A stretch of DNA of 64,000 nucleotides. It comes from a virus (taxonomy: Duplodnaviria > Caudoviricetes). Positions 1 through 64,000 of the stretch are shown piece after piece. The notes below the pieces were generated by a model. That model did no database searches. It worked only from the letters and a program-made list of their open reading frames with translations, and was not told the DNA's origin. The number at the start of each line of letters is the position of its first letter. The stretch's first letter is position 1. The position numbers and the translations under genes are program-made. The stretch lies in IMG/VR virus record IMGVR_UViG_2588253764_000003. One strand, written 5' to 3'.

Positions 1-1179
1 ATGATGGAGAAAAATAATCATCAGGATTTACATTATTTTAAAATAGCTGTATTCGGTATGGTTATTATGATTTTGGGGATAGGGATTGGGCGATTTTTCT
101 ATACATCAATATTTCCAGTTATGTTGGGTGAAGGATTGTTTACCTTTAATCAACTCTCTTATATAGCGAGCGCTAATTATGGCGGTTATTTAGTTGGGAG
201 TCTGTTTTTTTCATTTTGCAGAGTTGGGAATATATCCCGTGCTCCCTACGTATTATTTGGTGCAGCCATAGTAACGAGTATACTTATTTTTACAGTGACG
301 TTAACAACAAACTTTTACTTGGTTGTCTTGATCCGCTTTGCTGCTGGTATTGCAAGTGCAGCAATGATGATTTTTGGTTCTATTACGGTTATGCAGCGTA
401 GTCACAATCTGCGGGTTATTGCTTCGCTCTATGCAGGTGTAGGAGTTGGTATTCTATTAGGTAATGAGTATGTTATTATCGGTTTGAGTAGATCACTGAA
501 TGCGAAAAATATTTGGTTTGGAGCTGGTTTAATATCTATTATCTTGTTGTTATTATTGTTTATTTTATTCCCGCGTCGTGTTGATACGTCTCAATTTGCT
601 ATTAATGAGCCATTAGTACACGAAAATATTGTTTGGTGGGAACTCGTTCTGCTTTATGGACTCGCTGGATTTGGTTATATTATTGTTGCAACATATCTTC
701 CTTTGATGGCGAAAACGTTTAATTTTCAACTGCTTGCTAGCCACTTATGGTCGTTTGTTGGAATAGCCATTGTTCCCAGTTGTTTTATTTGGTTATGGGG
801 AGCAAATCGATGGGGAGTATTACGTTGTCTGATGCTCAATTTGCTTATTCAAGGGGGATGCGTATTACTGACATTATTTAGCCAGTCTCCTGTACTAATA
901 GTTCTCAGTTGCATAGGGTTTGGATTTACCTTTATGGGGACGACTTCTTTAGTTATGCCGTTAGCTAAGCGTTTGCACACACCGTATGGCATAAATCTGC
1001 TGGGGTTAGCTATTTTAACTTATAGTATTGGTCAAATATTAGGACCTCTGTTGACGAGTTTTCTACAGTTTGGTTCATACACCATTGCACTTTCCATTAT
1101 TTGTGGTGCTGTAGCACTTTTTGTAGCTGCTGGAATCTGCCAATATTGCCTTTGTAAAAAGACAGTTAGCGTTTCATAA
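1..1179 (+). CDS. MFS transporter, YbfB/YjiJ-like family
   Basis: 392 aa with about 12 hydrophobic segments; GIGRFFYT and ASANYGGYLVG motifs. Confidence 0.85.
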   Translation: MMEKNNHQDLHYFKIAVFGMVIMILGIGIGRFFYTSIFPVMLGEGLFTFNQLSYIASANYGGYLVGSLFFSFCRVGNISRAPYVLFGAAIVTSILIFTVTLTTNFYLVVLIRFAAGIASAAMMIFGSITVMQRSHNLRVIASLYAGVGVGILLGNEYVIIGLSRSLNAKNIWFGAGLISIILLLLLFILFPRRVDTSQFAINEPLVHENIVWWELVLLYGLAGFGYIIVATYLPLMAKTFNFQLLASHLWSFVGIAIVPSCFIWLWGANRWGVLRCLMLNLLIQGGCVLLTLFSQSPVLIVLSCIGFGFTFMGTTSLVMPLAKRLHTPYGINLLGLAILTYSIGQILGPLLTSFLQFGSYTIALSIICGAVALFVAAGICQYCLCKKTVSVS

Positions 1180-1546
1180 ACACGCAATCTTCACTAAAAA
1201 TTTTAGGAAATTTATTAAACTCTTTCTTAAGATATTTTATGAAAGTCGAATTATTCTAATGAGGGGTATTTACAGCGTTCTTCACTCTACCGTTGCTATT
1301 TTGAGTGTTGTTCCTCGTGTGATTAGTATTCTCGAAAGTTCAGGCTTTATTGGCATAATCTATTTTCTGATGACTCTATTCAACTTCTTTCTCATATATC
1401 AATAACGCTATTTTTCTGCTAGAAATTTGCATGCTCTCCGGTAGATATTAGTTTTAAGATATGCATCTGTTATGTGTTAATGTTTAATCTTTTTGCATTC
1501 GTTTATTTGAGCTTTTTATTCAACACTTATAAATTATGGAGACGTT

Positions 1547-1756
1547 ATACTTTACGTAAATATTAAAATTATTAATGAAGATATTCCCCCTGAACAAAAG
1601 CGACAGCTGATTGCTGGAGTAACTCAATTATTGGTTGATGTTTTGAATACAAATCCGATAACGACTGTTGTAGTAATTAATGAAGTGGAGATGGATAATT
1701 AGAGCATTGGCGGTGTTCCAGTTACAAAATTAAGAAAAACTTTAAATAGTGAATAA
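1547..1756 (+). pseudogene. 4-oxalocrotonate tautomerase family pseudogene
   Basis: Manual translation ILYVNIKIINEDIPPEQKRQLIAGVTQLLVDVLNTNPITTVVVINEVEMDN*SIGG; start is ATA and the conserved Trp codon is TAG; GGAG RBS upstream. Confidence 0.75.
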
Positions 1757-1792
1757 CTCTATTGTATTTTATGATAAATCTGATCAATTCTA

Positions 1793-2170
1793 GTGTATTG
1801 GCTATGTGATCAGCTTATTACTGTTTGGATTGTTGATGGTTTTATGTCGTCCATCTCACAATTGATGGATTATTGTAAATCTTTACCTCACCGCATAAAG
1901 GGGTGGATTGGGTCGATTGATGTAAGAGAGTTTTTGCCAAGTTTTTTGAGGGGCAAAACGTCCATCCAACCCATAGTACAATTTGCGGGGGCTTCTCCTG
2001 TAAATTCATCTGCCAGAGAACCAAGAGACAAAGACCGTTCCCCCATTACCCACAATCAAAATGTCACAGTGCATGTTAATGGGGCGCGTGACCCCATGGC
2101 CACTGGTCGTGCGGTTGCTCATGCTCTGCAACGGGCACGCACCAATGCGCTGCATGGTGGCACAGAATGA
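1793..2170 (+). pseudogene. C-terminal remnant of phage tail (tape measure-like) protein
   Basis: NQNVTVHVNGARDP motif; lies directly upstream of GpU/GpX/GpD; no N-terminal part. Confidence 0.5.
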
Positions 2171-2326
2171 TAAGGACGACAGAATAAGGGACAAGACAGC
2201 GTGCTGGAAAGAACACAATGAGGGGAGGGATGAAGTGCTAGGATGGCGCAATGGTAGGAGAGATGCAATGATACGTTTCGAAAGAAATGACGTGCTGGAA
2301 GGGATACAATCAATGGGAGGTCGTCT

Positions 2327-2812
2327 ATGAGAGATCCTTTGCTGATGTTAGGTCCACATCTCTTTTATGTGGACTGGCTAAATTTCCAATCGTTTGAGGA
2401 AGAGTTTTCTGCCTCCTGGGTTTGCTTAGAGCGTTTTGGAGAGGCGCCCGGTTTGCAATTTACCGGTTATGGCAATGATCCCAAGACCATTCACGGGGTG
2501 TTGTTTCCAGAAGAGTTTGGGGACCGGGTAGCGATAGATGCTATCACCAGAACCATTCGTGCAGCCAAGCCCGTTCAGATGATTCGTTGGATGAGTGACA
2601 ACGGCTATAGTGCCATTCTCCATGGATCTGTAGTGATCACCAGTGTGACGAAAGACCATGATTACATCAGTCGCTCTGGTCAATCGGGGCGTATTCGCTA
2701 TGCCATTAGCTTGTTACCGTTTTTCGATGGTGGAAAACCACAAGGTCAATATCAGGTGGGACAATATCAAGAGGGATATGATCAATATTCCCAAGGAGGA
2801 GAAACGCCATGA
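2327..2812 (+). CDS. Phage tail protein, P2 GpU-like
   Basis: LMLG..F, PGLQFTG, GVLFPEEFG motifs; synteny with GpX and GpD. Confidence 0.75.
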   Translation: MRDPLLMLGPHLFYVDWLNFQSFEEEFSASWVCLERFGEAPGLQFTGYGNDPKTIHGVLFPEEFGDRVAIDAITRTIRAAKPVQMIRWMSDNGYSAILHGSVVITSVTKDHDYISRSGQSGRIRYAISLLPFFDGGKPQGQYQVGQYQEGYDQYSQGGETP

Positions 2813-3063
2813 AGATACCAGAAAAGCATCTCGTGGTAGAGCTAGAGGATATGAGTCTTGATCTAATCTGCTTTCAACATGCTATGGCTGTGTTAGGGGA
2901 TCGTTTTCAAGTTGGAGCGATCAAAGGGTATTGTGAGGCTACTTTGCAAGCCAATCCAGGTATTGCAGGGTATGGTGCTCTGTTGCCGCGGGGCTTAAAG
3001 GTCATTCTGCCTGAATTTGTTAGCCAAGAAAAGAACAGCGTGGTGAGAAGGCTATGGGATTAA
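2809..3063 (+). CDS. Phage tail protein X (P2 GpX-like)
   Basis: LDLICF...ANPGIA..G.LLP.GL.V.LP...VRRLWD. Confidence 0.85.
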   Translation: MKIPEKHLVVELEDMSLDLICFQHAMAVLGDRFQVGAIKGYCEATLQANPGIAGYGALLPRGLKVILPEFVSQEKNSVVRRLWD

Positions 3064-3780
3064 TGCGCACACATCCTTTTATTGAGGTGAGGGTGGGGGA
3101 GAATCTTGTCCATGAGGTTTTTTACCAGCGTCTTTTAACGGCAACCATTACGGACCATGCGGGCAATGAAGCCGATACATTTGAAGCGGAGTTTGATGAT
3201 AGTGGCAATGATTTAGAGATTCCCTCCAGTAACAGCGCACTCCATGTCACCTTTGGCTATCAAAACAGCATCCGAGCCTTTATGGGGCGTTTTGTTGTCG
3301 AATCAGTGGTAAGTTGTGGGAGCAGTGATGGAGAGATTTTGCGCCTTTGTGGCAAAAGTGCCTCGATGCGTAAAGAACTTAAAGAACAAGCGAGTGAACA
3401 TTTTGACCACAAAACCATTGCTGAGATTGTTGAGGCCCTTGCCAAACGCCATGGTTATCAAGCAAAGGTCAGTCCACAATTTACCAAACAAACCTTGCCT
3501 TATGTGGTGCGCACCGATCAATCGGCGGTTGACTTTTTAACCCGCCTTGCCGACCGCATGCGGGCACGTTTTTTAATCAAGGACAATAAGTTTTTATTTT
3601 TAAGCGGTGACAATTTACCAGCCCTCACCCTCCATAAGCATGACTGTTCCAGCTGGGAATTTACCCTAGAGCCGCGCACCCAATACGGCACCATTGAAAC
3701 TTCTTATTTTGATCGCGCAAAAGGGCAACAATGCCAAGTCAAGCATCAAACAGGGTTTAGCGGTCCCGTGCGTCGTTGTT
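3063..3780 (+). pseudogene. Phage late control/baseplate hub protein D (GpD), 3'-truncated
   Basis: ITDHAGNEADTF and DQSAVDFLTRLA motifs; frame runs into unrelated methylase sequence near 3780. Confidence 0.75.
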
Positions 3781-3784
3781 ATCA

Positions 3785-4263
3785 CAAGGTTGAAAGAGCC
3801 GCGCGCTTTTTGTTTCTCCAACGTTGTGTCTTATATGGGAAAAAGATTACGTCTCTTTTAGTTTTGGAAGGAAAAAGCCTATAGAGCATTTAACCCCGAT
3901 AAGCTTTTAGCTAGGATGAGACGTGTTAGACAAAAATTGCTTGATACGGTTATCTTAAATTTATCATGGGAACGAGTTGTCGAGCTCTTTGATGCGCCCG
4001 ACAGTTTATTTTATTTAGAGCCACTTTATCTTGTAAACAAGAAGTATTTATAGTTCTGGGAATTTTGTTGAAGACGATTTTGTAAGTATGGCAAAAGTTC
4101 TCAAGGGCATTCAAGGGAAGTTTATTTTGAGTCTGAATGATTGTGATACGGTTCGAGAGATCTTTAAGGATTTTGACTTTTTAGAAGTTGAGACGCTTTG
4201 GACATCCGGTATGGCAAAAAAACACCCCGGAAAGAAGTTCTGATTCGTAATTGCAATATATAG
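3785..4263 (+). pseudogene. DNA adenine methylase (Dam/D12 class) fragment
   Basis: VERAARFLFLQR, FDAPDSLFYLEPLY (degenerate DPPY) and GKFILSLND pieces in several frames. Confidence 0.7.
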
Positions 4264-4384
4264 ATGCTGATGCTATTTGATAGCGTTACGGATTCTATCT
4301 ATCAGGTGGTTCAAAAGGTTGTTTTGTTATTTAACGTTTTTATTAACTTATTGAAAAATATTGTTAAGTTATCATTAAATTGTA

Positions 4385-4400
4385 CCGACCATCTGCACCA
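4385..4400 (+). other. tRNA 3'-end remnant (possible att site)
   Basis: CCGACCATCTGCACCA ends in CCA at the boundary between the phage remnant and host-like genes. Confidence 0.5.
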
Positions 4401-4534
4401 TTAACAATTAATTTCTCTGTAACGATAAGAGGTTGTATATAGAGAGGGAATCTGTGCAAATTATGGAAAAATCTTTCTTTATGTGTTATCTTCTGGTTTT
4501 TTCTTCATAACGTTTCATTTTTTTGCTTTAATCT

Positions 4535-5767
4535 GTGCATTTGAAAGGTTATATTTTTTATAGATGGGGCCGAGTTGCAGTGAGAAGTATAGTTGTTATA
4601 AGGTATTTAACACTTTTTATTTGTATTTCTTTATTATCAGCGTGTAGCGATTCGCGTGCTGTTCTTTGGCATGGGGTGCATGCAACGCCTTCTATGACCG
4701 CAGTAGAAAGAGAAGTTGAAGGAAAACCGATTTCTCCAAAGGCCATCGTTCCAGTGTATGTTGCAACAAGTCGTATGATGCAAAATAATTATGCTCAGCC
4801 TTATGGTTCAGAGCGATCAAATAAAGTACATTACAATCGCGTTGACGTAGGAATTCCTCAGCAACATGTAAAGGGAGTTGTTGAAATAAATGCATATAAA
4901 CCTACACATGATAAGTATTTTGCGGCAGTCTCATTGCGAAAATACGATAACAAAGAACAGTTTAAACAGCAATTAAATGCTGCTTTAGCAAAAAAGCCAA
5001 AAGGAAAAAGAGAAATTTTCCTTTTTATCCATGGATATAATAATAATTTTGCAGATGGTACATTTCGTACAGCGCAATTTACACACGATTATTCTTTAAA
5101 TGTTGTCGCTGTGCATTATTCTTGGCCTTCTGCTGGATCAGTTCCTCTTTATATTTATGATCGTGATAGTGCTAATTTTGCCCGTGACGGATTAATAGAG
5201 CTCTTGACACTTATTAACGAAACCAATGCTGATCAAGTTTCAGTTATTGCACATTCTATGGGCAATTTTGTTATAATGGAGGCATTTAGAACCTTAGCTC
5301 TACAGGGAAAATATAAGCCTATTCGTCGTATTACAAGTTTATTAATGGCAGCACCAGACATTGATATTGATGTATTTGAACGCCAACTTAATGATATAAA
5401 GACACTTCCACAGCCAACAGCAATTTTAGTATCCAGAGCAGATAAAGCTCTCGCAGTTTCTGGGCGTCTTACGGGTGGACATCACCGCGTGGGTGATGGC
5501 TCAGATATTGAAATGTTGCGTAAAAATGGAATAACTGTTCTTGACTTTTCTCATGTGGATGGGGGAGCACACAATGTTTTTGCGTCTTCTCCAACGTTAA
5601 TGGCTCTTTCTCGAGAAGGCTCTTTGGCTTCAACAATTATGCAAGGTACAGAATTATCACCTAGTCAAGCTCTTCTTGCAGATAGTAGTAGTGTGTTGGA
5701 AAAAACAACACATCTTATCCTTTATACACCTTTACGTTTTCTCTCTCCACGGATTTTACGTCGATAG
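4535..5767 (+). CDS. DUF900-type alpha/beta hydrolase, probable lipoprotein
   Basis: FIHGYNNNF, YSWPS, AHSMG, AAPDID motifs; LLSAC lipobox; true start may be downstream. Confidence 0.85.
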   Translation: MHLKGYIFYRWGRVAVRSIVVIRYLTLFICISLLSACSDSRAVLWHGVHATPSMTAVEREVEGKPISPKAIVPVYVATSRMMQNNYAQPYGSERSNKVHYNRVDVGIPQQHVKGVVEINAYKPTHDKYFAAVSLRKYDNKEQFKQQLNAALAKKPKGKREIFLFIHGYNNNFADGTFRTAQFTHDYSLNVVAVHYSWPSAGSVPLYIYDRDSANFARDGLIELLTLINETNADQVSVIAHSMGNFVIMEAFRTLALQGKYKPIRRITSLLMAAPDIDIDVFERQLNDIKTLPQPTAILVSRADKALAVSGRLTGGHHRVGDGSDIEMLRKNGITVLDFSHVDGGAHNVFASSPTLMALSREGSLASTIMQGTELSPSQALLADSSSVLEKTTHLILYTPLRFLSPRILRR

Positions 5768-5892
5768 CAAAAAAAGAGACCGTCTAATAATGCATTGGAA
5801 GGGTATTTTTTAGCACTTTCTTTAGAATGACTTTGTAAAATAAAAAAGAAATAGCGGACTGAGTGTAAAAACAGTTATTAGGTGAGTTTGTA

Positions 5893-6387
5893 ATGATTGC
5901 ACAGAAAAGCTATCTCAATGCACCTACAGTTGTTGATTATTTATCTCATTCCGCAATTAAGTTGTTAGAAATTCATGCTATGCTTGTGAAGGTGAGAAAA
6001 GGTGATATGGGGGAAAAACCAAATTTATTGCGTCAAATTGATTCTACAAAAAAACAATTAGATGAGATAAGCCATGCTCTTATTTTAGAATATCGTAAAC
6101 GCCAAGAAAATGAGCGCTTTTTAAAACAAATTTTGCTCTCCATTTCCGATCAACTTTTTTCACTTAACAATGGTTTTAAAGAAACTGGACGTCTTTTTTT
6201 TCAAGAAGTTAGAATACTTCAGTCTCAGATGCAATGTTTATATGAGGGAAAAGAGAGGCTGCATTTGTTGAATAGCGAAGAAGCTCTTTGTTCTCCATCA
6301 AAAATTGATGAAGTCATTAAACAGTTACAAAAAGCGCGAGAAAAGCTTATCGTTGAAAGTCCACACCTTTTTGAAAAAGAATGTTAA
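5893..6387 (+). CDS. Hypothetical helical protein
   Basis: 164 aa ORF with plausible RBS. Confidence 0.55.
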   Translation: MIAQKSYLNAPTVVDYLSHSAIKLLEIHAMLVKVRKGDMGEKPNLLRQIDSTKKQLDEISHALILEYRKRQENERFLKQILLSISDQLFSLNNGFKETGRLFFQEVRILQSQMQCLYEGKERLHLLNSEEALCSPSKIDEVIKQLQKAREKLIVESPHLFEKEC

Positions 6388-6744
6388 AATCAAAAAAAGA
6401 TTTTTTAAAACAAGCACATTGATAAAAATATTTCCTCTTTACGAGCAAACAGTGCATTTAGATTGCAGTTATTTTTCTCTTTCTTTCGCCTTTTTATAAT
6501 ATCAGTTAATAGAGCACTCCAAGTGCGATTGCAAAGGGAGAAAAGATGCTGGTATTGCTTCAATAAATAAATTGAAGTCACGCATATTGAAAACATTGTC
6601 ACCTGCCGCTGTTTTTGCTGCTTTGATTAACGCAACAAATGTTTTTCTTATCGTTTCTCGGGGATGCATGGGAGCTCCTTTTAGACAAATTTGTTTTTAG
6701 TCATTTTTATTGCATTTGTGGATACATTTTGATATACATGCGTT

Positions 6745-7043
6745 ATGGTAACAAATATCCAAGTTCATGGCATAAATTGGGATGACGGGAACTGGCCTAA
6801 ATGTGCCAAACATGGAGTTTGTAAAAAAGAGATAGAATATTTATTCACCAATCCGGGAAATCTCGTCATAAAGCACGACCCAAATGTTAAAGAAGAGCGT
6901 TTCAGAGCTATTGGAAGAAGCTATAATAAAAGATATTTTTTTTAGTTTTTACTTTGAGAACAATAGAGAGCGAACTGTTTGTGCGTCCTATTAGCGCCCG
7001 TTATATGCACCAGAAGGAGATCGATTTTTATGAACACCTCTAA
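6745..7043 (+). pseudogene. brnT: BrnT-family toxin, frameshifted
   Basis: WD..N..K.KHGV, ERFRAIG, then LVFTLR...RPISARYMH in the shifted frame after a T8 run at 6936-6943. Confidence 0.8.
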
Positions 7044-7302
7044 ATTAAAACAAATACCTGTTTTCAAAACGGATGAAGAAGCAGAAAACTTTGTCGATAC
7101 TGCTGATCTTACGGATTACGATTTAACGGGTTTTAAACCTGTTCATTTTGAATTCTTACCTAAAGAAGCTTCTATGAATATTCGCTTGCCTCAAGCTCTT
7201 ATGAAGGCTTTAAAGGAAAAAGCTAAAAATCAAGCTATCCCTTACACACGTTATGTTAGGCATCTGATTGAACAAGATTTACGAAAAAGCCATCGTAATT
7301 AG
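7030..7302 (+). CDS. BrnA/CopG-like RHH antitoxin
   Basis: IP.FKTDEEAE.F...DLTDY and NIRLP...K..A...IPY motifs; overlaps the toxin 3' end. Confidence 0.8.
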   Translation: MNTSKLKQIPVFKTDEEAENFVDTADLTDYDLTGFKPVHFEFLPKEASMNIRLPQALMKALKEKAKNQAIPYTRYVRHLIEQDLRKSHRN

Positions 7303-7343
7303 TTTTCCTTTATGAAGGATATAAGAAAGTATTGAGTTAAAGC

Positions 7344-7642
7344 ATGAACAATAATCATTATACATATCGTGTTTTGTTGTTACAAGAAGATGAGGAATAT
7401 GTCGGATTATGTGCAGAATTCCCATCTCTTTCATGGTTAGACGCTCAAGCAGAATGGATCTCGTTTCAGAGGTTGTTGAGGATATGCAACACAACGGAGA
7501 AGAGGTTCCTGTGCCTTTGTCACATGGTAAATATAGTGGTAAGTTTCAATTAAGAATTCCACCAGAACTTCATAGAAAACTTGCAATTCAAGCCGCCGAA
7601 AATGGTGTAAGTTTAAACAGATACATTTCTTCTAAACTGTAA
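7344..7642 (+). pseudogene. hicB: HicB-family antitoxin, frameshifted by internal deletion
   Basis: HYTYRV...EYVGLCAEFPSLSWL in one frame; YSGKFQLRIPPELHRKLAIQAAENGVSLN in another. Confidence 0.8.
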
Positions 7643-7714
7643 TTTTCCTTTTGATAAAACACTTGATTGACACAAGTGCATGGTGTATAGTATCAAGTAT
7701 CAAAAGGTAAGTGT

Positions 7715-7996
7715 ATGGCAATCGTTAGTTTTAAGCATAAAGGATTAAAGTTGTTTTTTGAAACAGGATCACATAAGGGTATACAGTCCGCACATGCTAA
7801 AAAATTAGCAAATATTTTGGTGATTTTAGATACAATATCCTCGCCGGAACAAGTAACAATTAAATCATATCGTTTACATGCACTTACTGGCGATTTAAAA
7901 GGCTATTGGTCGATGCGTGTAAGTGCCAATTGGCGCGTTACCTTTCGTTTTATTGGAACAGATATTGAACTTGTTGATTATCAAGATTATCATTAA
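7715..7996 (+). CDS. higB: HigB toxin (RelE superfamily)
   Basis: SFKHKGLK.FFETG...LH.L.GDLKGYWSMRVSANWRVTFRF...DYQDYH. Confidence 0.92.
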   Translation: MAIVSFKHKGLKLFFETGSHKGIQSAHAKKLANILVILDTISSPEQVTIKSYRLHALTGDLKGYWSMRVSANWRVTFRFIGTDIELVDYQDYH

Positions 7997-8011
7997 TTTT
8001 AAGGTATTATT

Positions 8012-8299
8012 ATGATGTACAATCCTCCACACCCCGGTGGCATTTTAAGAGAAGAGTTATTGGATACGCTAGGATTAACGGTAACAGAAGCAGCTAATCG
8101 TCTTGGTGTTGCACGTTTAACTTTATCACGTGTTTTAAACTGTAATGCAGCAATTAGCATTAACCTAGCCTTACGTTTGGAGATGGCTGGTTTAAATGAT
8201 GCAGAATTTTGGCTTAAATTGCAACAGAAGCATGATCTTTGGCAAGCACGGCATAATAATCCGATTTCGTATATCGCACCTTTAGAAGCAGCCTCTTAG
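8012..8299 (+). CDS. higA: HigA antitoxin (HTH)
   Basis: NPPHPGGILREE...LTVTEAA..LGV.R.TLSRVLN...FWLKLQ. Confidence 0.92.
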   Translation: MMYNPPHPGGILREELLDTLGLTVTEAANRLGVARLTLSRVLNCNAAISINLALRLEMAGLNDAEFWLKLQQKHDLWQARHNNPISYIAPLEAAS

Positions 8300-8343
8300 C
8301 CACCTCCCCACCTTCGAAGTGGGAAAGGGGCATGCTTTTGAAT

Positions 8344-8622
8344 TTAAGCAACTTTTCTAATGGGGCTCTCGAAATTTGGTTCATAAGTGCGCAACAAAGA
8401 ATCCATGCTATGCGGTAACTCTGAAGATCCAAAATTTGTAATCATTGCTAAAATCTTTGTAATATTGGGTAGTTCATTTTGAAGTTTTAAAACTAAAACT
8501 TTTTCTATCAATTCCATAACTTCAACTATGGCATTACAATTTTTATCTCCAATGCCTCGATGATTGGAAAATTTAAACAGTGCCATCCATAAATCACATA
8601 AGAAGTTGGTATCTATCTTCAT
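8344..8622 (-). CDS. Hypothetical phage protein
   Basis: MKIDTNFLCDLW start overlaps the antirepressor stop. Confidence 0.55.
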   Translation of the reverse strand: MKIDTNFLCDLWMALFKFSNHRGIGDKNCNAIVEVMELIEKVLVLKLQNELPNITKILAMITNFGSSELPHSMDSLLRTYEPNFESPIRKVA

Positions 8623-9332
8623 AGCACACCTCCATGGATTTGTTCTCTCAAACATGCCAATCTTCTGGATGTGATTTTTGTCGAAGGGAGTACCTTTTCT
8701 GTACCATCTGGTCTTTGAATGGTGATAGCAGGGCAATTCATGAAGCCTTTCTTGATTTTATCCTGATAAGGTAACAGAGGCGCCCCTGGAGCACGTCGAT
8801 AAACCCAGTCATGTTTACGCAAGTAATCGATTAAACCAAACAGCCTATCAGAACGTTTTAAACCTTCCAAAGCTTCTGCTTTTGGCGTGAGTGTACTCAC
8901 CTCATTTCTTAAGTCTTCTAATTGATTGATACTCTCTAAAAGAAGCTGTTTAATCGTAAGAGGATTTTCCAAAGCATTGGCAAGATCTACTTGTGGTGTT
9001 GCTACTTGTTTTAACCGTCTTTCACATTCGATAAAGTATAAACGAGCTTCTCTACCTTTCTTATTGTTCTCCACCATAGAAAGTTCTTTGGCTACACTTA
9101 AAGTGAGGTGATAGTCTTTACGATTGTGACCACCTCTTCCTTTGCTCCCCAAAATCGGGGAGCAAACAAAATCTTGATTTTCTACTAAATTATATTTGTT
9201 GATACGGTCAGTAATCCAAGTAGAGAAATCTTTTCCTATTTCCAAAAACGCATGTAGATCACGTGCATCTACTGTCTGAACAGTATCGCCATCAATACTG
9301 GTTTGATGTATGTCGATTAAATATTGTGCCAT
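8619..9332 (-). CDS. Phage antirepressor (AntA/AntB N-domain + ANT/KilAC C-domain), small internal deletion
   Basis: VDARDLHAFL..KDFSTWITDRI, AKELSMVE; C-domain lacks the TEAAK segment seen in paralogs. Confidence 0.85.
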   Translation of the reverse strand: MAQYLIDIHQTSIDGDTVQTVDARDLHAFLEIGKDFSTWITDRINKYNLVENQDFVCSPILGSKGRGGHNRKDYHLTLSVAKELSMVENNKKGREARLYFIECERRLKQVATPQVDLANALENPLTIKQLLLESINQLEDLRNEVSTLTPKAEALEGLKRSDRLFGLIDYLRKHDWVYRRAPGAPLLPYQDKIKKGFMNCPAITIQRPDGTEKVLPSTKITSRRLACLREQIHGGVL

Positions 9333-9380
9333 GATTGGGTTCCTATGTGCTTAAAGGTTTCTTAGTAGACACCCTAACAG

Positions 9381-9464
9381 GTGCCGGGTGCTAAGAAACA
9401 CGGCACATAGCCCGTCGTTATACCTTTCCCAAAAGGGTATTGTATAGCATAACCACACCCGACA
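9381..9464 (-). ncRNA. C4-like antisense RNA (copy 1) upstream of antirepressor
   Basis: Closing stem; CUAUGUG and UUUCUUAG segments are complementary to sites both upstream (9544-9567) and downstream (9343-9365). Confidence 0.7.
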
Positions 9465-9732
9465 AGGTCATTATATGTGCGTAGCATATAATGAGTCAAA
9501 GCTTTTAATTGGCGGTGAAAAGATTGTTTCGGCAATCTATCCGCTATGTGTTTAAGGTGTTTCTTAGGCACCTGATTCGACAATATGCATAACGTCACTG
9601 CCTTGTCAAGTGATAAAAACTTTTTTCTAAAAATAATACGCTATTGTACAGTGTGTATATGAATACACATTAAATTCGTTATTTTTCAATATATTATGTG
9701 TACAATGTACAGTCATTTTGAAAATTCTGTCG

Positions 9733-9790
9733 CTAGCGATAGTTCGCGCTCGTCCGCCCCGCAACGAAGCCAACCCGCTGGGAAGTACCT
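9733..9790 (-). other. Lambda-like cos (cosQ-cosN) packaging site
   Basis: Minus strand GGTACTTCC...TTGCGGGGCGGACGAGCGCGAACTATCGCTA resembles lambda GGTCCTTTCC...TTACGGGGCGGCGACCTCGCGGGTTTTCGCTA. Confidence 0.6.
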
Positions 9791-9927
9791 TTTGAATTGA
9801 TTTTATTGACTTTTTTATGGAAAAAACAAAGCATAAATGATGGTCTTTTTTTTAAATTGCAATAAGAATAGGGAATGCTTAAACTCATAAAGATATGGAA
9901 TATAGAGATAAAGCTTGAGAACATGAT

Positions 9928-10506
9928 CTAGCCTTTTTTATTAGCAGCGTATTCTTGACGTTTAAGTTGTCTCTGTATATTTTTGGTTAATCTTTCATTG
10001 GCATATTGTGCAATAGCGCTTGCAATCTCTGGCTTGGACATCACTTTAGCAATTGATGGTCCTTCTTGTTTTGCAATGGGGAATTGGTCTCCATCATCTC
10101 TTTGAAACACATTCCCTCCCATTTTTAACTCAACACGTTTTGGAAAACTGCCTCCCATGATAAAACCATGGGGCAAGATTTCTTTCTTTTTAAACAGTGT
10201 GTAAGTTACGCCGCGTTTTGTTTCTCTTGCTTTAAAAAATTTAAGAGGTATCGGTGTTCCAGAACCAATGATATCTGTCTCGAGAAACTGTGCGGTAGCC
10301 TTGTCTTTAATATAAACACCTCTTCTTATACGCTTTATTTGGGCTGATGAGATGTCGGTAACTTGCTTTTCAGTAAAGCGTTCAACTTGTTTTGCTGCAG
10401 TGTTTAGAGCATTACGCAGAGCCCAATTAAGGCGAGGGGCTTGAAGGCTTGTGAAGGTATCTTTTACCTGTTGAAGATACCATTTTTGGTGGATAATTAA
10501 TTTCAA
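9928..10506 (-). CDS. Phage minor tail protein Z-like
   Basis: RNALN.AA, IPLKFFKARETKRGVT, VFQR....FPI....GPSI motifs. Confidence 0.6.
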   Translation of the reverse strand: MKLIIHQKWYLQQVKDTFTSLQAPRLNWALRNALNTAAKQVERFTEKQVTDISSAQIKRIRRGVYIKDKATAQFLETDIIGSGTPIPLKFFKARETKRGVTYTLFKKKEILPHGFIMGGSFPKRVELKMGGNVFQRDDGDQFPIAKQEGPSIAKVMSKPEIASAIAQYANERLTKNIQRQLKRQEYAANKKG

Positions 10507-10509
10507 CTT

Positions 10510-10830
10510 TTAAGCCTTTTGGGGGGTAGATATTGATGGCTTGGAAGCTGTAGGTGCTTTTGGTTTTTCGAATGAGGGTTCCTCTGTTACTGTTTCAGAT
10601 GATGTTTGGTTGGGTTCTTTTTTTACCTGCTTAATCTGTTCAATTGTCTTGTCGGGTTTTATTTTTGTTTTGACATCAACAAAGGGTTTAGCAGCATTTG
10701 CACGCTTGAGACGTGCGTAGACTTGATTAGAAATCTCAACAAATGGATTATTGGGAGTTGAAGTTTCAAAACGAACAGTGCTTTTATTATCGCCAACAAC
10801 ACACATTGGCTTGGTGATGATTACTTTCAT
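10510..10830 (-). CDS. Hypothetical phage protein
   Basis: 106 aa; AGGAG RBS; adjacent to the next gene. Confidence 0.6.
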   Translation of the reverse strand: MKVIITKPMCVVGDNKSTVRFETSTPNNPFVEISNQVYARLKRANAAKPFVDVKTKIKPDKTIEQIKQVKKEPNQTSSETVTEEPSFEKPKAPTASKPSISTPQKA

Positions 10831-11303
10831 CTTCGCTCCTTTTGAGGCAATGAATTAATGACATCATTGGTCACTTAATGGCATTTGATCTTTGCAAAAT
10901 AGATTAGTCTGTTTTATCAATAAAAACAGTACTTCAAGCCCTCTTGAAAGCTTAAGATTTTATCAAATTTTAGGGGATATTTTTGAATTTTAGACACAAT
11001 ACAACTAGGGACAGCATGATCATTAAATAAAATTTTTTACACATTGTCAAGGGGAAAAATCTATATTTTGTATTTTTTATCTAAATATTTATAAATATTG
11101 AGCAGTATAGGAGAGAAAGGAAATGACAGGTCCAGAAATATTAGATGCCGTGTTAGTGATATCAATGATAGTTATATCACTATTGACTATAGCGTTTTGT
11201 TTGCCTGCCACCTTTTGATTTTCATTAATATTTTGTATATCATATGTAATTATACGCTTTTGCAAAAAAAATCTAGAGTGAGAAATTTCTCCATATTGAT
11301 GGG

Positions 11304-11699
11304 CTAAATATTAAGCTCGTGACGGGCTGCTGTTGCCAAAAAAGCAGATCTTGTTAAGCCTCTCTCTTGTGCACAATTATCAATTGCACGCAAAAGCCCT
11401 CGTTCAATTGATATATTTGTACGTACGACTTCTGAATCATTTTCAATAAAAGGAACTTGTATTAAAAAAGCTCCTTCTGACAAGGCTTTTTTGACAGCTT
11501 TCTGTTGTATCACTTCTTCAAATTTTAAAGGAACAGGCACTGTATCCATATCTTCACAGTAAAGTTGTAAAGCTTCGGTTGCATTTATGATAAGATTTTC
11601 TTCTTCATCAGAAGCAGAGAATAGACCTTCAAAATCAGGAAATTGAACACCAAAAGCAGAATCCTCATCTTTATGAACAAGAGCAAAAAATCTTTTCAT
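11304..11699 (-). CDS. hicB: HicB antitoxin
   Basis: HKDEDSAFGVQFPDF.G.FSA.D...NATEAL; C-terminal RHH (R.NISI...LTRSAFL). Confidence 0.9.
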   Translation of the reverse strand: MKRFFALVHKDEDSAFGVQFPDFEGLFSASDEEENLIINATEALQLYCEDMDTVPVPLKFEEVIQQKAVKKALSEGAFLIQVPFIENDSEVVRTNISIERGLLRAIDNCAQERGLTRSAFLATAARHELNI

Positions 11700-11896
11700 T
11701 CTTCTTCTCCTTTTTTAAACCAGCCTGCTTGTTGTGCAATAGAACGCGCTGTACCAATTGGAAGATTTTTTTTAGGATGTGGAACAATAACAACCTTACC
11801 GTCTTTTTCAAATTTATGGTGCGAACCTTTTACTTTTACAAGTTCAAAGCCATCGCGTTTTAATTTTGCAATTATCTTTCGGCTGTTTTGTTCCAT
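11696..11896 (-). CDS. hicA: HicA toxin
   Basis: L..DGF..V..KGSH.KF......VPHPKK.LPIGT.RSI..QAG. Confidence 0.92.
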   Translation of the reverse strand: MEQNSRKIIAKLKRDGFELVKVKGSHHKFEKDGKVVIVPHPKKNLPIGTARSIAQQAGWFKKGEEE

Positions 11897-11960
11897 TCCC
11901 TAATCTCATAATGTGTATATATTTACACACTATACTTTTTCTTATTTTAAGTCAAGGTTT

Positions 11961-12497
11961 TTAATAACCACAATGTTTCTGGAGAGCGTTAAGGACTATC
12001 CGCAATGAAGGTACAAGGTACGGTAATTCTTGATCTTCACTAACAAGATACTGTAGCGCAGCATAAAAATTATGCTGTTTATATAGGTTTTGTGTTTCTT
12101 TTATTACCTCTTGCATATTCAAAAATTGTTTTGTTGCAAATTCAATCCATTTTTTTCTAGCTGCTTCATCAGAAGATGAGGGCATTTTATCATAAATTGC
12201 ACTAGGCAATGTTTTTGCACATAGATAATCATTTCTGACTTCAATATATTTTTGTGCAACATCGTATTGATCTTGATTAATCACACCTTTCAGATAAAGC
12301 CGTCCGATATAGGTACCGGAAAGCGGATTTTTTGCTTCTTCTATGGTCAAGCCAAAGCGTTTGGCACGCATTTCTATTGCTAATTTCTCAATGGGGTCAT
12401 GAGGCATTTTTGTCCGTGAGATACGACCGTTGGGTTCTCTGATACATCCCTTAATCCGTGGACGCCCACGTTTTGCATGTTTTTTTCTTTTAGCCAT
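11961..12497 (-). CDS. Hypothetical phage protein (paralog of 53652..54176)
   Basis: REPNGRISR motif; follows ssb in both prophages. Confidence 0.7.
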   Translation of the reverse strand: MAKRKKHAKRGRPRIKGCIREPNGRISRTKMPHDPIEKLAIEMRAKRFGLTIEEAKNPLSGTYIGRLYLKGVINQDQYDVAQKYIEVRNDYLCAKTLPSAIYDKMPSSSDEAARKKWIEFATKQFLNMQEVIKETQNLYKQHNFYAALQYLVSEDQELPYLVPSLRIVLNALQKHCGY

Positions 12498-12507
12498 ATT
12501 TTTTCAA

Positions 12508-12969
12508 TCAGAATGGGACGCTATCATTAAGAGATGCGCTATAATCTTGAGTACCTGAGGCAATAGCATAACTTTGAGAAGTAATGGGTGAGGGGTGTGC
12601 AGATTGCTCTTTCTTTGCATCAAGCAAATGCAGTTCACCTTTATATTGTGACAAGACAATCTCTGTTGTGTAACGGTCATGACCATTTTTATCTTGCCAT
12701 TTACGGGTTTGTAATTTGCCTTCTATGTAAACCTTTGAACCTTTGTGTAGATATTGAAGTGCTATTTTTGCCAAATGCGGATTAAAAACCACTACGGAGT
12801 GCCATTCGGTTTTATCTACTTTTTGATGCGTGTTTTTATCCGTATAGCTTTCAGAAGTAGCCATACGAAAATTGACTATTTCGGCACCAGAATTCATTGT
12901 TTTGCTTTCGGGATCTGCCCCTAAATAGCCAATTAAGATCACTTTATTCAACATGTTTGTAAGTTCCAT
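12508..12969 (-). CDS. ssb: Single-stranded DNA-binding protein (phage)
   Basis: [28 protein letters not shown]; acidic tail ending VPF. Confidence 0.95.
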
Positions 12970-13194
12970 TTGATTTGCATTTTATACACATAAAACCTTA
13001 GCATAATTTGTTTATTTTTTTCAATTATTTCAGTTAATTAATCACAGTTTTTTAAAGTATTGCATTATAATTTTATTTGATAAACTCACTAAATAGCTGT
13101 GTTATAAAAAGGCAAGGCTTTTTTTGTTCGATTTATTATTGACAATCGAACCTTTTTGTGCGATATTGGTTTTATGAAATTAAGGGGAGGCTAA

Positions 13195-13386
13195 ATGAAA
13201 CGAGAAGCGCTGCTTAGAGAGTTACGCAAAGAAGCCAGAAAAAGAGGTCTTCATTACAGTGAAGCTCCAGATGCAGGCAAAGGGTCACATTATTTGGTAA
13301 CTTTTGGAGACAAGACAACTGTTATAAAATCGGGTGAATTAACGCCACTTTATGTGAAGATAATAAAAAAACAATTGGGAATATGA
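13195..13386 (+). CDS. hicA: HicA-like toxin
   Basis: GKGSH motif, ends I.KQLGI; upstream of HicB. Confidence 0.8.
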   Translation: MKREALLRELRKEARKRGLHYSEAPDAGKGSHYLVTFGDKTTVIKSGELTPLYVKIIKKQLGI

Positions 13387-13455
13387 AATTTATAATTCAA
13401 ATGTTTTTAAATTTTCGTTTCAAAAGCATTTTGATCATAGTGAGGAGACCTAAAC

Positions 13456-13884
13456 ATGGAATATACGTATCAAGCAAAATTTGAAACTGATCCGGATGGT
13501 GGTTTTGTTGTGACTTTTCCGGATGTACCTGAAGCAATAACAGCTGGAGAAAATAGAGTAGAGGCATTAGAGAATGCTGTTGAAGCTTTAGGGTTGGCAT
13601 TACGGAGCTATTCTATGCGTGGTCTACCTTTACCTGTACCACAGCAATATAAAGGTCTTGTAGAGATTACGGTAGATGCGTGGAATGCTCTTAAGCTTGC
13701 AGTGGTAGAAGCCTTTAATGAAGCGAATATTACAAAAACAGAATTGGCACATCGTTTGGGTAAAAAAGAAACAGAAGCAAGACGCATTCTTGACCCCAAT
13801 TATCCAACGAAGCTTCAAACTTTAGAGCAAGCACTGAGTGTTCTTGGCAAGCAAGTCGTTATTACAATCAAAAACGCGGCTTAA
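13456..13884 (+). CDS. hicB: HicB antitoxin with C-terminal HTH
   Basis: GGFVVTFPDVPEAIT.G...EAL.NA.EAL; ELA.RLG...RILDP. Confidence 0.88.
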   Translation: MEYTYQAKFETDPDGGFVVTFPDVPEAITAGENRVEALENAVEALGLALRSYSMRGLPLPVPQQYKGLVEITVDAWNALKLAVVEAFNEANITKTELAHRLGKKETEARRILDPNYPTKLQTLEQALSVLGKQVVITIKNAA

Positions 13885-13932
13885 CTATCTCCTCGTCTTT
13901 GAAGACGAGAAGATAAAATCATGTTTTTAAAT

Positions 13933-14481
13933 CTAAGCAGCTCTTACGACAGATTTTTCTAAAACCTGTTTTGCTTCTTCAATGAGTGTTTTATACTGTT
14001 TGCTTTCTTCTACCAATGTAAAGGCTTTAACAAGATGCATGTGGAGAGGTCCATAAATGTAAACAGCTTTTTTAGTTGGAGACATTTTATCCCAATCTTT
14101 TGGAAAATCAAAGCGTGTATCACGGTCATAATCAACAGATTGGCTTTTTAACTTTTTCTCACACTCAATAAAGTAACGACGAGCTTGTCTGCCTTTCTCA
14201 TTGCGTTCAACCATGGAAAGTTCTTTTGCCATGTCTAGAGTAAGATGATATTCTATGACTGTAACAGCTCTAGATTTTGCGCTTCCCAATTTTGGGAACC
14301 GCAAATCTTGTGTTTTTATAAAGTCTTTACCTTCTTCAAATGTATATTGATTAATACGATCTGTAATCCAAGTAGCGAAACGTTTTCCTATTTCCATGAA
14401 TGCATGTAATTCACGCGCATTGACCGTTTGCACAATTTCTTGTTCAATAATTTTTTCTGATATTTTAATGAGTGTGTTCAT
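13933..14481 (-). CDS. AntA/AntB antirepressor family protein
   Basis: VNARELHAF...FATWITDRI...LTLDMAKELSMVERNEKG.QARRYFI. Confidence 0.9.
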   Translation of the reverse strand: MNTLIKISEKIIEQEIVQTVNARELHAFMEIGKRFATWITDRINQYTFEEGKDFIKTQDLRFPKLGSAKSRAVTVIEYHLTLDMAKELSMVERNEKGRQARRYFIECEKKLKSQSVDYDRDTRFDFPKDWDKMSPTKKAVYIYGPLHMHLVKAFTLVEESKQYKTLIEEAKQVLEKSVVRAA

Positions 14482-14514
14482 AATATTGGTTCCTTTGTTT
14501 TAAAAGTTTAAGTA

Positions 14515-14593
14515 TCCAGGGCTAAAACAACCGAACCAATTCAGTCCTTCACATCTTTAGGTTACCCTTGGACATACACGTGAAGACCCTGGA
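14515..14593 (-). ncRNA. Divergent C4-like antisense RNA (copy 2)
   Basis: Closing stem UCCAGGG/CCCUGGA; AUUGGUU and UGUUUUA complementary to AACCAAT and TAAAACA upstream (14640-14660) and downstream (14485-14502). Confidence 0.6.
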
Positions 14594-14694
14594 ATAATAA
14601 AATGAAGGGCAACAGATCTTTCGGGATACTGTTGAACCGATTGGTTACAGGTGTTTTAAGCCTGCCTCGTAACCTAATGGCTTTTAAAAATTTG

Positions 14695-15111
14695 TCAAGT
14701 TGTTTCTGATATGAGTTGGTATCTAATCATTGTTTTTTCAGAAGCTTCCGATAACTTTTTAATCTCTTTATTGATCTCATCTATAAGAGGTTCGTAATTG
14801 AGAACGCTTTTCGGAATAGCACCACCGTAAACCCATGCTTTCACTTGCGCTTTGGTGCTAAAATCTGCCTTTTCTGGTATGGTGTAATACTGACCGCCGT
14901 CAAACTTTTCACACTCTCTTGTGCCGTCTTCATATTCGTAGAGATTATAAAAATACTCTGCCGCCCCATCTCCCCAAGGAACATACCCAACAGCCGTTGC
15001 AATAAATTTTTTGTGCATTTTTTGTATTGGCTGTTTACGTTTTTTAAAGAATCGTCGTTTTAATATTTCCATTTTAATTTCTATTTTTACCAATAGGTTA
15101 ATTTGCCTCAA
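14695..15111 (-). CDS. Hypothetical phage protein (paralog of 34543..34962)
   Basis: Shared ATAVGY.PWG...EYFYNLYEYEDG motif. Confidence 0.7.
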   Translation of the reverse strand: MRQINLLVKIEIKMEILKRRFFKKRKQPIQKMHKKFIATAVGYVPWGDGAAEYFYNLYEYEDGTRECEKFDGGQYYTIPEKADFSTKAQVKAWVYGGAIPKSVLNYEPLIDEINKEIKKLSEASEKTMIRYQLISETT

Positions 15112-15233
15112 ATTTGACCGTACAGAGCGTTTTGCATTACATATGTGTTTTCATCATAAAATCTTTAAATCGCTTTGTACGGCGCTTTTTATCGATTTAA
15201 ACGCATATCTAATTACAAAACCATCAGCTCTTT

Positions 15234-15872
15234 TCACTGAAAAGGATTTAAACCAATCTCCGTTTTTTCAAGCATTTGCATCAGTTTATCCCATTTTTCA
15301 GCAGAAACAGGTTCTCCTTTCGGCTTAATCTCTGGTCTATCGAGTGAGGTAAATATCCCTTTAACAGTAGTTCGAATATCGTCTTCAAGCTTTTCACAGT
15401 AAAGCAGAAGATCAGCAGAAGCGGGCATGAATGTTGTCGACAAGCCTTCTGCTTTACCCTTCATCACATCCCTTGTTGCGGTTTTGATTGCCCAACGGCT
15501 TAAACCATCGAGAGAAAAAAGATAAGCAACAGCTGTGGCTTTTTCATCTTCTCCAGGTTGGCTTTTAAGTCCACCAGAAAGCATGAGAAACATAGCTTTT
15601 ATTTCTTCCTCAGAAGCTTTTTCATCAAGCATTTGCAAAGCTTCATTACCCAACGAGATAATTCTCTCCGCTTCTGCAGGTGATGGCTTTTTGCCCGCTA
15701 ACCAATGGAATGGAGGGTTTTGCATCATCCTCGAACAAAAATTTGTACGGACTGTCTGCATTTTTGAAATCGGACATGTGTTGTGTAATTCTATAGGCAC
15801 GACCGCGCTGTTGTCCTGTTTGGGAATTGGTTTGTGTTCCATAATTTTCTCCTTGTTTGTAATCCTTTGCAT
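15234..15872 (-). CDS. Replication-associated phage protein (paralog of 33768..34379)
   Basis: Downstream of and overlapping the replication gene; shared GKAEGL..TFMP..AD motif. Confidence 0.6.
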   Translation of the reverse strand: MQRITNKEKIMEHKPIPKQDNSAVVPIELHNTCPISKMQTVRTNFCSRMMQNPPFHWLAGKKPSPAEAERIISLGNEALQMLDEKASEEEIKAMFLMLSGGLKSQPGEDEKATAVAYLFSLDGLSRWAIKTATRDVMKGKAEGLSTTFMPASADLLLYCEKLEDDIRTTVKGIFTSLDRPEIKPKGEPVSAEKWDKLMQMLEKTEIGLNPFQ

Positions 15873-16749
15873 TTCTTACCCAGTTACGCCACGTTGCTTG
15901 CCAATCGGTTTTGGTTGCATTTGCTCCAGCTTTTGAACGCCAGTAATCTCGAAACTTTGCGATTTCGACTTTGATACGCTCTGGAGGCAAGCCCTCTGCA
16001 ATGGCAAAATCGTAATCGGGTTCGAAATCATCCGGTAATCGACAGCCTCGATTAGCTTTAACCCGCTTGGCTTTTTCCGGAATGCTTTCTTGCTCGTGAA
16101 GGGGTGGGTGGTTGGTCTCTACCGTTTCGATTTGCTCTGCATGGCTCTCGAGATCATGAACCTCGATTGGCTTGTGAACCAAATCGGTTGTTTGTAAATT
16201 TTCAGAACCAATTTCTTTTTTTGCTAAAACGATAGTTTTAGTTTTTTTATTATATATGTTATTGTTATTGTTAATGGCATCATTAAGCATTGCTTGTGCA
16301 TTGCTAAAATCCCCACAAGCATCATGCTTAGCATCCTTAAGCATACCGTTAGCATCATGCTTAGCATTTTTAGCATCACTCATTGTTTTTGCTTTATGAT
16401 GTTTTTCCCATTTTGCCTGTGCTGCTTTCTTTGCTCTCTCTGAAAACTTATTTAAATTTTCGTTTGAGTTATTGAGTTCTTCTTCAACATCTGAACTCCA
16501 CAAACGTCCATCTTCTAAACAAATGATGTGTCCGGATCTAAATAAATAATTTAACGCCTTTTCAAATCTTTTTACTGAACAACAAGTAAAATGAGATAAT
16601 ATTCCTGCATCATTCAAAAGAGGCTCACGCGTGTGTAACATTCTTATCCGCAACTTCACATAAACATTGACTTCCATAGGTGGTAAATCAGAGAGTTTAA
16701 ATAGCCACTGGTCTGTATTAAGTCTCGTCCAAGCCAATTTAGTTGACAT
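15646..16749 (-). CDS. Phage replication initiator (DUF1376-like N-terminus)
   Basis: Central low-complexity iteron segment; RLPDDF.P...FRDYW.....K.DWQATWRNW. Confidence 0.75.
   Translation of the reverse strand: MSTKLAWTRLNTDQWLFKLSDLPPMEVNVYVKLRIRMLHTREPLLNDAGILSHFTCCSVKRFEKALNYLFRSGHIICLEDGRLWSSDVEEELNNSNENLNKFSERAKKAAQAKWEKHHKAKTMSDAKNAKHDANGMLKDAKHDACGDFSNAQAMLNDAINNNNNIYNKKTKTIVLAKKEIGSENLQTTDLVHKPIEVHDLESHAEQIETVETNHPPLHEQESIPEKAKRVKANRGCRLPDDFEPDYDFAIAEGLPPERIKVEIAKFRDYWRSKAGANATKTDWQATWRNWVRNAKDYKQGENYGTQTNSQTGQQRGRAYRITQHMSDFKNADSPYKFLFEDDAKPSIPLVSGQKAITCRSGENYLVG
16275..16380. repeat. Iteron-like repeats (putative prophage A origin) inside initiator gene
   Basis: Repeated GCATCATGCTTAGCAT/TAGCAT units next to an AT-rich tract. 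Confidence 0.55.
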
Positions 16750-17086
16750 ATTTTACCTCCTTTTCTTCATTATTATTAGAGGTAAAATTATCTAGCTCTT
16801 CACTGAAGTTATTAAGCTCTTCTTCAACGCGCGTATTCCACAACCCGCCATCTATCTCAATAAGTTTATCATTTCTCATGAGATATTCGACAATCGTTGC
16901 AAATTTTTTCTGCGAACAATTGCAAGCACGTGCAAGCGTTTGAAAGTCTGTTTTAATTGGTGCTTTTTTATCATACATGCGAACGAGAAGCGTCATATAA
17001 GCCCCCCTTTGCTCCAATGTCATTCCATCTGTACCACTTATCCAGTCATACAAATGGAATCTTATCCATGGCATACCATTAGACAT
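16739..17086 (-). CDS. YdaU/DUF1376 family protein
   Basis: MPWIRF...DW...T..MT.E.RGAY..LL..MY...N.R.EEE. Confidence 0.8.
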   Translation of the reverse strand: MSNGMPWIRFHLYDWISGTDGMTLEQRGAYMTLLVRMYDKKAPIKTDFQTLARACNCSQKKFATIVEYLMRNDKLIEIDGGLWNTRVEEELNNFSEELDNFTSNNNEEKEVKYVN

Positions 17087-17555
17087 GTGTGCCCCCTTCT
17101 TTCTTTAAATATAAAATTGCTAAAGCATCTGCTTCATTATCATCTTCAGGCGCGTGCCCTTTTGCACGCATTACCTTAATCATTTCTTCTTTTGAGGCGT
17201 TTCCTTTTCCTGTCGTCGCTTTTTTTATCGTACAAACTGGAATGCCTTCATACGGTATCTGATGATGTTCACACCAAGCTGTTAATGTTGCTAGAAAGCC
17301 CCCATAAACATGAGAAGCGTCTGTACCCACATGCCGGCGTACTTCTTCAAAATACACCGCATCAATGCTGCCTACTGCCTGCTTTATTTCTGATAGACAT
17401 CTCTTAAAGCGTAAGTAACGCATACCACCGCCTTCAAAACGGCGTGGCTGGAAATTCATGACACCACTGACGATGTGACCATCAGCACCACAAATAGCCC
17501 AGCCAGTCTTGCTACCTAGATCAAGACAGAGAATGGTTCGCGTGTTATTGATCAT
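17079..17555 (-). CDS. RuvC-like Holliday junction resolvase (phage)
   Basis: LDLG..TGWA, FEEV, GKGNASK, DDNEADALA. Confidence 0.8.
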   Translation of the reverse strand: MINNTRTILCLDLGSKTGWAICGADGHIVSGVMNFQPRRFEGGGMRYLRFKRCLSEIKQAVGSIDAVYFEEVRRHVGTDASHVYGGFLATLTAWCEHHQIPYEGIPVCTIKKATTGKGNASKEEMIKVMRAKGHAPEDDNEADALAILYLKKEGGTHV

Positions 17556-17670
17556 AATCCCCCCCTTAAGGCTGTTGTGTATTTATGCGTGCGTTATGAC
17601 AGAGCGCGTTGCGATTGCCTGTCTTGCAAAAATGTTTTTGAAAAAGTAACCTCCCAACGATTCTAAAAAA

Positions 17671-18471
17671 TTGGGGGGAGTTATGATGCAAGAATTGATA
17701 AAGATATTTCTTACAGGTTTACTGTCATTTATAGGATCACTTTCAGTAGCGCTTATTTTAAGAAATAAAGACCGTAAAGAAGCAGCCAAAATCCGCAAAG
17801 ATGATTTAGAAAAAGCTGCAAAAAAACGAGAAGAAGATAGAGAATGGATAAGCAAGCAATTTGCAGAAAGCCAAGAACAGACGACAGCCCTTAAAGAGCA
17901 AGCGCAATCGATAAAAGATCTTGCCAAATGGTCAGAAGAACATATTAGAATTTTGTTACGCCCTTCAAGGAGATACCTAGAGTGGGAAGCGTGCACCGAT
18001 ATAATAGACCGAAAAAGTGGTCTCTTATATGGTGAGCTCACATTGAAGGTTAGAAATCTAACAAAAAAAGATATTTTAATAAAAAACATACAAATAACGG
18101 AACACTGCTCCTTTGAATTTCTTGAAAATGCTTGTCGATTTGATGAGGGGAGGTCTGATAAGTGGCGGTCTGATCTATCAAAAGAAAAAGATCCTGTCGT
18201 CATTAAGAGAACAACACCCAAACGCATTTCTTTAGATCCCAAAGAGGTCAAATCGAATGCTACATTATCGTTTACTTTAGATTTATTTCGTATAACTGAT
18301 AGTGAGTGCATTGTTCTTTACTTCCTATTAAGCATAAGCGAATCTGAATACAATGCTCACAACATTGTAAATTGTACTCTTGAATATACTTCACCCAAAA
18401 ATCCAGATGAATTAATCACTGATTATTTCTGGGCGTTAGAAACACCTTACAAACACCTTTATTGCGATTAA
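17671..18471 (+). CDS. Hypothetical membrane-anchored protein (moron)
   Basis: N-terminal TM then coiled coil; opposite strand to the flanking operon; no counterpart in prophage B. Confidence 0.65.
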   Translation: MGGVMMQELIKIFLTGLLSFIGSLSVALILRNKDRKEAAKIRKDDLEKAAKKREEDREWISKQFAESQEQTTALKEQAQSIKDLAKWSEEHIRILLRPSRRYLEWEACTDIIDRKSGLLYGELTLKVRNLTKKDILIKNIQITEHCSFEFLENACRFDEGRSDKWRSDLSKEKDPVVIKRTTPKRISLDPKEVKSNATLSFTLDLFRITDSECIVLYFLLSISESEYNAHNIVNCTLEYTSPKNPDELITDYFWALETPYKHLYCD

Positions 18472-18549
18472 ACAGACCTATTATGAAGTTAATCCCAAAG
18501 ATCCGCTTTTAATTAACGACCCTCATTTTTGGTTCAGATGACGCAAGAA

Positions 18550-19002
18550 TTAAAAAACTTCTCCTGCGAAAAGAAAATCTCTCAATCTCAGTTCTTCTTT
18601 TTTGTTGATTAACTCAATGAGTTTATTATTTAATTCATCAATTAGCTCCATTTGTGAAGCCAACTTTAATCTTTGTTCATACAGTGTCTTATTTTTTTGC
18701 TTAATTAAAGTGGATAGGTTTTCAAGTACTACTCGCTGTTGTTCAATTGACTTATCTCGCTCTGCAAGAGTGGCTTCATGCCATCTCATCCAACTATCAA
18801 ATTTTGACTTATGCCATTCTTCTCGTTTTTTAAGAATTGTTGTGTGAGTTTCGTGTCGTTTCACAAGATCTTCTATGCTACAATCACGATCCGCTATCCG
18901 TGCAAATTCTTTCACAAATTTATCTCCATTCTTCATTTTCGTATTACAACCTATTAATCTACAAAGCTGCGTATAGAGTTTCTTCAATATCCCGTTTTTC
19001 AT
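18550..19002 (-). CDS. Hypothetical coiled-coil phage protein
   Basis: 150 aa ORF following the Cro-like gene. Confidence 0.6.
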   Translation of the reverse strand: MKNGILKKLYTQLCRLIGCNTKMKNGDKFVKEFARIADRDCSIEDLVKRHETHTTILKKREEWHKSKFDSWMRWHEATLAERDKSIEQQRVVLENLSTLIKQKNKTLYEQRLKLASQMELIDELNNKLIELINKKEELRLRDFLFAGEVF

Positions 19003-19014
19003 GATCTTTCTTCT

Positions 19015-19380
19015 TTAAGCCTGTGAATTATGCTGTGGGTGTTTGTTGTTGTCTGTAGAATTATTCATACAAATTGCCCCATTCGATGTTGTAAATTTCT
19101 CCGTTAAAGAAATCGTACTTTTTCTTTTTTCTGTTATTAGAAGAGAAACACCATGAGATTTATTCTCATACATATGAAGAAACCAATCTAGTGTAACCCA
19201 AGGTGGACCTTTGGATTCAGACAATTGGATAATTATGTTCCAATATTTTGGAGAAATACTATTGCGATCGCGCATTTTACGTGCAGCTTCATAGCTACAA
19301 CCGATTTCCTTCGCAAATTGACCTATAGATCCCCAAGACTCAATCAAATTTTTGACATAAAAATTATTAACCATGATCAA
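19015..19380 (-). CDS. Cro-like HTH protein
   Basis: LI..WGSI..FA..IG..Y.AA.KM..RNSI.P.YW; divergent from repressor. Confidence 0.7.
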   Translation of the reverse strand: MIMVNNFYVKNLIESWGSIGQFAKEIGCSYEAARKMRDRNSISPKYWNIIIQLSESKGPPWVTLDWFLHMYENKSHGVSLLITEKRKSTISLTEKFTTSNGAICMNNSTDNNKHPQHNSQA

Positions 19381-19384
19381 AATA

Positions 19385-19455
19385 GTACATTACGTACAAT
19401 TTTAAATCAAGATAAAATAGTACACAATGAATGAAAAAAATAGTAGATAATGTAC
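19385..19455. promoter_or_regulatory. Putative operators of prophage A (GTAC-N5-GTAC)
   Basis: GTACATTACGTAC 19385-19397 and GTAGATAATGTAC 19443-19455; same motif GTACATTTTGTAC at 20219-20231. Confidence 0.6.
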
Positions 19456-19457
19456 GA

Positions 19458-20075
19458 ATGAGTTATTTGCCAAAAGATAGACTTAAAATAGCGCGTAAAA
19501 ATGCTGGGTATGCAACACCGAGCGAGGCTGCACGCGCTATATCAGCTCTTAATCAAAATACTCTAATTAGTCATGAAAATGGAAATCGTCCTGTTTCTCG
19601 ACAAAAAGCCGAACTCTATGGACAAGTATTTAACGTCGATCCGGGATGGATTTTATATGGTGAATCTCCTCAAGAAAATCCTAGTCTTAATATAAGTATT
19701 CCTCTTATTTCATGGATTAGTGCTGGAGAGTTAAGCGAGCAAGATGGGATAATGGATTTTTCAGATTATCCTATGACAGAAGCTGTTAATCTTCCGGCCG
19801 GTGAATGGATTGCGTTGCGTGTAGATGGTGCATCCATGAATAAAATTAGTCCTCCAGATTCCATAATACTTGTAAATATGCGAGATAAAAAGCTTGTACC
19901 TAATGCTTGCTATGTAATTGCAGATGAAACTGGGCAAGCTACATATAAGCGATATAGACCAAATGATAATCCTCCTTTTCAACCTGCTTCGTACGATAAA
20001 ACAATAAAAGCTCCAAAACTTGAAGGTGCCATTTCTATAATAGGTCGTGTACGACGCACTATTCTTGATATGTAA
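19458..20075 (+). CDS. CI-like repressor (HTH + S24 peptidase)
   Basis: RLK.AR...HENG.R HTH; SAG cleavage site, G.SM and TYKR catalytic motifs. Confidence 0.9.
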   Translation: MSYLPKDRLKIARKNAGYATPSEAARAISALNQNTLISHENGNRPVSRQKAELYGQVFNVDPGWILYGESPQENPSLNISIPLISWISAGELSEQDGIMDFSDYPMTEAVNLPAGEWIALRVDGASMNKISPPDSIILVNMRDKKLVPNACYVIADETGQATYKRYRPNDNPPFQPASYDKTIKAPKLEGAISIIGRVRRTILDM

Positions 20076-20314
20076 GTACAATTAAGATTCTCTATTTAAA
20101 TTATCAATTAGATGCCATCAGCAAGTCATAGCAGATTATTAATTCTACAATAAACTGCATACTTATTGATTCTTAAATTAGTCGATGATTCGTCATTTTT
20201 TAATTTTTTTGAAAAATAGTACATTTTGTACCCGACTGTATTTCATTCATATTGTACTAATATATCCATAAATTAACACAAACTATTGCCAAGGGGCGTT
20301 AGGGAGGGGAAATT

Positions 20315-20689
20315 ATGGAAAAGCCAATACTTATTCATTCCAATGAAATCTTATTAGTTGCCTACGATAAAGAGCAATACATTGCAGAGTCTGGACCACT
20401 TGATGCAAGCCAAGTTCTAAGCATTGTTGATGAGGTAGATGATGCAATCCAAATCTTTCGCATCAATCCTTCTGAGAAGAGTTGTGAAGATATCTCTGAA
20501 GATATTGCAGAAGCATATGTAGAAGCAAATATTGAAGATCTCTATGAGGATAGTGAGGTTCATTACTTTATACGCGAAAGTGATGTTTACAATAGACTTT
20601 TAGACGAGATTGCAGACGAAAAATATAATGATGAGTTTTACGGTACTTACGAACAACAACACCGTTTGCGTCCTTGTGATGTACTTTAA
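20315..20689 (+). CDS. Hypothetical acidic phage protein (paralog of 29473..29949)
   Basis: Shared QIFR..P....CEDISED and YGTYEQQHRL. Confidence 0.7.
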   Translation: MEKPILIHSNEILLVAYDKEQYIAESGPLDASQVLSIVDEVDDAIQIFRINPSEKSCEDISEDIAEAYVEANIEDLYEDSEVHYFIRESDVYNRLLDEIADEKYNDEFYGTYEQQHRLRPCDVL

Positions 20690-20752
20690 AATTCTTAAGG
20701 GCGTTTGAAAAAGCGCCCCTTTTTCCCATCAATAATTGATTAGAGTAAACTT

Positions 20753-21109
20753 ATGAACACACATGATAATGATAGTGAAGGATATCTCATACCTGAAAAC
20801 GAGGCAGACAATAGTATTGGTTATGTCCAAATGGTCAATGCCCATGTCATGCATAGGTACTTAAATTTAAAACAAGATTTTAATACTTGATTTAATGATT
20901 GTGTTGAAAAGCTTGATCTAAAAGAAGGTGTGGATTTTGTTTTTACAAAACAAGAATGGAACAAAAAAAAGATTTGTCCAAAATCTGAAATAGAAACAGA
21001 TAAAACCGATAATCATCACTTCAAAATTCACGCAGCAAAGAAAATCGCTCAAACAGAACGCCATAGAAACTATGGCAGAATATTATACCAAGACTTGTGT
21101 TTTCATTAA
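20753..21109 (+). pseudogene. AntA-like pseudogene
   Basis: VQMVNAHVMH.YL..KQDFNT*FND...EGVDF; Trp codon changed to TGA. Confidence 0.65.
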
Positions 21110-21120
21110 TTTAGGAAGTG

Positions 21121-21852
21121 ATGATGCGAAACTTTATTACAACATCTGAAAACAATTTTCAAAACACAACAGTTCAAACAATGTCTAGTCGTGAAATTGC
21201 AGAGTTATGCGGTAAGCAACATGCGCATATTATGCGTGATATTCGGCAAATGTTAGGAGAATTATATCCTGAAGGGGGGTAATCCAAATTTGGATCCACC
21301 TATTTAGATAAACAGAGTAAGCTCCAAAACTGCTACAACCTCCCTAAACGTGAATGCCTCATTTTAGTTTCGGGTTACAGCATGACATTACGTGCTAGGA
21401 TTATAGATCGTTGGCAAGAATTGGAAAAGCAAGCAGTAACACCACAAATCGACTATTCAAGTCCAAAGGCTATGATTGGCTTTTTGAATTACCTACAAGG
21501 TCAAATAGATCAAAAAGACACCAACATTGAAGATTTAACACCAAAAGCCATGGCTCTTGAAAGCTTACAGCGCCATGATGGGCTCTTTGGTCTTACAGAA
21601 GCTGCTAAAATACTCGAGATGCAACCAAAACAATTCATTCAATTCTTACAGCAAAAAGGGTGGATTTACAGACGCGCAGCGGGTGGAAATTTGCTACCGT
21701 ATCAAGACAAAATCCAAAAGCAACTAATGGATTGTCCAACCATCACGTTTCAAACCGCCAGTGGAATAGAAAAAGTCATTCCTTGCGCAAAAATCACAGC
21801 AAAAGGCATTGGTGTGTTGTCTCAAGAACTTAAACGACAAAGCATACATTAA
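21121..21852 (+). pseudogene. Rha + ANT/KilAC antirepressor with premature stop
   Basis: TMSSREIAELCGKQH.HI.RDI, TAA at 21280, then in-frame [19 protein letters not shown] and ANT domain. Confidence 0.8.
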
Positions 21853-21864
21853 GAGGAGGCTATC

Positions 21865-22182
21865 ATGATAAAAAAGAAATATAAACTCACTGATGAAACA
21901 ATCCAAATTGATGGAATAACGCTTTATCGCATACGCGCCTTAAAAGATTTTGATGATGTCAAAGAAGGCGACCTTGGTGGCTTTGTCGAGAGTGAATGGA
22001 ATCTTAGCCATGATGATAATTGCTGGGTTGGAGGCAATGCTTGTATTTATCAAAATGCATATATCTCTGAAAATGCCAAGGTTTATGATGATGCCGAAGT
22101 TTATAATAACGCAAAAGTTCGTGGTAATGCCATAGTAGCCGGCGATACAGCATTTTATGGAAGTGACGCTATTTTAAGGTAG
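21865..22182 (+). CDS. YdcK-like hexapeptide-repeat protein (short)
   Basis: KKY.LTDE...RIRAL.DF.DV..GDLGG...NLSH..NCWV head plus (VYxNAx)n repeats. Confidence 0.8.
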   Translation: MIKKKYKLTDETIQIDGITLYRIRALKDFDDVKEGDLGGFVESEWNLSHDDNCWVGGNACIYQNAYISENAKVYDDAEVYNNAKVRGNAIVAGDTAFYGSDAILR

Positions 22183-22193
22183 GGGGATAAATC

Positions 22194-22763
22194 ATGGAAA
22201 AGAAATACGAACTTACTGATGAAATAAAAGAATTTTATGATGCAAAAACCGATAAAAGTAAAAAACTTTATCGCATACGTGCATTAAGAGATTTTAGAAA
22301 TATTAAAAAAGGTTACTTAGGCGGCTATATACAAAAAGAAGACAACCTATCGCATGAAGGCGATTGTTGGGTTTGGCATAAAGCTATGGTTTATGGTGAC
22401 GCTAAAATTTTCGGCAATGCACAAGTATTTGAACGCGCAAAAATTACAGGCAGGGCGCGTGTTTATGAAAATGCAAAAGTTTGCGGTGAAGCATATGTTG
22501 AATATGATGCGCAAATTTACGGCAATGCACAAATTTATGGTGAGGCTCGAGTTTTGGGCCATGTTTATGGCAATGCCCGTGTCTATGGAGATGCTTATAT
22601 AAGTGATAAAGCACACATTTCCGGAAATATGAAAATTCTAGATGGAGTATATATTTTCGATAATGTAAATATTTTTGGTAATCTTGAAATTCGTGGACGC
22701 AATTCAATCATCTGCGAAAGTGACTATTCAGCAAGCGATATAAGCTACATAAGCCGTTTCTAG
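22194..22763 (+). CDS. YdcK-like hexapeptide-repeat protein
   Basis: Same head domain and VYGNA repeats. Confidence 0.8.
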   Translation: MEKKYELTDEIKEFYDAKTDKSKKLYRIRALRDFRNIKKGYLGGYIQKEDNLSHEGDCWVWHKAMVYGDAKIFGNAQVFERAKITGRARVYENAKVCGEAYVEYDAQIYGNAQIYGEARVLGHVYGNARVYGDAYISDKAHISGNMKILDGVYIFDNVNIFGNLEIRGRNSIICESDYSASDISYISRF

Positions 22764-22836
22764 CAACACAAACCAACTTTTAACACATGCGTGATTCACG
22801 CCACGGGTGAATTGCGCTCCAATGGAGGAAAGCAAA

Positions 22837-23658
22837 ATGAATGAACAAAACACGAACTTAACAGAAGTAAACAAAACAAACGATTATGAAATCAAACCTA
22901 CAGCTATGGAACTTATTTTAGAAAGAGCTTTAGAAAATGATGTTAATCTGGATCGTCTCAAGAGCCTTCTCGAATTACGAGAAAAGGAGATAGAACGACA
23001 AGAGCGCAAGAACTTTGTTCGTGATCTTTCTACTATGCAAATGGAATATCAAAAAATACATAAAAATGCTACAAACACCCATACAAATAGCCAATATGCT
23101 ACGCTTGATAAATATCTTGATGCCATAAAGGATAGTCTTTCAAAATATCGCTTTTCCTTGTTTTCTCGTATCAAAGAGCAGAATTCAAATGCCATAACTG
23201 TAGAAATGACTTTAAAGCATATATCAGGCAATGAAATATCAACACAAGGAACATTTCCTTTTGACACTACAGGGAGTAAAAACAACGTACAAGCAGTTGG
23301 TTCTACAATCACGTACGCACGTAGATATCTCTTAGGTATGCTTCTTAATATTGTGAGTGAAGATGATGATACAGATGGAAATCCCCCTATCAAAAAGGCA
23401 TTTCCGCAGCAAATCAATGAAATCAGAAGACTCATAGTGCAAACCCAATCAGAAGAAGCAAAGGTACTTGATTATGTGAAAGTCGAAAATCTTGCCGATA
23501 TGTCTGAGGGACAAGCCCAAATCGTTTTGCATCTTTTGAAAGATAAACAAAACAAGCAAAAGGCTCCAAAAGAACAATCTCTTCCACAACAAAAGAAGAT
23601 AGACGCACCTATACAAGATATTGAATATGCACCAACACAACAACAAACGGCGGTGTGA
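22837..23658 (+). CDS. ERF-family ssDNA annealing protein
   Basis: YATLD, QAVGSTITYARRY.L...L.I..EDDDTDG. Confidence 0.9.
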   Translation: MNEQNTNLTEVNKTNDYEIKPTAMELILERALENDVNLDRLKSLLELREKEIERQERKNFVRDLSTMQMEYQKIHKNATNTHTNSQYATLDKYLDAIKDSLSKYRFSLFSRIKEQNSNAITVEMTLKHISGNEISTQGTFPFDTTGSKNNVQAVGSTITYARRYLLGMLLNIVSEDDDTDGNPPIKKAFPQQINEIRRLIVQTQSEEAKVLDYVKVENLADMSEGQAQIVLHLLKDKQNKQKAPKEQSLPQQKKIDAPIQDIEYAPTQQQTAV

Positions 23659-23659
23659 A

Positions 23660-24283
23660 ATGAAACAAAGAACAGAAGAATGGTTTCAAGCCCGTCTAGG
23701 CAAAGTCACCGCATCAAACGTTTATAATGTACTCAGTAAAACAGCGAGGGGAACCCCTACAAGCAAATATGAGAACTATAAAATCCAACTTATGACAGAG
23801 CGATTAGCAGAGAAAGTAAACCAGTTTTATACGACACCTGCTATGCAATGGGGCATTGAACATGAAGAAGATGCCTTGAGAGAATATGAATTCATTTATG
23901 ACACGATTGTCACAAGATGCGGATTTATCGAACATCCCACAATCAAAATGGCTGGTGCAAGCCCTGATGGTTTTATTGGCGATGACGGTTTAGTTGAAGT
24001 CAAATGCCCGCAAAAAAATACTCACCTGCGCTTTTTTATAGATGACAATATAAAGCCCGAATATAGTGCGCAAATGCAGTTCCAAATGGCTTGCACTGGA
24101 CGAAAATGGTGTGATTTCATTAGCTATAATCCGCATTTTGTAGGCAAATCACTTCACTTGCGCATGAAAATCAAACGCATCCACCGTGATGAAGAACAAA
24201 TTGAACAGATTAATCAAGCGATTGAAGTCTTTTTAGAGGAAATAGAGCAAGAGATGGAAAAGATCTCGACAAAAGCTGCATGA
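23660..24283 (+). CDS. YqaJ/lambda-type exonuclease
   Basis: QRT.EWFQARLGKVTAS, GASPDG, EVKCP, QMQFQM. Confidence 0.92.
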   Translation: MKQRTEEWFQARLGKVTASNVYNVLSKTARGTPTSKYENYKIQLMTERLAEKVNQFYTTPAMQWGIEHEEDALREYEFIYDTIVTRCGFIEHPTIKMAGASPDGFIGDDGLVEVKCPQKNTHLRFFIDDNIKPEYSAQMQFQMACTGRKWCDFISYNPHFVGKSLHLRMKIKRIHRDEEQIEQINQAIEVFLEEIEQEMEKISTKAA

Positions 24284-24289
24284 AGTTAT

Positions 24290-24318
24290 GGGGGTGCTCT
24301 CTCCTCCCAGCACCCCCA
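24290..24318 (+). terminator. GC hairpin after exonuclease
   Basis: GGGGGTGCT...AGCACCCCC; same stem after the paralog at 26101-26138. Confidence 0.5.
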
Positions 24319-24361
24319 CCCATTTAAGTAATAAGTAATATAAAAATAGAAAGATAATGAG

Positions 24362-24565
24362 ATGATATTTGATGATGGCGATAGATATGTAACAACCCGT
24401 GAATGTGCACAGCTTTTTAGTGTATCAACCACAACGATTCGCAATTGGGTGCTTCAAGGGGAGTTTCCGCAACCCTATAAGCTAGGAAGAGCCGTAAGAT
24501 GGAGAAAAAAGGAGATCTTAGCCTTTACTCCAAAGAAAAATAGGGAACAAACAACAACAAATTAA
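24362..24565 (+). CDS. AlpA-family excisionase/regulator
   Basis: S.TTIRNWV..G.FP.P.KLGRAVRW. Confidence 0.85.
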   Translation: MIFDDGDRYVTTRECAQLFSVSTTTIRNWVLQGEFPQPYKLGRAVRWRKKEILAFTPKKNREQTTTN

Positions 24566-24652
24566 GTAAAATTGTATAAACTACAAGAGGTGGTCTGAAA
24601 ATTACTGTTTAAAGGAAAAATATATGTATTTTAATAACTTAAATAAAAAAAA

Positions 24653-24668
24653 TGGTGCCCCCAGAGAG
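24653..24668 (-). other. tRNA 3'-end remnant, probable att site
   Basis: Minus strand CTCTCTGGGGGCACCA about 90 bp beyond the integrase stop. Confidence 0.65.
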
Positions 24669-24758
24669 CGAAAAGAAAGCAAATAAAATCAAAAAATTAT
24701 GTTGAATGTAAGGGAATACCCGAGTCTTGATTCTATTACGTTTTTTTGTCTCTACTCC

Positions 24759-25802
24759 CTAACTTTTTTGGAGCTTTTTTATAGCTTCAAGAGCTAGTCT
24801 TTTACGATCTGCGCTCTTTGTATAAAGAGATGCCATTTGATCTTCTGTCCAGCCAAAAATTGCTTTGAGTTGTGAAACTGTTGCTCCAGAATTTGCTGCG
24901 CGTGTAGCTGCTAATTTTCTCAATCCATGGGCTGATTTTTTAATTCCAGCCGCATTACAAGCGTCTCTAAATGCATTACCAAAGCTTTCTTTGATAAATT
25001 TTTGATTAGTTTTACTACAGATAAATGTTTCATTTCCAATAGGACCAATTTTAAGAGTCTCTGCTAATTCTGGTAAAATAGGCAGAAAAACATCTGTTTG
25101 ATATTTGCTTTTCTCTGTCTTGAGGTGAATGATATTATCTTTGACGTTTTTCCAACCAATACGAACCGCATCACCACGGCGCAAACCCGTGTAAAGAAGA
25201 ACATCAATCCAAACCCGTTCATGGGTACCATGTGACCAGCGTTGGTAATATTTCTCAACATCATCTTCTGTCCAAACAGCAAATCCGTCTTTATTGTTAA
25301 GAGCTGGTCTTTTTACTCCTACTGTTGGATTACTTTCCAAAAGACCTTGGTCAATCGCCCAATTAAAAAGTCCATTAAGTGCTTTCAGAAAGTTTCTAGC
25401 CATTGCCGGTGTTTCTTTACGGCGTTCAACACCGGCTACGATATGTTTTTTTTCAATTGCTTGGTATGGGATATTTCCTATGCTATCGCATACCTTCATA
25501 AGAATGAGTTCTTTTTGTCTTTTCGTAGCTTTAGCAAGGCAATACCAATCAGAGCTATTAAAATATTGTTTAAGCAGCCATGCAAATGACCCTTCAATCA
25601 GTTTTCCGGTTTTAGGTTTTGGAGGGATTATGCCTTGTAATTCGGCAAGTGCGCTTTTGTAGTTGTCAACAAACTCTTGCGTTCCATAGGTTCCGCGTAT
25701 TCGAATACGTTTTCCATGACCAATACGTACATACCATATGATTTTGTTATGGCGTGTGACTTCTTTTAGAAGATAGGGGGGGCGTGGTTTAGGCATGATC
25801 AA
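24759..25802 (-). CDS. int: Tyrosine integrase (prophage B)
   Basis: TGLRRGD, HGLRK, FGW...M..LY catalytic motifs. Confidence 0.93.
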   Translation of the reverse strand: MIMPKPRPPYLLKEVTRHNKIIWYVRIGHGKRIRIRGTYGTQEFVDNYKSALAELQGIIPPKPKTGKLIEGSFAWLLKQYFNSSDWYCLAKATKRQKELILMKVCDSIGNIPYQAIEKKHIVAGVERRKETPAMARNFLKALNGLFNWAIDQGLLESNPTVGVKRPALNNKDGFAVWTEDDVEKYYQRWSHGTHERVWIDVLLYTGLRRGDAVRIGWKNVKDNIIHLKTEKSKYQTDVFLPILPELAETLKIGPIGNETFICSKTNQKFIKESFGNAFRDACNAAGIKKSAHGLRKLAATRAANSGATVSQLKAIFGWTEDQMASLYTKSADRKRLALEAIKKLQKS

Positions 25803-25804
25803 TT

Positions 25805-26023
25805 TTACATCTTAGAGAGTGCGATTTCGTAATATTCATTCTTTGACAAATCTAAAAGTGTGTCTGGATGGCTAACGGAATTTGGTATTGGAATATCTGC
25901 TTTCAGATAGATAAGCAGTTCACCGGTAGGTTTGATTTCTATGAGTTCGCAGCCTTGCTTTTTTGCTTCTCTTAAAGCTCGTGCAATGTCTGCTTGCGTT
26001 ATGATAGCTTTACGAGGCGCCAT
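25805..26023 (-). CDS. Small protein upstream of integrase (excisionase-like)
   Basis: MAPRKAIITQADIARALREAKK; AGGAG RBS; position. Confidence 0.6.
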   Translation of the reverse strand: MAPRKAIITQADIARALREAKKQGCELIEIKPTGELLIYLKADIPIPNSVSHPDTLLDLSKNEYYEIALSKM

Positions 26024-26144
26024 ATCTCTTCTCCTTACATTGAGACGCAATTCACTCGTGTGGTGAGTCACGAATTGATTAAAAATTGTTAGGAAAGGGT
26101 GGGGGTGCTAGGAGGCGTTGGTGAGGATAAGCACCCCCATAGTT

Positions 26145-26768
26145 TCAAGCGGCTTTTATTGAGATTCTTTGTATCTCTTGTTCTATTTCTGCTAAAAAGG
26201 CTTCGACGGCTTGATTAATCTGTTCAATTTGTTTGTCATCACGGTAGATGCGTTTGATTTTCATACGCAAGTGAGATGAATCCCCCGCAAAACGCGGGTC
26301 ATAACTGATAAAATCACACCATTTTCGCTCTGTACAAGCCATTTGGAATTGCATTTGCGCATGATATTCTGGTTTAATTTCATCATCTATACAAAAGCGT
26401 AAATGGTTGATTGATTGTGGACATTTGATTTCGATTAAACCGTTTTCACCAATAAGCCCATCAGGGCTAGCCCCCGCCATTTTGATTGTGGGGTGTTGGA
26501 TAAAACCACATTGAGTGATTTCTGTATCATAAATGAATGCATATTCTTTTAGAGCATCTTCTTCATGTTCAATGCCCCATTGCATAGCCGGCGTTGGATA
26601 AGATTGGCTTATTTCACCCGTTAAACGCTCTGTCATAAGTTTGATTTTGTAATCTTCATATTTGCTTGTAGGAGTTCCCTTTGCTGTTTTACTAATGACG
26701 TTATAAACGTTTGAAGCGGTGACTTTACCTAACCGTGCTTGAAACCATTGTGCTGTTCTTTGTTCCAT
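26145..26768 (-). CDS. YqaJ/lambda-type exonuclease
   Basis: Close paralog of 23660..24283. Confidence 0.92.
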   Translation of the reverse strand: MEQRTAQWFQARLGKVTASNVYNVISKTAKGTPTSKYEDYKIKLMTERLTGEISQSYPTPAMQWGIEHEEDALKEYAFIYDTEITQCGFIQHPTIKMAGASPDGLIGENGLIEIKCPQSINHLRFCIDDEIKPEYHAQMQFQMACTERKWCDFISYDPRFAGDSSHLRMKIKRIYRDDKQIEQINQAVEAFLAEIEQEIQRISIKAA

Positions 26769-26769
26769 C

Positions 26770-27585
26770 TCACACCGCCGTTTGTTGTTGAGTTGGTGCA
26801 TATTCGATATCTTGGATATGAATATATTCGGCATCTTGTATAGGCGCGTCTATTTGCTCTTGTTGCGGGTGAGATTGTAGAGCTCTTTCTCTTTGAATGT
26901 TTTTCCTTTTTTCCAAAAGCGCCAAAACCTCTTGTGCTTTTTCACAAGACAGATCTGTTAAGTTTTCTACATTTGCGTAAGAAAGAAGATTATTTTCGTT
27001 CGTTCCAGTCTCTTTAATTAACTCTTTGATTTGTTCAAGCATGTCATAAGAAATGAGTTGTACTGGTGTGGTATTATTAATACGAGCCGCTTCATCTTCT
27101 TCATAAATACCGGAAAAACCGAAAGCATAGCGTGCACATTGTATAGTTGCTTTATGACGTAACATGCGTGCTGGATATTTTCCCCATAGGTCACTGTTTT
27201 CTTTTTTACATTCCGATAAATATTCAGTGACCTCGATAGGATCTTTAATGCCTTTGAGACGAATAGCGCATTTGATAGCAATCAACTTACCGTCTTTATC
27301 GAGTTGATCTTGAAAAGTCATGCCATCGAATTGAGAATTAGATTTGATGATTTTAATCCACCCATCAATAGAGACAACAGGGATAATACCGCCGCCTTTT
27401 TTAGGGAATGCATAGATTTCTTTTGTTAATGGGTTTAATCCATAAGTATTGGCAACAGAGATAAAAGCAGCGAATTCTTCATCAGAGAAGTTATGATTGA
27501 TACATGTTTTGATAATTGTTTTACGAAATTCATCATGAGAAAACCCATATTTTTTTGCCATAGTGGCTAATTGTGCATTTGTCAT
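26770..27585 (-). CDS. bet: Bet/RecT-family recombinase
   Basis: YGLNPLTKEIYAFP.KGG.I.PVVSIDGW...P.RMLRHKA.IQCARYAFGFSGIY. Confidence 0.92.
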   Translation of the reverse strand: MTNAQLATMAKKYGFSHDEFRKTIIKTCINHNFSDEEFAAFISVANTYGLNPLTKEIYAFPKKGGGIIPVVSIDGWIKIIKSNSQFDGMTFQDQLDKDGKLIAIKCAIRLKGIKDPIEVTEYLSECKKENSDLWGKYPARMLRHKATIQCARYAFGFSGIYEEDEAARINNTTPVQLISYDMLEQIKELIKETGTNENNLLSYANVENLTDLSCEKAQEVLALLEKRKNIQRERALQSHPQQEQIDAPIQDAEYIHIQDIEYAPTQQQTAV

Positions 27586-27661
27586 TATTGTTTCCTTGAT
27601 TTGCGCGCAATTCCCCCGTGGCGTGAATCACGCTTGTGTTAAAAGTTGTTTGGTTTGGTTG

Positions 27662-28192
27662 TTAGAAAGGATTGTAATCCTCTGTTGAAGGTTTGCGGTT
27701 ATCGCCAATCATGGCTAGTCCAGAAAGTTCAAAGTCTCCATAAACATTTACATAACCACAGACCAATACCTTGTCGTAAATTTTTGTATTTCCGTAGATA
27801 GATGCACCGCAGCAAGCTTTTGCATTTCCATAAATCTGCGCATTTTCATAAATCACTGTACCGGAAACACATGCGTTGTCGTAGATACGTGCATTATCGG
27901 AAACTTTAGCACCATTGGTAACCTGCGCATTACCAAAAACCTTGGCATTTTTACTAACTTGCGAGGCAACATCAACTATCGCATTATCACAAACTACAGC
28001 ATCATCATAAACAGCGGACAAACCACGAACCCAACAATTTCCATTATGCGAGAGGTTTCTTTCGTGCTCTACAAAACCACCTAAATCACCAGCCTTTACA
28101 TCTCCAAAATCTCTCAATGCACGAATGCGATAAGTTAACTTATTTCCGTATATCCAAGTTGTCTCATCAGTAAGTTCGTATTTTTTTTCCAT
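27662..28192 (-). CDS. YdcK-like hexapeptide-repeat protein
   Basis: Conserved head plus hexapeptide repeats. Confidence 0.8.
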   Translation of the reverse strand: MEKKYELTDETTWIYGNKLTYRIRALRDFGDVKAGDLGGFVEHERNLSHNGNCWVRGLSAVYDDAVVCDNAIVDVASQVSKNAKVFGNAQVTNGAKVSDNARIYDNACVSGTVIYENAQIYGNAKACCGASIYGNTKIYDKVLVCGYVNVYGDFELSGLAMIGDNRKPSTEDYNPF

Positions 28193-28195
28193 GGT

Positions 28196-28663
28196 TTATT
28201 GCTTCTCACGATCTAAGATCACGGTGGATCCACTAATTTTACAATCTCCAGCAATGTCTACACGACAGCGAATATATGCTTGATTATAAATTTTAGCATT
28301 TCCGTAAACGTGTACACTCCCCCCTATAACAGAATTTTCATAAATCCGTGCATAGCCATAAATTTTGGCATTATCTCTAACAGAAGAACCACCAACTTCG
28401 GCATAATCGGAAACTTGTGCATTTTCAGAAACGAGTGCATTCCCATAAATCCGCGCATCACCATAAACTTTGGCATTATCATAAACTTGTGCATTGCCAA
28501 AAATCCAACAGTCTCCCTTATGGCTTAAGTTGCTCTCTTTTTGTATAAAACCACCAAGGTCACCTTTTTTGACATATCCAAAATCTTTTAATGCACGTAT
28601 GCGGTGTAGAGTATGTCTATTAACTTCGATTGTCTCATCAGTCAGTTCGTACTTCTTTTCCAT
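28196..28663 (-). CDS. YdcK-like hexapeptide-repeat protein
   Basis: Conserved head plus hexapeptide repeats. Confidence 0.8.
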   Translation of the reverse strand: MEKKYELTDETIEVNRHTLHRIRALKDFGYVKKGDLGGFIQKESNLSHKGDCWIFGNAQVYDNAKVYGDARIYGNALVSENAQVSDYAEVGGSSVRDNAKIYGYARIYENSVIGGSVHVYGNAKIYNQAYIRCRVDIAGDCKISGSTVILDREKQ

Positions 28664-28677
28664 GGTTTATTTCCTTA

Positions 28678-29424
28678 TTAATGCATGTTTTGTCGTTTCA
28701 TTTCTTGAGACAGTACCCCCATGCCTTTTGTGGTAATTTTAGCAGCTGGTACGACTTTTTCTGTTCCTTCTGTTGTTTGAATGGTGTGTGTAGGACAATC
28801 CATAAGACCTTTTTGGATTTTATCTTGATAAGGCAACAAAGGAGCCCCGAAAGTGCGTCGATACACCCATCCTTTTTTCTGTAGGAACTGAATGAACTGT
28901 TTTGGTTGCATTTCGAGAATTTTAGCCGCTTCAGTAAGACCGAAGAGCCCATCAGAGCGTTGCAAGCTTTCCAAAGCCATTGCTTTTGGTTTTAAATATT
29001 CAATGATAGTATCTTGTTGATCTATTTGTCCTTGTAGGTAATTCAAAAAGCCCATCATAGCTTTTGGACTTGAATAGTCGATTTGTTGTGGTATTGCTGC
29101 CTGCTTTGCACGTCGCTCGCATTCGATAAAGTATAAACGAGCTTGTTTTCCTTTTTCATTACGCTCTACCATGGAAAGTTCTTTTGCCATGTCTAATGTG
29201 AGAGCATAATCTTTAGAGGGACGACCACCTTGGAGGTTTTTCCCCAAATTGGGAAAAACTATATAATCTCTGTTTTCGACAAAATCATATTTGTTAATGC
29301 GTTCCATAATCCAGTCTGCAAACTTTTTACCTACTTCTAAAAAGGCATGCAATTCACGTGCGTTGACTGTTTGAACGCTTTCTTCGTTAATGGTGTTATT
29401 TGTAATAGCAATAGGATTATCCAT
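28678..29424 (-). CDS. Phage antirepressor (AntA/AntB + ANT/KilAC)
   Basis: VNARELHAFL, LTLDMAKELSMVE; TEAAK...KITTKG. Confidence 0.9.
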   Translation of the reverse strand: MDNPIAITNNTINEESVQTVNARELHAFLEVGKKFADWIMERINKYDFVENRDYIVFPNLGKNLQGGRPSKDYALTLDMAKELSMVERNEKGKQARLYFIECERRAKQAAIPQQIDYSSPKAMMGFLNYLQGQIDQQDTIIEYLKPKAMALESLQRSDGLFGLTEAAKILEMQPKQFIQFLQKKGWVYRRTFGAPLLPYQDKIQKGLMDCPTHTIQTTEGTEKVVPAAKITTKGMGVLSQEMKRQNMH

Positions 29425-29472
29425 AAGTTTACTCCATCCGATAATTGAATAAGAGGAAAGAGGAGGGCGCTG

Positions 29473-29949
29473 TTAAAAACGCCCTCTGTAGTGTGTATAG
29501 TATGGGTAGTTTGGAATGACATCCGAAAGAGTTAGACGGTGCTGCTGTTCATAAGTACCGTAAGTTTCATCTTCATATCGCTGCTGTTCGATTTCTTCTA
29601 AAAAAAAATCGTATGCGGAGCTGTGTAGAACAAAGTCGTGAGGTATATTTCCATTGAAGCACTGTTCTTCACGTTCTTTAAGATAGCATTCGGCAAGATC
29701 TTCAGAAATATCTTCACAACGATTAGTTGTTGGTTCCACACGGAAGATTTGAACAGCATTATCGGCTTGGTCGATAAATTTGATCATATCACTTTCTTCT
29801 AAGAAAGGACCCGATTTAGCGAGATTTTGTTCTTCATTTTCGCAGATGACTAAGAGAATTTCATCAGAATTTATAAACACTGGTTTTTTCACAAATGCCT
29901 CCATACAGCCTATTGGCAATGGTTGTTTTTTACGATATGGAGTGAACAT
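29473..29949 (-). CDS. Hypothetical acidic phage protein
   Basis: Paralog of 20315..20689; true start probably downstream. Confidence 0.65.
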   Translation of the reverse strand: MFTPYRKKQPLPIGCMEAFVKKPVFINSDEILLVICENEEQNLAKSGPFLEESDMIKFIDQADNAVQIFRVEPTTNRCEDISEDLAECYLKEREEQCFNGNIPHDFVLHSSAYDFFLEEIEQQRYEDETYGTYEQQHRLTLSDVIPNYPYYTHYRGRF

Positions 29950-29954
29950 ATTTT

Positions 29955-30530
29955 CGTTTTACGGTAATGTCAATATCAAAAATACCGTATTACGAAAATT
30001 ATTTTATGAATATTTATCTAAATTAGTGTATTTTTTTATAGATATTTGGAGATTTTATGAAAGGTTATAAGATTGCAAAAAGAAAATTTTCACAATTATC
30101 AAATGAAGAAAAAATAGCAACTATCGCTTTTTTGATTCGATTAAAGTATGAAGAAACGCTAAAGTTGCCCTCCGTTCTTCTTCATTACAAGACGAATATA
30201 GATCATAAAAATCTTGATCTATTTTGCTTAAAGCAGGATACGGAGGATACTCCTTAAAGAAACTGTGTAGATTCACTAGCTCTTCTGCGGTGATATCACG
30301 GTAGGCTTTAGAGTCAGAGTCATCAATCGATAATAAGCGCGTAATAGATGATGGACTCAATCCTAAATGTTGCCCTAAAGCCTTACGGCTTCCATGCCCC
30401 ATTTCATTTAATTTTTCATTAATCCACACTTTTATTAGCTTTTGAAAATCCATTTTATTTTTCTCTATTAAAATTATTAAATAATCAATGTTGCGTATTA
30501 CGAAAATTTTGTTTATATTTGCGTAATACG
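29955..30530. promoter_or_regulatory. Putative prophage B operators (CGTAWTACG) flanking the repressor
   Basis: CGTATTACG 29986-29994 and 30494-30502, CGTAATACG 30522-30530, CGTTTTACG 29955-29963. Confidence 0.6.
30121..30453 (-). CDS. Short HTH repressor without peptidase domain
   Basis: KALGQHLGLSPSSITRLL HTH; occupies the CI position. Confidence 0.7.
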   Translation of the reverse strand: MDFQKLIKVWINEKLNEMGHGSRKALGQHLGLSPSSITRLLSIDDSDSKAYRDITAEELVNLHSFFKEYPPYPALSKIDQDFYDLYSSCNEEERRATLAFLHTLIESKKR

Positions 30531-30559
30531 TAAATATATGACAGAAAATTTTGGATTAC

Positions 30560-30877
30560 ATGATTACTCCAGCAGTTATGATTATAAAGTATTTAGGCGG
30601 TGCAAAGCGTGTGTCGTTGATTTCTCAATGCCATGTGTCTGCTGTTTATAAATGGACTTATCCTTTTGAAAAGCGAGAGGGTAAAGGCGGCATTATCCCA
30701 GCTAAATACCAAATTGTACTTTTAAATTATGCGCGTGAACATGGGATAGATTTGCGTCCCGAAGATTTTTTTTATCCCGAGCGCTTGCAGTCATTAATGC
30801 AAGAGCAACGCCCCCCATTGTCGAAAATTTGCAAGAGCTGCGGTGTTGATCCCACCGGCGAGACTTTGCAGCATTAA
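30560..30877 (+). CDS. Cro-like HTH protein
   Basis: II..LGG...V......SAVYKW......G.GG.IP..Y...LL..A...GI.L. Confidence 0.7.
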   Translation: MITPAVMIIKYLGGAKRVSLISQCHVSAVYKWTYPFEKREGKGGIIPAKYQIVLLNYAREHGIDLRPEDFFYPERLQSLMQEQRPPLSKICKSCGVDPTGETLQH

Positions 30878-30885
30878 GGAGCTTA

Positions 30886-31775
30886 TGATGGCTGTTAAAA
30901 AGAAATATGAACTAACAGATGAAACAATTGAAGTTAATGGACGTACTTTACACCGTATCCGCGCCTTAAGAGACTTTGGTGATGTAAAAGAAGGTGACCT
31001 TGGTGGTTTTATTGAAAAGGAAGGCAATCTATCCCATGATGGTAATTGCTGGGTTGATGGAGATGCCAAGGTTTTTGATGATGCTTGTATTTTTGGCAAT
31101 GCCCATGTTAATGGTTTTTCTCATGTTTTTGACAAAGCGCGTGTTTATGGCAATGCCCATGTTCTTTTAGCAGCTGCGATTTATGGCAATGCCAAGGTTT
31201 ATGGTAATGCTATGGTTTTTAGCAATGCCTATGTTTATGGTGATGCACGTGTTTACGATAATGCTCAAGTTTTCGCTCATACCCATGTTTATGGCAATTC
31301 CCATGTTTGTGGTTTTGCCAAGGTTTGTGGTTTTGCCAAGGTGTTTGGTCATGCCGAGGTTTCTGGTAATGCCAAAATTTATGGAAATGCAAAAGTTTGT
31401 GGTAATGAAGATTTTCGCGATAACGACGAAGTTTACATGCGTAAACACGTTTCACAGAGCACAAATGAAGCGCATAAGAATGATGACGGCAAGGCGCGTT
31501 TAGAGCTTGTACCGCCGTTGGCACTGCTTGAAATCGGTAAAGTATTAGATTTTGGAGCCAATAAATACGGCGCAAACAATTGGCGTCATGGCATGGATTG
31601 GAGCCGTTTTCACGGTGCAGCTTTGCGTCATTTATTAGCATGGTTTGGTGGAGAAAGTAAGGATGCTGAGAGTGATTTATCACACTTGGCACATGCGGTT
31701 TGTTGCCTTCTTTTCTTAATGGAATGCGAAGCAAAACAGATTGGTCGTGATGACCGGTTTAAAGAAGAAAAGTAA
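30886..31775 (+). CDS. YdcK-like repeat protein fused to dATP/dGTP diphosphohydrolase-like (DUF5664) domain
   Basis: Head plus repeats, then K.D.GK....L.P....V..FGA.KY...NW..G......A..RHL..W..GE..D.ES.L.HLAHA. Confidence 0.8.
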
Positions 31776-31789
31776 GTGAGGAGAGAGAG

Positions 31790-32005
31790 ATGGGCTTAAT
31801 TGCGCTTATTATATCTTGTATTGCTAATTGGTGTTCATTTTATGCGGTTTATCGCGCTTTTAAAGCCACAAAAAGGCTTAGACAAGAGATAGATGAACAA
31901 GATGAAATAATAAAAGAGCAAGAAAATCTCATTAAAAAATTATCTCGTTCTAACGTTTCTTATTGTGTGAATTGCAGTAAAATTATGTGCAAAGAAGCCG
32001 TTTAA
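31790..32005 (+). CDS. Small membrane-anchored phage protein
   Basis: N-terminal hydrophobic helix, coiled coil, CxxC; GAGGAG RBS. Confidence 0.55.
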   Translation: MGLIALIISCIANWCSFYAVYRAFKATKRLRQEIDEQDEIIKEQENLIKKLSRSNVSYCVNCSKIMCKEAV

Positions 32006-32048
32006 AGCACCATTCTAAGAAAAAACAATCATTAAATACAGGTTTTAG

Positions 32049-32525
32049 ATGATTAACACGCTTCTTTGTTTTGATCTAGGCACGAAGACGGGGTGGGCGA
32101 TACGTGGAGGGGACGATAGTATCATAAGTGGTACGATGAGTTTCCAACCCCGTCGTTTTGAAGGCGGCGGAATGCGTTATTTACGCTTTAAGCAATGGCT
32201 TACAGAAATAAAGCATACAGCCGGTGGCATTGACGCGGTGTATTTTGAAGAGGTGAGGCGTCATGTTGGAACTGATGCAGCGCATGTTTACGGTGGTTTG
32301 TTAGCAACATTAACGGCGTGGTGTGAACATCATCAGATACCGTATGAGGGGATACCAGTTAGCACGATTAAGAAAGCGACGACGGGTAAGGGGAATGCGT
32401 CGAAAGAAGAGATGATAGAGGCAATGTGTATTAAAGGACACAAGCCATGTGATGATAATGAAGCAGATGCTTTAGCGATTTTACATTTAGTTAAAGAGAG
32501 GGAGATCTCAAATGATGTCCAGTAA
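32049..32525 (+). CDS. RuvC-like Holliday junction resolvase (phage)
   Basis: Close paralog of 17079..17555. Confidence 0.8.
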   Translation: MINTLLCFDLGTKTGWAIRGGDDSIISGTMSFQPRRFEGGGMRYLRFKQWLTEIKHTAGGIDAVYFEEVRRHVGTDAAHVYGGLLATLTAWCEHHQIPYEGIPVSTIKKATTGKGNASKEEMIEAMCIKGHKPCDDNEADALAILHLVKEREISNDVQ

Positions 32526-32889
32526 TAGTAATAAAGTGTCGTTTGTAAAATTTAGTACAGATCATTTTTTAAAGGATCTTATGGGCTTAAAAGCGACCGA
32601 GAAGGCTGTTTATACAACACTTGTGTTGCTAATGAATGATAGGAAAGCGCCTCTTGTAAATAATGCGTCTTATTTATCGAGTTGGTGTGGGTGTTCAATA
32701 AGAACGTTTCAAAAGACATTAGAGACTTTAATAAGCACGGATCATATCACGCGTTTAGAGAATGGTCGCTTATGGCATAAGTCACTAGCCTTTGATTTTG
32801 AGACAATAGATAAAGCTTCAAAAAACGCTTCGAAAGCAGCTTTAGCAAGGTGGAGTAAGAAAAGAGAGGAGGCAATACATGTCAACTAA
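32512..32889 (+). CDS. YdaU/DUF1376-like protein
   Basis: Positional and sequence counterpart of 16739..17086. Confidence 0.65.
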   Translation: MMSSNSNKVSFVKFSTDHFLKDLMGLKATEKAVYTTLVLLMNDRKAPLVNNASYLSSWCGCSIRTFQKTLETLISTDHITRLENGRLWHKSLAFDFETIDKASKNASKAALARWSKKREEAIHVN

Positions 32890-33967
32890 GTTGCCATGGA
32901 CGAGGCTTTTTGCAGACAAGTGGCTACTTGATCTTGCACATTTGCCTTCTTTTGAAGGTTTTATCTATGTGAAGTTGCGATTTCAGATGCTTCGCACTGG
33001 TGAACCGCTTACGAATAATTTTCGAGTGTTATCTTTATTGGCTGGGTGTTCAATTAAAAGATTTCAGAAAGCATTAGATCTTTTATTGGAAACTGGACAT
33101 ATCATTTGTTTAGAAGATGGTCGCTTATGGAATCCAGATGTTGAATTAGAATTAAATGATAGCAAAGAAAAATCAGAAGCGGCATCAAAAGCAGCTCATT
33201 CTAGATGGCATAAAACAAAAGGTAAAAATGACAATAATCATGTAAATGAAACCGCCTATGCGGATTGTATGCAGACCGCATGCGTTTCGCAATGCGACCG
33301 CAATGCCATTAACAATAACATTAACATATATAATAAAAAAAATAAAACTATCGTTTTATCAAAAAAAGAAACTGAATTTGAAGATTTAGAAACAACCGAT
33401 TTGGTTTACGAACCAATCGAGTGTGATGATGTTGATAGCCAATCAGAGCTAATCGAAACGATAGAAACAAACCAACCACCCATTCACGAGCAAGAAAGCG
33501 TTCCTAAGAAAGCAAAACGAGCGAAAGCTAATCGAGAGTGTCGATTGCCTGCTGATTTCGAACCTAATTTGCAATACGCAATCGATCAAGGGTTAACGCA
33601 TGAGGAAGCGTTATTAGAGTTCGAAAGATTTAAACTTCATTGGCAAGATAATCCAAATCGAAATGCTAAAAAAAGTGATTGGCAAAAGGCTTGGTACAAG
33701 TGGATTACACATCCAGAATATGGACTTTTAGCCAAGAAAAAGGAAAAGTTAGAAAGGGAAAAACAATATGCAAAACAACGCATTGAAAAAACAGAACAGC
33801 AGCGTGGATGGAGTTATCGCGTTGCACAGCACATGTCCAATATTAAAAATTCAGACAGTGTGTACAAATTTTTATTCGAGGATGATAACCGAACCACCAT
33901 TCCATTGGAAAACGGGGCAAAAGCCACTGATTGCAGAAGCGGAGAGGGTTACTTCACTAGTCCATGA
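32879..33967 (+). CDS. Phage replication initiator
   Basis: Paralog of 15646..16749; different GCAATGCG/GCATGCG iteron segment at ~33254-33307. Confidence 0.75.
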   Translation: MSTKLPWTRLFADKWLLDLAHLPSFEGFIYVKLRFQMLRTGEPLTNNFRVLSLLAGCSIKRFQKALDLLLETGHIICLEDGRLWNPDVELELNDSKEKSEAASKAAHSRWHKTKGKNDNNHVNETAYADCMQTACVSQCDRNAINNNINIYNKKNKTIVLSKKETEFEDLETTDLVYEPIECDDVDSQSELIETIETNQPPIHEQESVPKKAKRAKANRECRLPADFEPNLQYAIDQGLTHEEALLEFERFKLHWQDNPNRNAKKSDWQKAWYKWITHPEYGLLAKKKEKLEREKQYAKQRIEKTEQQRGWSYRVAQHMSNIKNSDSVYKFLFEDDNRTTIPLENGAKATDCRSGEGYFTSP

Positions 33968-34379
33968 TGCGTTGCAAAAGCTTGAGAAAAAAGCAACCGA
34001 AGAAGAAATTCAAACAACGTATCTTGTCCTTTCAAACGGACTTAAGAGCCCCATGGGATCAGATGAGAAAGCGACAGCACTTGCGTATCTCTACACTCTT
34101 GAAGGCATAAGCAGCTGGGTATTGCAAGCAGCAACCAAGAACGCTTTGAAAGGCAAAGCAGAGGGTTTAAACGCAACCTTTATGCCATCAACAGCAGATT
34201 TTTATCGCTATTGTGAAAAACTTGAAAGCGATATTCGCTACCAAGCCAATCGCATTCTTAAGAGCCTTGAAAAGCCAGAGATAAATGCAACGGATCAAAA
34301 GCCACCGGTATCATCAGAGCGCATTGAAAAGCTTCAAAGAGAGCTTGAAGAGGTTTTAAAAGGAATTGAAGATGAATAG
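33768..34379 (+). CDS. Replication-associated phage protein
   Basis: Paralog of 15234..15872. Confidence 0.6.
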   Translation: MQNNALKKQNSSVDGVIALHSTCPILKIQTVCTNFYSRMITEPPFHWKTGQKPLIAEAERVTSLVHDALQKLEKKATEEEIQTTYLVLSNGLKSPMGSDEKATALAYLYTLEGISSWVLQAATKNALKGKAEGLNATFMPSTADFYRYCEKLESDIRYQANRILKSLEKPEINATDQKPPVSSERIEKLQRELEEVLKGIEDE

Positions 34380-34542
34380 CAAAATAGTGAAGTTTGGTAT
34401 TCATATTGGATTAGATATGCGTTTAAATCGATAAAAAGGTACTGTACAGAGCGATTTTAAGATTTTATGATAGAAACCACATTGAAATTAAAAACGCTTC
34501 TGTACAGCCCATTTCGAGGTAAATAAATCCATTGGTAAAGTT

Positions 34543-34962
34543 ATGGATTTAAGCAAGGGGATATTAAACCAGATGTTTTTAAAAAAACGTAAACAGCCTA
34601 TTCAAAAGAAATTTGTTGCAACAGCGGTTGGATATGCACCATGGGGATTAGGGGTGGCAGAGTATTTTTACAACTTGTATGAATACGAAGATGGATCAAG
34701 AGAATACGAGGAATTCGATGGTGGGCAGTATCAAGAGATGCCTAACAAAGTTGATTACAGTACCAAAGCGCAAGTGAAAGCATGGATATACGGAGGTGAT
34801 TTACCAAAAAGCGTTTTGAGTTGTGAGGCATTGATAGATGAGGTGAATGCGAAAATTAAAAAACGTACAGTGAAATCAGTGAGAACTTATGATGATATAG
34901 ACAGTGAACTAGAAAAAGCACTTGGCATTCAATTAGGTATTTATCAAAATGAAAAAAAGTGA
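34543..34962 (+). CDS. Hypothetical phage protein
   Basis: Paralog of 14695..15111. Confidence 0.7.
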   Translation: MDLSKGILNQMFLKKRKQPIQKKFVATAVGYAPWGLGVAEYFYNLYEYEDGSREYEEFDGGQYQEMPNKVDYSTKAQVKAWIYGGDLPKSVLSCEALIDEVNAKIKKRTVKSVRTYDDIDSELEKALGIQLGIYQNEKK

Positions 34963-35121
34963 AAAAAATAAAAAATACGTATTGACTTTAAAGAAAAGGT
35001 CGTTTATTAAGGTCGGCAAGTGCTGAAAACACTTAACGTTAAGCGGTTAAACCACGTAAGGTTTCTCCCATTTCTTAAAATACTGGCTTTCTTTTATGCT
35101 ATCATTGGCATATAACGATTA

Positions 35122-35204
35122 TGTCGGGTGTAGTCGCACCATACAATACTCTTTATGAGAAAAGTGTGACGACGGACTTAACGCCGTGTTTTCAACGCCC
35201 GGCG
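35122..35204 (+). ncRNA. C4-like antisense RNA (copy 3) upstream of rha
   Basis: CUUAACG and GUUUUCA complementary to CGTTAAG and TGAAAAC at 35024-35043 and 35222-35243; TTGACT -35 at 34982. Confidence 0.7.
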
Positions 35205-35255
35205 CCCTTATAGGGTGTCAATTGAAAACTTCATTACGTTAAGAAAGAATTTCAA

Positions 35256-35771
35256 ATGAACAATTTAGTAACAATCAATAATGGTATTGCTGTCACAACT
35301 TCTTTTAAAATTGCTGAGGGAGTGGGTAATACGCATAAAACAGTTATACAGTTGGTTCGTAAAAATATTAAAGATTTTGAAGAATTTGGAAGGGTCGCAT
35401 TTGAAATGCTACCCTTTAAAACGAAGGGTGGAAAACAAAAAAGAGAAGTTGCTATTCTTAATGAATCGCAAGCAACTTTACTTATGACATATATGCGCAA
35501 TAATGACACGGTGCGTGCATTTAAAAAGGCGCTTGTCAAAGCTTTCTATGAATTAAAAAGCCAATCAACAGCTCGTGATTTATTTTCTACGGAGCATGAT
35601 TTGTTTTCTTATGAAAGTTTAAAGGCTCCTGAGGGAATTGGTAAAGTTTTGGGAATGATTGCAGCGCGTTTATCGTATGTAAATGATTTACAAAAAGAGC
35701 TTGATCATTACAAATTGGTTACAACAGAAGCCAAGCGTGTTTTAACAAACGCTGTTGCAAAAGCAGCATAA
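35256..35771 (+). CDS. rha: Rha family phage regulatory protein
   Basis: TTS..IAEG....HK.V.QL.R....DFEEFG.V.FE...LNE.QATLL.TY.RN...VR.FK..LVKAF. Confidence 0.88.
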   Translation: MNNLVTINNGIAVTTSFKIAEGVGNTHKTVIQLVRKNIKDFEEFGRVAFEMLPFKTKGGKQKREVAILNESQATLLMTYMRNNDTVRAFKKALVKAFYELKSQSTARDLFSTEHDLFSYESLKAPEGIGKVLGMIAARLSYVNDLQKELDHYKLVTTEAKRVLTNAVAKAA

Positions 35772-35851
35772 AAAAACAGCGGCGGTGCGGGGGCGCCTTC
35801 TTTAAACCTCTTATTAAAAATTTATTCAAATGTTAGATTAGGGAGCTACCT

Positions 35852-36511
35852 ATGACCACTAAAAATGTATCCAAAAAATATGAACTCACAGATGAAAGCA
35901 TAAAAGGCAATGATAAAGAACTTAAAAGGACTATAACGCTTTATCGCATACGTGCTTTAAGAGATTTTGCTGATGTCAAGGCTGGGGATCTCGGGGGCTT
36001 TATCGAAAAGGAAAAAAACTTAAGTCATGATGGCAATTGCTGGGTCTATGATGATGCCATGGTCGCTACAGATTCTGTAGTTTCTGACAATGCGCAAGTG
36101 CGCAATAATGCACGTGTTTTCAGAAGTGCAAAAGTATCTGATAATGCTGTTATTCTGGATAATGCATTGGTTTTTCATAATGCTAGGGTTTTTGAAAATG
36201 CAAAAATTTGTGATAACGCCATGGTCAATGGCACTGTTAGTGGCAATGCTGTTGTTTGTAATAATGCAAAGCTCTTTTTTATCGCTTTTGTTTCTGATAA
36301 TGCACAAATTTATGATGATGCTTGTGTGAATGGTGAGGTTTTTGGCAATGCACGTATTTATGGCAATGCAACGGTTTATAGAAAGCCTCGTACTGATGGG
36401 TGGGTTGATCATACATATGTAAACATTTATGGCAATGCCGTTATTAATGGCAATCAAAAAATTTGTGATGATACTGATGGTAGTGAACAAATTTTAGATA
36501 AAACAGCATAA
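35852..36511 (+). CDS. YdcK-like hexapeptide-repeat protein
   Basis: Conserved head plus repeats. Confidence 0.8.
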   Translation: MTTKNVSKKYELTDESIKGNDKELKRTITLYRIRALRDFADVKAGDLGGFIEKEKNLSHDGNCWVYDDAMVATDSVVSDNAQVRNNARVFRSAKVSDNAVILDNALVFHNARVFENAKICDNAMVNGTVSGNAVVCNNAKLFFIAFVSDNAQIYDDACVNGEVFGNARIYGNATVYRKPRTDGWVDHTYVNIYGNAVINGNQKICDDTDGSEQILDKTA

Positions 36512-36545
36512 ATAACGGGGCGGGGGGCTTCTTTATAGCAAAAAA

Positions 36546-37103
36546 GAAAGCCGTGTCCTTTAAAGACGCGGCTTTTGTTTTCACAGGAAATATATACATC
36601 ACACTAAATACATATTACACAAAACGTGTAAAAACACAAGCCTTAATATATAAAAACCGTATCAAAATGAATTGATACGGCTTTTATTTTCAAAACATCT
36701 CATTAGTAAGGAATTTGCTATAAACAAACTAACTAATAAATCACATATTTTGTGTATAAACGCAAGTTTATTTTTTCTCAATTTGCATCTTAAAATAGAT
36801 CATGTTACCATTCATTTGCAACGTTATTATAACGTTGCATGTTAACCGTTCCTTAGGTTAAAAAACTTTTTAAGAATCGCTACAAAACAAAGCCGTGTCA
36901 ATTAATTTGACGCGGTTTTTTTGTGTCTTAACGCTTGTAATTTTCCACATAATATACTACATATTGTATGACCTGAGAAATTGAAAAGTCGTGAAAGCCT
37001 TGTTATGTGTTTACGTAACGGGGCTTTCTTTTATGCTGGGGTTTGGTTTTCTTTATTCCATTTAAATGCATTAAAGCCGTGCCAATTTCTTGACACGGCT
37101 TCT
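36546..37103. terminator. Four related terminator-like hairpins (AAAGCCGTGTC...GACGCGGCTTT family)
   Basis: Copies at ~36547, ~36653, ~36889, ~37073; further copies at ~38947 and ~56673. Confidence 0.6.
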
Positions 37104-37292
37104 GTTTTACAATGCATGAATGTTGTTTTGTTATTCGAAAGTATACGAACATTCCTTTTATTACACAAAACGTATCAAAATGCAATATCAAAACAGCTTT
37201 TAAAACTTAATCTTTTATGTGAAAATATCTTTTTTATCAATTGAAAACATTGTAAAAACACATAAAGTATGTTATGATCTTTATATCATTTA

Positions 37293-37525
37293 ATGGAACT
37301 TACAAATATGCTTAATAAAGTGATTTTAATTGGTCATTTAGGTGCAAATCCAGAAAGCAAAACAATGTCATCTGGCGCCGAGGTGGTCAATTTTCGTATA
37401 GCAACATCCGAAAGCTATACAGATAAGGCTACCAATAAGAAAATAGACAAAACAGAATGGCATTCCATTGTGGTGTTTAATCCACATCTTGCAAAAATAG
37501 CGCTTCAATATCTCAATAAAGGCAG
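37293..37525 (+). pseudogene. ssb: ssb 5' half, interrupted by island
   Basis: Matches 12508..12969 up to LQYLNKG then diverges. Confidence 0.9.
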
Positions 37526-39041
37526 ATTCGATATAATATCAAAAAATACAATGAAGTCAATAGCTTGTTTGTAATTATTTTATATGAATCCACTTAAGAA
37601 TCCATCTTTTTATGCATGATTCATTTGACTATTTTTTATATAAGATTGCCATGTATGAATAGATCATAAAAAGCAAATCATGATGCAAATATTATAACGC
37701 ATATAAACGTTCAAATGAAATGAAAAGCAGTTATCACTCATAACAGTTTATAAATCTTATGATACGTTTTTATCACAGCACAAATCACATTGTTTAAAAT
37801 TTAGTCGTTTAGAATTGTCGATAACACACGTTTAAAGATTATATCTTATTTTAAAGATTGGATTGTTAATCACATAAAAGAGTAAATTAACGTTCGCCAA
37901 AATTGGCGAGCGCAAAATAGAGAGTTGTTATAACAGCATCGTCATAACACCGAACATTTTAAAGATTGCATAATTGCATAAAGGATTTAAAGACACGATT
38001 GATTTTATAACCACGGTATTTTTTTACCGGGGTAGAAATAAAGGTAATGAAAATCACAATGTTATATCTTATGAAATGAAAAGCCTTTTAATGAATATAG
38101 TGCATAGCTAGTTTTGAAGAACGGAACTGTTCGCTTCCATAAAAAAATGGAGGCGCATAATGCCATAGAAGTAGAATACTATATACCTTAGACATGGTAT
38201 AAAAAACGTTTTAAAAGTTATCGTTTTAAAATATGAAACCAAATGAGATCTCCTCAAATTTGAGGGCATCTATTTTAGACAAAGATAAGCAAGTAAAATT
38301 CAAAACCGTTGTAACATCATAAGGCATAGGATTTACTTAATTTTGCTAGCCAAATAGAGCGATTAATTTGCAAAGAAGCTTTGTTTAAAATACGCTTATT
38401 ATGAAAGCCTTTCTAAATGAATGTTTAAACGTTTGAAACTAATGTTTATAATAATTTTTAAAACCTTCCATTTGATAAAAGCGGTTGTTGATTTATTTTA
38501 TGAGAGCTTGTTTTAAAAACCAGCGTTTGCAAATGTAAAAAGAACGTTTTTATAAGACATTCATTTAAGATGCATTTTCTTTTGATTGAATTGATAAAGC
38601 TACCAAACGTTTTAATATGTTTTGATTTTAGAAAATGCGTTATTTGAAATTCACTCAGCTCGATTTTGAGCTTAGTATATTGAAACGTTTTAAAAGAAGC
38701 ATTGTGATCATGGGCTTTGTTTTAAAAGCCCCCCTCACAAAGGAGGGTGTTATGATTGATACGTTTGAGATTAACAAAAAGCGTTTATAGGCTCTCTCAT
38801 TCAAAAGAGTGATTAAAGATCATACGCATCATTTACATTCCTTTTGATAAGTTTTCATATCTTGAATAGAGCGCTTGTAATATAATACGTTTTGTATATA
38901 TGAATTCATTACTCCATTTGGAATGATTCATAAGGGTAGACATTTGAAAGCCGCGTCATATCATTTGGCACGGCTTTCTTTTTGAATTCTCTCTTTTATG
39001 ATGGGTTTATAACCATCAAGAAGGCACCCCCATACCTATTT

Positions 39042-39821
39042 CTATTCTGTTTTATCAATAATCTTAACGACATTATCGCTTTGATAAACCTCACAATTTT
39101 TGGGAACTAACTTTGCTTTGCTTTTTGTATTGATTGTTGCATTGCCATAAGCACGCCCCCAGATCGTTGCACAATGTAAGATTTTTGCATTGCCATAGAC
39201 GGAGCCATAAACCTCACAAGAGCCCCCCACGCGCGCATTGCCATAGACCTTGCCATAAATCTTTGCACGACCATTAATCACAGCATAATTATAAATTTTG
39301 GCATGGCTATAAATGCAAGCAGAGCCACAAACCCTAGCATGACCATAGACGCGGGCATAACTAAAAACCGTAGCATCATAAGAAATATGCGCATGGTCAT
39401 AAATATGAGCATCAGCAAGAACGCGGGCAGCACCACTCACATGAGCATTGCCATAAACATTGCCATACACATGAGCACTCCCATAAACACAAGCCTGATC
39501 ATAAATCTTTGCATATTGAGAGATAAAAGCCTTGCTATAGACCTCGGCATTGCCATAAACTAGACCACAGACTTGCGAATAATGCCGTATTTTTGCATCA
39601 TCATAAACACGGGCATGACCATAGATACAAGCATCATCATAGACCCAGCAGTTACCATCATGGGATAGGTTAACTTCCTTTTCGATAAAACCACCTAAAG
39701 CACCCGCTTTTATATCATCAAAATCTCTTAAAGCCCGAATGCGATAAAGGCTTGTAATATTTCGCGTAAGAGCATGTTTGATTTTTTTGATTTCGCTGGT
39801 TAATTCGTATTTTTTGCACAT
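39042..39821 (-). CDS. YdcK-like hexapeptide-repeat protein (array 1, gene 4)
   Basis: Near-identical to 56769..57548. Confidence 0.85.
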   Translation of the reverse strand: MCKKYELTSEIKKIKHALTRNITSLYRIRALRDFDDIKAGALGGFIEKEVNLSHDGNCWVYDDACIYGHARVYDDAKIRHYSQVCGLVYGNAEVYSKAFISQYAKIYDQACVYGSAHVYGNVYGNAHVSGAARVLADAHIYDHAHISYDATVFSYARVYGHARVCGSACIYSHAKIYNYAVINGRAKIYGKVYGNARVGGSCEVYGSVYGNAKILHCATIWGRAYGNATINTKSKAKLVPKNCEVYQSDNVVKIIDKTE

Positions 39822-39889
39822 AGGAGTACCCTCACAATCTAATGTGATAAACGTTTTCTAAAATTTGAAATGGAAAATTGGATTGGAAA

Positions 39890-39912
39890 GCAGGCGCCCC
39901 CACAACGCCCGC
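39890..39912 (-). repeat. GC hairpin inter-cassette repeat (variant)
   Basis: GCGGGCGTTGTGGGGGCGCCTGC; stem retained. Confidence 0.65.
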
Positions 39913-39926
39913 CGCTGCTTTATTGA

Positions 39927-40505
39927 TTAAACCCAGACAATTTCTAACTCGCCATAAGGAGAGAGACGTTCAGTATAGGTTTTTATTTTAGTAGAGCCGC
40001 CGACATTTTCACGAATAACAGCAATGCCATGGATATGAGCATTTTCATAAATATGCACGTCATTTGCTATACGCGCGTTTTCATAAACCCTAGCATTGTC
40101 ATAAATATAGGCATTATCATAGATAATAGCCTTGCCATACACATGAGCATTGCCATAAACACGGGAATTATCAGAAACAACAGCATTGCCATAAACATGC
40201 GCATTATCATAAATATAGCCAGCAGCGATAGCATTATCATAAACGCGGGCATGACCATAGATATGACCACAAGCGACAGCCTTGCCAAAAACCCTTGCGT
40301 TTTCATAAACGTGACCATTTTTAAACACAAGAGCATCATCATAAACCCAGCAATTGCCATCATGAGAGAGGTTATCTTCCTTTTCGATAAAGCCCCCCAA
40401 GGCACCAGCTTTAACATAAGAAAAGTCTTTTAATGCTTGGATACGATAAAGGGTATGATTACCAAATACACGCGTTTCATTTGTGAGTGCAAACTTTTTT
40501 TGCAT
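39927..40505 (-). CDS. YdcK-like hexapeptide-repeat protein (array 1, gene 3)
   Basis: Near-identical to 57662..58240. Confidence 0.85.
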   Translation of the reverse strand: MQKKFALTNETRVFGNHTLYRIQALKDFSYVKAGALGGFIEKEDNLSHDGNCWVYDDALVFKNGHVYENARVFGKAVACGHIYGHARVYDNAIAAGYIYDNAHVYGNAVVSDNSRVYGNAHVYGKAIIYDNAYIYDNARVYENARIANDVHIYENAHIHGIAVIRENVGGSTKIKTYTERLSPYGELEIVWV

Positions 40506-40557
40506 AACACTATTCCTTTATAAAGAAGATTAAATTTTAAAATGAAATGTTTAAAGA

Positions 40558-40579
40558 GGGGCGCCCCCGCCGCGCCCGC
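40558..40579 (-). repeat. GC hairpin inter-cassette repeat
   Basis: GCGGGCGCGGCGGGGGCGCCCC just after a stop codon. Confidence 0.8.
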
Positions 40580-40586
40580 ACGTTAT

Positions 40587-41360
40587 TTACGCAGCGTCTT
40601 TTCTAGACTGATTATCATCACAAATATCATTCGTAATTTTTTCACGGCTATTAACCACGGCATTACCATAGATTTGTACATCATGATCAATATTGGATTT
40701 ACCATAGACCTTTGCATTTTCATAAATTCTTGCAAAGGACCCCACCCGAGCCGAGCCAGAAACCTTTGCATCATCAAAAATACTTGCAAAACTCTTAATC
40801 CAAGCATTACAAAAGACATGGGCATTGCCATAAATACACGCCCCCCCATAAATGCGTGATTTACCATAAACATGGGAATTCCCATAAACAAAGCCACTCA
40901 CATGAGCATTTTCATATACACGGGCATTATCATAAATATGTGCACTAGGAGAAACATTAGCATTATCACAAACCATGGCATTGCCATAAACTAGACCACA
41001 GATCCTAGCATTGTTACTAATTTTTGCATTGTCATAAATGCTAGCATCATGACCGAATACCCATGCCTTATCACAAACCACAGCATTCCCATAAACTTTA
41101 GCTTCCCTAGCAATAATGGCATCATGATGTATTTTTGCATTTTCAGAAACGACGGCATTGCAAAAAACGGTAGCATTATCGTAAACCCAGCAATTCCCAT
41201 CATGAGAGAGATTGCTTTCATTTTCAATAAAACCACCTAATGCCCCCGCCTTAACATCATCAAAATCTCTTAAAGCACGAATGCGGTGTACAGTAATCCC
41301 TTCAAAAGTATGATTTTCATTAGTCAATTCATATTTTTTAGATACAGTTATAGTGGACAT
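40587..41360 (-). CDS. YdcK-like hexapeptide-repeat protein (array 1, gene 2)
   Basis: Head plus many hexapeptides; ends DAA. Confidence 0.85.
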   Translation of the reverse strand: MSTITVSKKYELTNENHTFEGITVHRIRALRDFDDVKAGALGGFIENESNLSHDGNCWVYDNATVFCNAVVSENAKIHHDAIIAREAKVYGNAVVCDKAWVFGHDASIYDNAKISNNARICGLVYGNAMVCDNANVSPSAHIYDNARVYENAHVSGFVYGNSHVYGKSRIYGGACIYGNAHVFCNAWIKSFASIFDDAKVSGSARVGSFARIYENAKVYGKSNIDHDVQIYGNAVVNSREKITNDICDDNQSRKDAA

Positions 41361-41412
41361 AGGTAACTCCCTAAGTTTATATTTGATAAATTTTAGAATG
41401 AGTTGTTTAAAA

Positions 41413-41436
41413 GGGGCGCCCCCGCCGCGCCCGCGC
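41413..41436 (-). repeat. GC hairpin inter-cassette repeat
   Basis: Same core as 40558-40579. Confidence 0.8.
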
Positions 41437-41441
41437 GTTAT

Positions 41442-42173
41442 TTACGCAGCATCATTTTCATATTCGCTATCATCGTCATAATACCATTCACAATCAGCAT
41501 AATACTCATGACGGTAATAATCATCTTCACTTCCAAATTCTGGATATGCCTCATCCCAAATATGATCATCAGCAGTTAAAGAGGCAGCGCTATGAACATA
41601 AGAATCGCCAGAGATAAGAGCCCCACAAACCACAGCATCATCAAAAACACGCGAGCCATCACAAATATGAGCAGCGCCGCTTATTTTAGCATTGCCCCCG
41701 ACATGAGCATCATCACAAATAACGGCATCATCACAAATATGAGCATGATTAGTGACGCGGGCGTTATCATAAATTTTAGCATTACCTTCAATTACAACGG
41801 CATTGCTAACATGAGCATTGCCATAAAGCTTTGCATTGTCCTTTAATAACATGCCTTCAAAAATAGCATTACCATAAATTCTTGCATTACCACAAACATC
41901 AACAAAAAAGCTTTTTACTTTAGCATTGCCTGAAACCCTTGCATTTTGAAAGACGCGCGCTTTGTCATACACCCAGCAATTGCCTTTGTGAGATAAGTTA
42001 CTTTCGTTTTCAATATACCCCCCAAGATCGCCCGCTTTGACATCACCAAAATCTCTTAAAGCACGTATACGGTATAATATGAGACCAGTCACAAAATCCA
42101 TTTCGCCAGTAAACTCATATTTTTTAGATGTTTTTTTCTTATTAACGGGGGTAATTTTTGATATATTTTTCAT
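41442..42173 (-). CDS. YdcK-like hexapeptide-repeat protein (array 1, gene 1), acidic aromatic tail
   Basis: Head plus repeats; tail EDDYYRHEYYADCEWYYDDDSEYENDAA. Confidence 0.85.
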   Translation of the reverse strand: MKNISKITPVNKKKTSKKYEFTGEMDFVTGLILYRIRALRDFGDVKAGDLGGYIENESNLSHKGNCWVYDKARVFQNARVSGNAKVKSFFVDVCGNARIYGNAIFEGMLLKDNAKLYGNAHVSNAVVIEGNAKIYDNARVTNHAHICDDAVICDDAHVGGNAKISGAAHICDGSRVFDDAVVCGALISGDSYVHSAASLTADDHIWDEAYPEFGSEDDYYRHEYYADCEWYYDDDSEYENDAA

Positions 42174-42223
42174 AATTAAAGCCTTGATGTTAATATTGTT
42201 TTGAAATTGACACCCTATAAGGG

Positions 42224-42306
42224 TGTCGGGCGTTCAAAACACGGCATCAAGTCCGTCGTTACACTTTTCTCATAAAGAGTATTGTATGGTGTAACCACAC
42301 CCGACA
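42224..42306 (-). ncRNA. C4-like antisense RNA (copy 4), leader of array 1
   Basis: CUUGAUG and GUUUUGA complementary to CATCAAG and TCAAAAC at 42386-42406 and 42183-42205. Confidence 0.7.
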
Positions 42307-42944
42307 TAATCGTTATATGCTAATGTTAGCATAAAAGAAAGCCAGTATTTTAAGAAATGGGAAAGGTTGTTTCGTAACCTACCCGCTTGATGTTTAAGTG
42401 TTTTGATCACTTGATTATTTATATAACAAAATACGTATTTATTGTCAAATAATATTCTATCTTTTTTGATATTTTTTTGTATTTTTTTAGATACGTTGTG
42501 TATTGATAATATCTTATGCTTCTGAATTGCTTCTTTTATATTTATGTGCTTTTAAAGCTATATTATGGGCTTTCTGAAATGATTGAGTTATGTTTTGAAT
42601 CTATACATTTATAATATTTAGAAACGCTCTTATAATGCGTATTTTTATCTTTATAACCTATCAATTTTTTCACTAAATGAATTTTAATTTTTTTGTGAAT
42701 TTCTTTTATAACGCATTTGCAACTTAACAGCTTTTTATAGGGACCGTCTTTATAATCAATGATTTCATTTGCATTATGATTGTAAAACCTTCTTTATAAC
42801 TGTTATCTGTTTTATAGCCATCGCATCATTTTTCATTTTCATAAGAGAAACAATAAATAGGATAATTGCGATTTATAGACTGTTATGAAAATATCTAAAG
42901 AGAGATTGATAATTATAGAGATTAGAAAAATCCCTTTTAATAGG

Positions 42945-43445
42945 CTTTTGTCAGTTGTGTCAGTTTTGTCAGTTCTTTTTAGACCCTCTATTATTTTTTT
43001 AAATGAGAAAAATTAAAAACATTATATATCAATATGTTAATATCTTTAAAACATAACTCATATCAAGAGTACAATCTTTAAAGATAACCCATGATGTGAA
43101 TTGATTAAAACCTGTCAGTTATGTGTCAGTAAATTGAACCGACAAATTAGATTATTTTAGTAAGTCATTAAAACGTGTCTTATGAAAAGTGTATGACCTT
43201 TTAAAACCTTTCAAAAGATAGCTTGTAACTCATAAGAGATGCTATCAAGATCATTAGGTTATGAGTTTTGACGGGGTTTTGAGTTTTGAGGGTTGCTGCT
43301 ATTATGTAAAAAAACGATAAAAATAAAAACATTATATTTCAATGGATTAATATTTTATAGACCTTAAAAAAACAACTCATATTGATAATACAACCTCTAA
43401 ATTCAACCAATAATATACGTTTTGAGGGGGTTTTGACGGTTTTTA
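42945..43445. repeat. Iteron-like TGTCAGTT and TTTTGA(C/G)GG repeats (putative island origin)
   Basis: Clustered direct and inverted copies; conserved in island 2 (~60470-61075); reverse-oriented AAAACCCC repeats at ~49040-49210. Confidence 0.5.
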
Positions 43446-43787
43446 CACCTTCAAAACCTATAAGTAATATAAGAAAATGAATATACATAACTCTCTTTAA
43501 ACAAAGCTTTTGAAAACAATAAAGCACTCATTTTAGATTACGGTATAATCTCTTAAAGGCAATGTAAAAAAATCTAATTTTATTTAAGATGGGGTTTCTT
43601 AAAAGTCTTAAAGCAATCCAAAGTAGAGTATCTAAAAGTGCAAATGATTTCTTTTTAGAATAACGCATATAAACACTCCTTTTAAAGATTAGATGTAAGC
43701 AATTTATAAAGGGGGTATAGATTATGGTTATAAGCTCTATACCCCTTATGCGTTTATCATACCCATTATGTGAGCATGCTTTATAAG

Positions 43788-46700
43788 TTATTCAGTTTCT
43801 CTTAATACCAAATTTGGTAAGTTTTTTACGATTTTCATTGTTTCTAAACTTACGGTAATAACCTTTTGAAATAACTCTAGAGGGTAGGCAGGGTTGCCAA
43901 CGGTTTCAACAGCATAGCGATTGGCATCATTAACAATACCACTCTTTTTATCAGTCTTTACACATTGACGTCCCATAACCCATTCAAGAGCGGGTTTACC
44001 ATTGACGATATACTTATAAGCTTCAAGAGGGATATCTGTTATTGTGATATTGCTATTATAAATAACAGTGGTTTTATCTTTCTCTTTACCTGCTTTTGCG
44101 AATTTCATTTCAGTTACATAATAGAATTTTTCGGGATTAGAGATCTCTGTTTGTTTTGGATTGCCCTTTTTAAAGGTCACTGGATAAGGCTCTACATCTT
44201 CATAATTCACGTGCAGATGACCCAATTTACGCCCTGCTGTTACAAATTTCCAAAAATCATCAGCATTCTTTACACAAGGGATACGAGGTAATTCTTTAGA
44301 GAGGTTATCAGCATAACGAGAGCGATAATCTTTTGAATGAAGTAAACCGTAAACATAATAGAATAGATCATCTTTAGTGATAGTCTCATTAGGATAAGCG
44401 GCTTTAAAATGTGCTAATCCTTCATCAGTAATGGCATCACGCTTCTGTAAACCAGCTGTTGTGTTTGCTTCTGTAAATAAATGGGATTGGTTTTCACTTT
44501 TACTTTTTGAAACCGAAGTGTCTTCGTAAATATAACGTGGAAAACATTGACCACTCTCTATTGTAGTAAGATTAGGTATACTTTTAGCCATCAAAACAGA
44601 AAAACCACTTCTTGCGCCTATACCTGTAACTTGTATTACCTTATTTTCGACTACTTGCCCCATCGGAAATATACGCGGCATTTGGTAAGTTCTTTCATTA
44701 AAAATACGATTGTAATAGAGCCATTGCTTTGTAAAGGGACGATAAAGACTTTGAACTGAACAATTACTTTCAAATTCGGAAACTTTTCCTCTTACAAACT
44801 CTTCTTTTAGACTACTACTCCAACTGATTTTTTTAGCATCAACGTTAACAAAATTGTCTACAGCATTTTTACGTATCCTGCTATCAACATGCCCATAAGC
44901 ATTATTAAAACGTTCTACTTCACTATTATAGAAAGCAATCGTATTAGTCATATTTTTTGCTAAAACTTTACGGCTTGAATTGTACGCCCAAGCATCACGA
45001 TTGGTTGAAACTCCAAGAGAAAAATTTTCAAAAAGTTTTTTACCATGACCTTTTTTAACACCTAGAGCTAAGAACGCTTTGAAATTTTCATCACGTTGAT
45101 GAATCCAATCACCATGTTCATCCGGCGTAATTGTTTGCCATTTTTGTTTACGCGTAATGCCATCAATACTACCAAAGAACTTGATTATCTTAAGTTTTTT
45201 TGTAGTAGAAAGATTATCTCCAATGTCATGATAGTAAATTTTACAATCTCCAGAAACACTAGGATTTTTGATAAATAGTGTCACAGCAATACCGGTCATA
45301 CTTCCATTGCAAAAAATATTTTCTCCTTCTTGAGCAGTTCCATTGCTTAACATATTTTTACGTATATCCCCTCGTAAATTAAGCACATAAATACTTGTAA
45401 ATTCTTTGGCTAAAGATTTTCGTAAGCCAGCCATTGTCGACTTTTCTATATAACCAGAGCCAGAAACAAAGCCGATTACCCCAGCATTCTCAATACGGTC
45501 GCTTGCCCAGCGTATAGCACGAATATAACTGTCATATAACTTTTGCGTACTAGTTGCTCTAGATTGAGCGGCGTAAGTTTCACCGATACGTTTATTTAAT
45601 ATGGGATAGGGAGTATTCTTTGCATTATCATTTTCATTTTTTTGTCCTACGGAATAAGGGGGGTTACCAAAGATAACTTTAATATTTAGATTTTTCTGAA
45701 GTTCCAAATATTCACTGTTTTCTTTAAACAATTCCTGTAGCAGATTTTTCTCTTCAAGCATCCGAAATGTATCAGTCAAACCAATATGCTTGAAAGGGAT
45801 ATACTCACCTTTCATAAGACTATGATAAGTCGATTCAATGTTAATGGCTGCTATGTAATAGGCAAGCAAAACAATCTCATTGGCATGGATATCATGACGG
45901 AACTTATATTCCATATCCTCTGGTTTGATAAGATCTGATTGTAATAGCCTTGTGATAAAGGTTCCTGTACCTGTAAAAGGGTCAAGAATAGAGACACCCC
46001 GTGAACCAAGGCTTTTTCCAAATTCATTCCGCAATACATCATCAACAGAATGAATGATAAAATCAACAACCTTAACGGGCGTATAAACAATTCCAAGCTT
46101 ATCCGTGGTTTTTTTAAATGCCTTGGCAAAAAAGCTTTCATAAAGTTTGATAATAAGATTCTGTTTTGCATGAGTTTCCGTAATGCCTGCTGTACAGAAC
46201 GTGACACTTTTGTAAAATTTATCAAGATCTTTCGTTTTCTCTTCGATATTGGTTTTATCCAGTTCCGTTAAGATCTTATCCATAGCTTGCGAAATGGCAT
46301 TGTTCTGTACAAATTCATTACCGTCAAATAAAGCTTCAAACACGGGACGCGTGACAAGATGTTGGGCTAACATCTCAATCGCTTCCTCTTTTTTGATTTC
46401 ACTGTTGACGTTGTTCTTTAATTCCTTATGAAAGGCATCAAAAGCATGAAAGGCTTCACTCTTTTCATCGGAAATCATATCTTTAAGATGATTGATATGG
46501 TTTTGAGCAATCTCAGCAACATTGTTCGCCCATATGCCCCAATAATCCGTGATTTTAAAACTATCCAGAAAAATGGCTTTGACAAAATCAAAAAATTCAG
46601 AACGGCGGAATAAGTCTCCTTGTCCTCCAGATACCGGTTGAGATTTTCTTTCTGCTGTTCCAATGGTATGCCCAGAACTTTCTGTTTTTGATGGTATCGA

Positions 46701-48746
46701 GATCTCATCAACCGTTGTGGTAAGCTCTTTTAATTCATTGGCACGCTTAATTTCTATAATCTCAATCGTATGGCTGCTATCTTGTCCTAAAGACATTTGA
46801 TTAATCGTCCGTGCAAGTCTCTCATCATGAGAATGTAAAGCATCCAAAACTTGCCAAACAACACGGTATCTCTTATTGTTTTTTAAAGCCTTTTTGGCTT
46901 CTAAGTGTGAAGGAATGATAATAGGTAAAATGATATAGCCCGTTTTCTTATTTGGAGCACGACGCATCACACGCCCCACCGCCTGTATCACATCCACTTG
47001 GCTATTGCGCGGGTGTAAAAACATGATGGCATCAAGAGCAGGGACATCAATCCCTTCAGACAGACACCGAACATTGCTTAAAATCCGACAAACGTTTTGA
47101 CCCGTATCTTCTTTAAGCCAATCCAATTCCTCATTGCGTTTTTTGACGCTTTGCGTTCCGTCGATATGTCTTACTTCACAGTTCAAAAAAGGAACGGTTT
47201 GAAGGAAATCATCAATATGAGATTTGATAATTTTATTGAAGAGCTTTGTAATATATTGAGAGGTGTTGATATCTTTGCAAAAAGCTAAAGCACATTGCAT
47301 GGGCTCTGTATCATCATCATCGATAGCTGCTTGCTTATCTATTTTAGTCAGTGCTCTATAACAGCCAATAATTTTTGCCGCATCATCTAAATCAATTTCA
47401 CGGTTTTCATTGGCAATAATCTCCTGTATGGCTGGTGTGATATAGGTTTCATTAATACCCAAGACCACAATCTTGTAAGGAGTTAAAAGTTCATTATCGA
47501 CAGCTTCCGCGAAGGTATAATGATGGAGTTGTTTTCCAAAAAGCGTTTCGTCATCCATAGATGCGAGAACGGCATTAATCTCATCAGCGCGCCTTTTGGC
47601 AGTGTCACTAAAGATACGAGGCGTTGCTGTCATATACAAACGTTTCTTGCCTCGAATAATGCTGTTATCGTGAACCTTGATAAATTCGGATTCATTGTCT
47701 TCATTTCCCAATGAAGCCCCAGTGGTTCTATGCGCTTCATCGCAAATGATCAGATCAAATTCGGGTAAACCATGATCCTTTTGCGCATCCGAAATCACTT
47801 GGATAGAATGGTAAGTTGAAAAGACCACGGTCATTGCATCGGCTAGGTTTTCGCAAGCTTCTTTGGCAAGGGCTTGTGCATCTGTGGTAGCAGGGAGAAC
47901 AAGATCTGATGTTTCCATGCCAACGATATCCTCTTGGTTTTTACGACGCTTGCCTACTTTCGTATCCGAACACACCGCAAAGGAACGCAACGAGATTTGT
48001 GCATCGGCTGTCCATTCACGGATTGTTTGCGAGACTAAAGCCAGAGAAGGAACCAAAAACAAAACACGCTTGCCTTTCCCAGCAAGGGTTTCTGCTATCT
48101 TCAAACTGGTGAAAGTCTTCCCCGTACCACATGCCATGATCAGCTTGCCACGGTCTGCTTCTTTTAAACCTTCACAGACTTTCTTGATGGCTTCTTCTTG
48201 ATGGGGACGAGGCTTTTTTGTTGATTTCAGAACCACTTCTTTTTTTGTTGCAAATATTTGCCAATCTATCCGACTGTTTTCCATATGACGAAGGTCAATG
48301 CGATAAATGGGTATCGCTTGTCCTTTAATCATGGCATTCACATTGTCACTTAATTCCACTTCCGTGCTGTCAACGAGAAGACGATATTTAAAGATGTCTT
48401 TTCCAGATGCCGCGATAAAGCTATCAATATCCTTTTTACTGATCTGATGATCTGCTTGATAAAACTTACATTGAATAGCGACATAGCCCTCTTGATGACG
48501 AAGCTTGGCAACCAGATCAATGCCGATATCATTTTTATTCCAATCTTCACGTTCTTTCGCCCATTCATAATAGCTCTCAACTTTTTCATATCGCCCATAA
48601 TGGAGAGGGTCATGCATAAGATATTTTGTCACAAAATCTTCAAACACTTTCCCCCGTAGAGCATTTGATGTTGCCTGTTCACGATAGGATTGTAAAAGGG
48701 AGCGTAAAGTGACGTGTTCATGATCAGAGTTAACATATTGCAGCAT
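43788..48746 (-). CDS. Type ISP restriction-modification enzyme (Mrr-like nuclease + SF2 helicase + N6A methylase + TRD)
   Basis: GIDLVA..AIQCKFY, MACGTGKT, ICDEAH, MTATP, QAVGRVMR, LDPFTGTG, GNPPY; LlaGI/LlaBIII architecture. Confidence 0.92.
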   Translation of the reverse strand: MLQYVNSDHEHVTLRSLLQSYREQATSNALRGKVFEDFVTKYLMHDPLHYGRYEKVESYYEWAKEREDWNKNDIGIDLVAKLRHQEGYVAIQCKFYQADHQISKKDIDSFIAASGKDIFKYRLLVDSTEVELSDNVNAMIKGQAIPIYRIDLRHMENSRIDWQIFATKKEVVLKSTKKPRPHQEEAIKKVCEGLKEADRGKLIMACGTGKTFTSLKIAETLAGKGKRVLFLVPSLALVSQTIREWTADAQISLRSFAVCSDTKVGKRRKNQEDIVGMETSDLVLPATTDAQALAKEACENLADAMTVVFSTYHSIQVISDAQKDHGLPEFDLIICDEAHRTTGASLGNEDNESEFIKVHDNSIIRGKKRLYMTATPRIFSDTAKRRADEINAVLASMDDETLFGKQLHHYTFAEAVDNELLTPYKIVVLGINETYITPAIQEIIANENREIDLDDAAKIIGCYRALTKIDKQAAIDDDDTEPMQCALAFCKDINTSQYITKLFNKIIKSHIDDFLQTVPFLNCEVRHIDGTQSVKKRNEELDWLKEDTGQNVCRILSNVRCLSEGIDVPALDAIMFLHPRNSQVDVIQAVGRVMRRAPNKKTGYIILPIIIPSHLEAKKALKNNKRYRVVWQVLDALHSHDERLARTINQMSLGQDSSHTIEIIEIKRANELKELTTTVDEISIPSKTESSGHTIGTAERKSQPVSGGQGDLFRRSEFFDFVKAIFLDSFKITDYWGIWANNVAEIAQNHINHLKDMISDEKSEAFHAFDAFHKELKNNVNSEIKKEEAIEMLAQHLVTRPVFEALFDGNEFVQNNAISQAMDKILTELDKTNIEEKTKDLDKFYKSVTFCTAGITETHAKQNLIIKLYESFFAKAFKKTTDKLGIVYTPVKVVDFIIHSVDDVLRNEFGKSLGSRGVSILDPFTGTGTFITRLLQSDLIKPEDMEYKFRHDIHANEIVLLAYYIAAINIESTYHSLMKGEYIPFKHIGLTDTFRMLEEKNLLQELFKENSEYLELQKNLNIKVIFGNPPYSVGQKNENDNAKNTPYPILNKRIGETYAAQSRATSTQKLYDSYIRAIRWASDRIENAGVIGFVSGSGYIEKSTMAGLRKSLAKEFTSIYVLNLRGDIRKNMLSNGTAQEGENIFCNGSMTGIAVTLFIKNPSVSGDCKIYYHDIGDNLSTTKKLKIIKFFGSIDGITRKQKWQTITPDEHGDWIHQRDENFKAFLALGVKKGHGKKLFENFSLGVSTNRDAWAYNSSRKVLAKNMTNTIAFYNSEVERFNNAYGHVDSRIRKNAVDNFVNVDAKKISWSSSLKEEFVRGKVSEFESNCSVQSLYRPFTKQWLYYNRIFNERTYQMPRIFPMGQVVENKVIQVTGIGARSGFSVLMAKSIPNLTTIESGQCFPRYIYEDTSVSKSKSENQSHLFTEANTTAGLQKRDAITDEGLAHFKAAYPNETITKDDLFYYVYGLLHSKDYRSRYADNLSKELPRIPCVKNADDFWKFVTAGRKLGHLHVNYEDVEPYPVTFKKGNPKQTEISNPEKFYYVTEMKFAKAGKEKDKTTVIYNSNITITDIPLEAYKYIVNGKPALEWVMGRQCVKTDKKSGIVNDANRYAVETVGNPAYPLELFQKVITVSLETMKIVKNLPNLVLRETE

Positions 48747-49277
48747 ATTATAACAGAGCTCCGTTTTGGTATGAGAGGATTAATTCTTTTCAAAAGAATC
48801 AAAATGAAGCTTATTAAATCTATTTTGAACGAATTGAGAAAAAATGCAGAAAAATGCATAAAAACGGATAATTTTTTTTCAAAATGGTTTTTTAAAGGTT
48901 GTTTATCCACAGCTTATGACATGGAATAAGATCAGCAAAGTAGTAAAATTTGCTATTCGTTTCACGGGTTAATCAAGACAAATGCGCTATGGGCTTTAAA
49001 ATATCAGAATGAGTATTTTGATAGGTTTTGTCTGTTCTTAAAACCCCCAAAACCCCTACAAAACCCCTTTTTATATATATCATAGATTGTATTTACTGAT
49101 TGTATTTAATATAGGTTGTTTCTTTAAAACATTAACATATTGAAATATAATAACTTTTGTTTTTGTTTAAAAAAATAAAATAATACGTACAAAAAGCCCC
49201 CCCAAAACTCATAATGGGGAGTGCTTTGAAGAGTTCACTGTTATATTGTTAATGTTCTATAAGATTTCCAAATTGCC

Positions 49278-49710
49278 TCAGTGTGATGTTTTATGGCTTG
49301 TCACTAAGGGATTCCATTCATAGCGTATGGTAGGGCGACCGCCTTGTGAGCTCTTGTCTCCAGAGATTTCACGAATATAGTTACAACGGCATAAAAGCTC
49401 TAAAGCTTGCTTAACGGCTCCATTATCTTTGAAACATTTCCAATCACGTTTATAAATATCCCTTGTTGTAAAAACATCGGGTAAACAATCACAACGTTCG
49501 ACAATTAATTTTGCCCCCTCTGTTGCTAAGCTATCCGCCGCCGCATAGAGCCTTTTGACATGACTTAATAGATAACTTGTCCAACGCAAGGCTGTTGTGA
49601 TGGCATAGGGTCCAATTTCTAAACGACCACCGTCAAGAAGTTCAAAAATCAACGCAAGGCTTGCTATGGTCTTAGGCATTTTTAAAAGATGCGATTGTAA
49701 ACTTTCTGAG
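49278..49710 (-). pseudogene. C-terminal remnant of DUF3987/YfjI-like satellite replication protein
   Basis: SHL.KMPKT..SLALIF.L...YL.SH..RLY...GGRP...Y..NP; N-terminus absent. Confidence 0.65.
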
Positions 49711-50132
49711 TGAGCCCTCCATTATGATTTTTTATTAAAGGAAAAAAATAACAGTAATCATTTCAGATTTACACAATGAAAGAAAACTTTTTAGTTTTTC
49801 TGTTAGTGATGAAAATGTATTTCAAACAATAATGAGTATGTTTTCAATTAATTTAAGTGATCCATAATTACATTTCGAATACGAATTTGGTATATACAAA
49901 AATGACTTTAGACTTAGCTAAATATTGCTATGAAGAATACAAACAGAACTAAGAAAATGAGAAATAAAGATTTTTTTGATTTTATGAAGAAAGAAATAGC
50001 ATGACTAATATCCAGTAGAAATATTTCGTTTGGTAGTTTTGCCCTTCAAAAAAGCTATATAAACGAGAGATTTTCATTTAACCATTATTTTTAAAGATGT
50101 GTAAAAACCTTTGTTATAAGTACTTTATTGAG

Positions 50133-50555
50133 TTAGAAATCTATACCAATAGCTTTGGCTTGCATTTTTTCGTAGAGTTTTTGCATTGCCTTGATATTTT
50201 CTCTTCGCACATCAATAATCGATTTTTCAATAGATGTTAAACGCGCTTTGTCCAGATTTCCTAGTCGTGTATAATGGGATGCCATCGCTTTCCGTGCTTC
50301 ATCATAAGGCAATCCGCCTTTTCGGTGCTTTGATAGACTATGTCCCCTATTTATCGCATCATATTTCTCAGGATTGGAAACTAGTTTTATGTGATCCTTA
50401 ACAACACCTATTTCAATTAATGCTGTTTCAAGGCTACTAACCATAGCTTTACTATTAGCATACCGAAGCAAATCATCCTTTATAAAGTCACTTTCCGTAT
50501 CAATAAGCAATGGTAAATCACCATTTTTACCAACATCACGAATATGATCACACAA
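50133..50555 (-). CDS. Hypothetical protein (possibly 5'-truncated)
   Basis: 140 aa ORF downstream of 50650..50955. Confidence 0.55.
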   Translation of the reverse strand: MCDHIRDVGKNGDLPLLIDTESDFIKDDLLRYANSKAMVSSLETALIEIGVVKDHIKLVSNPEKYDAINRGHSLSKHRKGGLPYDEARKAMASHYTRLGNLDKARLTSIEKSIIDVRRENIKAMQKLYEKMQAKAIGIDF

Positions 50556-50649
50556 ATTATTTCGTACATTGTGTAATTTTTGAGATACTAATGTCTTTTC
50601 AAGGTCTTGTACTAGTACACTTTGTTGTAAAAAAAGCTTTTCTAATTTA

Positions 50650-50955
50650 TCAGAAATGATGACCTCCTATTACAACCCCTTTATCTAACCAGTCTGGACC
50701 ATATTCCTCATCAGCATTCTTTGTAGAAAAGCCCATATCACGAATAAATTGTGCTCCACGTTGATGTCTAAGATGTAAAAGTGCATGTGCTGGATATTCA
50801 GCCATTGCTAACCACTCCCACGTTGTTTTGCTATCATTCGCCTTAGAAGCTGCTTCTGCCTCGACCATATAGATACTGTTTTGAGGGAGACCACCTGCTC
50901 GTAACTCCTCACGTTCAGCATCAGTCATATAACTTTTGGGTAATTTCTTTTGCAT
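50650..50955 (-). CDS. Hypothetical protein
   Basis: 101 aa; AAGGA RBS. Confidence 0.65.
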   Translation of the reverse strand: MQKKLPKSYMTDAEREELRAGGLPQNSIYMVEAEAASKANDSKTTWEWLAMAEYPAHALLHLRHQRGAQFIRDMGFSTKNADEEYGPDWLDKGVVIGGHHF

Positions 50956-51162
50956 AGGAAATTCCTTTCTGTAATCTGTCTTAAAATACTAATCTAATGG
51001 TTAGATCTGATCAATCAAATTTCCTATGAATTTTTCAATTTGTTGTTGAAATTAAATAAAATATCTGTTTTTATCTTTGATCATTTTGATTTTTTGTATA
51101 AAAGAAAATTATCGTTTTTTCTGATACTAATGTATACACTTAATTGACGTTCTTTATTGCAC

Positions 51163-51420
51163 GTGACACAATTTTATGCATACTTACGGATTTCTCCTGA
51201 TGGACAAGATACAGAAAATCAAAAACTTGGATTGTTAGAATAAGCTAACAAAAATGGTTTTGCTTCACTCCATATTGAATAGAAACTGTAAATAGAAGGA
51301 AAGCTTAGTGCTTTAATCGAAAAAACAGAGCAGGGGATTGTTATTGACATTTGAGTTTTTTGTATAGCCGATTTTCTCTTAATGTTTTAGAACTTCTTAA
51401 AGATGTTAGTGAGCGTAATT
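51163..51420 (+). pseudogene. Serine recombinase (resolvase) N-terminal remnant
   Basis: FYAYLRISPDGQDTENQKLGLLE*ANKNGF with several stops. Confidence 0.65.
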
Positions 51421-51652
51421 TATAAGGTAAGCCAATTTATTAAGGGATAACAGCCTATCATCATGAGCAGGGCAATGAGCAAGTCCATAACGCCCATGCC
51501 AACCTCCACACAAGGCATGTGTAATACCCCGCGCATTCTTAAAAGAACACATCATTTTAAATCCTATAACGTTGCGTCACAGGACGGATTGTGCTAGCTC
51601 TAAGGTGATGAGTTTGAGAAAGCCTTGTCCGTCCTTACGTGACAAGGTTTTT

Positions 51653-51853
51653 TTATGCCACGTCGTTATAACGTTGCTGTTTCGCTTGTTCGATTACATT
51701 CAAGAGATCCGATTGTAACCAACGGGATAAAAAACCAAATTTTAAAGGTTTTGGGAGAGAGCCATTGGTAACATGACGGCGAAAAGTTGAGACACTCATA
51801 TGAAGCAATTTTGCACTTTCACGGTCTGTTAAAAGAATATCATTTTCTGTCAT
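51653..51853 (-). CDS. AlpA-family regulator/excisionase
   Basis: S.STF.R.V..G.LPKP.K.G..SRW. Confidence 0.85.
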   Translation of the reverse strand: MTENDILLTDRESAKLLHMSVSTFRRHVTNGSLPKPLKFGFLSRWLQSDLLNVIEQAKQQRYNDVA

Positions 51854-52061
51854 TCTAAAATCCTTTCATAATAAAAAATAGAACCAAATCATGCCTATTT
51901 ATTAAGCACATTTTGGTTCATTTTTGAAGGTATTTTATTTATAGAAAACAATATTTTATCATACAATTTCTGATGTGATAAATTATGAGTCTTATTGAGA
52001 AAGAATGAGAGAGAAGAGAGAGAAAGTTATCCACAGATCATGGGGTTATGCACCCCATATT

Positions 52062-53228
52062 CTAAGATTGACCAGTGACATAAGCCGCCCATTTATCCAT
52101 ATAGACACGGCGCTGTTCTAGATAGTCAGTACGACGATAGGCACGCTCTACTTGTCCTCCGACCGTATGACTTAGAATAGTTTCAGCGACCTCATAGGGG
52201 GCATCGGTTGTTTCAGCAAGCCAATCGCGTAAACTAGAGCGAAAACCATGGGGGCAGGCTTCAATTTTATTTTTTCTCATGTAAAGATACATACACTTCT
52301 CAGCAAGGGGACCGCGACCTTTAGCAGAAAAAAAGAAATCATTACGAGAAAGCAAGCGCGCTTGTTTTAAAATTTCTAATGCTTCAGATGATAAAGGCAC
52401 ACGAAATTCTGTTGTAGCATCACGCTTTCCTTTCATATTTTCGGCAGGAATAGTCCAGATATCATCTTCAATCTGATCTTCACGAATATGACGTAAAGGA
52501 TTTGTGCGAACGCCTGTCAGAATAAGCAAACGCAAAGCCAATTGTGTCATAGTTATTTTTTGACAAAGTGTTTTATAAAAAGCGGGCACATCTCTCCAAT
52601 CCATTGCAGGTAAGTTTTTTATTTTATGGCGTTGTTTACCTAAGAGAGCGCGTGCTTTTTCGGTTGCCTGTAAATCAACATCCAACCCTAAGGCAGCCGC
52701 ATGTTTGAGACAAAGATGAAGACGATTAAGAGCTCTATAAGCAGTTCCAGCTTTTGTATGCCAAATAGGGGCAAGTGTATTGCGTATCTCTGTTTGGGTA
52801 ATCTCAGAAACGGGCAGACAGCCTAATTTGGGGAGAATATGAAGGCGTAATGGTAAAAACCAACTTCCATTCTTACCATCATTTTTTAATTCAGATTTCC
52901 GACTTTCAAAAGCATCTAAAGCAATGTCTTTTAAATAATGGAGATTGCTTATTGCCTCACGCTTTTGTTTCTCACGTTCTTTAATGGGGTCACGACCCTC
53001 ATGCAAAACAGAACGCCATTGATTTGCTAATTCACGGGCTTTTTTTAAAGAAACGTTTCGCAACGCACCCAATCCCATTTCGCGGCGCCGACCATGAATG
53101 GTATAACGGTAAATCCATTGAGCACCTCCATCTTTACGCTTGTGAAGTAACAAGCCGGCACCATCATTATATTTGCCAGCCCCCAATGTTGCGACAGATC
53201 TTGCATTAAGACGGTTCATAAGAGCCAT
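52062..53228 (-). CDS. int: P4-like tyrosine integrase (island 1)
   Basis: DG.GL.L...W.YRY...G.RREMGLG arm domain; TGVR, HGFRSS.RDW, LSH...VERAY. Confidence 0.93.
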   Translation of the reverse strand: MALMNRLNARSVATLGAGKYNDGAGLLLHKRKDGGAQWIYRYTIHGRRREMGLGALRNVSLKKARELANQWRSVLHEGRDPIKEREKQKREAISNLHYLKDIALDAFESRKSELKNDGKNGSWFLPLRLHILPKLGCLPVSEITQTEIRNTLAPIWHTKAGTAYRALNRLHLCLKHAAALGLDVDLQATEKARALLGKQRHKIKNLPAMDWRDVPAFYKTLCQKITMTQLALRLLILTGVRTNPLRHIREDQIEDDIWTIPAENMKGKRDATTEFRVPLSSEALEILKQARLLSRNDFFFSAKGRGPLAEKCMYLYMRKNKIEACPHGFRSSLRDWLAETTDAPYEVAETILSHTVGGQVERAYRRTDYLEQRRVYMDKWAAYVTGQS

Positions 53229-53405
53229 TTTTAAATCCTTTCTTATACAAATTTGATCCACACACTCATCCCACTTGTTATGTGCAAATGAGTGGTTTTG
53301 ATTGATTCAAGATAAACAGATTTGAAATGAGAGAATCCTACGTTATTCTGGTCTTTAATTCCATATGAATAATGCTAAATTATCATTATAAATCAATATC
53401 TTGTC

Positions 53406-53636
53406 AAAGGCAGCAAAGTTTATATTGAAGGACAACTTCAAACGCGTAAATGGCAAGATAAAAACGGTATTGACCGGTTCGTAACAGAAGTCATTTTGCC
53501 TAAGTACAAAGGCGACTTAAAGCTCTTAGATGGTAAAAATGATGATAATCAAGAGCAATCATCCCCTTATGACAGAAGCATTTACAGACCTCTTGATACA
53601 CCCCATACCGTTATGAATGATGATGTTCCTTTTTAA
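53406..53636 (+). pseudogene. ssb: ssb 3' half
   Basis: [25 protein letters not shown]...DDVPF; joins the 5' half in frame. Confidence 0.9.
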
Positions 53637-53651
53637 ACGAAAGGCGGTGTT

Positions 53652-54176
53652 GTGAAAAAAAACAAGAGGGGACGCCCTAAAATAACAGGGCAGCTAAGAG
53701 AAGCCAATGGGCGTATATCACGTTGCAAAACACCTCGTGAAGCTGCTGATCAATTGGCAATAGAAATACGTGCAAAGCGCTTCGGCTTAACGCTATACGA
53801 GGCAAAAAATCCACTTTCTGGTTCTTATATAGGGCGGCTTTGCTTGCAAGGTGTGCTTACACAAGAGCAATATGACGCCGCGCAACAGTATTTACAGATA
53901 AGAAACAACTACCTTTGTGCAAAAGGATTGCCTAATGCGATTTATGATGATGTGTCTACAAATTCAGATCCAGATAGTTTTGAACAATGGGTTCAAAAAG
54001 CAACAAATCGCTATCAAGCCGTACAAGAGGCATTAAAAGAAACCCAATGCCTCTATAGACAGTATAATCTTCATGCTGCGCTACAGTACCTCGTGATAGA
54101 AGATCAAATGCTACCACATCTTGTGAACTCATTGCGAGTTGCTCTTAATGTGCTTCAGAAGCGTTTTGATTGTTAA
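53652..54176 (+). CDS. Hypothetical phage protein
   Basis: Paralog of 11961..12497. Confidence 0.7.
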   Translation: MKKNKRGRPKITGQLREANGRISRCKTPREAADQLAIEIRAKRFGLTLYEAKNPLSGSYIGRLCLQGVLTQEQYDAAQQYLQIRNNYLCAKGLPNAIYDDVSTNSDPDSFEQWVQKATNRYQAVQEALKETQCLYRQYNLHAALQYLVIEDQMLPHLVNSLRVALNVLQKRFDC

Positions 54177-54177
54177 T

Positions 54178-54912
54178 TTAAAAATTTGTTAAATATCGCT
54201 TCCATTTTTCAAAAGTGCTATATCTCACAGGTGGTCTTACATGTTCTTTGGGCATCATTTCAAGGTATACGTTTCTCGCAATAGCGCACATCATTGCTGT
54301 GTTTTGAAAACGAGTGAGTTCATTTTCTACGATCATTTGCTCTGTACGAATGGTTTGTTCTTTTCTACTAATGCCATTTGGAGAGTCTAAAAATTTTTCT
54401 GCGTATGCAAACATTGGATCATTAAAGTTGGTGTCAAATTTTGCTTTGAAGAAAATATGTTCTATATAAGCCCAATGTTTTCTATATTCCATTCCGTTAG
54501 CTTTAAAAGCTTCCAGTCTTATTGTTAAGTCATTAAATGTAAGTGTCGGCATACTTTTATCACCTTGCCATAAATCGGCAAAGCGCCCACAAAAAACAAG
54601 CAATATGTGATAATGTTTGAAAATATTAAATTCTGGAGGATTGTTTGGTAATGTTATTAAATACTTCCAAAATGGGCTATTATCATGGGGTATGTCTACA
54701 GTCTCTTCCATCTGCGTTTTTAAAAATTTTATCGATTCTTTTGCTTTTGCTAATTTCTTGTGGTATTCTAAGTTTTTATAATTTTTATGCACATATTCTT
54801 CGTAAAGTCTATCGTATTGTTCTAAACTATCTATGCTAGTATAGCTTGATAATACTGATATCGAAAATAAAGCTATAAATATTACTACGAGCATTATGGA
54901 TAATAGCTTCAT
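54178..54912 (-). CDS. Hypothetical exported protein (moron)
   Basis: Signal peptide/TM; opposite strand to prophage flow. Confidence 0.65.
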   Translation of the reverse strand: MKLLSIMLVVIFIALFSISVLSSYTSIDSLEQYDRLYEEYVHKNYKNLEYHKKLAKAKESIKFLKTQMEETVDIPHDNSPFWKYLITLPNNPPEFNIFKHYHILLVFCGRFADLWQGDKSMPTLTFNDLTIRLEAFKANGMEYRKHWAYIEHIFFKAKFDTNFNDPMFAYAEKFLDSPNGISRKEQTIRTEQMIVENELTRFQNTAMMCAIARNVYLEMMPKEHVRPPVRYSTFEKWKRYLTNF

Positions 54913-55120
54913 TATTTAATCCTTTAAACTATCATAATTAACGCTGTCTAACAGATTCCCTTTGAAATTATCAATATGTGTTATTTTTATGTTGACAAAG
55001 TGTTTCAAATCGTATTTAATGACAAATACGGCACTGGTCGTACTGTATCTAAATGAGGGTGTGGTACAGTCGAAAATCCCCGCATTTGCGGGGTTTTTTA
55101 TTATCTGGAGGGTGTATTTT

Positions 55121-55234
55121 ATGACATCACAAAATACAGAACAGATTTCTCAAACAAAGAAAAAATATAAACCCCCTAAGGCAGGAATGGGGCGGGTTAA
55201 AGGTGTACCCAATAAGAATACACATTGTAAATAA
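55121..55234 (+). pseudogene. N-terminal fragment of putative terminase small subunit, interrupted
   Basis: GGAGG RBS; AGMGRVKGVPNK.T motif; similarity to the island 1 left end starts at ~55235. Confidence 0.5.
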
Positions 55235-56768
55235 AAACACAATAAAGTCAATATGTTATTTGCAATTATTTTATATGAATCCACTTAAGAATCCACACTT
55301 TTATGCATGATTCATTTGACCATTTTTTATATAAGATTGCCATGTATGAATAGACCATAAAAAGCAAATCATGATGTAAATATTATAACGCATGTAAACG
55401 TTCAAATGAAATGAAAAGCAGTTATCACTCATAACAGTTTATAAATTTTATGATACGTTTTTATCACAGCACAAATCGCATTGTTTAAAATTTAATCGTT
55501 TGGAATTATCGATAACATACGTTTTAAAGATTACTTCTTATTTTAAAGATTGGATTGTTAATCGCATAAAATAACAAATTAACGTTCGCCAAAATTGGCG
55601 AGCGCAAAATCTAAAGAGTGTTATAGCAATATTAGATCATTCTATAAGAGGGTAATCGTTTGAAACTGCTATAAGGTAAATTGTATCAAAAGATAGGCAT
55701 TTATAGAAAATAGAGATCATATAATTTTTCCCAAAATTGGGAAAAACCTTTAAAATGGCATTAAAGAAATTAACTGTTTGAAGCATTCATAAGCTTATAG
55801 GATTAATTCATAAAGATTGCACAAAGGATTTAAAGACAAGATTGATTTTATAACCACGGTATTTTTTTACCGCGGTAGGAAATAAACAGATAATGAAATT
55901 CAAAACGTTATATCTTATGAAATCAAAAGCCTTTTAATGAATATAGTGCAAGCAAGTGAGCAAAAAACGTTTTAAAAGTTATCGTTTTAAAATATGAAAC
56001 CAAATGAGATCTCCTCAAATTTGAGGGCATCTATTTTAGACAAAGATAAGCAAGTAAAATTCAAAACCGTTGTAACATCATAAGGCATAGGATTTACTTA
56101 ATTTTGCTAGCCAAATAGAGCAATTAATTTGCAAAGAAGCTTTGTTTAAAATACGCTTATTATGAAAGCCTTTCTAAATGAATGTTTAAACGTTTGAAAC
56201 GGATGTTTATAATAATTTTTAAAACCTTCCATTTGATAAAAGCAGTTGTTTATTGTCTTATGAGAGCTTGTTTTGAAAAATTAACGCTCGTAAATGTAAA
56301 AAGAACGTTTTTAAAAAAGATATTAGTCTAATAGGCATTTTCTTTTGATTGAATTGATAAAGCTACCAAACGTTTTAATATGTTTTGATTTTAGAAAATG
56401 CGTTATTTGAAATTCACTCAACTCAATTTTGAGCTTAGTGTTTTAAAATGTTTTAAAGAAGCATCTTGATTATGGGCTTTGTTTTAAATGCATCTCTTTA
56501 AGATAAAGACATTCTCATTCAAAAGAGTGATTAAAGATCATATGCATAATTTACGTTCCTTTTGATAAGTTTTCATATTTTTAATAGAGCACTTGAAATA
56601 TGATACATTTTTTATATATGCATTCATTACTCCATTGTAGGTGGTTATTTTTATCATAAGAATCATTCTTTGAAAGCCGCGTCATATCATTTGGCACGGC
56701 TTTCTTTTATGAATTCTCTCTTTTATGATACGTTTATAGCTATCAAGAAGGCGCTCCCATACCTATTT

Positions 56769-57548
56769 TTATTCTGTTTTATCAATAATCTTAACGACAT
56801 TATCGCTTTGATAAACCTCACAATTTTTGGGAACTAACTTTGCTTTGCTTTTTGTATTGATTGTTGCATTGCCATAAGCACGCCCCCAGATCGTTGCACA
56901 ATGTAAGATTTTTGCATTGCCATAGACAGAGCCATAAACCTCACAAGAGCCCCCCACGCGCGCATTGCCATAGACCTTGCCATAAATCTTTGCACGACCA
57001 TTAATCACAGCATAATTATAAATTTTCGCATGGCTATAAATACAAGCAGAGCCACAAACCCTAGCATGACCATAGACGCGTGCATAACTAAAAACCGTAG
57101 CATCATAAGAAACATGGGCATGGTCATAAATATGAGCATCAGCAAGAACGCGGGCAGCACCACTCACATGAGCATTGCCATAAACATTGCCATACACATG
57201 AGCACTCCCATAAACACAAGCCTGATCATAAATCTTTGCATATTGAGAGATAAAAGCCTTGCTATAGACCTCAGCATTGCCATAGACGAGACCACAGACT
57301 TGAGAATAATGCCGTATTTTTGCATCATCATAAACACGGGCATGACCATAGACACAAGCCTCATCATAGACCCAGCAATTGCCATCATGGGATAGGTTGA
57401 CTTCCTTTTCGATAAAACCGCCTAAAGCACCCGCTTTTATATCATCAAAATCTCTTAAAGCCCGAATGCGATAAAGGCTTGTGATATTTCGCGTAAGAGC
57501 ATGTTTGATTTTTTTGATTTCACTGGTTAATTCGTATTTTTTGCACAT
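56769..57548 (-). CDS. YdcK-like hexapeptide-repeat protein (array 2, gene 4)
   Basis: Near-identical to 39042..39821. Confidence 0.85.
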   Translation of the reverse strand: MCKKYELTSEIKKIKHALTRNITSLYRIRALRDFDDIKAGALGGFIEKEVNLSHDGNCWVYDEACVYGHARVYDDAKIRHYSQVCGLVYGNAEVYSKAFISQYAKIYDQACVYGSAHVYGNVYGNAHVSGAARVLADAHIYDHAHVSYDATVFSYARVYGHARVCGSACIYSHAKIYNYAVINGRAKIYGKVYGNARVGGSCEVYGSVYGNAKILHCATIWGRAYGNATINTKSKAKLVPKNCEVYQSDNVVKIIDKTE

Positions 57549-57616
57549 AGGAGTACCCTCACAATCTAATGTGATAAACAGTTGATAAAATTTGAAATGG
57601 AAAATTTATTTTGAAA

Positions 57617-57639
57617 GCAGGCGCCCCCGCCGCGCCCGC
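57617..57639 (-). repeat. GC hairpin inter-cassette repeat
   Basis: GCGGGCGCGGCGGGGGCGCCTGC. Confidence 0.75.
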
Positions 57640-57661
57640 ATTTTATTTACGTTACATTAGG

Positions 57662-58240
57662 TTAGACCCATACAATTTCTAACTCACCATAAGGAGAGAG
57701 ACGTTCAGTATAGGTTTTTATTTTAGTAGAGCCGCCGACATTTTCACGAATAACAGCAATGCCATGGATATGAGCATTTTCATAAATATGCACGTCATTT
57801 GCTATACGAGCGTTTTCATAAACCCTAGCATTGTCATAAACATAAGCATTATCATAAATAATAGCCTTGCCATAGACATGAGCATTGCCATAGACACGGG
57901 AATTATCAGAAACAACGGCATTGCCATAAACATGCGCATTATCATAAATATAGCCAGCAGCGATAGCATTCTCATAAACGCAGGCATGACCATAGATATG
58001 ACCACAAGCGACAGCCTTGCCAAAAACCCTTGCGTTTTCATAAACGTGACCATTTTTAAACACAAGAGCATCATCATAGACCCAGCAATTGCCATCATGA
58101 GAGAGGTTATCTTCCTTTTCGATAAAGCCCCCCAAGGCACCAGCTTTAACATCAGCAAAGTCTTTTAATGCTTGGATACGATAAAGGGTATGATTACCAA
58201 ATACACGCGTTTCATTTGTGAGTGCAAACTTTTTTTGCAT
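57662..58240 (-). CDS. YdcK-like hexapeptide-repeat protein (array 2, gene 3)
   Basis: Near-identical to 39927..40505. Confidence 0.85.
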   Translation of the reverse strand: MQKKFALTNETRVFGNHTLYRIQALKDFADVKAGALGGFIEKEDNLSHDGNCWVYDDALVFKNGHVYENARVFGKAVACGHIYGHACVYENAIAAGYIYDNAHVYGNAVVSDNSRVYGNAHVYGKAIIYDNAYVYDNARVYENARIANDVHIYENAHIHGIAVIRENVGGSTKIKTYTERLSPYGELEIVWV

Positions 58241-58292
58241 GGCACAATTCCTTTATAAAGAAGATTAAATTTTAGAATGAGATTTTTAAAGA

Positions 58293-58316
58293 GGGGCGCC
58301 CCCGCCGCGCCCGCGC
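58293..58316 (-). repeat. GC hairpin inter-cassette repeat
   Basis: Same core as array 1 repeats. Confidence 0.8.
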
Positions 58317-58322
58317 CATTAT

Positions 58323-58985
58323 TTACGCAGCGTTATTTTCAATAATCTTTACAACGTTATTGCCTTCATAAACCTCACAATTTATGGGAACCGAACATAA
58401 ACCGCTATGTCTTTTTATCCTTGCATTGCCATAAACATTACCTCTAATCACGATATAACTAGAGATTTTTGCATTGCCATAAACAGAGCCATAAACATCA
58501 GTATGACAGCCCACGCTAGCATTCCCATAAACCTTGCCATAAATTTTTGCAGCGCCACTGATAACAGCATGATCATAAACCACAGCATTCCTATGAATAC
58601 GAGCGCTTCCTGATAATTTTGCATTGCCATAAACCCGCGCCTGATGATAAACCCAAGCATTATAAGAAAGATGCGCATTGTCATAAACATGAGCATTTGC
58701 ATAAACGCGGGCGTGATCACAGACATGAGCATTGCCATAAACAAAGCCCATTATAATAGCGTTATTAAAAACCTTGGCATTTTCATAAATATGGGCAGGA
58801 TTTAAAACAAGAGCATCATTATAGACCCAGCAGTTGCCATCATGAGAGAGATTGTTTTCACTTTCAATAAAGCCACCCAATTGACCAGCTTTAACATCAT
58901 CAAAATCTCTTAAAGCACGAATGCGATAAAGAGTTTGATTATTAAATACACGTGTCTCATTTGTGAGTGCAAACTTCTTTTGCAT
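58323..58985 (-). CDS. YdcK-like hexapeptide-repeat protein (array 2, gene 2)
   Basis: N-terminus like gene 3, C-terminus like gene 4; ends NAA. Confidence 0.85.
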   Translation of the reverse strand: MQKKFALTNETRVFNNQTLYRIRALRDFDDVKAGQLGGFIESENNLSHDGNCWVYNDALVLNPAHIYENAKVFNNAIIMGFVYGNAHVCDHARVYANAHVYDNAHLSYNAWVYHQARVYGNAKLSGSARIHRNAVVYDHAVISGAAKIYGKVYGNASVGCHTDVYGSVYGNAKISSYIVIRGNVYGNARIKRHSGLCSVPINCEVYEGNNVVKIIENNAA

Positions 58986-59036
58986 AACACTATTCCTTTA
59001 TAAGAAGATTAAATTTTAAATGAAATGTTTTAAAGA

Positions 59037-59060
59037 GGGGCGCCCCCGCCGCGCCCGCGC
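59037..59060 (-). repeat. GC hairpin inter-cassette repeat
   Basis: Same core. Confidence 0.8.
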
Positions 59061-59065
59061 ATTAT

Positions 59066-59701
59066 TTACGCAGCGTCTTTTATAGACTGGTCATTATAGA
59101 CAATTTCTTTACTACAGACTTCAATATTATTGCGAACCCAAGTGTCACCTTTGATAACCGCATTGCGAAAAATCTTTACATTTGGAAAAATACAAGCATA
59201 TCCGGAAATTTTCGCATTATCATAAATTTTTGTATCATTAAAAACACAAGCGTAATAATGAACATGAGCATTACCAAAAATATGAGCATCCGGATAAATA
59301 CGTGCAAAGCCATACACATGAGCATTGCCATAAATATGGCCAGCCACAACCGCCTTGCCATAAACCCTTGCATTTTCATAAATACAAGCAATATTGTTCA
59401 CATGGGCATAACCACTTACAACGGCATTATCGTAAACCCTTGCATTGCTATAAACCTTAGCTTTACCGCCAACCCAACAATTGCCATCATGGGATAAATT
59501 ACTTTCACCTTGTATAAACCCGCCTAACTCACCTTTTTTGACGTCTCCAAAATCTCTTAAAGCTCTAATTCTATGAAGTGTTTTAAAGCCAACCTCTATT
59601 GTTTCACCTGTAAATTCGTATTTTTTTGCAGGCTCTTGTTGATTAACAGGCGCGGTTGCATTTGAAGATATAATGGGGGAGTTTTTTGATATATTTGTCA
59701 T
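59066..59701 (-). CDS. YdcK-like hexapeptide-repeat protein (array 2, gene 1)
   Basis: Head plus repeats; ends DAA. Confidence 0.85.
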   Translation of the reverse strand: MTNISKNSPIISSNATAPVNQQEPAKKYEFTGETIEVGFKTLHRIRALRDFGDVKKGELGGFIQGESNLSHDGNCWVGGKAKVYSNARVYDNAVVSGYAHVNNIACIYENARVYGKAVVAGHIYGNAHVYGFARIYPDAHIFGNAHVHYYACVFNDTKIYDNAKISGYACIFPNVKIFRNAVIKGDTWVRNNIEVCSKEIVYNDQSIKDAA

Positions 59702-59749
59702 ATTTAAATCCTACATGATTTAGTGTTTTCAATTGACAGCCTATAAAGG

Positions 59750-59831
59750 CGCCGGGCGTTGAAAACACGGCATGTAGTCCGTTGTTATGCCTTCCTCATA
59801 AGAGTATTGTATAGCATAACCACACCCGACA
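59750..59831 (-). ncRNA. C4-like antisense RNA (copy 5), leader of array 2
   Basis: CUACAUG and GUUUUCA complementary to CATGTAG and TGAAAAC at 59910-59929 and 59711-59732. Confidence 0.7.
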
Positions 59832-61342
59832 AAATCACTATATATGCTAACTAGAGCATAAAAAATAGTCAATTTTTATAACAGGATTAGGTTTATCGCA
59901 ACCTCTTCGCTACATGTTTAGTGTTTTCATCACTTGATTATTTATATAACAAAATACGTATTTATTGTCAAATAATATTTTATCTTTTTTGATATTTTTT
60001 GTATTTTTTTAAATGCATTGTGTATTGATAATATCTTATGCTTATGAATTGCTTCTTTTATATTTATATGCTTTTAAAGCTATATTATAGGCTTTCTGAA
60101 ACAATGGCGTTATTTTTTGAATCTATACATTTATAATATTTAGAAAGGCTCTCATAATGCGTTTTTTTAACTTTATAACCTATCAGTTTTTTTCACTAAA
60201 TGAATTTTAATTTTTTTGTGAATTTTGTTTATAACATATTTGCAACTTAACTGCTTTTATAGAGATGGTCTTTATAACCAATGTTTTCATTTGCATTATG
60301 ATTATAAAACCTTCTTTATAACTGTTATCTGTTTTATAGCCATCGCATCATTTTTCATTTTCATAAGAGAAACGATAAATAGGATAATTACGATTTATAG
60401 ACTGTTATGAAAATATCTAAAGAGAGATTGATAATTATAGAGATTAGAAAAATCCCTTTTAATAGGCTTTTGACAGTGTTGTCAGTTTTGTCAGTTCTTT
60501 TTAGACCCTCTATTATTCTTTTTAAATGCGTAAAAACTAAAAACATTATATATCAATAGGTTAATGTCTTTAAAACACAACCCATATCAAAAATACAATC
60601 TTTAAAGATAACCAATGATATGAATTGATTAAAACCTGTCAGTTATCTGTCAGTAAATTGAACCGACAAAAGTGAGTGATTAAAGCGTGTCTTATGAAAA
60701 GCGTATGAAAGTAAAAACTGATTACGTTATCAAAATCCTTTTTATGAATTTTGTCAGTTCTTTTGAATGATAACCTTATGATTTAGAGAATTGATTACAA
60801 CGTGCTTTTATGAAAGCATGTGACCCTTTAAAACCTTTCAAAAGATAGCTTATAACTCATAAGAGATGCTATCAAGATCATTATGGTTATGAGTTTTGAA
60901 GGGGTTTTGAGTTTTGAGGGTTGCTGCTATTATGTAAAAAAACGATAAAAAGTAAAAACATTATATTTCAATAGGTTAATATTTTATAGACCTTAAAAAA
61001 ACAACCTATATTGATAACACAACCTATAAATTCAACCAATAATATACGTTTTGAGGGGGTTTTGACGGTTTTTACACCTTCAAAACCTATAAGCAAAATG
61101 AATATACATAACTCTCTTTAAACAAAGCTTTTGAAAACAATAAAGCTATCATTTTAGATTACGGTATGACCTCTTAAAGGCAATTCAAAAGAAGTGTATT
61201 CACTTTAAGAGTGGGTTTCTTTTTAGAATAACGCATATTAGGATTGTATCTAATCAACTTAACAAAAGAGGTATAGATTATGGTTATAAGCTCTATACCC
61301 CTTATGCGTTTATCATACCCATTATGTGAGCATGTTTTTAAG

Positions 61343-64000
61343 CTATTCAATTTCTCTTAATACCAAATTTGGTAAGTTCTTAACGATTTTCATTGTCTCT
61401 AAACTTACGGTAATAACCCTTTGAAATAACTCTAGAGGGTAGGCAGGGTTGCCAACGGTTTCAACAGCATAGCGATTAGCATCATTCACAATACCACTCT
61501 TTTTATCAGTCTTTACACATTGACGCCCCATAACCCATTCAAGAGCAGGCTTGCCATTGACTATATACTCATAAGCTTCAAGAGGGATATCTGTCATAAT
61601 GATATTGCTGTTATAAATGACAGTTGATTTATCCTTTTCGGATTTTCCTTTCTCTTTAGCTGCTTTTGCGAATTTCATTTCAGTTACATAATAGAATTTT
61701 TCGGGATTAGAAATCTTTGTTAGTTTTGGATTACCTTTTTTAAAGGTCACTGGATAAGGTTCTATGCTTTCGTAATTCACATGCAAATGACCCAATTCAC
61801 GTCCTGCTGTTACAAATTTCCAAAAATCATCAGCACTCTTTACACAAGGAATGCGAGGTAATTCTTTGCATAAATTATCAGCATAACGAGAGCGATAATC
61901 TTCCGAATGCAAAAGACCGTAAACATAATAGAATAGATCATCTTTTGTTATGGTGTCATTAGGATAAGCAGCTTTAAAATGGTCTAGACCTTCATCAGTA
62001 ATAGCATCACGCTTCTGTAAACCAGTTGTTTGGTTTTCCTCTATAGAGTTTGTAAATAAATGGGATTGTTTTTCATTTTTACTTTTTGAAACCGTAGTGT
62101 CTTCATAAATATAGCGTGGAAAACATTGTCCATTTTCTATCACATGAAAATCAGATACTGTCTTAATCATAATAACAGAAAAATCTTTATTTGCTCCTAT
62201 ACCTGTAATTTGTATCACTCTATTTTCAACCGTTTGCCCTATAGGAAATATCCGCGGCATTTGATAAACTCTTTCATTGAAAACGCGATTATAATAAAAC
62301 CACTGTCGTGTAAAAGGACGGTAAAGGCTTTGTGTGAAGCATTTTTCTTCAAGTTCAAAGATTGTTTCTCTTACCAATTCTTGTTTAACATTATGACTCC
62401 AACTGATTTTTTTGGCATTCGTATTGATAAAATCATTTACAGCCCTTGTACGTGCTTTATGATCAGCATGTACATAAGTATCATTAAAACGTTCCACTTC
62501 ACTATTGTAGAATGCAATCATGTTATTCATATTCTTTGCTAAAGCTTCACGGCTTGCATTATATGCCCATGCATCACGGCTAGTGATAATTCCACAAGAA
62601 AAATTTTCAAAAAATTTTTTACCATGACCTTTTTTATCATCTTTATCACCTATAGCTAAAAATGATTTGAAACTATCATCACGTTGACTAAGCCAATCCC
62701 CATGCTTATCCGGTGTAATTATTTTCCAACCTTGTTTACTCCGTGTAATGCCATCAATACTACCAAGGGATTCTATTATCGTAAGCTTTTCTTTTCTCGT
62801 GAGAGAATCTCCAATATCACGGAAATATATTTTCCCATGTTGTTGAGATTCTGGATTTTTTACGAGAATAGAGATAGCAATAGGGGCACGAGAGCCTTCA
62901 CCAAAAATTCCATCACCTTCTTTTTTACGCGGTTCTCCAGAAATTCGTGCATTTCCCCGTAAATGGAAAATATAAAGGCTTGAAAATTCCTCAACGAGGC
63001 ATTTGCGTAAACTATCCATAGAATGTCCAGTAATAAAACCGGCATTTGTAACAAAACCAATAACACCACGGTCTTTTATACGGTCACTTGCCCAGCGAAT
63101 GGCACGTATATAGCTGTCATACAGACCTCGTATAAGACTTGCTTTCGATTGAGCCGCATAAGTTTCACTGATCCGTTTATCTAAAATCGGATAAGGAGTA
63201 TTTTTCGCATTATCGTTTTCACTCTTTTGTCCTATAGAATAAGGAGGGTTACCAAAGATAACTTCGATATTTAGTTTCTTTTGAAGTTCTAAATATTCAC
63301 TGTTTTCCTTGAGCATACCGTCTATCAAATTTTTTTCTTTAAGCGTCTGAAACGTATCAGCCAAACCAATATGCTTGAAAGGAATGTAATCACCTTTCAT
63401 CAATCCATGATAGGTTGCTTCAATGTTAATGGCTGCTATGTAATAAGCTAAGAGAACAATCTCATTGGCATGGATATCATGACGGAATTTATATTCCATA
63501 TCCTCTGGTTTGATGAGATCTGATTGTAAAAGCCTTGTGATAAAGGTACCCGTTCCAGTGAAAGGGTCGAGAATGGAGACACCCCGTGACCCCAAGCTTT
63601 TGCCAAACTCTTTACGCAACACATCATCAATAGAATGAATGATAAAATCAACAACCTCAACGGGGGTATAAACAATCCCAAGCCTATCGGTGGTTTTCTT
63701 AAATGCCTTGGTAAAAAAATCTTCATAAAGCTTGATAATAAGGTTTTGTCTTGCTTGGGGGGAGGTAATCCCAGAGGCACGGAATTTCACACTGTCATAA
63801 AACTCTTGTAACTCTTTTGATACTTGCTTGATATTGGTTTTATCCAACTCAGCTAAAATCTTTTCCATGGCTTGCGAAATGGCATTGTTTTGTACAAATT
63901 CATTGCCCTCAAACAAAGCTTCAAACACGGGACGCGTCACAAGATGTTGCGCTAACATCTCAATGGCTTCCTCTTGCTTTATTTCACTGTTTAAATTGTT
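61343..64000 (-). CDS. Type ISP restriction-modification enzyme, second allele (5' part outside window)
   Basis: LDPFTGTG, GNPPY; colinear with 43788..48746. Confidence 0.9.
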   Translation of the reverse strand, partial: NNLNSEIKQEEAIEMLAQHLVTRPVFEALFEGNEFVQNNAISQAMEKILAELDKTNIKQVSKELQEFYDSVKFRASGITSPQARQNLIIKLYEDFFTKAFKKTTDRLGIVYTPVEVVDFIIHSIDDVLRKEFGKSLGSRGVSILDPFTGTGTFITRLLQSDLIKPEDMEYKFRHDIHANEIVLLAYYIAAINIEATYHGLMKGDYIPFKHIGLADTFQTLKEKNLIDGMLKENSEYLELQKKLNIEVIFGNPPYSIGQKSENDNAKNTPYPILDKRISETYAAQSKASLIRGLYDSYIRAIRWASDRIKDRGVIGFVTNAGFITGHSMDSLRKCLVEEFSSLYIFHLRGNARISGEPRKKEGDGIFGEGSRAPIAISILVKNPESQQHGKIYFRDIGDSLTRKEKLTIIESLGSIDGITRSKQGWKIITPDKHGDWLSQRDDSFKSFLAIGDKDDKKGHGKKFFENFSCGIITSRDAWAYNASREALAKNMNNMIAFYNSEVERFNDTYVHADHKARTRAVNDFINTNAKKISWSHNVKQELVRETIFELEEKCFTQSLYRPFTRQWFYYNRVFNERVYQMPRIFPIGQTVENRVIQITGIGANKDFSVIMIKTVSDFHVIENGQCFPRYIYEDTTVSKSKNEKQSHLFTNSIEENQTTGLQKRDAITDEGLDHFKAAYPNDTITKDDLFYYVYGLLHSEDYRSRYADNLCKELPRIPCVKSADDFWKFVTAGRELGHLHVNYESIEPYPVTFKKGNPKLTKISNPEKFYYVTEMKFAKAAKEKGKSEKDKSTVIYNSNIIMTDIPLEAYEYIVNGKPALEWVMGRQCVKTDKKSGIVNDANRYAVETVGNPAYPLELFQRVITVSLETMKIVKNLPNLVLREIE

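Follow-up and report, generated by a model that had tools for sequence, protein, structure and literature searches.

The AntA and Rha 'antirepressors' are among the commonest unexplained regulators of phages. One protein of the Rha/antirepressor type, Roi of phage HK022, reportedly binds a site inside its own gene; that system comprises one protein and one site with an adjacent IHF site, and includes neither an allele code nor a non-coding satellite collection. CRISPR arrays and viral mini-arrays are variable, modular stores of short phage-derived sequences beside a conserved leader. According to the accessible part of its description, AriS of Listeria phage phi10403S carries an AntA/AntB domain that acts on its own phage only, and its overexpression lowers phage transcription, replication and virions; that part reports no binding site, palindrome, EMSA or satellite (PMC9043618). 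Rha proteins, as stated in the available portion of another study, stop phage growth in hosts without IHF (PMC4936722). The main text of the HE-PICI satellite study, in the part available, makes no mention of palindromes, operators or Bartonella (PMC10111431), and the accessible account of the fha-repeat of Bartonella grahamii includes no non-coding palindrome tract or antirepressor link (PMC2697382). In the literature searched, which is thin for subscription journals, we found no account of intragenic AntA/Rha palindromes, of a code or of a satellite collection, and the operator array analyzed here is undescribed in that literature.

The original prediction, made from the letters of the DNA, held that the non-coding end of an island keeps the palindromes of several antirepressor alleles, as a decoy, sensor or memory array. 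The analysis bears this out in part: the tract holds intragenic palindromes of several AntA and Rha alleles, which share a single position of origin within the gene, and a decoy, sensor or memory function is a hypothesis.

Island 1 and its setting

The window, a 64,000-nt stretch, makes up the first half of a virus record of 127 kb, and every named relative of its genes is from Bartonella; the genome containing this DNA is referred to as G086. Judged by its gene content, Island 1 is an integrase/AlpA satellite-like element that splits the prophage ssb gene. Its features and flanks are as follows.

37293-37522, plus strand: 5' half of the prophage ssb (Pfam SSB 1-70/104; 81% to the intact ssb at 12508-12969, up to 37522)
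37523-53392: Island 1, satellite-like integrative element, ends approximate (ssb similarity breaks at 37522 and restarts at 53393)
37530-37830, plus strand: conserved non-coding island end (leader), 88-92% between the five contig islands
38946-38978: inverted repeat flanked by A/T tails on each side, inferred to be the probable terminator of the YdcK-repeat operon
39042-42173, minus strand: four YdcK beta-solenoid repeat genes (Pfam PF18836)
42217-42305, minus strand: sRNA-Xcc1-like RNA motif in a leader common to prophage ant/rha operons (Rfam RF02221, 50.9 bits, under the gathering score of 53)
43788-48746, minus strand: Type ISP restriction-modification gene, island cargo (Pfam)
49278-49679, minus strand: DUF3987 helicase/primase, C-terminal remnant of 133 aa (a 495-aa full-length gene is found in islands 2 and 4)
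51653-51853, minus strand: AlpA-like excisionase/regulator (PHROG 9834, 66)
52062-53261, minus strand: tyrosine integrase with an Arm-DNA-bind_3 domain (Pfam)
53393-53636, plus strand: 3' half of the prophage ssb

The leader is present in 50 of 90 Bartonella genomes, with about 11 copies in G086. A YdcK-repeat gene adjoins the tract in 81 of the 84 flanks that have a near match, and a YdcK search across the family gave matches in 3 of 151 genomes. Hairpins related to 38946-38978 also follow the prophage YdcK gene at 36541-37101, where five alike GC-stemmed hairpins stand in series between that gene and ssb. The leader of the island YdcK operon (42205-42413) is similar to 35017-35223 (87%) and 9368-9562 (72%); together with 59743-59830, these correspond to the prophage ant/rha operon leader, in the island without an ant gene. 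Rfam gave no match within the tract in a search of 34000-64000. RNA runs, in which 5-8% of words were found for four contig sets, consisted of short pieces mostly from the YdcK genes and are too sparse for the tract.

Sister islands and insertion sites

One prophage (window 37523-64000 and on along the contig to 127254; L001-L003) bears five related islands, and four further copies of the tract are found on the contig, each at an island end. The sister islands cut phrog_11043 (which adjoins terL and is probably terS), the portal gene, phrog_24697 and the major head gene. Across the collection, junctions fall in terL, ssb, portal, terS-like, capsid and integrase genes and in other islands, and the integrase family of these islands seems to have a very relaxed choice of site. 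Island 1 targets ssb; late genes are targeted by islands 3 and 5 and at seven terL junctions elsewhere. Island genes lie on the strand opposite to the interrupted gene, and the plus strand of the tract runs the same way as the interrupted or adjacent gene; this layout is the same in 31 of the 35 annotated junctions. In another setting, a 23-kb second contig of G086 (L671:5931-20000) holds an island copy with tract, YdcK genes and Type ISP gene in a small replicon that carries resolvase, ParA and Rep-like genes.

The homologous tract of island 2 is compared with that of Island 1 below.

55233-56768, plus strand: island 2 homologous tract, with an additional TCCC unit at 55700-55749 and without unit 3

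The five contig islands differ by gain and loss of whole units, and in none of these islands was an AntA/Rha match of gene length found. Over the whole contig, antirepressor snippets are confined to the five tracts, one isolated site at 84960-85021 and a few weak AT-rich matches. The isolated snippet (L002:960-1021) is a lone 62-nt AntA piece with a CGCC palindrome that lies in island 3, upstream of an fha/hec-like locus.

Palindromes of the Island 1 tract

All five palindromes lie where they had been predicted, and each consists of a 4-bp arm, a 6-nt A/T spacer and a second 4-bp arm (cores starting at 37895, 38015, 38137, 38252 and 38658). Five such sites in the 861 bp of 37890-38750 are far above expectation: 2000 dinucleotide shuffles gave a mean of 0.31 and none reached five, and 267 other contig windows of equal size have at most three each. 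Against the N-terminal coding regions of 278 AntA/Rha genes, units 1-5 scored 49.1, 41.9, 73.4, 47.3 and 41.0 bits, whereas only 21 of 300 shuffled tracts gave any match, the top one at 37.4 bits. Each unit, with its flanks, matches the palindrome of AntA/Rha genes at codons ~45-60.

37831-37884, plus strand: helix-coding segment of AntA (FxDWI) in decayed, remnant form; matches AntA genes at 78% over 54 nt (44.6 bits)
37891-37931, plus strand: unit 1, AntA operator-like, arm class CGCC, core 37895-37908; AntA genes of the L231/L310 type match at 85-87% over 39-41 nt
38004-38038, plus strand: unit 2, AntA operator-like, class GGTA, core 38015-38028, 41.9 bits to the AntA gene in L511 (FITAVNFYRG)
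38130-38205, plus strand: unit 3, AntA operator-like, class CCAC/CCAT, core 38137-38150, downstream codons frameshifted, 82% over 77 nt to L500/L054, 73.4 bits
38242-38293, plus strand: unit 4, Rha operator-like, class CCTC, core 38252-38265, 47.3 bits
38644-38680, minus strand: unit 5, Rha operator-like, class GCTC, core 38658-38671; its best match, to L303, is antisense (84% over 37 nt, 41.0 bits)
38732-38747: additional small inverted repeat, without a match in the AntA/Rha set

The alleles matched are LRSPNLASAK/LRSPKLGSAK for unit 1 and, over 77 nt, RFHKKMEANN for unit 3; the site of unit 4 stands in gene context in four intact Rha genes, L675-L678 (LLKFEGTYLDK). The minus strand of unit 5 reads YTKLKIELSEFQ and matches the TELKIELN/TDLKIEVS alleles. 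The peptide readings of the palindromes given in the original prediction are correct. Its statement that all units read in the sense direction holds for units 1-4 and fails for unit 5, which has its better Rha match on the minus strand. The statement that only a few codons of context are kept is contradicted by the helix-coding remnant at 37831-37884 and by the 76-nt span of unit 3; gene context of up to ~100 nt is retained in the tract. Searched by blastn against a phage collection, the tract gave matches at chance level only. Bro-N was discarded as a source of the unexplained palindromes, being found in just 3 of 90 Bartonella genomes (the search was for Bro-N, as distinct from KilA-N, ORF6N and P22_AR_N).

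Intragenic palindromes in AntA and Rha genes

We collected 411 AntA/Rha N-terminal coding regions, of which 278 remained after removal of duplicates (175 AntA; the two Rha subfamilies contribute 82 and 21). In 250 of these 278 genes, the centre of the strongest palindrome falls within codons 40-80, and the palindrome varies from allele to allele. All five ant/rha genes on the contig carry a palindrome inside the coding sequence of the DNA-binding domain.

9141-9166, minus strand: palindrome of antA 8619-9332, class CCCC, helix KDFSTW
14276-14305, minus strand: palindrome of antA 13933-14481, class TCCC, helix KRFATW
21282-21295, plus strand: palindrome of rha 21121-21852, class ATCC; the gene has an in-frame stop
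29236-29259, minus strand: palindrome of the host-prophage antA 28678-29424, class TCCC, helix KKFADW
35390-35416, plus strand: palindrome of the host-prophage rha 35256-35771

In the rha-KilAC gene at 21121-21852, the in-frame TAA directly precedes the palindrome; the AntA-like gene ahead of it (20753-21079) carries a stop and has no clear palindrome.

An AlphaFold model of AntA (73 sequences, pLDDT 86.7) places helix 35-45 after helix 22-29, with the motif xxFxxW beginning the second helix, and the palindrome codons form a low-confidence loop joining two strands. The best VIA-align fold match of the model is the Mbp1/KilA-N winged helix, at a middling Z of 6.8 (rmsd 3.0, 79 residues); Foldseek gave no match to the model at E<=0.001.

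A second operator is stacked in frame in about 15 of the 278 intact genes by a loose rule, including two in G086. Among intact AntA/Rha genes, L652, L654, L502, L679, L684 and L693 hold two or three distinct operators that are stacked in frame within the wing loop. Such stacking offers a possible recombination route to the tract. The conserved ENQDF codons, 30 nt ahead of the AntA operator, form an exact IHF consensus in 27 of 175 AntA genes. By the same exact matching, which misses degenerate sites, the consensus is found elsewhere in 1 of 82 Rha genes, and in 2 of 90 tracts.

Helix residues predict the palindrome of the same gene

The variable residues of the putative recognition helix predict the arm sequence of the gene's own palindrome, and do so irrespective of overall kinship: distant pairs with the same helix mostly share the arm, and close pairs with different helices mostly differ in it. 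The test comprised 147 of 175 AntA genes and 65 of 82 Rha genes, the others having been dropped for stops, a missing motif, no operator call or identity. Among AntA pairs below 55% identity, which are not independent, the arm is shared by 20 of 28 pairs with the same helix versus 40 of 1739 with different helices; at 75-90% identity, with the same dependence between pairs, the values are 102 of 109 versus 55 of 589. The corresponding values for Rha are 111 of 126 versus 10 of 486 below 55% identity and 88 of 97 versus 2 of 143 at 75-90%. Different helix positions track different arm bases. In 79 thinned AntA rows, which are not independent, z is 19-26 for the helix columns, whereas the background has a median of 1.7 and peaks at 12.9 beside the helix; in 32 Rha rows, likewise not independent, the helix reaches z 19.9 against a background of 2.1 and a maximum of 16.4. 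Because the helix and the palindrome lie ~80 nt apart, linkage adds to this covariation. Lys/Arg pair with G on one strand, Asp with C and Asn with A, and these are the pairings expected of direct readout.

The relationship also holds out of sample. With the CGCC site alone as the query, 80 of at least 115 matches were taken, yielding 25 AntA genes, 19 of them distinct and 15 with a readable helix; at least three of the genes picked derive from records already in the gene set. All 15 have an [RK]DF[ST]NW helix, compared with 22 of 147 in the background. Similarly, all four Rha genes retrieved with unit 4 have KRHDN, compared with 3 of 65 in the background.

With the helix predicting the arm sequence both within and out of sample, we consider it most likely that the palindromes are self-operators and that the tract is an operator library of many alleles; that the units are binding sites we regard as quite probable. 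The helix-to-palindrome table amounts to a compact natural recognition code and provides exact, testable targets for dozens of alleles, the first in the literature searched.

The tract across Bartonella

From 130 complete tracts, 91 were non-redundant, and 90 were analyzed after one 3-kb fusion had been dropped. The tracts lack substantial open reading frames, as had been claimed for Island 1: the longest are short, with a median of 49 aa over the 90 tracts. Matches to the AntA/Rha gene set occur in 88 of the 90. A palindrome centre is included in 391 of 464 non-overlapping best matches, with a median of 4 per tract (range 0-9) and a spacing of 29-673 nt. In total, 315 of these 391 units are sense and 76 antisense (AntA, 188 sense and 33 antisense; Rha, 127 and 43), the shortest matches being uncertain in this respect. 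Match coverage is highest within 20 nt of the operator centre, and a net frameshift is found in 114 of the 391 alignments.

The prediction that the rest of each gene is missing agrees with the absence of gene ends from the tracts. Profile searches of the tracts found nothing for the first ~20 codons or past codon ~80. In the 90 tracts, the C-terminal halves of the five contig ant/rha genes had no match, and the N-terminal coding part had one weak match. Nor does a tract align colinearly with one or two whole decayed ant genes; instead, the same segment recurs 3 to 9 times, from two families and on both strands, which, with the absent gene ends, rules out a single decayed ant or rha gene.

An AntA helix-coding remnant precedes unit 1 in most tracts. 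Around units 1 and 3 the gene context is preserved in its original order, and the front of the tract was therefore probably seeded by a captured piece of antA. AntA was found in 45 of 50 tract-positive versus 20 of 40 tract-negative genomes, a comparison confounded by kinship and assembly quality. The site of the Rha subfamily represented by gene 35256 occurs in none of the 90 tracts.

Conservation and covariation of the arms

All four arm pairs are intact in 220 of the 391 units (56%), against roughly 15-28% expected, by a rough estimate, if the arms drifted like their flanks; a further 127 units have one mismatch. Comparison across island homologues revealed both unit gain and loss and arm covariation, the two patterns that the original prediction had proposed to look for. 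Double-sided arm changes number 21, 6 and 28 cells in slots 1, 2 and 4, in which 89 of 100, 81 of 84 and 108 of 124 cells are paired versus shuffle means of 63, 71 and 77; none of 2000 shuffles, which ignore kinship, attained the observed pairing. Slot 3 is nearly invariant. Slot 5 has no covariation and many broken pairs (61 of 96 paired) and is decaying in many relatives. Arm versus near-flank conservation in slots 1-5 is 0.72/0.83, 0.91/0.80, 0.94/0.78, 0.71/0.80 and 0.82/0.88. The arms are thus better kept than their flanks in slots 2 and 3 but less so in slots 1, 4 and 5, in two of which the lower value arises because the arms switch symmetrically. Neutral gene conversion could be a source of these symmetric switches. 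Identity to the genes is 87.6% within 11 nt of the centre and 78.0% outside. Unit pairs of the same class within a tract number 35 of 824, versus 66 +/- 8 by chance, with descent as a confounder.

Slot 1 of L439, L387, L412, L126 and others has a symmetric TCTC arm class that is absent from the AntA genes collected; it represents either an allele not sampled here or a change of both arms that took place in the island. We take the tract to be real and under selection, with a putative function.

Palindrome arrays beyond Bartonella

Viral contigs were scanned twice for paired motifs, which gave 7 and 13 loci, with one record common to both. Non-coding clusters of at least four such palindromes include L680/L688, L681, L690, L695 and L696; L679, L684 and L693 are in-frame palindrome stacks. 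The L680 record is a 12.4-kb capsid-forming satellite-like element with terminal repeats and head and terminase genes, unrelated to the Bartonella islands. Its helicase belongs to the same PHROG as that of the Bartonella islands; it has no AntA or Rha match and carries its own palindrome array, in which direct repeats separate the palindromes.

In the 12.4-kb capsid-forming record (L700:2780-3335, G091), antirepressor-type palindromes spaced 61-68 nt apart alternate with direct repeats of 25-30 nt; the layout resembles CRISPR, but the ORFs scanned include no cas gene. At L681:660-1110 (G092), a phage with an antirepressor gene of its own has about nine palindromes within a 450-bp non-coding stretch close to its repressor end.

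A proposed role as decoys

We propose that the tract is an AntA/Rha operator library of a prophage-embedded satellite and that its sites act as decoys, a reading that we consider evenly balanced between right and wrong. In AntA/Rha genes, the palindrome lies where the flexible wing loop is encoded. Each protein, as a dimer, would very probably bind the palindrome of its own gene and read it through a small number of variable residues that open the recognition helix, so that the palindrome would serve as an allele-specific intragenic operator limiting the gene's own operon. Because it is allele-specific, an intragenic operator of this kind would explain the own-phage specificity of AriS. The island took up 30-100 nt pieces centred on the sites of different alleles, the reading frames were lost, and its set of sites was updated through recombination with phage alleles. 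The least certain steps follow: the sites may work as decoys, either while the islands are replicated along with the helper in which they are embedded or while an island replicates itself; island copies may then exceed the single operator of the helper and pull AntA/Rha protein off it. Either the timing of helper gene expression or the amount of the KilAC domain attached to the protein may thereby shift in the island's favour, whichever allele the helper has. An island with sites for many alleles would gain because it is carried and copied inside many different prophages. The host prophage has a single copy of its TCCC operator in antA, and three more copies lie in the embedded islands 2, 4 and 5. 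Island 1 lacks the operators of both antirepressor genes of its host prophage. Among the 24 AntA/Rha matches in G086 (14 AntA, 10 Rha), no gene has the cognate helix for its GGTA and CCAC classes, and the GCTC class has just a broken cognate gene. The missing host operators, two missing cognate helices and one Rha subfamily that is never collected speak against a close fit to the present helper. The broken primase/helicase of Island 1, the broken pairs of slot 5 and invariance of slot 3, and the rarity of the IHF consensus in the tracts also weigh against the proposal.

The same sites might instead be used in cis, bound AntA or Rha acting on the island itself as a road-block to entering helper transcription, as an excision or int-promoter signal across attP, or in some way that benefits the site-bearing DNA. 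We find this possible but rather unlikely. It is consistent with the fixed distance of the first unit from the island end (counted from the leader start, a median of 331 nt with an IQR of 298-334), with the co-orientation of tract and interrupted gene, and with the foreign operators stacked in frame in intact ant genes, which suggest cross-regulation in cis; an outward promoter-like site at 37560-37533 would also fit, at a level not above chance. However, the sites extend over ~800 bp and vary in number, order and orientation, they overlap no clear promoter (7 promoter-like sites versus 9.8 expected), and the YdcK operon is already closed by the hairpin at 38946-38978.

The palindromes could also be neutral relics, the leftovers of ant/rha genes that were captured with their wing segments stacked, in which recombination-prone palindromes are refreshed by gene conversion. 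The remnant before unit 1, the next codons after unit 3, the retained gene order, the ant-operon leader likewise captured by the island, the decay of slot 5 and the good conservation of leader and spacers all fit such an origin, which we nevertheless judge improbable given the absence of the coding ends, the higher gene identity around the centre, the excess of units with all pairs intact, the few duplicates per tract (subject to the same confounding by descent) and the independent arrays of unrelated elements. At the RNA level, the units would be transcript hairpins that mimic or pair with ant/rha mRNAs. The predominance of sense units and the C4-like RNA motif within Island 1 agree with this, but the tract has no Rfam match, units occur in both orientations, the fixed 4+6+4 geometry and the helix-to-base covariation fit readout of double-stranded DNA, and antisense pairing would favour unstructured flanks, which are the parts lost; we consider an RNA role very improbable.

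For the decoy reading, the wider implication is an AntA/Rha family that is self-addressed through a positional code, with satellites of unrelated hosts having independently evolved updatable, non-coding operator libraries that catch the regulators of whichever helper is present, and this exploitation driving allele diversification. We advance this tentatively, at slightly less than even confidence. If true, the arrays are a new DNA-only weapon in the conflict between satellite and helper. The arrays show that something about occupying these sites is selected, and they make the role of Rha, Roi and AntA directly testable.

Comparison with known systems

The Bartonella genes resemble that of Roi in that a protein of the same type has a site, here putative, in its own coding sequence; unlike the Roi site, the tracts are mostly without an IHF consensus under exact matching. 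AriS, in the accessible part of its description, has the same AntA/AntB plus KilAC architecture as the products of 8619-9332 and 28678-29424 (PMC9043618).

Island 1 acts like a helper-embedded satellite yet lacks several HE-PICI features. As far as the available text of the HE-PICI study goes, both kinds of element have an integrase, an AlpA-like gene and a primase/helicase, split prophage genes (portal, major head), possess a C4-like RNA and are linked to Bro-network families including AntA and pRha (PMC10111431). Island 1 is integrated in and splits a prophage gene and has an integrase followed by AlpA, but its target is not a late gene, its own primase/helicase is broken and its genes are not co-oriented with the interrupted gene. 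By comparison with the same part of that study, Bartonella island genes face against the interrupted gene, the targets are many, including early genes and other islands, no late genes are captured, and the Bro-network contribution consists of operators rather than genes (PMC10111431).

A CRISPR array was ruled out, as the tract is without regular direct repeats and without nearby cas genes, none being found among the 70 window ORFs scanned. Between the units there are short AT-rich chance repeats only, and their spacing of 29-673 nt is likewise unlike that of CRISPR. Like CRISPR arrays and mini-arrays, the tract consists of modular, variable, phage-derived pieces next to a conserved leader; unlike in CRISPR, all pieces derive from one and the same site in a single gene superfamily.

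What the first reader, a model, noticed from the sequence alone, without database searches (positions are those of the whole stretch)
39042..42410. C4-controlled cassette array of hexapeptide-repeat genes with polarised variability
Seen: both islands have a leader plus 4 tandem YdcK-like genes. The two leader-distal genes are near-identical between islands (259 and 192 aa), whereas the two leader-proximal genes differ (243/257 vs 211/220 aa). The array 1 leader closely resembles the prophage B c4-rha-YdcK leader at 35020-35250, but with rha gone. Inference: the island captured a phage C4 operon and expanded it into a diversifying repertoire of beta-solenoid proteins. It may be expressed on escape from C4 repression and act against or with helper phages, which carry their own homologues. 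The polarity recalls integron or CRISPR arrays, but rests on only two arrays.
Basis: partly seen in the sequence, partly recalled or inferred. Interest (0 to 1): 0.8.

Follow-up and report, generated by a model that had tools for sequence, protein, structure and literature searches.

The report
RNA-locked phage solenoid gene arrays
Bartonella genomic islands carry short tandem sets of phage-type beta-solenoid genes, each apparently kept shut by its own small antisense RNA of the phage P1 kind; the RNA lock is well supported by sequence, but what the proteins do is still unknown.

Summary
Array 1 (42173-39042, minus strand) and array 2 (59701-56769) each have four YdcK-like genes behind a C4-like RNA. 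The distal genes are 97% and 99% identical between arrays and the proximal genes 47-50%.

The RNA scores just below Rfam's cut-off for sRNA-Xcc1 (RF02221). It shows the full phage P1 layout: a1/b1 sites, RNA, then a2/b2 sites over the first gene's ribosome-binding site. In 58 Bartonella copies there are 23 different 7-nt loops. The exact complement lies downstream in 55 of 58 and upstream in 56 of 58, against 1 and 21 of 1218 mismatched controls.

The 127-kb record has five such arrays, and 78 Bartonella loci gave 49.

Polarity is a real tendency: last genes are a median 66% identical, first genes 49%. It fits unequal homologous recombination at repeated junction units, not integron- or CRISPR-like insertion.

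The arrays sit beside a Type ISP restriction gene in 32 of 35 cases. The proteins occupy the antirepressor slot and their function is untested.

Verdict: a new variant of a known regulatory kind. First-stage readers noted look-alike arrays in another genome.

The parts
42420..42448 (-). Distal promoter-like site of array 1 (TTGACA-17-TATATA) with the palindrome AATACGTATT (42430-42439) in its spacer; candidate repressor-controlled promoter.
   Evidence: 54 of 57 leaders have such a site; 51 of 57 have ATACGTAT; exact 10-mer found only in three leaders of the window; 0.14 expected.
42386..42406 (-). Upstream a1 (42406-42398) and b1 (42392-42386) sites, complementary to the a' and b' segments of the RNA.
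42317..42345 (-). Proximal promoter-like site (CTGGCT-17-TAGCAT) just 5' of the RNA. It overlaps the conserved palindrome ATGCTnnnnTTAGCAT.
   Evidence: (42 of 57 leaders).
42217..42305 (-). C4-like antisense RNA of array 1 (b' loop CTTGATG at 42251-42245; a' GTGTTTTGAA at 42242-42233).
   Evidence: RF02221, 50.9 bits, E 6.4e-7; 22 consensus pairs, 6 with compensatory changes.
42182..42205 (-). Target sites a2 (42205-42197) and b2 (42189-42183). b2 overlaps the Shine-Dalgarno AAGG (42185-42182) of the first gene.
41442..42173 (-). Array 1 gene 1, class 'alpha' (243 aa, pI 5.0, acidic Tyr-rich tail).
40587..41360 (-). Array 1 gene 2, class 'beta' (257 aa).
39927..40505 (-). Array 1 gene 3, class 'gamma' (192 aa), constant in all five arrays of the record (97-100%).
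39042..39821 (-). Array 1 gene 4, class 'delta' (259 aa), the usual terminal gene.
41361..41441 (-). Junction unit alpha-beta: GC-only hairpin 41432-41414 followed by CTTTTAAA, then a gene-specific RBS half. Equivalent units lie at 40506-40586 (hairpin 40577-40559) and 39822-39926 (hairpin 39910-39892).
38947..38977 (-). Terminator-like hairpin closing array 1 (an identical copy closes array 2 at 56673-56703).
56769..59971 (-). Array 2 with its leader: distal promoter-like site 59971-59943, b1 59916-59910, proximal promoter-like site 59872-59844, C4-like RNA 59830-59743 (b' CTACATG 59777-59771), a2 59732-59723, b2 59717-59711; genes epsilon 59066-59701, zeta 58323-58985, gamma 57662-58240, delta 56769-57548.
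34974..36511 (+). Prophage counterpart: the same leader design (C4-like RNA 35123-35211, b1 35037-35043, b2 35237-35243), then rha 35256-35771 and a YdcK-like gene 35852-36511.
8619..9609 (-). Canonical-type copy: leader and C4-like RNA (9463-9375; b' CTATGTG; b2 9349-9343) in front of an AntA/KilAC antirepressor gene (9332-8619).
43788..48746 (-). Type ISP restriction-modification gene (1652 aa), co-directional and 1.5 kb upstream of array 1. Its paralogue lies upstream of array 2 (61343 to beyond 64000).

Best explanation
Each array is the payload of a phage P1 immI-type operon. A roughly 89-nt C4-like RNA lies in the leader and could be cut from the operon's own transcript. Its hairpin-2 loop (b') and the single-stranded stretch after it (a') are complementary to b2 and a2. 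b2 covers the Shine-Dalgarno sequence of the first gene, so pairing there would block translation of gene 1 and, by polarity, silence the genes behind it. A second, upstream copy of the targets (a1/b1) is present only in transcripts from a distal consensus promoter that carries a palindromic candidate operator. I infer that transcripts from this promoter titrate the RNA and open the lock when an unknown repressor is lost. Where P1 has icd-ant, these islands have 2-5 tandem paralogues of phage YdcK-like proteins: a conserved head of about 60 aa, a hexapeptide beta-solenoid of variable length, and a variable tail. The arrays differ because repeated junction units, and 5' coding ends that are about 70-83% identical at DNA level, allow unequal homologous crossover. 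Any recombinant keeps a leader plus a 'first-type' gene at one end and gamma-delta at the other, which produces the leader-biased variability. Shown here: the anatomy, the covariation, the conservation, the junction hybrids and purifying selection. Inferred: processing of the RNA, translational block and polarity, the decoy role of a1/b1, and the role of the operator. Least certain: what the proteins do. My best guess, at about 0.3, is that they are early phage-conflict proteins used in the antirepressor slot when a resident prophage or the island is derepressed.
For: Cognate loop/target matches: six specificities among the seven copies of the record. In 58 copies with full flanks from 78 Bartonella loci plus the record there are 23 distinct loops; the exact complement is found downstream in 55 of 58, upstream in 56 of 58, and both in 54 of 58. 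Non-cognate controls gave 1 of 1218 downstream and 21 of 1218 upstream. RNA fold: 22 consensus pairs, 6 with compensatory changes, in 53 sequences. RF02221 hits have E 6e-7 to 2e-5 in the window, and one copy of the record exceeds the cut-off at 53.9 bits. b2 is followed by G in 46 of 55 copies, giving an AGG Shine-Dalgarno. Two promoter-like sites are conserved, in 54 of 57 and 42 of 57 leaders. The same RNA precedes an AntA/KilAC gene and rha. Prophage YdcK pairs follow KilAC/AntA genes directly. The architecture is general: 49 arrays, 36 of them complete. Recombination: the array-5 alpha-gamma junction is a hybrid of the array-4 alpha-beta junction (5' half) and beta-gamma junction (3' half). 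The island 1/2 divergent block is bounded by the junction hairpin and by codon 10 of gene 1. Zeta has a gamma-like head (70%) and a delta-like body and tail (59%). The same loops occur with different first genes. The genes are under constraint: dN/dS is 0.16-0.22 for heads and 0.34-0.38 for solenoids.
Against: There is no direct evidence that the RNA is made or that the genes are repressed; RNA-library contigs were uninformative. All four window copies score below Rfam's cut-off, and the C4 model proper (RF01695) gave no hit. a2 pairing is short: a match with at most 1 mismatch in 10 nt was found downstream in only 16 of 56 copies, against 47 of 56 for a1. Polarity is moderate: the last gene is more alike than the first in 253 of 351 pairs and less alike in 98; 16 pairs share a first gene (>=85%) but differ in the last (<70%), against 27 the other way. 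Those pairs are not independent, and the loci were found with gamma as bait. Co-resident loops are no more different than loops from different genomes (2 of 56 against 75 of 1597 identical pairs), so selection for orthogonality is not shown. Nothing ties the proteins to a function: no PADLOC hit, PHROGs of unknown function, no significant fold match, and no antirepressor domain.
Confidence: 0.7

Rival explanations
1. A dedicated, polar acquisition system (integron- or CRISPR-like): new cassettes are inserted site-specifically next to the leader and older ones are pushed distally.
For: One promoter-bearing leader serves promoter-less genes separated by a repeated hairpin unit. Beta is first in 6 arrays and second behind alpha or eta in others. 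L025 reads like epsilon-gamma placed in front of beta-gamma'-delta'. The first slot is more diverse: 7 clusters with an effective number of about 4, against about 2 for the last slot.
Against: The nearest integrase (52062-53261) is 10 kb away. It has a P4-type arm-binding domain, and the only NCBIfam model listed for it was a generic integrase domain. The junction repeat is a 19-nt GC hairpin, not an attC-like imperfect palindrome. Alpha and epsilon occur almost only in the first slot, so cassettes do not migrate down arrays. Junctions are hybrids of neighbouring junctions, as unequal crossover predicts.
Confidence: 0.07
2. The solenoid proteins work with the neighbouring Type ISP restriction enzyme, for example as modulators, decoys or anti-restriction factors that protect the island or its helper. 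The RNA lock would time this.
For: A Type ISP gene lies upstream and co-directional in 32 of 35 arrays that have at least 2.5 kb of upstream sequence. In a Streptococcus phage the homologues sit among DNA methyltransferase genes.
Against: All these arrays belong to one island family, so the linkage may be shared descent. Prophage copies (35852-36511; L060, L076) lack the enzyme. The proteins are not uniformly acidic (pI 5.0-9.0), which argues against general DNA mimicry. A 1.5-kb spacer and a separate promoter divide the two units.
Confidence: 0.12
3. The arrays are decaying remnants of prophage immunity regions that are copied passively with the island and no longer function.
For: There are multiple copies in a prophage-rich region. 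One delta gene is broken in array 4 (192 + 62 aa). C4 copies without targets or genes exist in L006 and L022.
Against: ORFs are intact in 4 of the 5 arrays here and in 49 arrays across 78 loci, with dN/dS 0.16-0.38. Three RNA-related sites co-vary perfectly, which needs ongoing selection.
Confidence: 0.06
4. The small RNA is mainly a trans-acting regulator of host genes, as proposed for sRNA-Xcc1 in Xanthomonas and Xylella, and its position before the arrays is incidental.
For: The best Rfam match is RF02221. Passages of PMC12189769 describe sRNA-Xcc1 homologues as candidate trans regulators.
Against: Each copy's variable loop matches a site 55-60 nt downstream on its own transcript at the ribosome-binding site, plus an upstream twin. 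That is exactly the cis design of P1 immI.
Confidence: 0.05

Closest known systems
Phage P1/P7 immI operon (c4 antisense RNA - icd - ant; Citron & Schuster 1990, seen only as cited in passages of PMC8201110 and PMC2864571; details of a1/b1, a2/b2, RNase P processing and Rho polarity are recalled, not read)
   Same: The RNA lies in the leader of the operon it would control. Two RNA segments are complementary to paired sites downstream (over the first gene's ribosome-binding site) and upstream. Two promoter-like sites are present. Specificity is set by a few loop bases, which gives heteroimmune variants. An antirepressor-type payload is present in the copy at 9463-8619.
   Different: The payload is 2-5 YdcK-like solenoid genes in place of icd-ant. 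The Rfam C4 model itself does not hit. The arrays sit on an integrative island beside a restriction gene. At least 25 loop specificities occur in one genus (23 parsed plus 2 read by eye), against the two classical ones.
sRNA-Xcc1 family (Rfam RF02221) and the c4-a1b1 motif (Weinberg et al. 2010, PMC2864571, table row seen)
   Same: Best covariance-model match over the full length (model positions 1-87). Found on mobile elements and sometimes in several copies (Xylella island, PMC12189769, passages).
   Different: Window copies score 45.5-50.9 bits against a cut-off of 53. In the passages read, the family is treated as a trans-acting, virulence-linked sRNA; here the cis targets are explicit. 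c4-a1b1 was listed for gamma-proteobacteria and phages, not for Bartonella.
YdcK family (E. coli/Salmonella YdcK, PDB 2f9c/2pig; Pfam PF18836; phage families PHROG 5070 and 7964)
   Same: A conserved head followed by a hexapeptide solenoid. phmmer E 4.5e-18 to 2f9c. Pfam repeat above cut-off. PHROG E down to 1e-81.
   Different: Far below the NCBIfam equivalog cut-off (94-107 bits against 350). Shorter (192-259 aa, against 334 aa for the solved YdcK chain). Arranged in tandem arrays under an RNA lock. The function of the whole family is untested.
Integron cassette arrays
   Same: One leader promoter serves promoter-less genes separated by a repeated structured unit, with more variety at the leader end.
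   Different: No IntI, attI or attC. Gene classes are position-specific. All genes are paralogues of one family. Turnover fits homologous recombination.

Membership tests
P1-type C4 antisense RNA / immI module | Small RNA with a closing stem and two hairpins that matches a curated C4-type covariance model | tested here: inconclusive
   RF02221 gave 45.5-50.9 bits in the window (cut-off 53), E 6e-7 to 2e-5, and 53.9 bits for one copy elsewhere in the record. RF01695 gave no hit. No match reached a gathering score. The fold is supported by 6 of 22 pairs with compensatory changes.
P1-type C4 antisense RNA / immI module | RNA loop complementary to a target over the ribosome-binding site of the first downstream gene (b2, with a2) | tested here: met
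   b2 exact in 55 of 58 copies against 1 of 1218 non-cognate controls. It is followed by G in 46 of 55 copies. a2 is weaker, at 16 of 56 with at most 1 mismatch in 10 nt.
P1-type C4 antisense RNA / immI module | Second copy of the target sites upstream of the RNA (a1/b1) | tested here: met
   b1 exact in 56 of 58 copies (controls 21 of 1218); a1 in 47 of 56.
P1-type C4 antisense RNA / immI module | Payload icd-ant (antirepressor) | tested here: not met
   The arrays carry only PF18836 proteins. An AntA/KilAC payload occurs only in the copy at 9463-8619, and rha in the copy at 35123.
P1-type C4 antisense RNA / immI module | Processing of the RNA from the operon transcript, and repression by translational block with polarity | not testable with these tools
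   Only assembled contigs of RNA libraries were available.
YdcK family | PF18836 repeats above Pfam's cut-off, and sequence similarity to solved YdcK including the head | tested here: met
   (32.1-66 bits against 30). (2f9c, E 4.5e-18, query 25-183 aligned to chain 26-195).
YdcK family | NCBIfam NF040481 equivalog score (orthologue of enterobacterial YdcK) | tested here: not met
   94.1-106.9 bits against a cut-off of 350: YdcK-like, not YdcK.
YdcK family | Beta-solenoid fold | tested here: inconclusive
   The AlphaFold2 model of delta has pLDDT 76.8, with strands every 6 residues over about residues 70-230. Foldseek placed 2f9c at rank 2, but with E 0.2.
Integron | Integron integrase next to the array | tested here: not met
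   The only nearby integrase is 10 kb away. It has Arm-DNA-bind_3 + Phage_integrase domains, and NCBIfam listed only a generic integrase domain model.
Integron | attC recombination sites bounding each cassette | tested here: not met
   The junctions are about 84-nt units with a 6-bp GC stem and a 7-nt loop. This was judged by eye against the recalled attC design; no attC model was run.
Bactofilin | PF04519 above cut-off | tested here: not met
   7 of the 8 array proteins score below 27.9 bits or show no hit; beta scores 30.3.
Known anti-phage defence systems (PADLOC) | Match of the solenoid proteins to any defence model | tested here: not met
   0 families for 7 of 7 YdcK-like proteins. The neighbouring 1652-aa protein matches Type IIG/ISP models.

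The most novel reading that the evidence does not exclude
The islands are helper-sensing satellites. Loss of a resident prophage's repressor would fire the distal promoter. Its a1/b1 decoys would then open an island-specific RNA lock and release a combinatorial set of beta-solenoid proteins that act on prophages or the Bartonella gene transfer agent, for example as a new class of antirepressor or assembly-interference protein. The 25 or more mutually orthogonal RNA locks would then form a genus-wide heteroimmunity network that lets several islands and prophages coexist in one cell.
Probability: 0.15. Interest if true: 0.8.

Novelty: new variant of a known kind. Interest (0 to 1): 0.55.

Why it matters
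It extends the classical P1 antisense-RNA immunity circuit in three ways: to an alphaproteobacterial pathogen genus, to a different payload, and to a non-phage island. It also offers a natural panel of about 25 co-varying RNA lock and target pairs, which is a ready-made test bed for orthogonal riboregulation.

It gives the large, uncharacterised phage YdcK-like family its first regulatory context, the antirepressor slot of an immunity operon. That says when to look for its function: on derepression of prophages.

It explains a repeat family that fragments Bartonella assemblies; many of the 78 loci are short contigs that end in the arrays.

Tried and rejected
- **Rfam at gathering threshold:** no match in the window; the RNA was found only in E-value mode.
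- **tRNA scan:** none.
- **DNA-mimic or anti-restriction idea for all paralogues:** rejected, because pI ranges from 5.0 to 9.0.
- **Fold search of the delta model against PDB and viral models:** no match at E <= 0.001.
- **PADLOC:** no hit for the solenoid proteins.
- **ESM Atlas:** only unnamed or YdcK-repeat clusters.
- **Longer relatives (10 of the 120 listed were scanned):** fusions to DUF7666, DUF6674, DUF3849, DUF3310, DUF6926, HTH, dynamin-like GTPase and nucleotidyltransferase domains. No consistent functional hint.
- **Consensus promoter/terminator scan:** no enrichment over shuffles, and it missed the TATATA -10 site because of its own rule.
- **RNA-library runs:** contigs 90-99% alike cover parts of delta, beta and alpha, and one covers 42206-42364 in one run. 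Contigs cannot show transcription, strand or ends, and the runs may contain DNA. Not used as evidence.
- **Orthogonality test:** co-resident loops are identical in 2 of 56 pairs, against 75 of 1597 between genomes. No signal either way.
- **Operator search:** the exact palindrome occurs only in three leaders. The neighbouring 139-aa ORF has no DNA-binding family hit, so no repressor is identified.
- **Literature:** 'YdcK'+'solenoid' gave 1 irrelevant paper; 'Bartonella'+'C4 antisense' gave 0; 'Bartonella'+'hexapeptide'+'prophage' gave 3 irrelevant; 'YdcK' alone gave 13 with no functional study in the listing; passages of the B. grahamii genome paper (PMC2697382) do not mention these arrays.
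- **My array-calling rule:** it missed three arrays whose first ORF call ran over the leader (L043, L055, L068). They are left out of the slot counts.

Full report
**What is there.** The window is the first 64 kb of a 127,254-bp record classed as a provirus. Its closest relatives are Bartonella genomes: B. tribocorum L103 is 97% identical for the 192-aa protein, and all 78 fetched loci are Bartonella. On the minus strand, four ORFs of 243, 257, 192 and 259 aa run from 42173 to 39042. A second set of 211, 220, 192 and 259 aa runs from 59701 to 56769. All eight pass Pfam's YdcK beta-solenoid repeat model. The 259-aa protein aligns to solved YdcK (2f9c) with E 4.5e-18, including the N-terminal head. 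They fall far below NCBIfam's YdcK equivalog cut-off (94-107 bits against 350), so they are YdcK-like paralogues of the phage kind (PHROG 5070/7964, function unknown). An AlphaFold2 model of the 259-aa protein (pLDDT 76.8) shows strands every six residues. Fold searches gave nothing significant.

**The observation.** Between the two arrays the distal genes are 97% and 99% identical, while the proximal genes are 47% and 50% identical, no closer than any two paralogues. At DNA level the two islands align from 37542-46415 to 55233-64000. Identity is 92% up to the stop codon of gene 2 and 88% from codon 10 of gene 1 onwards, so exactly two ORFs are replaced between conserved flanks. The array-1 leader is 86.6% identical to the leader of a prophage rha plus YdcK-like operon at 35017-35223.

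**The RNA.** No Rfam family reaches its gathering score, and the C4 model itself does not hit. The related sRNA-Xcc1 model (RF02221) matches over its full length at 42217-42305, 59743-59830, 35123-35211 and 9375-9463, with 45.5-50.9 bits against a cut-off of 53. The record has seven copies, one of them above the cut-off. The decisive evidence is covariation. The 7-nt loop of hairpin 2 differs between copies: CTTGATG, CTACATG, CTAACTG, CTTACTG (twice), CTTAACG and CTATGTG. In every copy its exact complement lies both about 95 nt upstream of the RNA and over the Shine-Dalgarno sequence of the first gene. I extended this to 78 Bartonella loci. Of 61 profile hits, 59 were parsed and 58 had full flanks, with 23 distinct loops. 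The downstream complement is present in 55 of 58, the upstream one in 56 of 58, and both in 54 of 58. Non-cognate loops matched in 1 and 21 of 1218 tests. The misses are truncated remnants or copies offset by one base. A second segment (a', GTGTTTT[C/G]AA) matches an upstream site in 47 of 56 copies and, more weakly, a downstream site in 16 of 56, allowing 1 mismatch in 10 nt. The consensus fold has 22 pairs, 6 of them with compensatory changes. This a1/b1 - RNA - a2/b2 layout is the one I recall for P1/P7 immI. I could read only passages citing Citron & Schuster 1990 (PMC8201110) and the table row listing 'c4 antisense RNA' and 'c4-a1b1' (PMC2864571). The primary papers were not held.

**Promoters.** Two promoter-like sites are conserved. 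The first, TTGACA-17-TATATA, lies upstream of a1/b1 in 54 of 57 leaders and has an ATACGTAT palindrome in or beside it in 51 of 57. The second, CTGACT-17-TAGCAT, lies just before the RNA in 42 of 57. The 10-nt palindrome occurs in the window only in the three leaders of the rha operon and the two arrays, against 0.14 expected by chance. I infer that the proximal promoter keeps the lock supplied. I also infer that the distal, probably repressor-controlled promoter makes transcripts whose a1/b1 sites compete for the RNA and open the lock. None of this has been tested.

**Payload context.** The same RNA precedes an AntA/KilAC antirepressor gene (8619-9332) and rha. In the window's prophages, pairs of YdcK-like genes follow KilAC or AntA/KilAC genes and precede ERF or RecT plus YqaJ recombination genes. 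Homologues occur in 83 phage records, in early regions. In Liberibacter phages they lie next to a Bro-N antirepressor, and in a Mannheimia phage they follow recombinase and exonuclease genes. So the arrays occupy the antirepressor slot of an immunity operon. The function itself is unknown: no defence-system match, no informative fusion, and pI 5.0-9.0, which argues against general DNA mimicry. The heads are the most constrained part (dN/dS 0.16-0.22, against 0.34-0.38 for the solenoids; no pair above 1).

**More arrays, and the polarity claim.** The record has five arrays:
- alpha-beta-gamma-delta (array 1);
- epsilon-zeta-gamma-delta (array 2);
- epsilon-gamma-delta (77732-75534);
- alpha-beta-gamma-delta with delta broken (112025-115085);
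- alpha-gamma-delta (121736-119524).

Gamma and delta are constant, and the variation is proximal. Across the genus I called 49 arrays, 36 of them complete. Clustered at 70% identity, the first slot holds 7 clusters (20, 11, 6, 4, 4, 3, 1), the middle slots 9, and the last slot 6 (25, 4, 4, 1, 1, 1). By my arithmetic the effective numbers are about 4.0, 2.6 and 2.0. Among 27 complete arrays of three or more genes, median identity is 49% first-to-first, 54% penultimate and 66% last-to-last. The last gene is more alike than the first in 253 of 351 pairs and less alike in 98. So polarity is a tendency. Three caveats apply: the pairs are not independent, the loci were baited with gamma, and only the best 80 of 181 matches were kept.

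**Mechanism of turnover.** Every junction is a unit of about 84 nt: stop codon, the GC-only hairpin GGGCGC-GGCGGGG-GCGCCC, CTCTTTAAA, then an RBS half specific to the next gene. The alpha-gamma junction of array 5 combines the 5' half of array 4's alpha-beta junction with the 3' half of its beta-gamma junction, which is the signature of an unequal crossover that removed beta. Zeta has a gamma-like head (70%) and a delta-like body and tail (59%, aligned to delta 141-256). Identical loops occur with different first genes. Unequal homologous exchange always keeps a leader with a first-type gene at one end and gamma-delta at the other. That explains both the position-specific gene classes and the leader-biased variety without a dedicated recombinase. 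The nearest integrase is 10 kb away and is not of the integron type.

**Island context.** A Type ISP restriction-modification gene lies upstream in 32 of 35 arrays that have at least 2.5 kb of upstream sequence. Two of the other three are prophage-type leaders, and one shows none of the tested genes (counted). Because all these arrays belong to one island family, the linkage may be shared descent.

**Novelty.** The circuit is known, and so is the protein family as an uncharacterised phage family. Their combination is not in the papers I could search: the tandem arrays, the island setting, and the breadth of RNA specificities (23 parsed plus 2 read by eye). First-stage readers of this scan noted look-alike arrays elsewhere in this genome and in another genome, and a follow-up filed a long YdcK-type protein as a catalogued unknown. 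I rate it a new variant of a known kind.

Noticed in passing
43788-48746 and 61343-64000: Paralogous Type ISP restriction-modification genes (about 80% DNA identity) lie upstream of both arrays. The same linkage holds in 32 of 35 Bartonella arrays with enough upstream sequence.
   Followed up: partly
42306-43787: The AT-rich, ORF-poor spacer between the restriction gene and the leader holds a duplicated unit of about 310 nt (43009-43095 / 43319-43414) and short iteron-like repeats (TGTCAGTT, three copies; GTTTTGA[C/G]GGGGTTT, several copies). It may be a replication origin or a regulatory region.
   Followed up: no
39822-39926, 40506-40586, 41361-41441 and the array-2 equivalents: The GC-only hairpin after each stop codon is followed by CTCTTTAAA, which resembles (from recall) the boxA antitermination element. 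If real, it would bear on polarity within the operon.
   Followed up: partly
30843-31775: One YdcK-like paralogue is fused to a dATP/dGTP diphosphohydrolase N-terminal-type domain (PF18909, E 2.9e-34).
   Followed up: partly
C-termini of the genes at 41442-42173, 40587-41360, 59066-59701 and 58323-58985: The first- and second-slot proteins end in ...DAA or ...NAA, while gamma and delta do not. The Ala-Ala end recalls protease recognition tags (recalled, untested).
   Followed up: no
21382-24283 (+) and 26145-29424 (-): Two mirror-image prophage modules: KilAC or AntA/KilAC, then two YdcK-like genes, then ERF or RecT, then YqaJ exonuclease, flanking an integrase gene at 24759-25802.
   Followed up: partly
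G000:C1:114306-115085: The delta gene of the fourth array is split into 192-aa and 62-aa ORFs, the only broken gene among the five arrays.
   Followed up: no
L006:8587-8678 (-) and L022:3054-3145: C4-like RNA copies whose downstream targets and genes are missing: remnants of leaders.
   Followed up: no
49278-49679: A 133-aa ORF matches only the last 48 positions of DUF3987 (E 2e-4). I recall DUF3987 as part of primase-like proteins of integrative elements. It may be a decayed replication gene of the island.
   Followed up: no
37293-37574: A 93-aa SSB fragment at the island's edge is 81% identical in DNA to the start of the full ssb gene at 12508-12969.
   Followed up: partly

What the first reader, a model, noticed from the sequence alone, without database searches (positions are those of the whole stretch)
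55580..56440. Island 2 has a different snippet set, including a near-copy of the host prophage B antirepressor palindrome
Seen: four snippets are shared with island 1 (55583, 55853, 56008, 56416). The RFHKKMEA snippet is absent, and a new one is present at ~55700-55760. It reads TTT ATA GAA AAT AGA GAT CAT ATA ATT TTT CCC AAA ATT GGG AAA AAC CTT TAA AAT GGC and matches the prophage B ant segment FVENRDYIVFPNLGKNLQGG (~29225-29284, minus strand) at 47/60 nt by hand count, with the TTTTTCCC/GGGAAAAA arms intact. Inference: snippets are gained and lost as modules and can match a co-resident helper phage.
Basis: partly seen in the sequence, partly recalled or inferred. Interest (0 to 1): 0.85.

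Follow-up and report, generated by a model that had tools for sequence, protein, structure and literature searches.

The report
Relic antirepressor cassettes in satellite arm
This stretch is part of a row of short, dead fragments of phage antirepressor genes at one end of a mobile island; island 2 carries a different set of fragments from island 1, and the fragment resembling the neighbouring phage's gene is an old, widely shared relic, not a fresh copy.

Summary
Island 2's ORF-free arm shares four palindromes with island 1, lacks the RFHKKMEA piece, and has a 182-bp block (55634-55815). The core of that block matches the prophage antB gene at 47 of 60 bases, with identical arms.

The arm is a head-to-tail row of sense-oriented, degenerate fragments of AntA-domain antirepressor genes. 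Each fragment comes from a different allele class and is centred on a DNA dyad. Intact AntA genes, and Rha genes, carry this dyad in the codons for a beta-hairpin tip.

Whole cassettes are present or absent between copies, so "modules" is right. "Matches the co-resident helper" is only weakly supported:
- The cassette is 91-98% identical in nine other Bartonella-genus genomes (84% in a tenth).
- Its best match is an allele in another genome.
- Its core is inverted relative to the genes.
- Seven of ten cassette-bearing genomes show no close allele.

The arm diverges at about the rate of third codon positions, and the dyad is no better kept than its flanks. The most likely reading is a relic array reshaped by deletion and template switching.

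This scan has noted the AntA coding dyad and orphan arrays before on other DNA. My searches found no paper describing it.

The parts
55233..55515 (+). Island-end part of island 2's arm, next to the left attachment junction. It is conserved among all five arms and shows no AntA similarity.
   Evidence: about 92% identity between arms; no AntA hit before tract position 287.
55516..55630 (+). Cassette 1: a degenerate AntA gene fragment (AntA nt about 106-258) holding dyad S1 at 55583-55604.
   Evidence: 80% over 60 nt (E 3.8e-8) and 82% over 66 nt (E 2.6e-10) to AntA alleles. One search gives the dyad coordinates.
55634..55815 (+). 182-bp block present in island 2 (and in sibling arms T4 and T5) and replaced by about 38 nt in island 1. 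It holds one whole cassette.
55700..55759 (+). The ant-like snippet. It is a sense-oriented fragment of a VFPN(L/F)GKN-class AntA gene, closed by a TAA five codons after the dyad.
   Evidence: 47 of 60 to 29224-29283 minus. (86% over 50 to L097, 84% to antB). (AntA HMM i-E 4.4e-4). (longest open frame 29 aa in most homologous copies).
55725..55746 (.). Dyad TTTTTCCCAA-AA-TTGGGAAAAA. Its arms are identical to those of antB, and its spacer is in the opposite orientation.
   Evidence: ssDNA fold -7.6 kcal/mol, z -2.7.
55811..55892 (+). Cassette with dyad S2 (55853-55876), from the VTAVNFY(R/W)GGK allele class.
   Evidence: 71% over 90 nt to L101, E 2.4e-4.
55957..55958 (.). Junction where the RFHKKMEA cassette of island 1 (38112-38200) is missing.
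   Evidence: the island-1 cassette at 38130-38205 is 84% over 77 nt to L102, E 2.2e-17.
56003..56054 (+). Cassette with dyad S4 (56013-56026).
   Evidence: 83% over 52 nt to the AntA-like gene of L120, E 1.6e-6.
56416..56439 (+). S5, an imperfect palindrome shared with island 1. I found no AntA similarity for it, and its pairing is weaker than in island 1.
   Evidence: no hit; z -0.4.
56511..56512 (.). Junction where a 44-bp block of island 1 is missing. In island 1 that block carries a Shine-Dalgarno-like AAGGAGGG and a 12-codon ORF at 38752-38790.
56673..56704 (+). Terminator-like hairpin with a T-rich tail that closes the arm, just before the convergent YdcK-type gene at 56769-57548 (-).
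   Evidence: The consensus scan did not list it.
28678..29424 (-). The prophage antB gene (AntA plus KilAC domains), with its in-frame dyad at 29236-29259.
   Evidence: PF08346 1.8e-29, PF03374 2.8e-24.
37540..39041 (+). Island 1's homologous arm, used here as the comparator.

Best explanation
The finding lies in the middle of a roughly 1.5-kb ORF-free arm. This arm forms the integrase-distal end of each of five sibling integrative islands embedded in one prophage record, and it recurs many times in Bartonella genomes.

Shown: the central part of the arm is a head-to-tail row of promoterless, degenerate fragments of AntA-domain antirepressor genes.
- All fragments are in sense orientation on the + strand.
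- Detectable similarity spans about 30-90 nt per fragment.
- Each fragment comes from a different allele class.
- Each is centred on the DNA dyad that intact AntA genes carry in the codons for the tip of a beta-hairpin.
- Island 2 differs from island 1 by whole-cassette differences: one cassette more (the ant-like one), one less (RFHKKMEA), and one 44-bp block less.

Inferred: cassettes are lost, and perhaps duplicated or replaced, by deletion and unequal recombination between neighbouring cassettes. The dyads stay roughly symmetric, and their spacers flip, through replication template switching between the arms rather than through selection. On this reading the array is a slowly decaying relic of antirepressor genes, carried along with the island. 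Its resemblance to antB reflects a shared allele class and physical linkage to the helper prophage, not recent capture.
For: The arm is a repeated, mobile unit.
- There are five copies in the 127-kb record.
- The genomes G001-G003 and G005 each give 22-42 matching pieces, and G004 gives 5.

Its modules are AntA gene fragments in sense orientation, spaced about 117-160 nt apart, each best matched by a different allele class:
- S1: 82-88%.
- Ant-like cassette: 86% over 50 nt.
- S2: 71-86%.
- T4/T5 variant at the S2 slot: 91% over 32 nt.
- RFHKKMEA: 84% over 77-86 nt, E 2e-17 to 2e-19.
- S4: 83% over 52 nt.

The cassettes are dead.
- There is a stop five codons after the dyad.
- The longest open frame across the homologous cassette is 21-33 aa in 13 of 13 copies.
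- Only the ant-like cassette is detectable with a protein HMM.

The dyad is a property of the gene family, not of this arm.
- It is the strongest palindrome of the AntA domain in 55 of 67 distinct genes (equal in 7, weaker in 5).
- 78 of 97 distinct loop segments have 8 or more pairs, and the dyad centre falls in all three codon phases (35, 15 and 28).
- Palindrome density is 2.65 per kb inside AntA domains and 0.45 per kb in their flanks.
- 10 of 15 distinct Rha genes have a dyad at the equivalent loop.
- In the AlphaFold model (pLDDT 87) the dyad region encodes the tip of a beta-hairpin.

The arm evolves at about the neutral rate. Between islands 1 and 2 its blocks are 89-93.5% identical. 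The adjacent genes are 97.4-97.6% identical overall and 93.5-94.3% at third codon positions.

The dyad is not protected inside the cassette.
- Among 16 distinct full copies, 5 of 22 core columns vary against 21 of 147 flank columns (p 0.34). Several copies have broken pairing.
- S5 has lost a pair in island 2.

There are template-switch hallmarks.
- The cassette spacer is [AC]AAATT in 13 of 13 cassettes. It is [ACG]ATTT[TGC] in 13 of 13 genes of this dyad type.
- The T4/T5 core is the exact reverse complement of the antB core (23 of 23) while the flanks align forward.
- A paired double change occurs within a 96.7%-identical block (T2 against L007).
- Arm homogenisation and spacer inversion are what template switching does, according to the abstracts of PMC8604942 and PMC8794818.

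Orphan arrays and fragments of the same kind occur elsewhere.
- Four palindromes lie upstream of an intact AntA gene in a 62%-GC record, L010.
- An isolated fragment lies at G000:C1:84940-85022.
- An AntA pseudogene in L157 is truncated at the dyad.
Against: - One cassette per allele class in a fixed order is not what random decay of a few genes predicts. It calls for many separate ant genes or acquisitions.
- At two slots the loop alone is replaced while the flanks stay homologous. These are S2 against the T4/T5 variant, and S1 against the L003 variant. Plain decay does not explain this.
- Within local alignments the dyads are closer to their source alleles than the flanks are: 183 of 204 against 177 of 217 (p 0.019). 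The modules are not independent and the alignments are local.
- The same three core variants occur in cassettes and, as reverse complements, in genes. In three of the four records or genomes holding both (G000, G002, G063) a cassette core is the exact reverse complement of a co-resident gene core. In the fourth (G079) it is one base off.
- Cassette presence is associated with a close allele (p 0.012).
- A terminator-like hairpin closes the arm on the + strand, and a 153-nt contig of an RNA library covers 56123-56275. Transcription is therefore not excluded.
Confidence: 0.6

Rival explanations
1. Working array of binding sites. The dyad inside each AntA or Rha gene would be the cis site of a dimeric DNA-binding protein, most simply the gene's own N-domain. 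The satellite arm would then hold one site per allele class, to soak up or sense the antirepressors of whichever helper or superinfecting phage is present.
For: - The dyad is kept across the gene family in all three codon phases. Its arm mismatches show no wobble bias: 10 T.G/G.T, 16 A.C/C.A and 31 other, of 57. This fits double-stranded DNA symmetry better than an RNA stem.
- The N-domain model has two helices followed by a beta-hairpin.
- The arm has one cassette per class in a fixed order, always at the same island end.
- The arms of the ant-like cassette are identical to those of antB.
I did not test that here.
Against: - The arm diverges at about the third-codon-position rate.
- Dyad columns are no better conserved than flank columns, and some copies are broken.
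- Sibling arms inside one prophage differ in their cassette sets.
- Many genomic copies lack S1 and the ant-like cassette.
- 7 of 10 cassette-bearing genomes have no close allele.
- There is no second copy of a gene's own dyad within 1.5 kb in 78 loci, and none elsewhere in this record.
- No solved structure supports DNA binding.
Confidence: 0.2
2. Silent-cassette or dyad-exchange library. The fragments would serve as donors or recipients of short-patch conversion with the variable loop of helper ant genes, possibly through the palindromic core, which can pair in either orientation.
For: - The fragments are partial, promoterless, same-orientation copies that differ in the variable loop.
- Loop-only replacement occurs at two slots.
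- Three core variants are shared, in reverse complement, between cassettes and genes.
- In L010 the array lies directly upstream of an intact ant gene.
Against: - Flank identity to any intact allele is only 71-88%, which is low for homologous conversion.
- Stops and frameshifts lie close to the loops.
- The islands carry no intact ant gene, and antB is 26 kb away.
- Shared variants may come from linkage or from parallel changes at homopolymer borders.
Confidence: 0.08
3. Structured RNA locus. The arm would be transcribed on the + strand up to its terminator, and the hairpins would act as RNA, for example by pairing with the same palindrome in ant mRNA.
For: - A + strand terminator-like hairpin closes the arm.
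- There is a promoter-like site at 56185-56213, matching 10 of 12 positions.
- One RNA-library contig covers 56123-56275.
- T.G oppositions on the + strand occur in S1, S3 and S4.
Against: - There is no Rfam match.
- Promoter-like sites are not above shuffles: 12 against 12.7.
- The mismatch spectrum in genes shows no wobble bias.
- S2, S4 and S5 fold no better than shuffles.
- The RNA contig may be DNA carry-over and lies between the dyads.
Confidence: 0.04
4. Record of past attachment sites. An ancestral integrase would have used ant dyads as its core site, and imprecise excisions would have stacked ant pieces at the island end.
For: - The array sits at the island end.
- The dyads have the layout of a simple recombinase core, with inverted arms and a 6-nt spacer.
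- S1 looks like a chimera. Its left arm resembles the LT(F/L)AKIGER class and its right arm and flank resemble the RSPNLASAKSR class.
Against: - The present attachment core of island 1 lies in ssb and is not a dyad of this type.
- The RFHKKMEA cassette matches one allele on both sides of its dyad.
- The array begins about 290 nt inside the island end.
Confidence: 0.04

Closest known systems
Orphan or relic arrays of antirepressor coding palindromes noted earlier by this scan on other DNA (e1-6077001, e1-6077009, e1-3284953), and the array in L010
   Same: Free-standing copies of the AntA in-gene dyad, each with a few codons of context, in one orientation and in non-coding DNA.
   Different: Here the array is not beside an intact ant gene. 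It forms a fixed arm of an integrative satellite, is multi-copy across a genus, and holds one cassette per allele class.
Quasi-palindrome template-switch mutation (PMC8604942, PMC8794818, PMC7202029; abstracts seen in the listing)
   Same: Arm homogenisation through paired changes, and spacer inversion.
   Different: That mechanism explains how symmetry is kept. It does not explain why nearly all AntA genes hold a dyad at one codon position.
Silent-cassette gene conversion (Neisseria pilE/pilS, Borrelia vlsE/vls; named from my own knowledge)
   Same: Tandem, promoterless, partial copies that differ in a variable segment.
   Different: The flanks are only 71-88% like any intact allele, the cassettes carry stops, there is no adjacent expression locus, and no conversion is shown.
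cis sites embedded in the gene of their binding protein (lambda ori iterons in gene O, parS in parB; named from my own knowledge and from note e1-319718)
   Same: A dyad inside a coding sequence, kept whatever the reading frame.
   Different: There is a single site per gene, the binding partner is unknown, and no binding has been tested.
Helper-embedded PICIs (PMC10111431; abstract and a term search of the text)
   Same: Islands with a tyrosine integrase inserted inside genes of a prophage. Here ssb is split at 37530 and 53430.
   Different: The term search found 0 occurrences of Bartonella, palindrom or noncoding in that paper. I could not see its supplements.

Membership tests
AntA/AntB antirepressor gene (Pfam PF08346), for the snippet at 55700-55759 | Significant similarity to the AntA-domain coding sequence. 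| tested here: met
   84-86% over 50 nt, E 1e-9 to 2.6e-10. An HMM built from 157 AntA translations gives i-E 4.4e-4.
AntA/AntB antirepressor gene (Pfam PF08346), for the snippet at 55700-55759 | An intact open reading frame covering the domain. | tested here: not met
   There is a TAA five codons after the dyad. The longest open frame is 21-33 aa in 13 of 13 homologous cassettes. It is a gene fragment, not a gene.
AntA coding dyad (in-gene palindrome of the family) | Inverted arms of 8 or more pairs around an A/T-rich spacer of 6 nt or less, at the loop between D[YF][IV] and (K/E)(D/E)Y. | tested here: met
   The cassette has 10 pairs at 55725-55746 at the homologous position. In genes, 78 of 97 distinct loops have such a dyad.
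Silent-cassette gene-conversion system | Near-identical conserved flanks shared with an expressed copy. | tested here: not met
   The best flank identities are 71-88%.
Silent-cassette gene-conversion system | Observed transfer of cassette sequence into the expressed gene. | tested here: inconclusive
   Core variants are shared in reverse complement between cassettes and genes, but linkage could explain this.
CRISPR array or integron cassette array | Identical direct repeats, or attC sites with an IntI integrase. | tested here: not met
   There are no conserved repeats between the units beyond AntA framework codons. The island integrase is an Arm-DNA-bind_3 / Phage_integrase type.
Rho-independent terminator (for the dyads) | A G+C-rich stem followed by a T run. 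| tested here: not met
   The ant-like dyad is followed by CCTTTAAAAT and was not listed by the scan. S1 (minus strand) and S4 were listed but lack a clean T run.
Known RNA families (Rfam 15) | A match at E of 1 or less. | tested here: not met
   There are 0 matches in 55200-56800. The island-1 arm gives only two weak matches, both outside it.
Helper-embedded satellite (HE-PICI-like), for the island that carries the arm | Integration inside a prophage gene, with a flanking direct repeat and an integrase at one end. | tested here: met
   The ssb gene is split at about 37530 and resumes at about 53430, with a repeated core. The integrase is at 52062-53261 (-). The record holds four integrases about 85% alike.

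The most novel reading that the evidence does not exclude
The arm is a working, multi-allele array of DNA sites for the winged-helix-like N-domains of helper Ant and Rha proteins. Each antirepressor gene would carry its own binding dyad inside its coding sequence. The satellite would keep one dyad per specificity class to titrate or sense the antirepressors of whatever helper or superinfecting phage it meets. Cassette turnover would then be an arms race.
Probability: 0.17. Interest if true: 0.85.

Novelty: new variant of a known kind. Interest (0 to 1): 0.45.

Why it matters
If the relic reading is right, the finding is an ordinary cassette polymorphism. It still documents two things of wider use.

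First, AntA and Rha antirepressor genes almost always carry a DNA dyad at one loop, whatever the reading frame. My searches found no paper describing this element, and its function is open.

Second, fragments carrying that dyad outlive their genes and pile up in arrays, here as a fixed arm of helper-embedded satellites that is multi-copy in Bartonella. This gives a natural series of copies in which to separate mutational upkeep of palindromes (template switching) from selection.

If instead the arm binds helper antirepressors, it would be a new way for a satellite to read or blunt helper induction.

Tried and rejected
RNA evidence.
- Rfam gave nothing in either arm.
- One search for sequencing runs found no RNA run of this strain.
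- When laid, a metatranscriptome run (X20) gave a single 153-nt contig over 56123-56275 and nothing else. The tool warns that DNA can be present in such a library, so I draw nothing from it. I also draw nothing from the uncovered parts.

Attachment-site idea. The core repeat of island 1 in ssb is not an ant-type dyad, so the present integrase does not use the dyads.

Operator idea.
- Half-sites of the three ant dyads and of the arm dyads are not clustered anywhere else in the 127-kb record.
- None of the 88 palindromes outside AntA domains in 78 loci repeats the neighbouring gene's own dyad.

RNA-stem idea. The mismatch spectrum shows no wobble bias.

"Studded with palindromes beyond chance". 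Counts of perfect palindromes with arms of 6 or more are within the shuffle range in all five arms. Only the G+C-containing dyads stand out. For 9 or more pairs with 3 or more G/C pairs, the whole record has 42 against 9-23 in ten shuffles.

Searches that found little or nothing.
- Protein-level detection of cassettes was weak except for the ant-like one.
- The phage record collection gave no match to island 1's arm.
- There was no PDB sequence match to antB and no fold match at E of 0.001 or better. The best was a DNA-binding protein at E 0.2.
- I found no paper on the dyad. One search (AntA, antirepressor, palindrome) listed 8 papers, none on it by title or abstract. One search (Bartonella, prophage, antirepressor) listed 8 papers, none relevant. 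I saw listings only.
- The supplements of PMC10111431 were not seen and may list related islands.

Breakpoints. The exact ends of the 182-bp block could not be fixed, because alternative alignments are equally good.
Full report
**Context.** The window is the first 64 kb of a 127,254-bp viral record.
- It holds prophage genes, including three AntA-domain antirepressor genes: 8619-9332, 13933-14481 and 28678-29424, the last being "antB".
- It also holds a Rha gene at 35256-35771 and integrative islands.
- Island 1 splits the phage ssb gene. The N-terminal part ends near 37530 and the rest resumes near 53430 after a short repeated core. A tyrosine integrase lies at 52062-53261 (-).
- From the integrase-distal end, each island has a roughly 1.5-kb ORF-free arm, then a convergent array of YdcK-type beta-solenoid genes, and further on a Type ISP restriction enzyme.
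- The arm occurs five times in the record: T1 37540-39041, T2 55230-56770, T3 74012-75534, T4 115084-116723 (minus) and T5 117919-119525.
- Exact-pattern scans found the arm in records titled as several Bartonella species and in another viral record.
- Four of five related genomes give 22-42 matching pieces each, and G004 gives 5.

**Checking the observation.** A MAFFT alignment of the five arms, a palindrome scan and exact look-ups confirm every element.
- Four palindromes are shared with island 1. S1 (55583-55604) and S4 (56013-56026) are identical. S2 (55853-55876) differs at one base and S5 (56416-56439) at two.
- The RFHKKMEA piece of island 1 (38112-38200) is missing at 55957/55958.
- A 44-bp block of island 1 is also missing, at 56511/56512.
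- A block at 55634-55815 is present in T2, T4 and T5 but not in T1 or T3.
- Its core, 55700-55759, matches the minus strand of 29224-29283 at 47 of 60 bases.
- The background over the whole record is 16.9 with SD 3.7. Only the sibling arms and antB reach 40 or more.
- blastn gives 84% over 50 nt.
- Against a stronger claim, the number of perfect short palindromes in the arms is within the range of shuffles, and S2, S4 and S5 fold no better than shuffled sequence.

**What the snippets are.** With 164 AntA stretches gathered from viral contigs and five related genomes, sensitive blastn shows that the arm's modules are sense-oriented fragments of AntA genes. They cover roughly gene positions 106-270 and sit about 117-160 nt apart. 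Each is best matched by a different allele class (classes read).
- Cassette 1 (55516-55630): 80% over 60 nt and 82% over 66 nt.
- The ant-like cassette: 86% over 50 nt to L097, 84% to antB.
- S2: 71% over 90 nt to the VTAVNFY(R/W)GGK class.
- The variant at the same slot in T4 and T5: 91% over 32 nt to the ITLSKNLENGGK class.
- RFHKKMEA: 84% over 77-86 nt to the IRFHKKMEANNA class, E 2e-17 to 2e-19.
- S4: 83% over 52 nt to the gene of L120.
- The recurrent short motifs between dyads read as the framework codons of the domain. This is my reading of the sequence.
- S5 and the palindromes after it gave no AntA hit.
- The cassettes are dead. A stop follows the ant-like dyad, open frames are 21-33 aa, and a protein HMM detects only this cassette.

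**The dyad belongs to the gene family.**
- In 67 distinct AntA domain sequences from 78 viral loci, the strongest palindrome lies in the variable loop in 55. It is equal to the best elsewhere in 7 and weaker in 5.
- Of 97 distinct loop segments, 78 have 8 or more pairs.
- The dyad centre falls in all three codon phases (35, 15, 28). The same DNA symmetry is therefore translated into different peptides, such as SPILGS and FPNFGE.
- Palindromes are six times denser inside AntA domains than in their flanks.
- Ten of 15 distinct Rha genes have a dyad at the equivalent loop.
- An AlphaFold model (38-sequence alignment, pLDDT 87) places the dyad-encoded residues at the tip of a beta-hairpin that follows two helices. 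This tip is the only low-confidence internal segment.
- No solved structure resembles the domain.
- Arm mismatches show no wobble bias: 10 T.G/G.T, 16 A.C/C.A and 31 other, of 57. This leans towards symmetry of double-stranded DNA rather than an RNA stem.
- This scan has noted the same dyad and orphan arrays on other DNA. My literature searches found no description of it.

**Relic or working array?**

Several tests point to a relic.
- Between islands 1 and 2 the arm's blocks are 89-93.5% identical. The adjacent genes are 97.4-97.6% identical overall and 93.5-94.3% at third codon positions. The arm therefore changes at about the neutral rate.
- Among 26 full copies of the ant-like cassette (16 distinct), 5 of 22 dyad columns vary against 21 of 147 flank columns (p 0.34). 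Several copies have broken pairing.
- The five sibling arms inside one prophage carry different cassette sets.
- Many genomic copies lack cassette 1 and the ant-like cassette altogether.

The paired changes are better explained by mutation than by selection.
- The cassette spacer is inverted relative to genes of the same dyad type in 13 of 13 cassettes against 13 of 13 genes.
- The T4/T5 core equals the reverse complement of the antB core at 23 of 23 positions, while the flanks align forward.
- These are the products of template switching between inverted repeats, as described in abstracts seen (PMC8604942, PMC8794818).
- That idea came to me from earlier notes of this scan (e1-3284953, e1-5567855).

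Some points fit a plain relic less well.
- There is one cassette per allele class in a fixed order.
- Loop-only replacement occurs at two slots.
- Identity to source alleles is higher inside dyads than outside: 183 of 204 against 177 of 217, p 0.019, with modules not independent.
- Three core variants are shared in reverse complement by cassettes and genes.

**The helper-match claim.**
- In a sample of 81 genomes of the genus, most of the ant-like cassette is present in 10: G001, G002, G005, G020, G021, G029, G052, G059, G063 and G079. G050 is doubtful at 79%.
- A close allele (84% or more over the 50-nt core) is present in 5: G002, G050, G063, G070 and G079.
- Three genomes have both. This gives Fisher p 0.012 with the close set and p 0.20 with a broader set of 13 allele-bearing genomes.
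- Seven of ten cassette-bearing genomes show no close allele. G001 has the cassette, but none of its 15 AntA matches is of this class.
- The islands lie inside the prophage that carries the allele, so linkage and shared descent are enough to produce the association.
- Draft assemblies may hide alleles.
Modules are confirmed. A tuned match to the helper is not shown.

**How the modules change.**
- The ends of the 182-bp block fall between dyads. The right end lies at a framework motif that also starts the next cassette. The left end is ambiguous.
- Contigs of DNA runs X1 and X2 show 13 further skip joints across this stretch.
- I infer deletion or unequal recombination between neighbouring cassettes. 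This is not shown.

**Verdict.** Island 2's arm carries a different subset of dead antirepressor-gene cassettes from island 1. The antB-like one is an old, widely shared relic of the same allele class with an inverted core. The wider element, a frame-independent dyad in AntA and Rha genes, remains unexplained and is the part worth testing.

Noticed in passing
L010:1360-1800 (minus strand): A 62%-GC record titled as a betaproteobacterium holds four A/T-rich AntA-type palindromes upstream of an intact AntA gene (537-1358, minus). One shares an exact 24-mer with arm dyad S1. A 99-aa ORF there is a chimera of AntA pieces, and the gene's 5' end is duplicated.
   Followed up: partly
G000:C1:84940-85022 (outside the window): An isolated AntA fragment of about 80 nt ends just after a perfect 13-bp-arm dyad. 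It lies in a 1-kb intergenic gap between an 805-aa gene and a 595-aa gene.
   Followed up: partly
window 38740-38790: Island 1's arm has a strong Shine-Dalgarno-like AAGGAGGG followed by a 12-codon ORF (MIDTFEINKKRL). The block is present in T1, T3 and T4 and absent from T2 and T5.
   Followed up: no
L027:345-on, and alleles in G001, G003 and G005: Some intact AntA genes carry two tandem copies of the loop with two different dyads in one reading frame.
   Followed up: no
L157 (G001:C1:806664-807410): An AntA pseudogene is truncated right at the position of the dyad.
   Followed up: no
window 56123-56275: A single 153-nt contig of a metatranscriptome library (depth 88.7, 3 differences) covers this conserved stretch between dyads. 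The stretch holds a promoter-like site at 56185-56213. It is unclear whether this is RNA or DNA carry-over.
   Followed up: partly
window 35390-35416, and L188-L209: Rha genes carry their own dyad with covarying arms at the equivalent loop, in 10 of 15 distinct genes.
   Followed up: partly
window 27662-29424, 21124-22763 and 35256-36511: Ant or rha genes are each followed by one or two YdcK-type beta-solenoid genes. The islands keep only the solenoid arrays.
   Followed up: no
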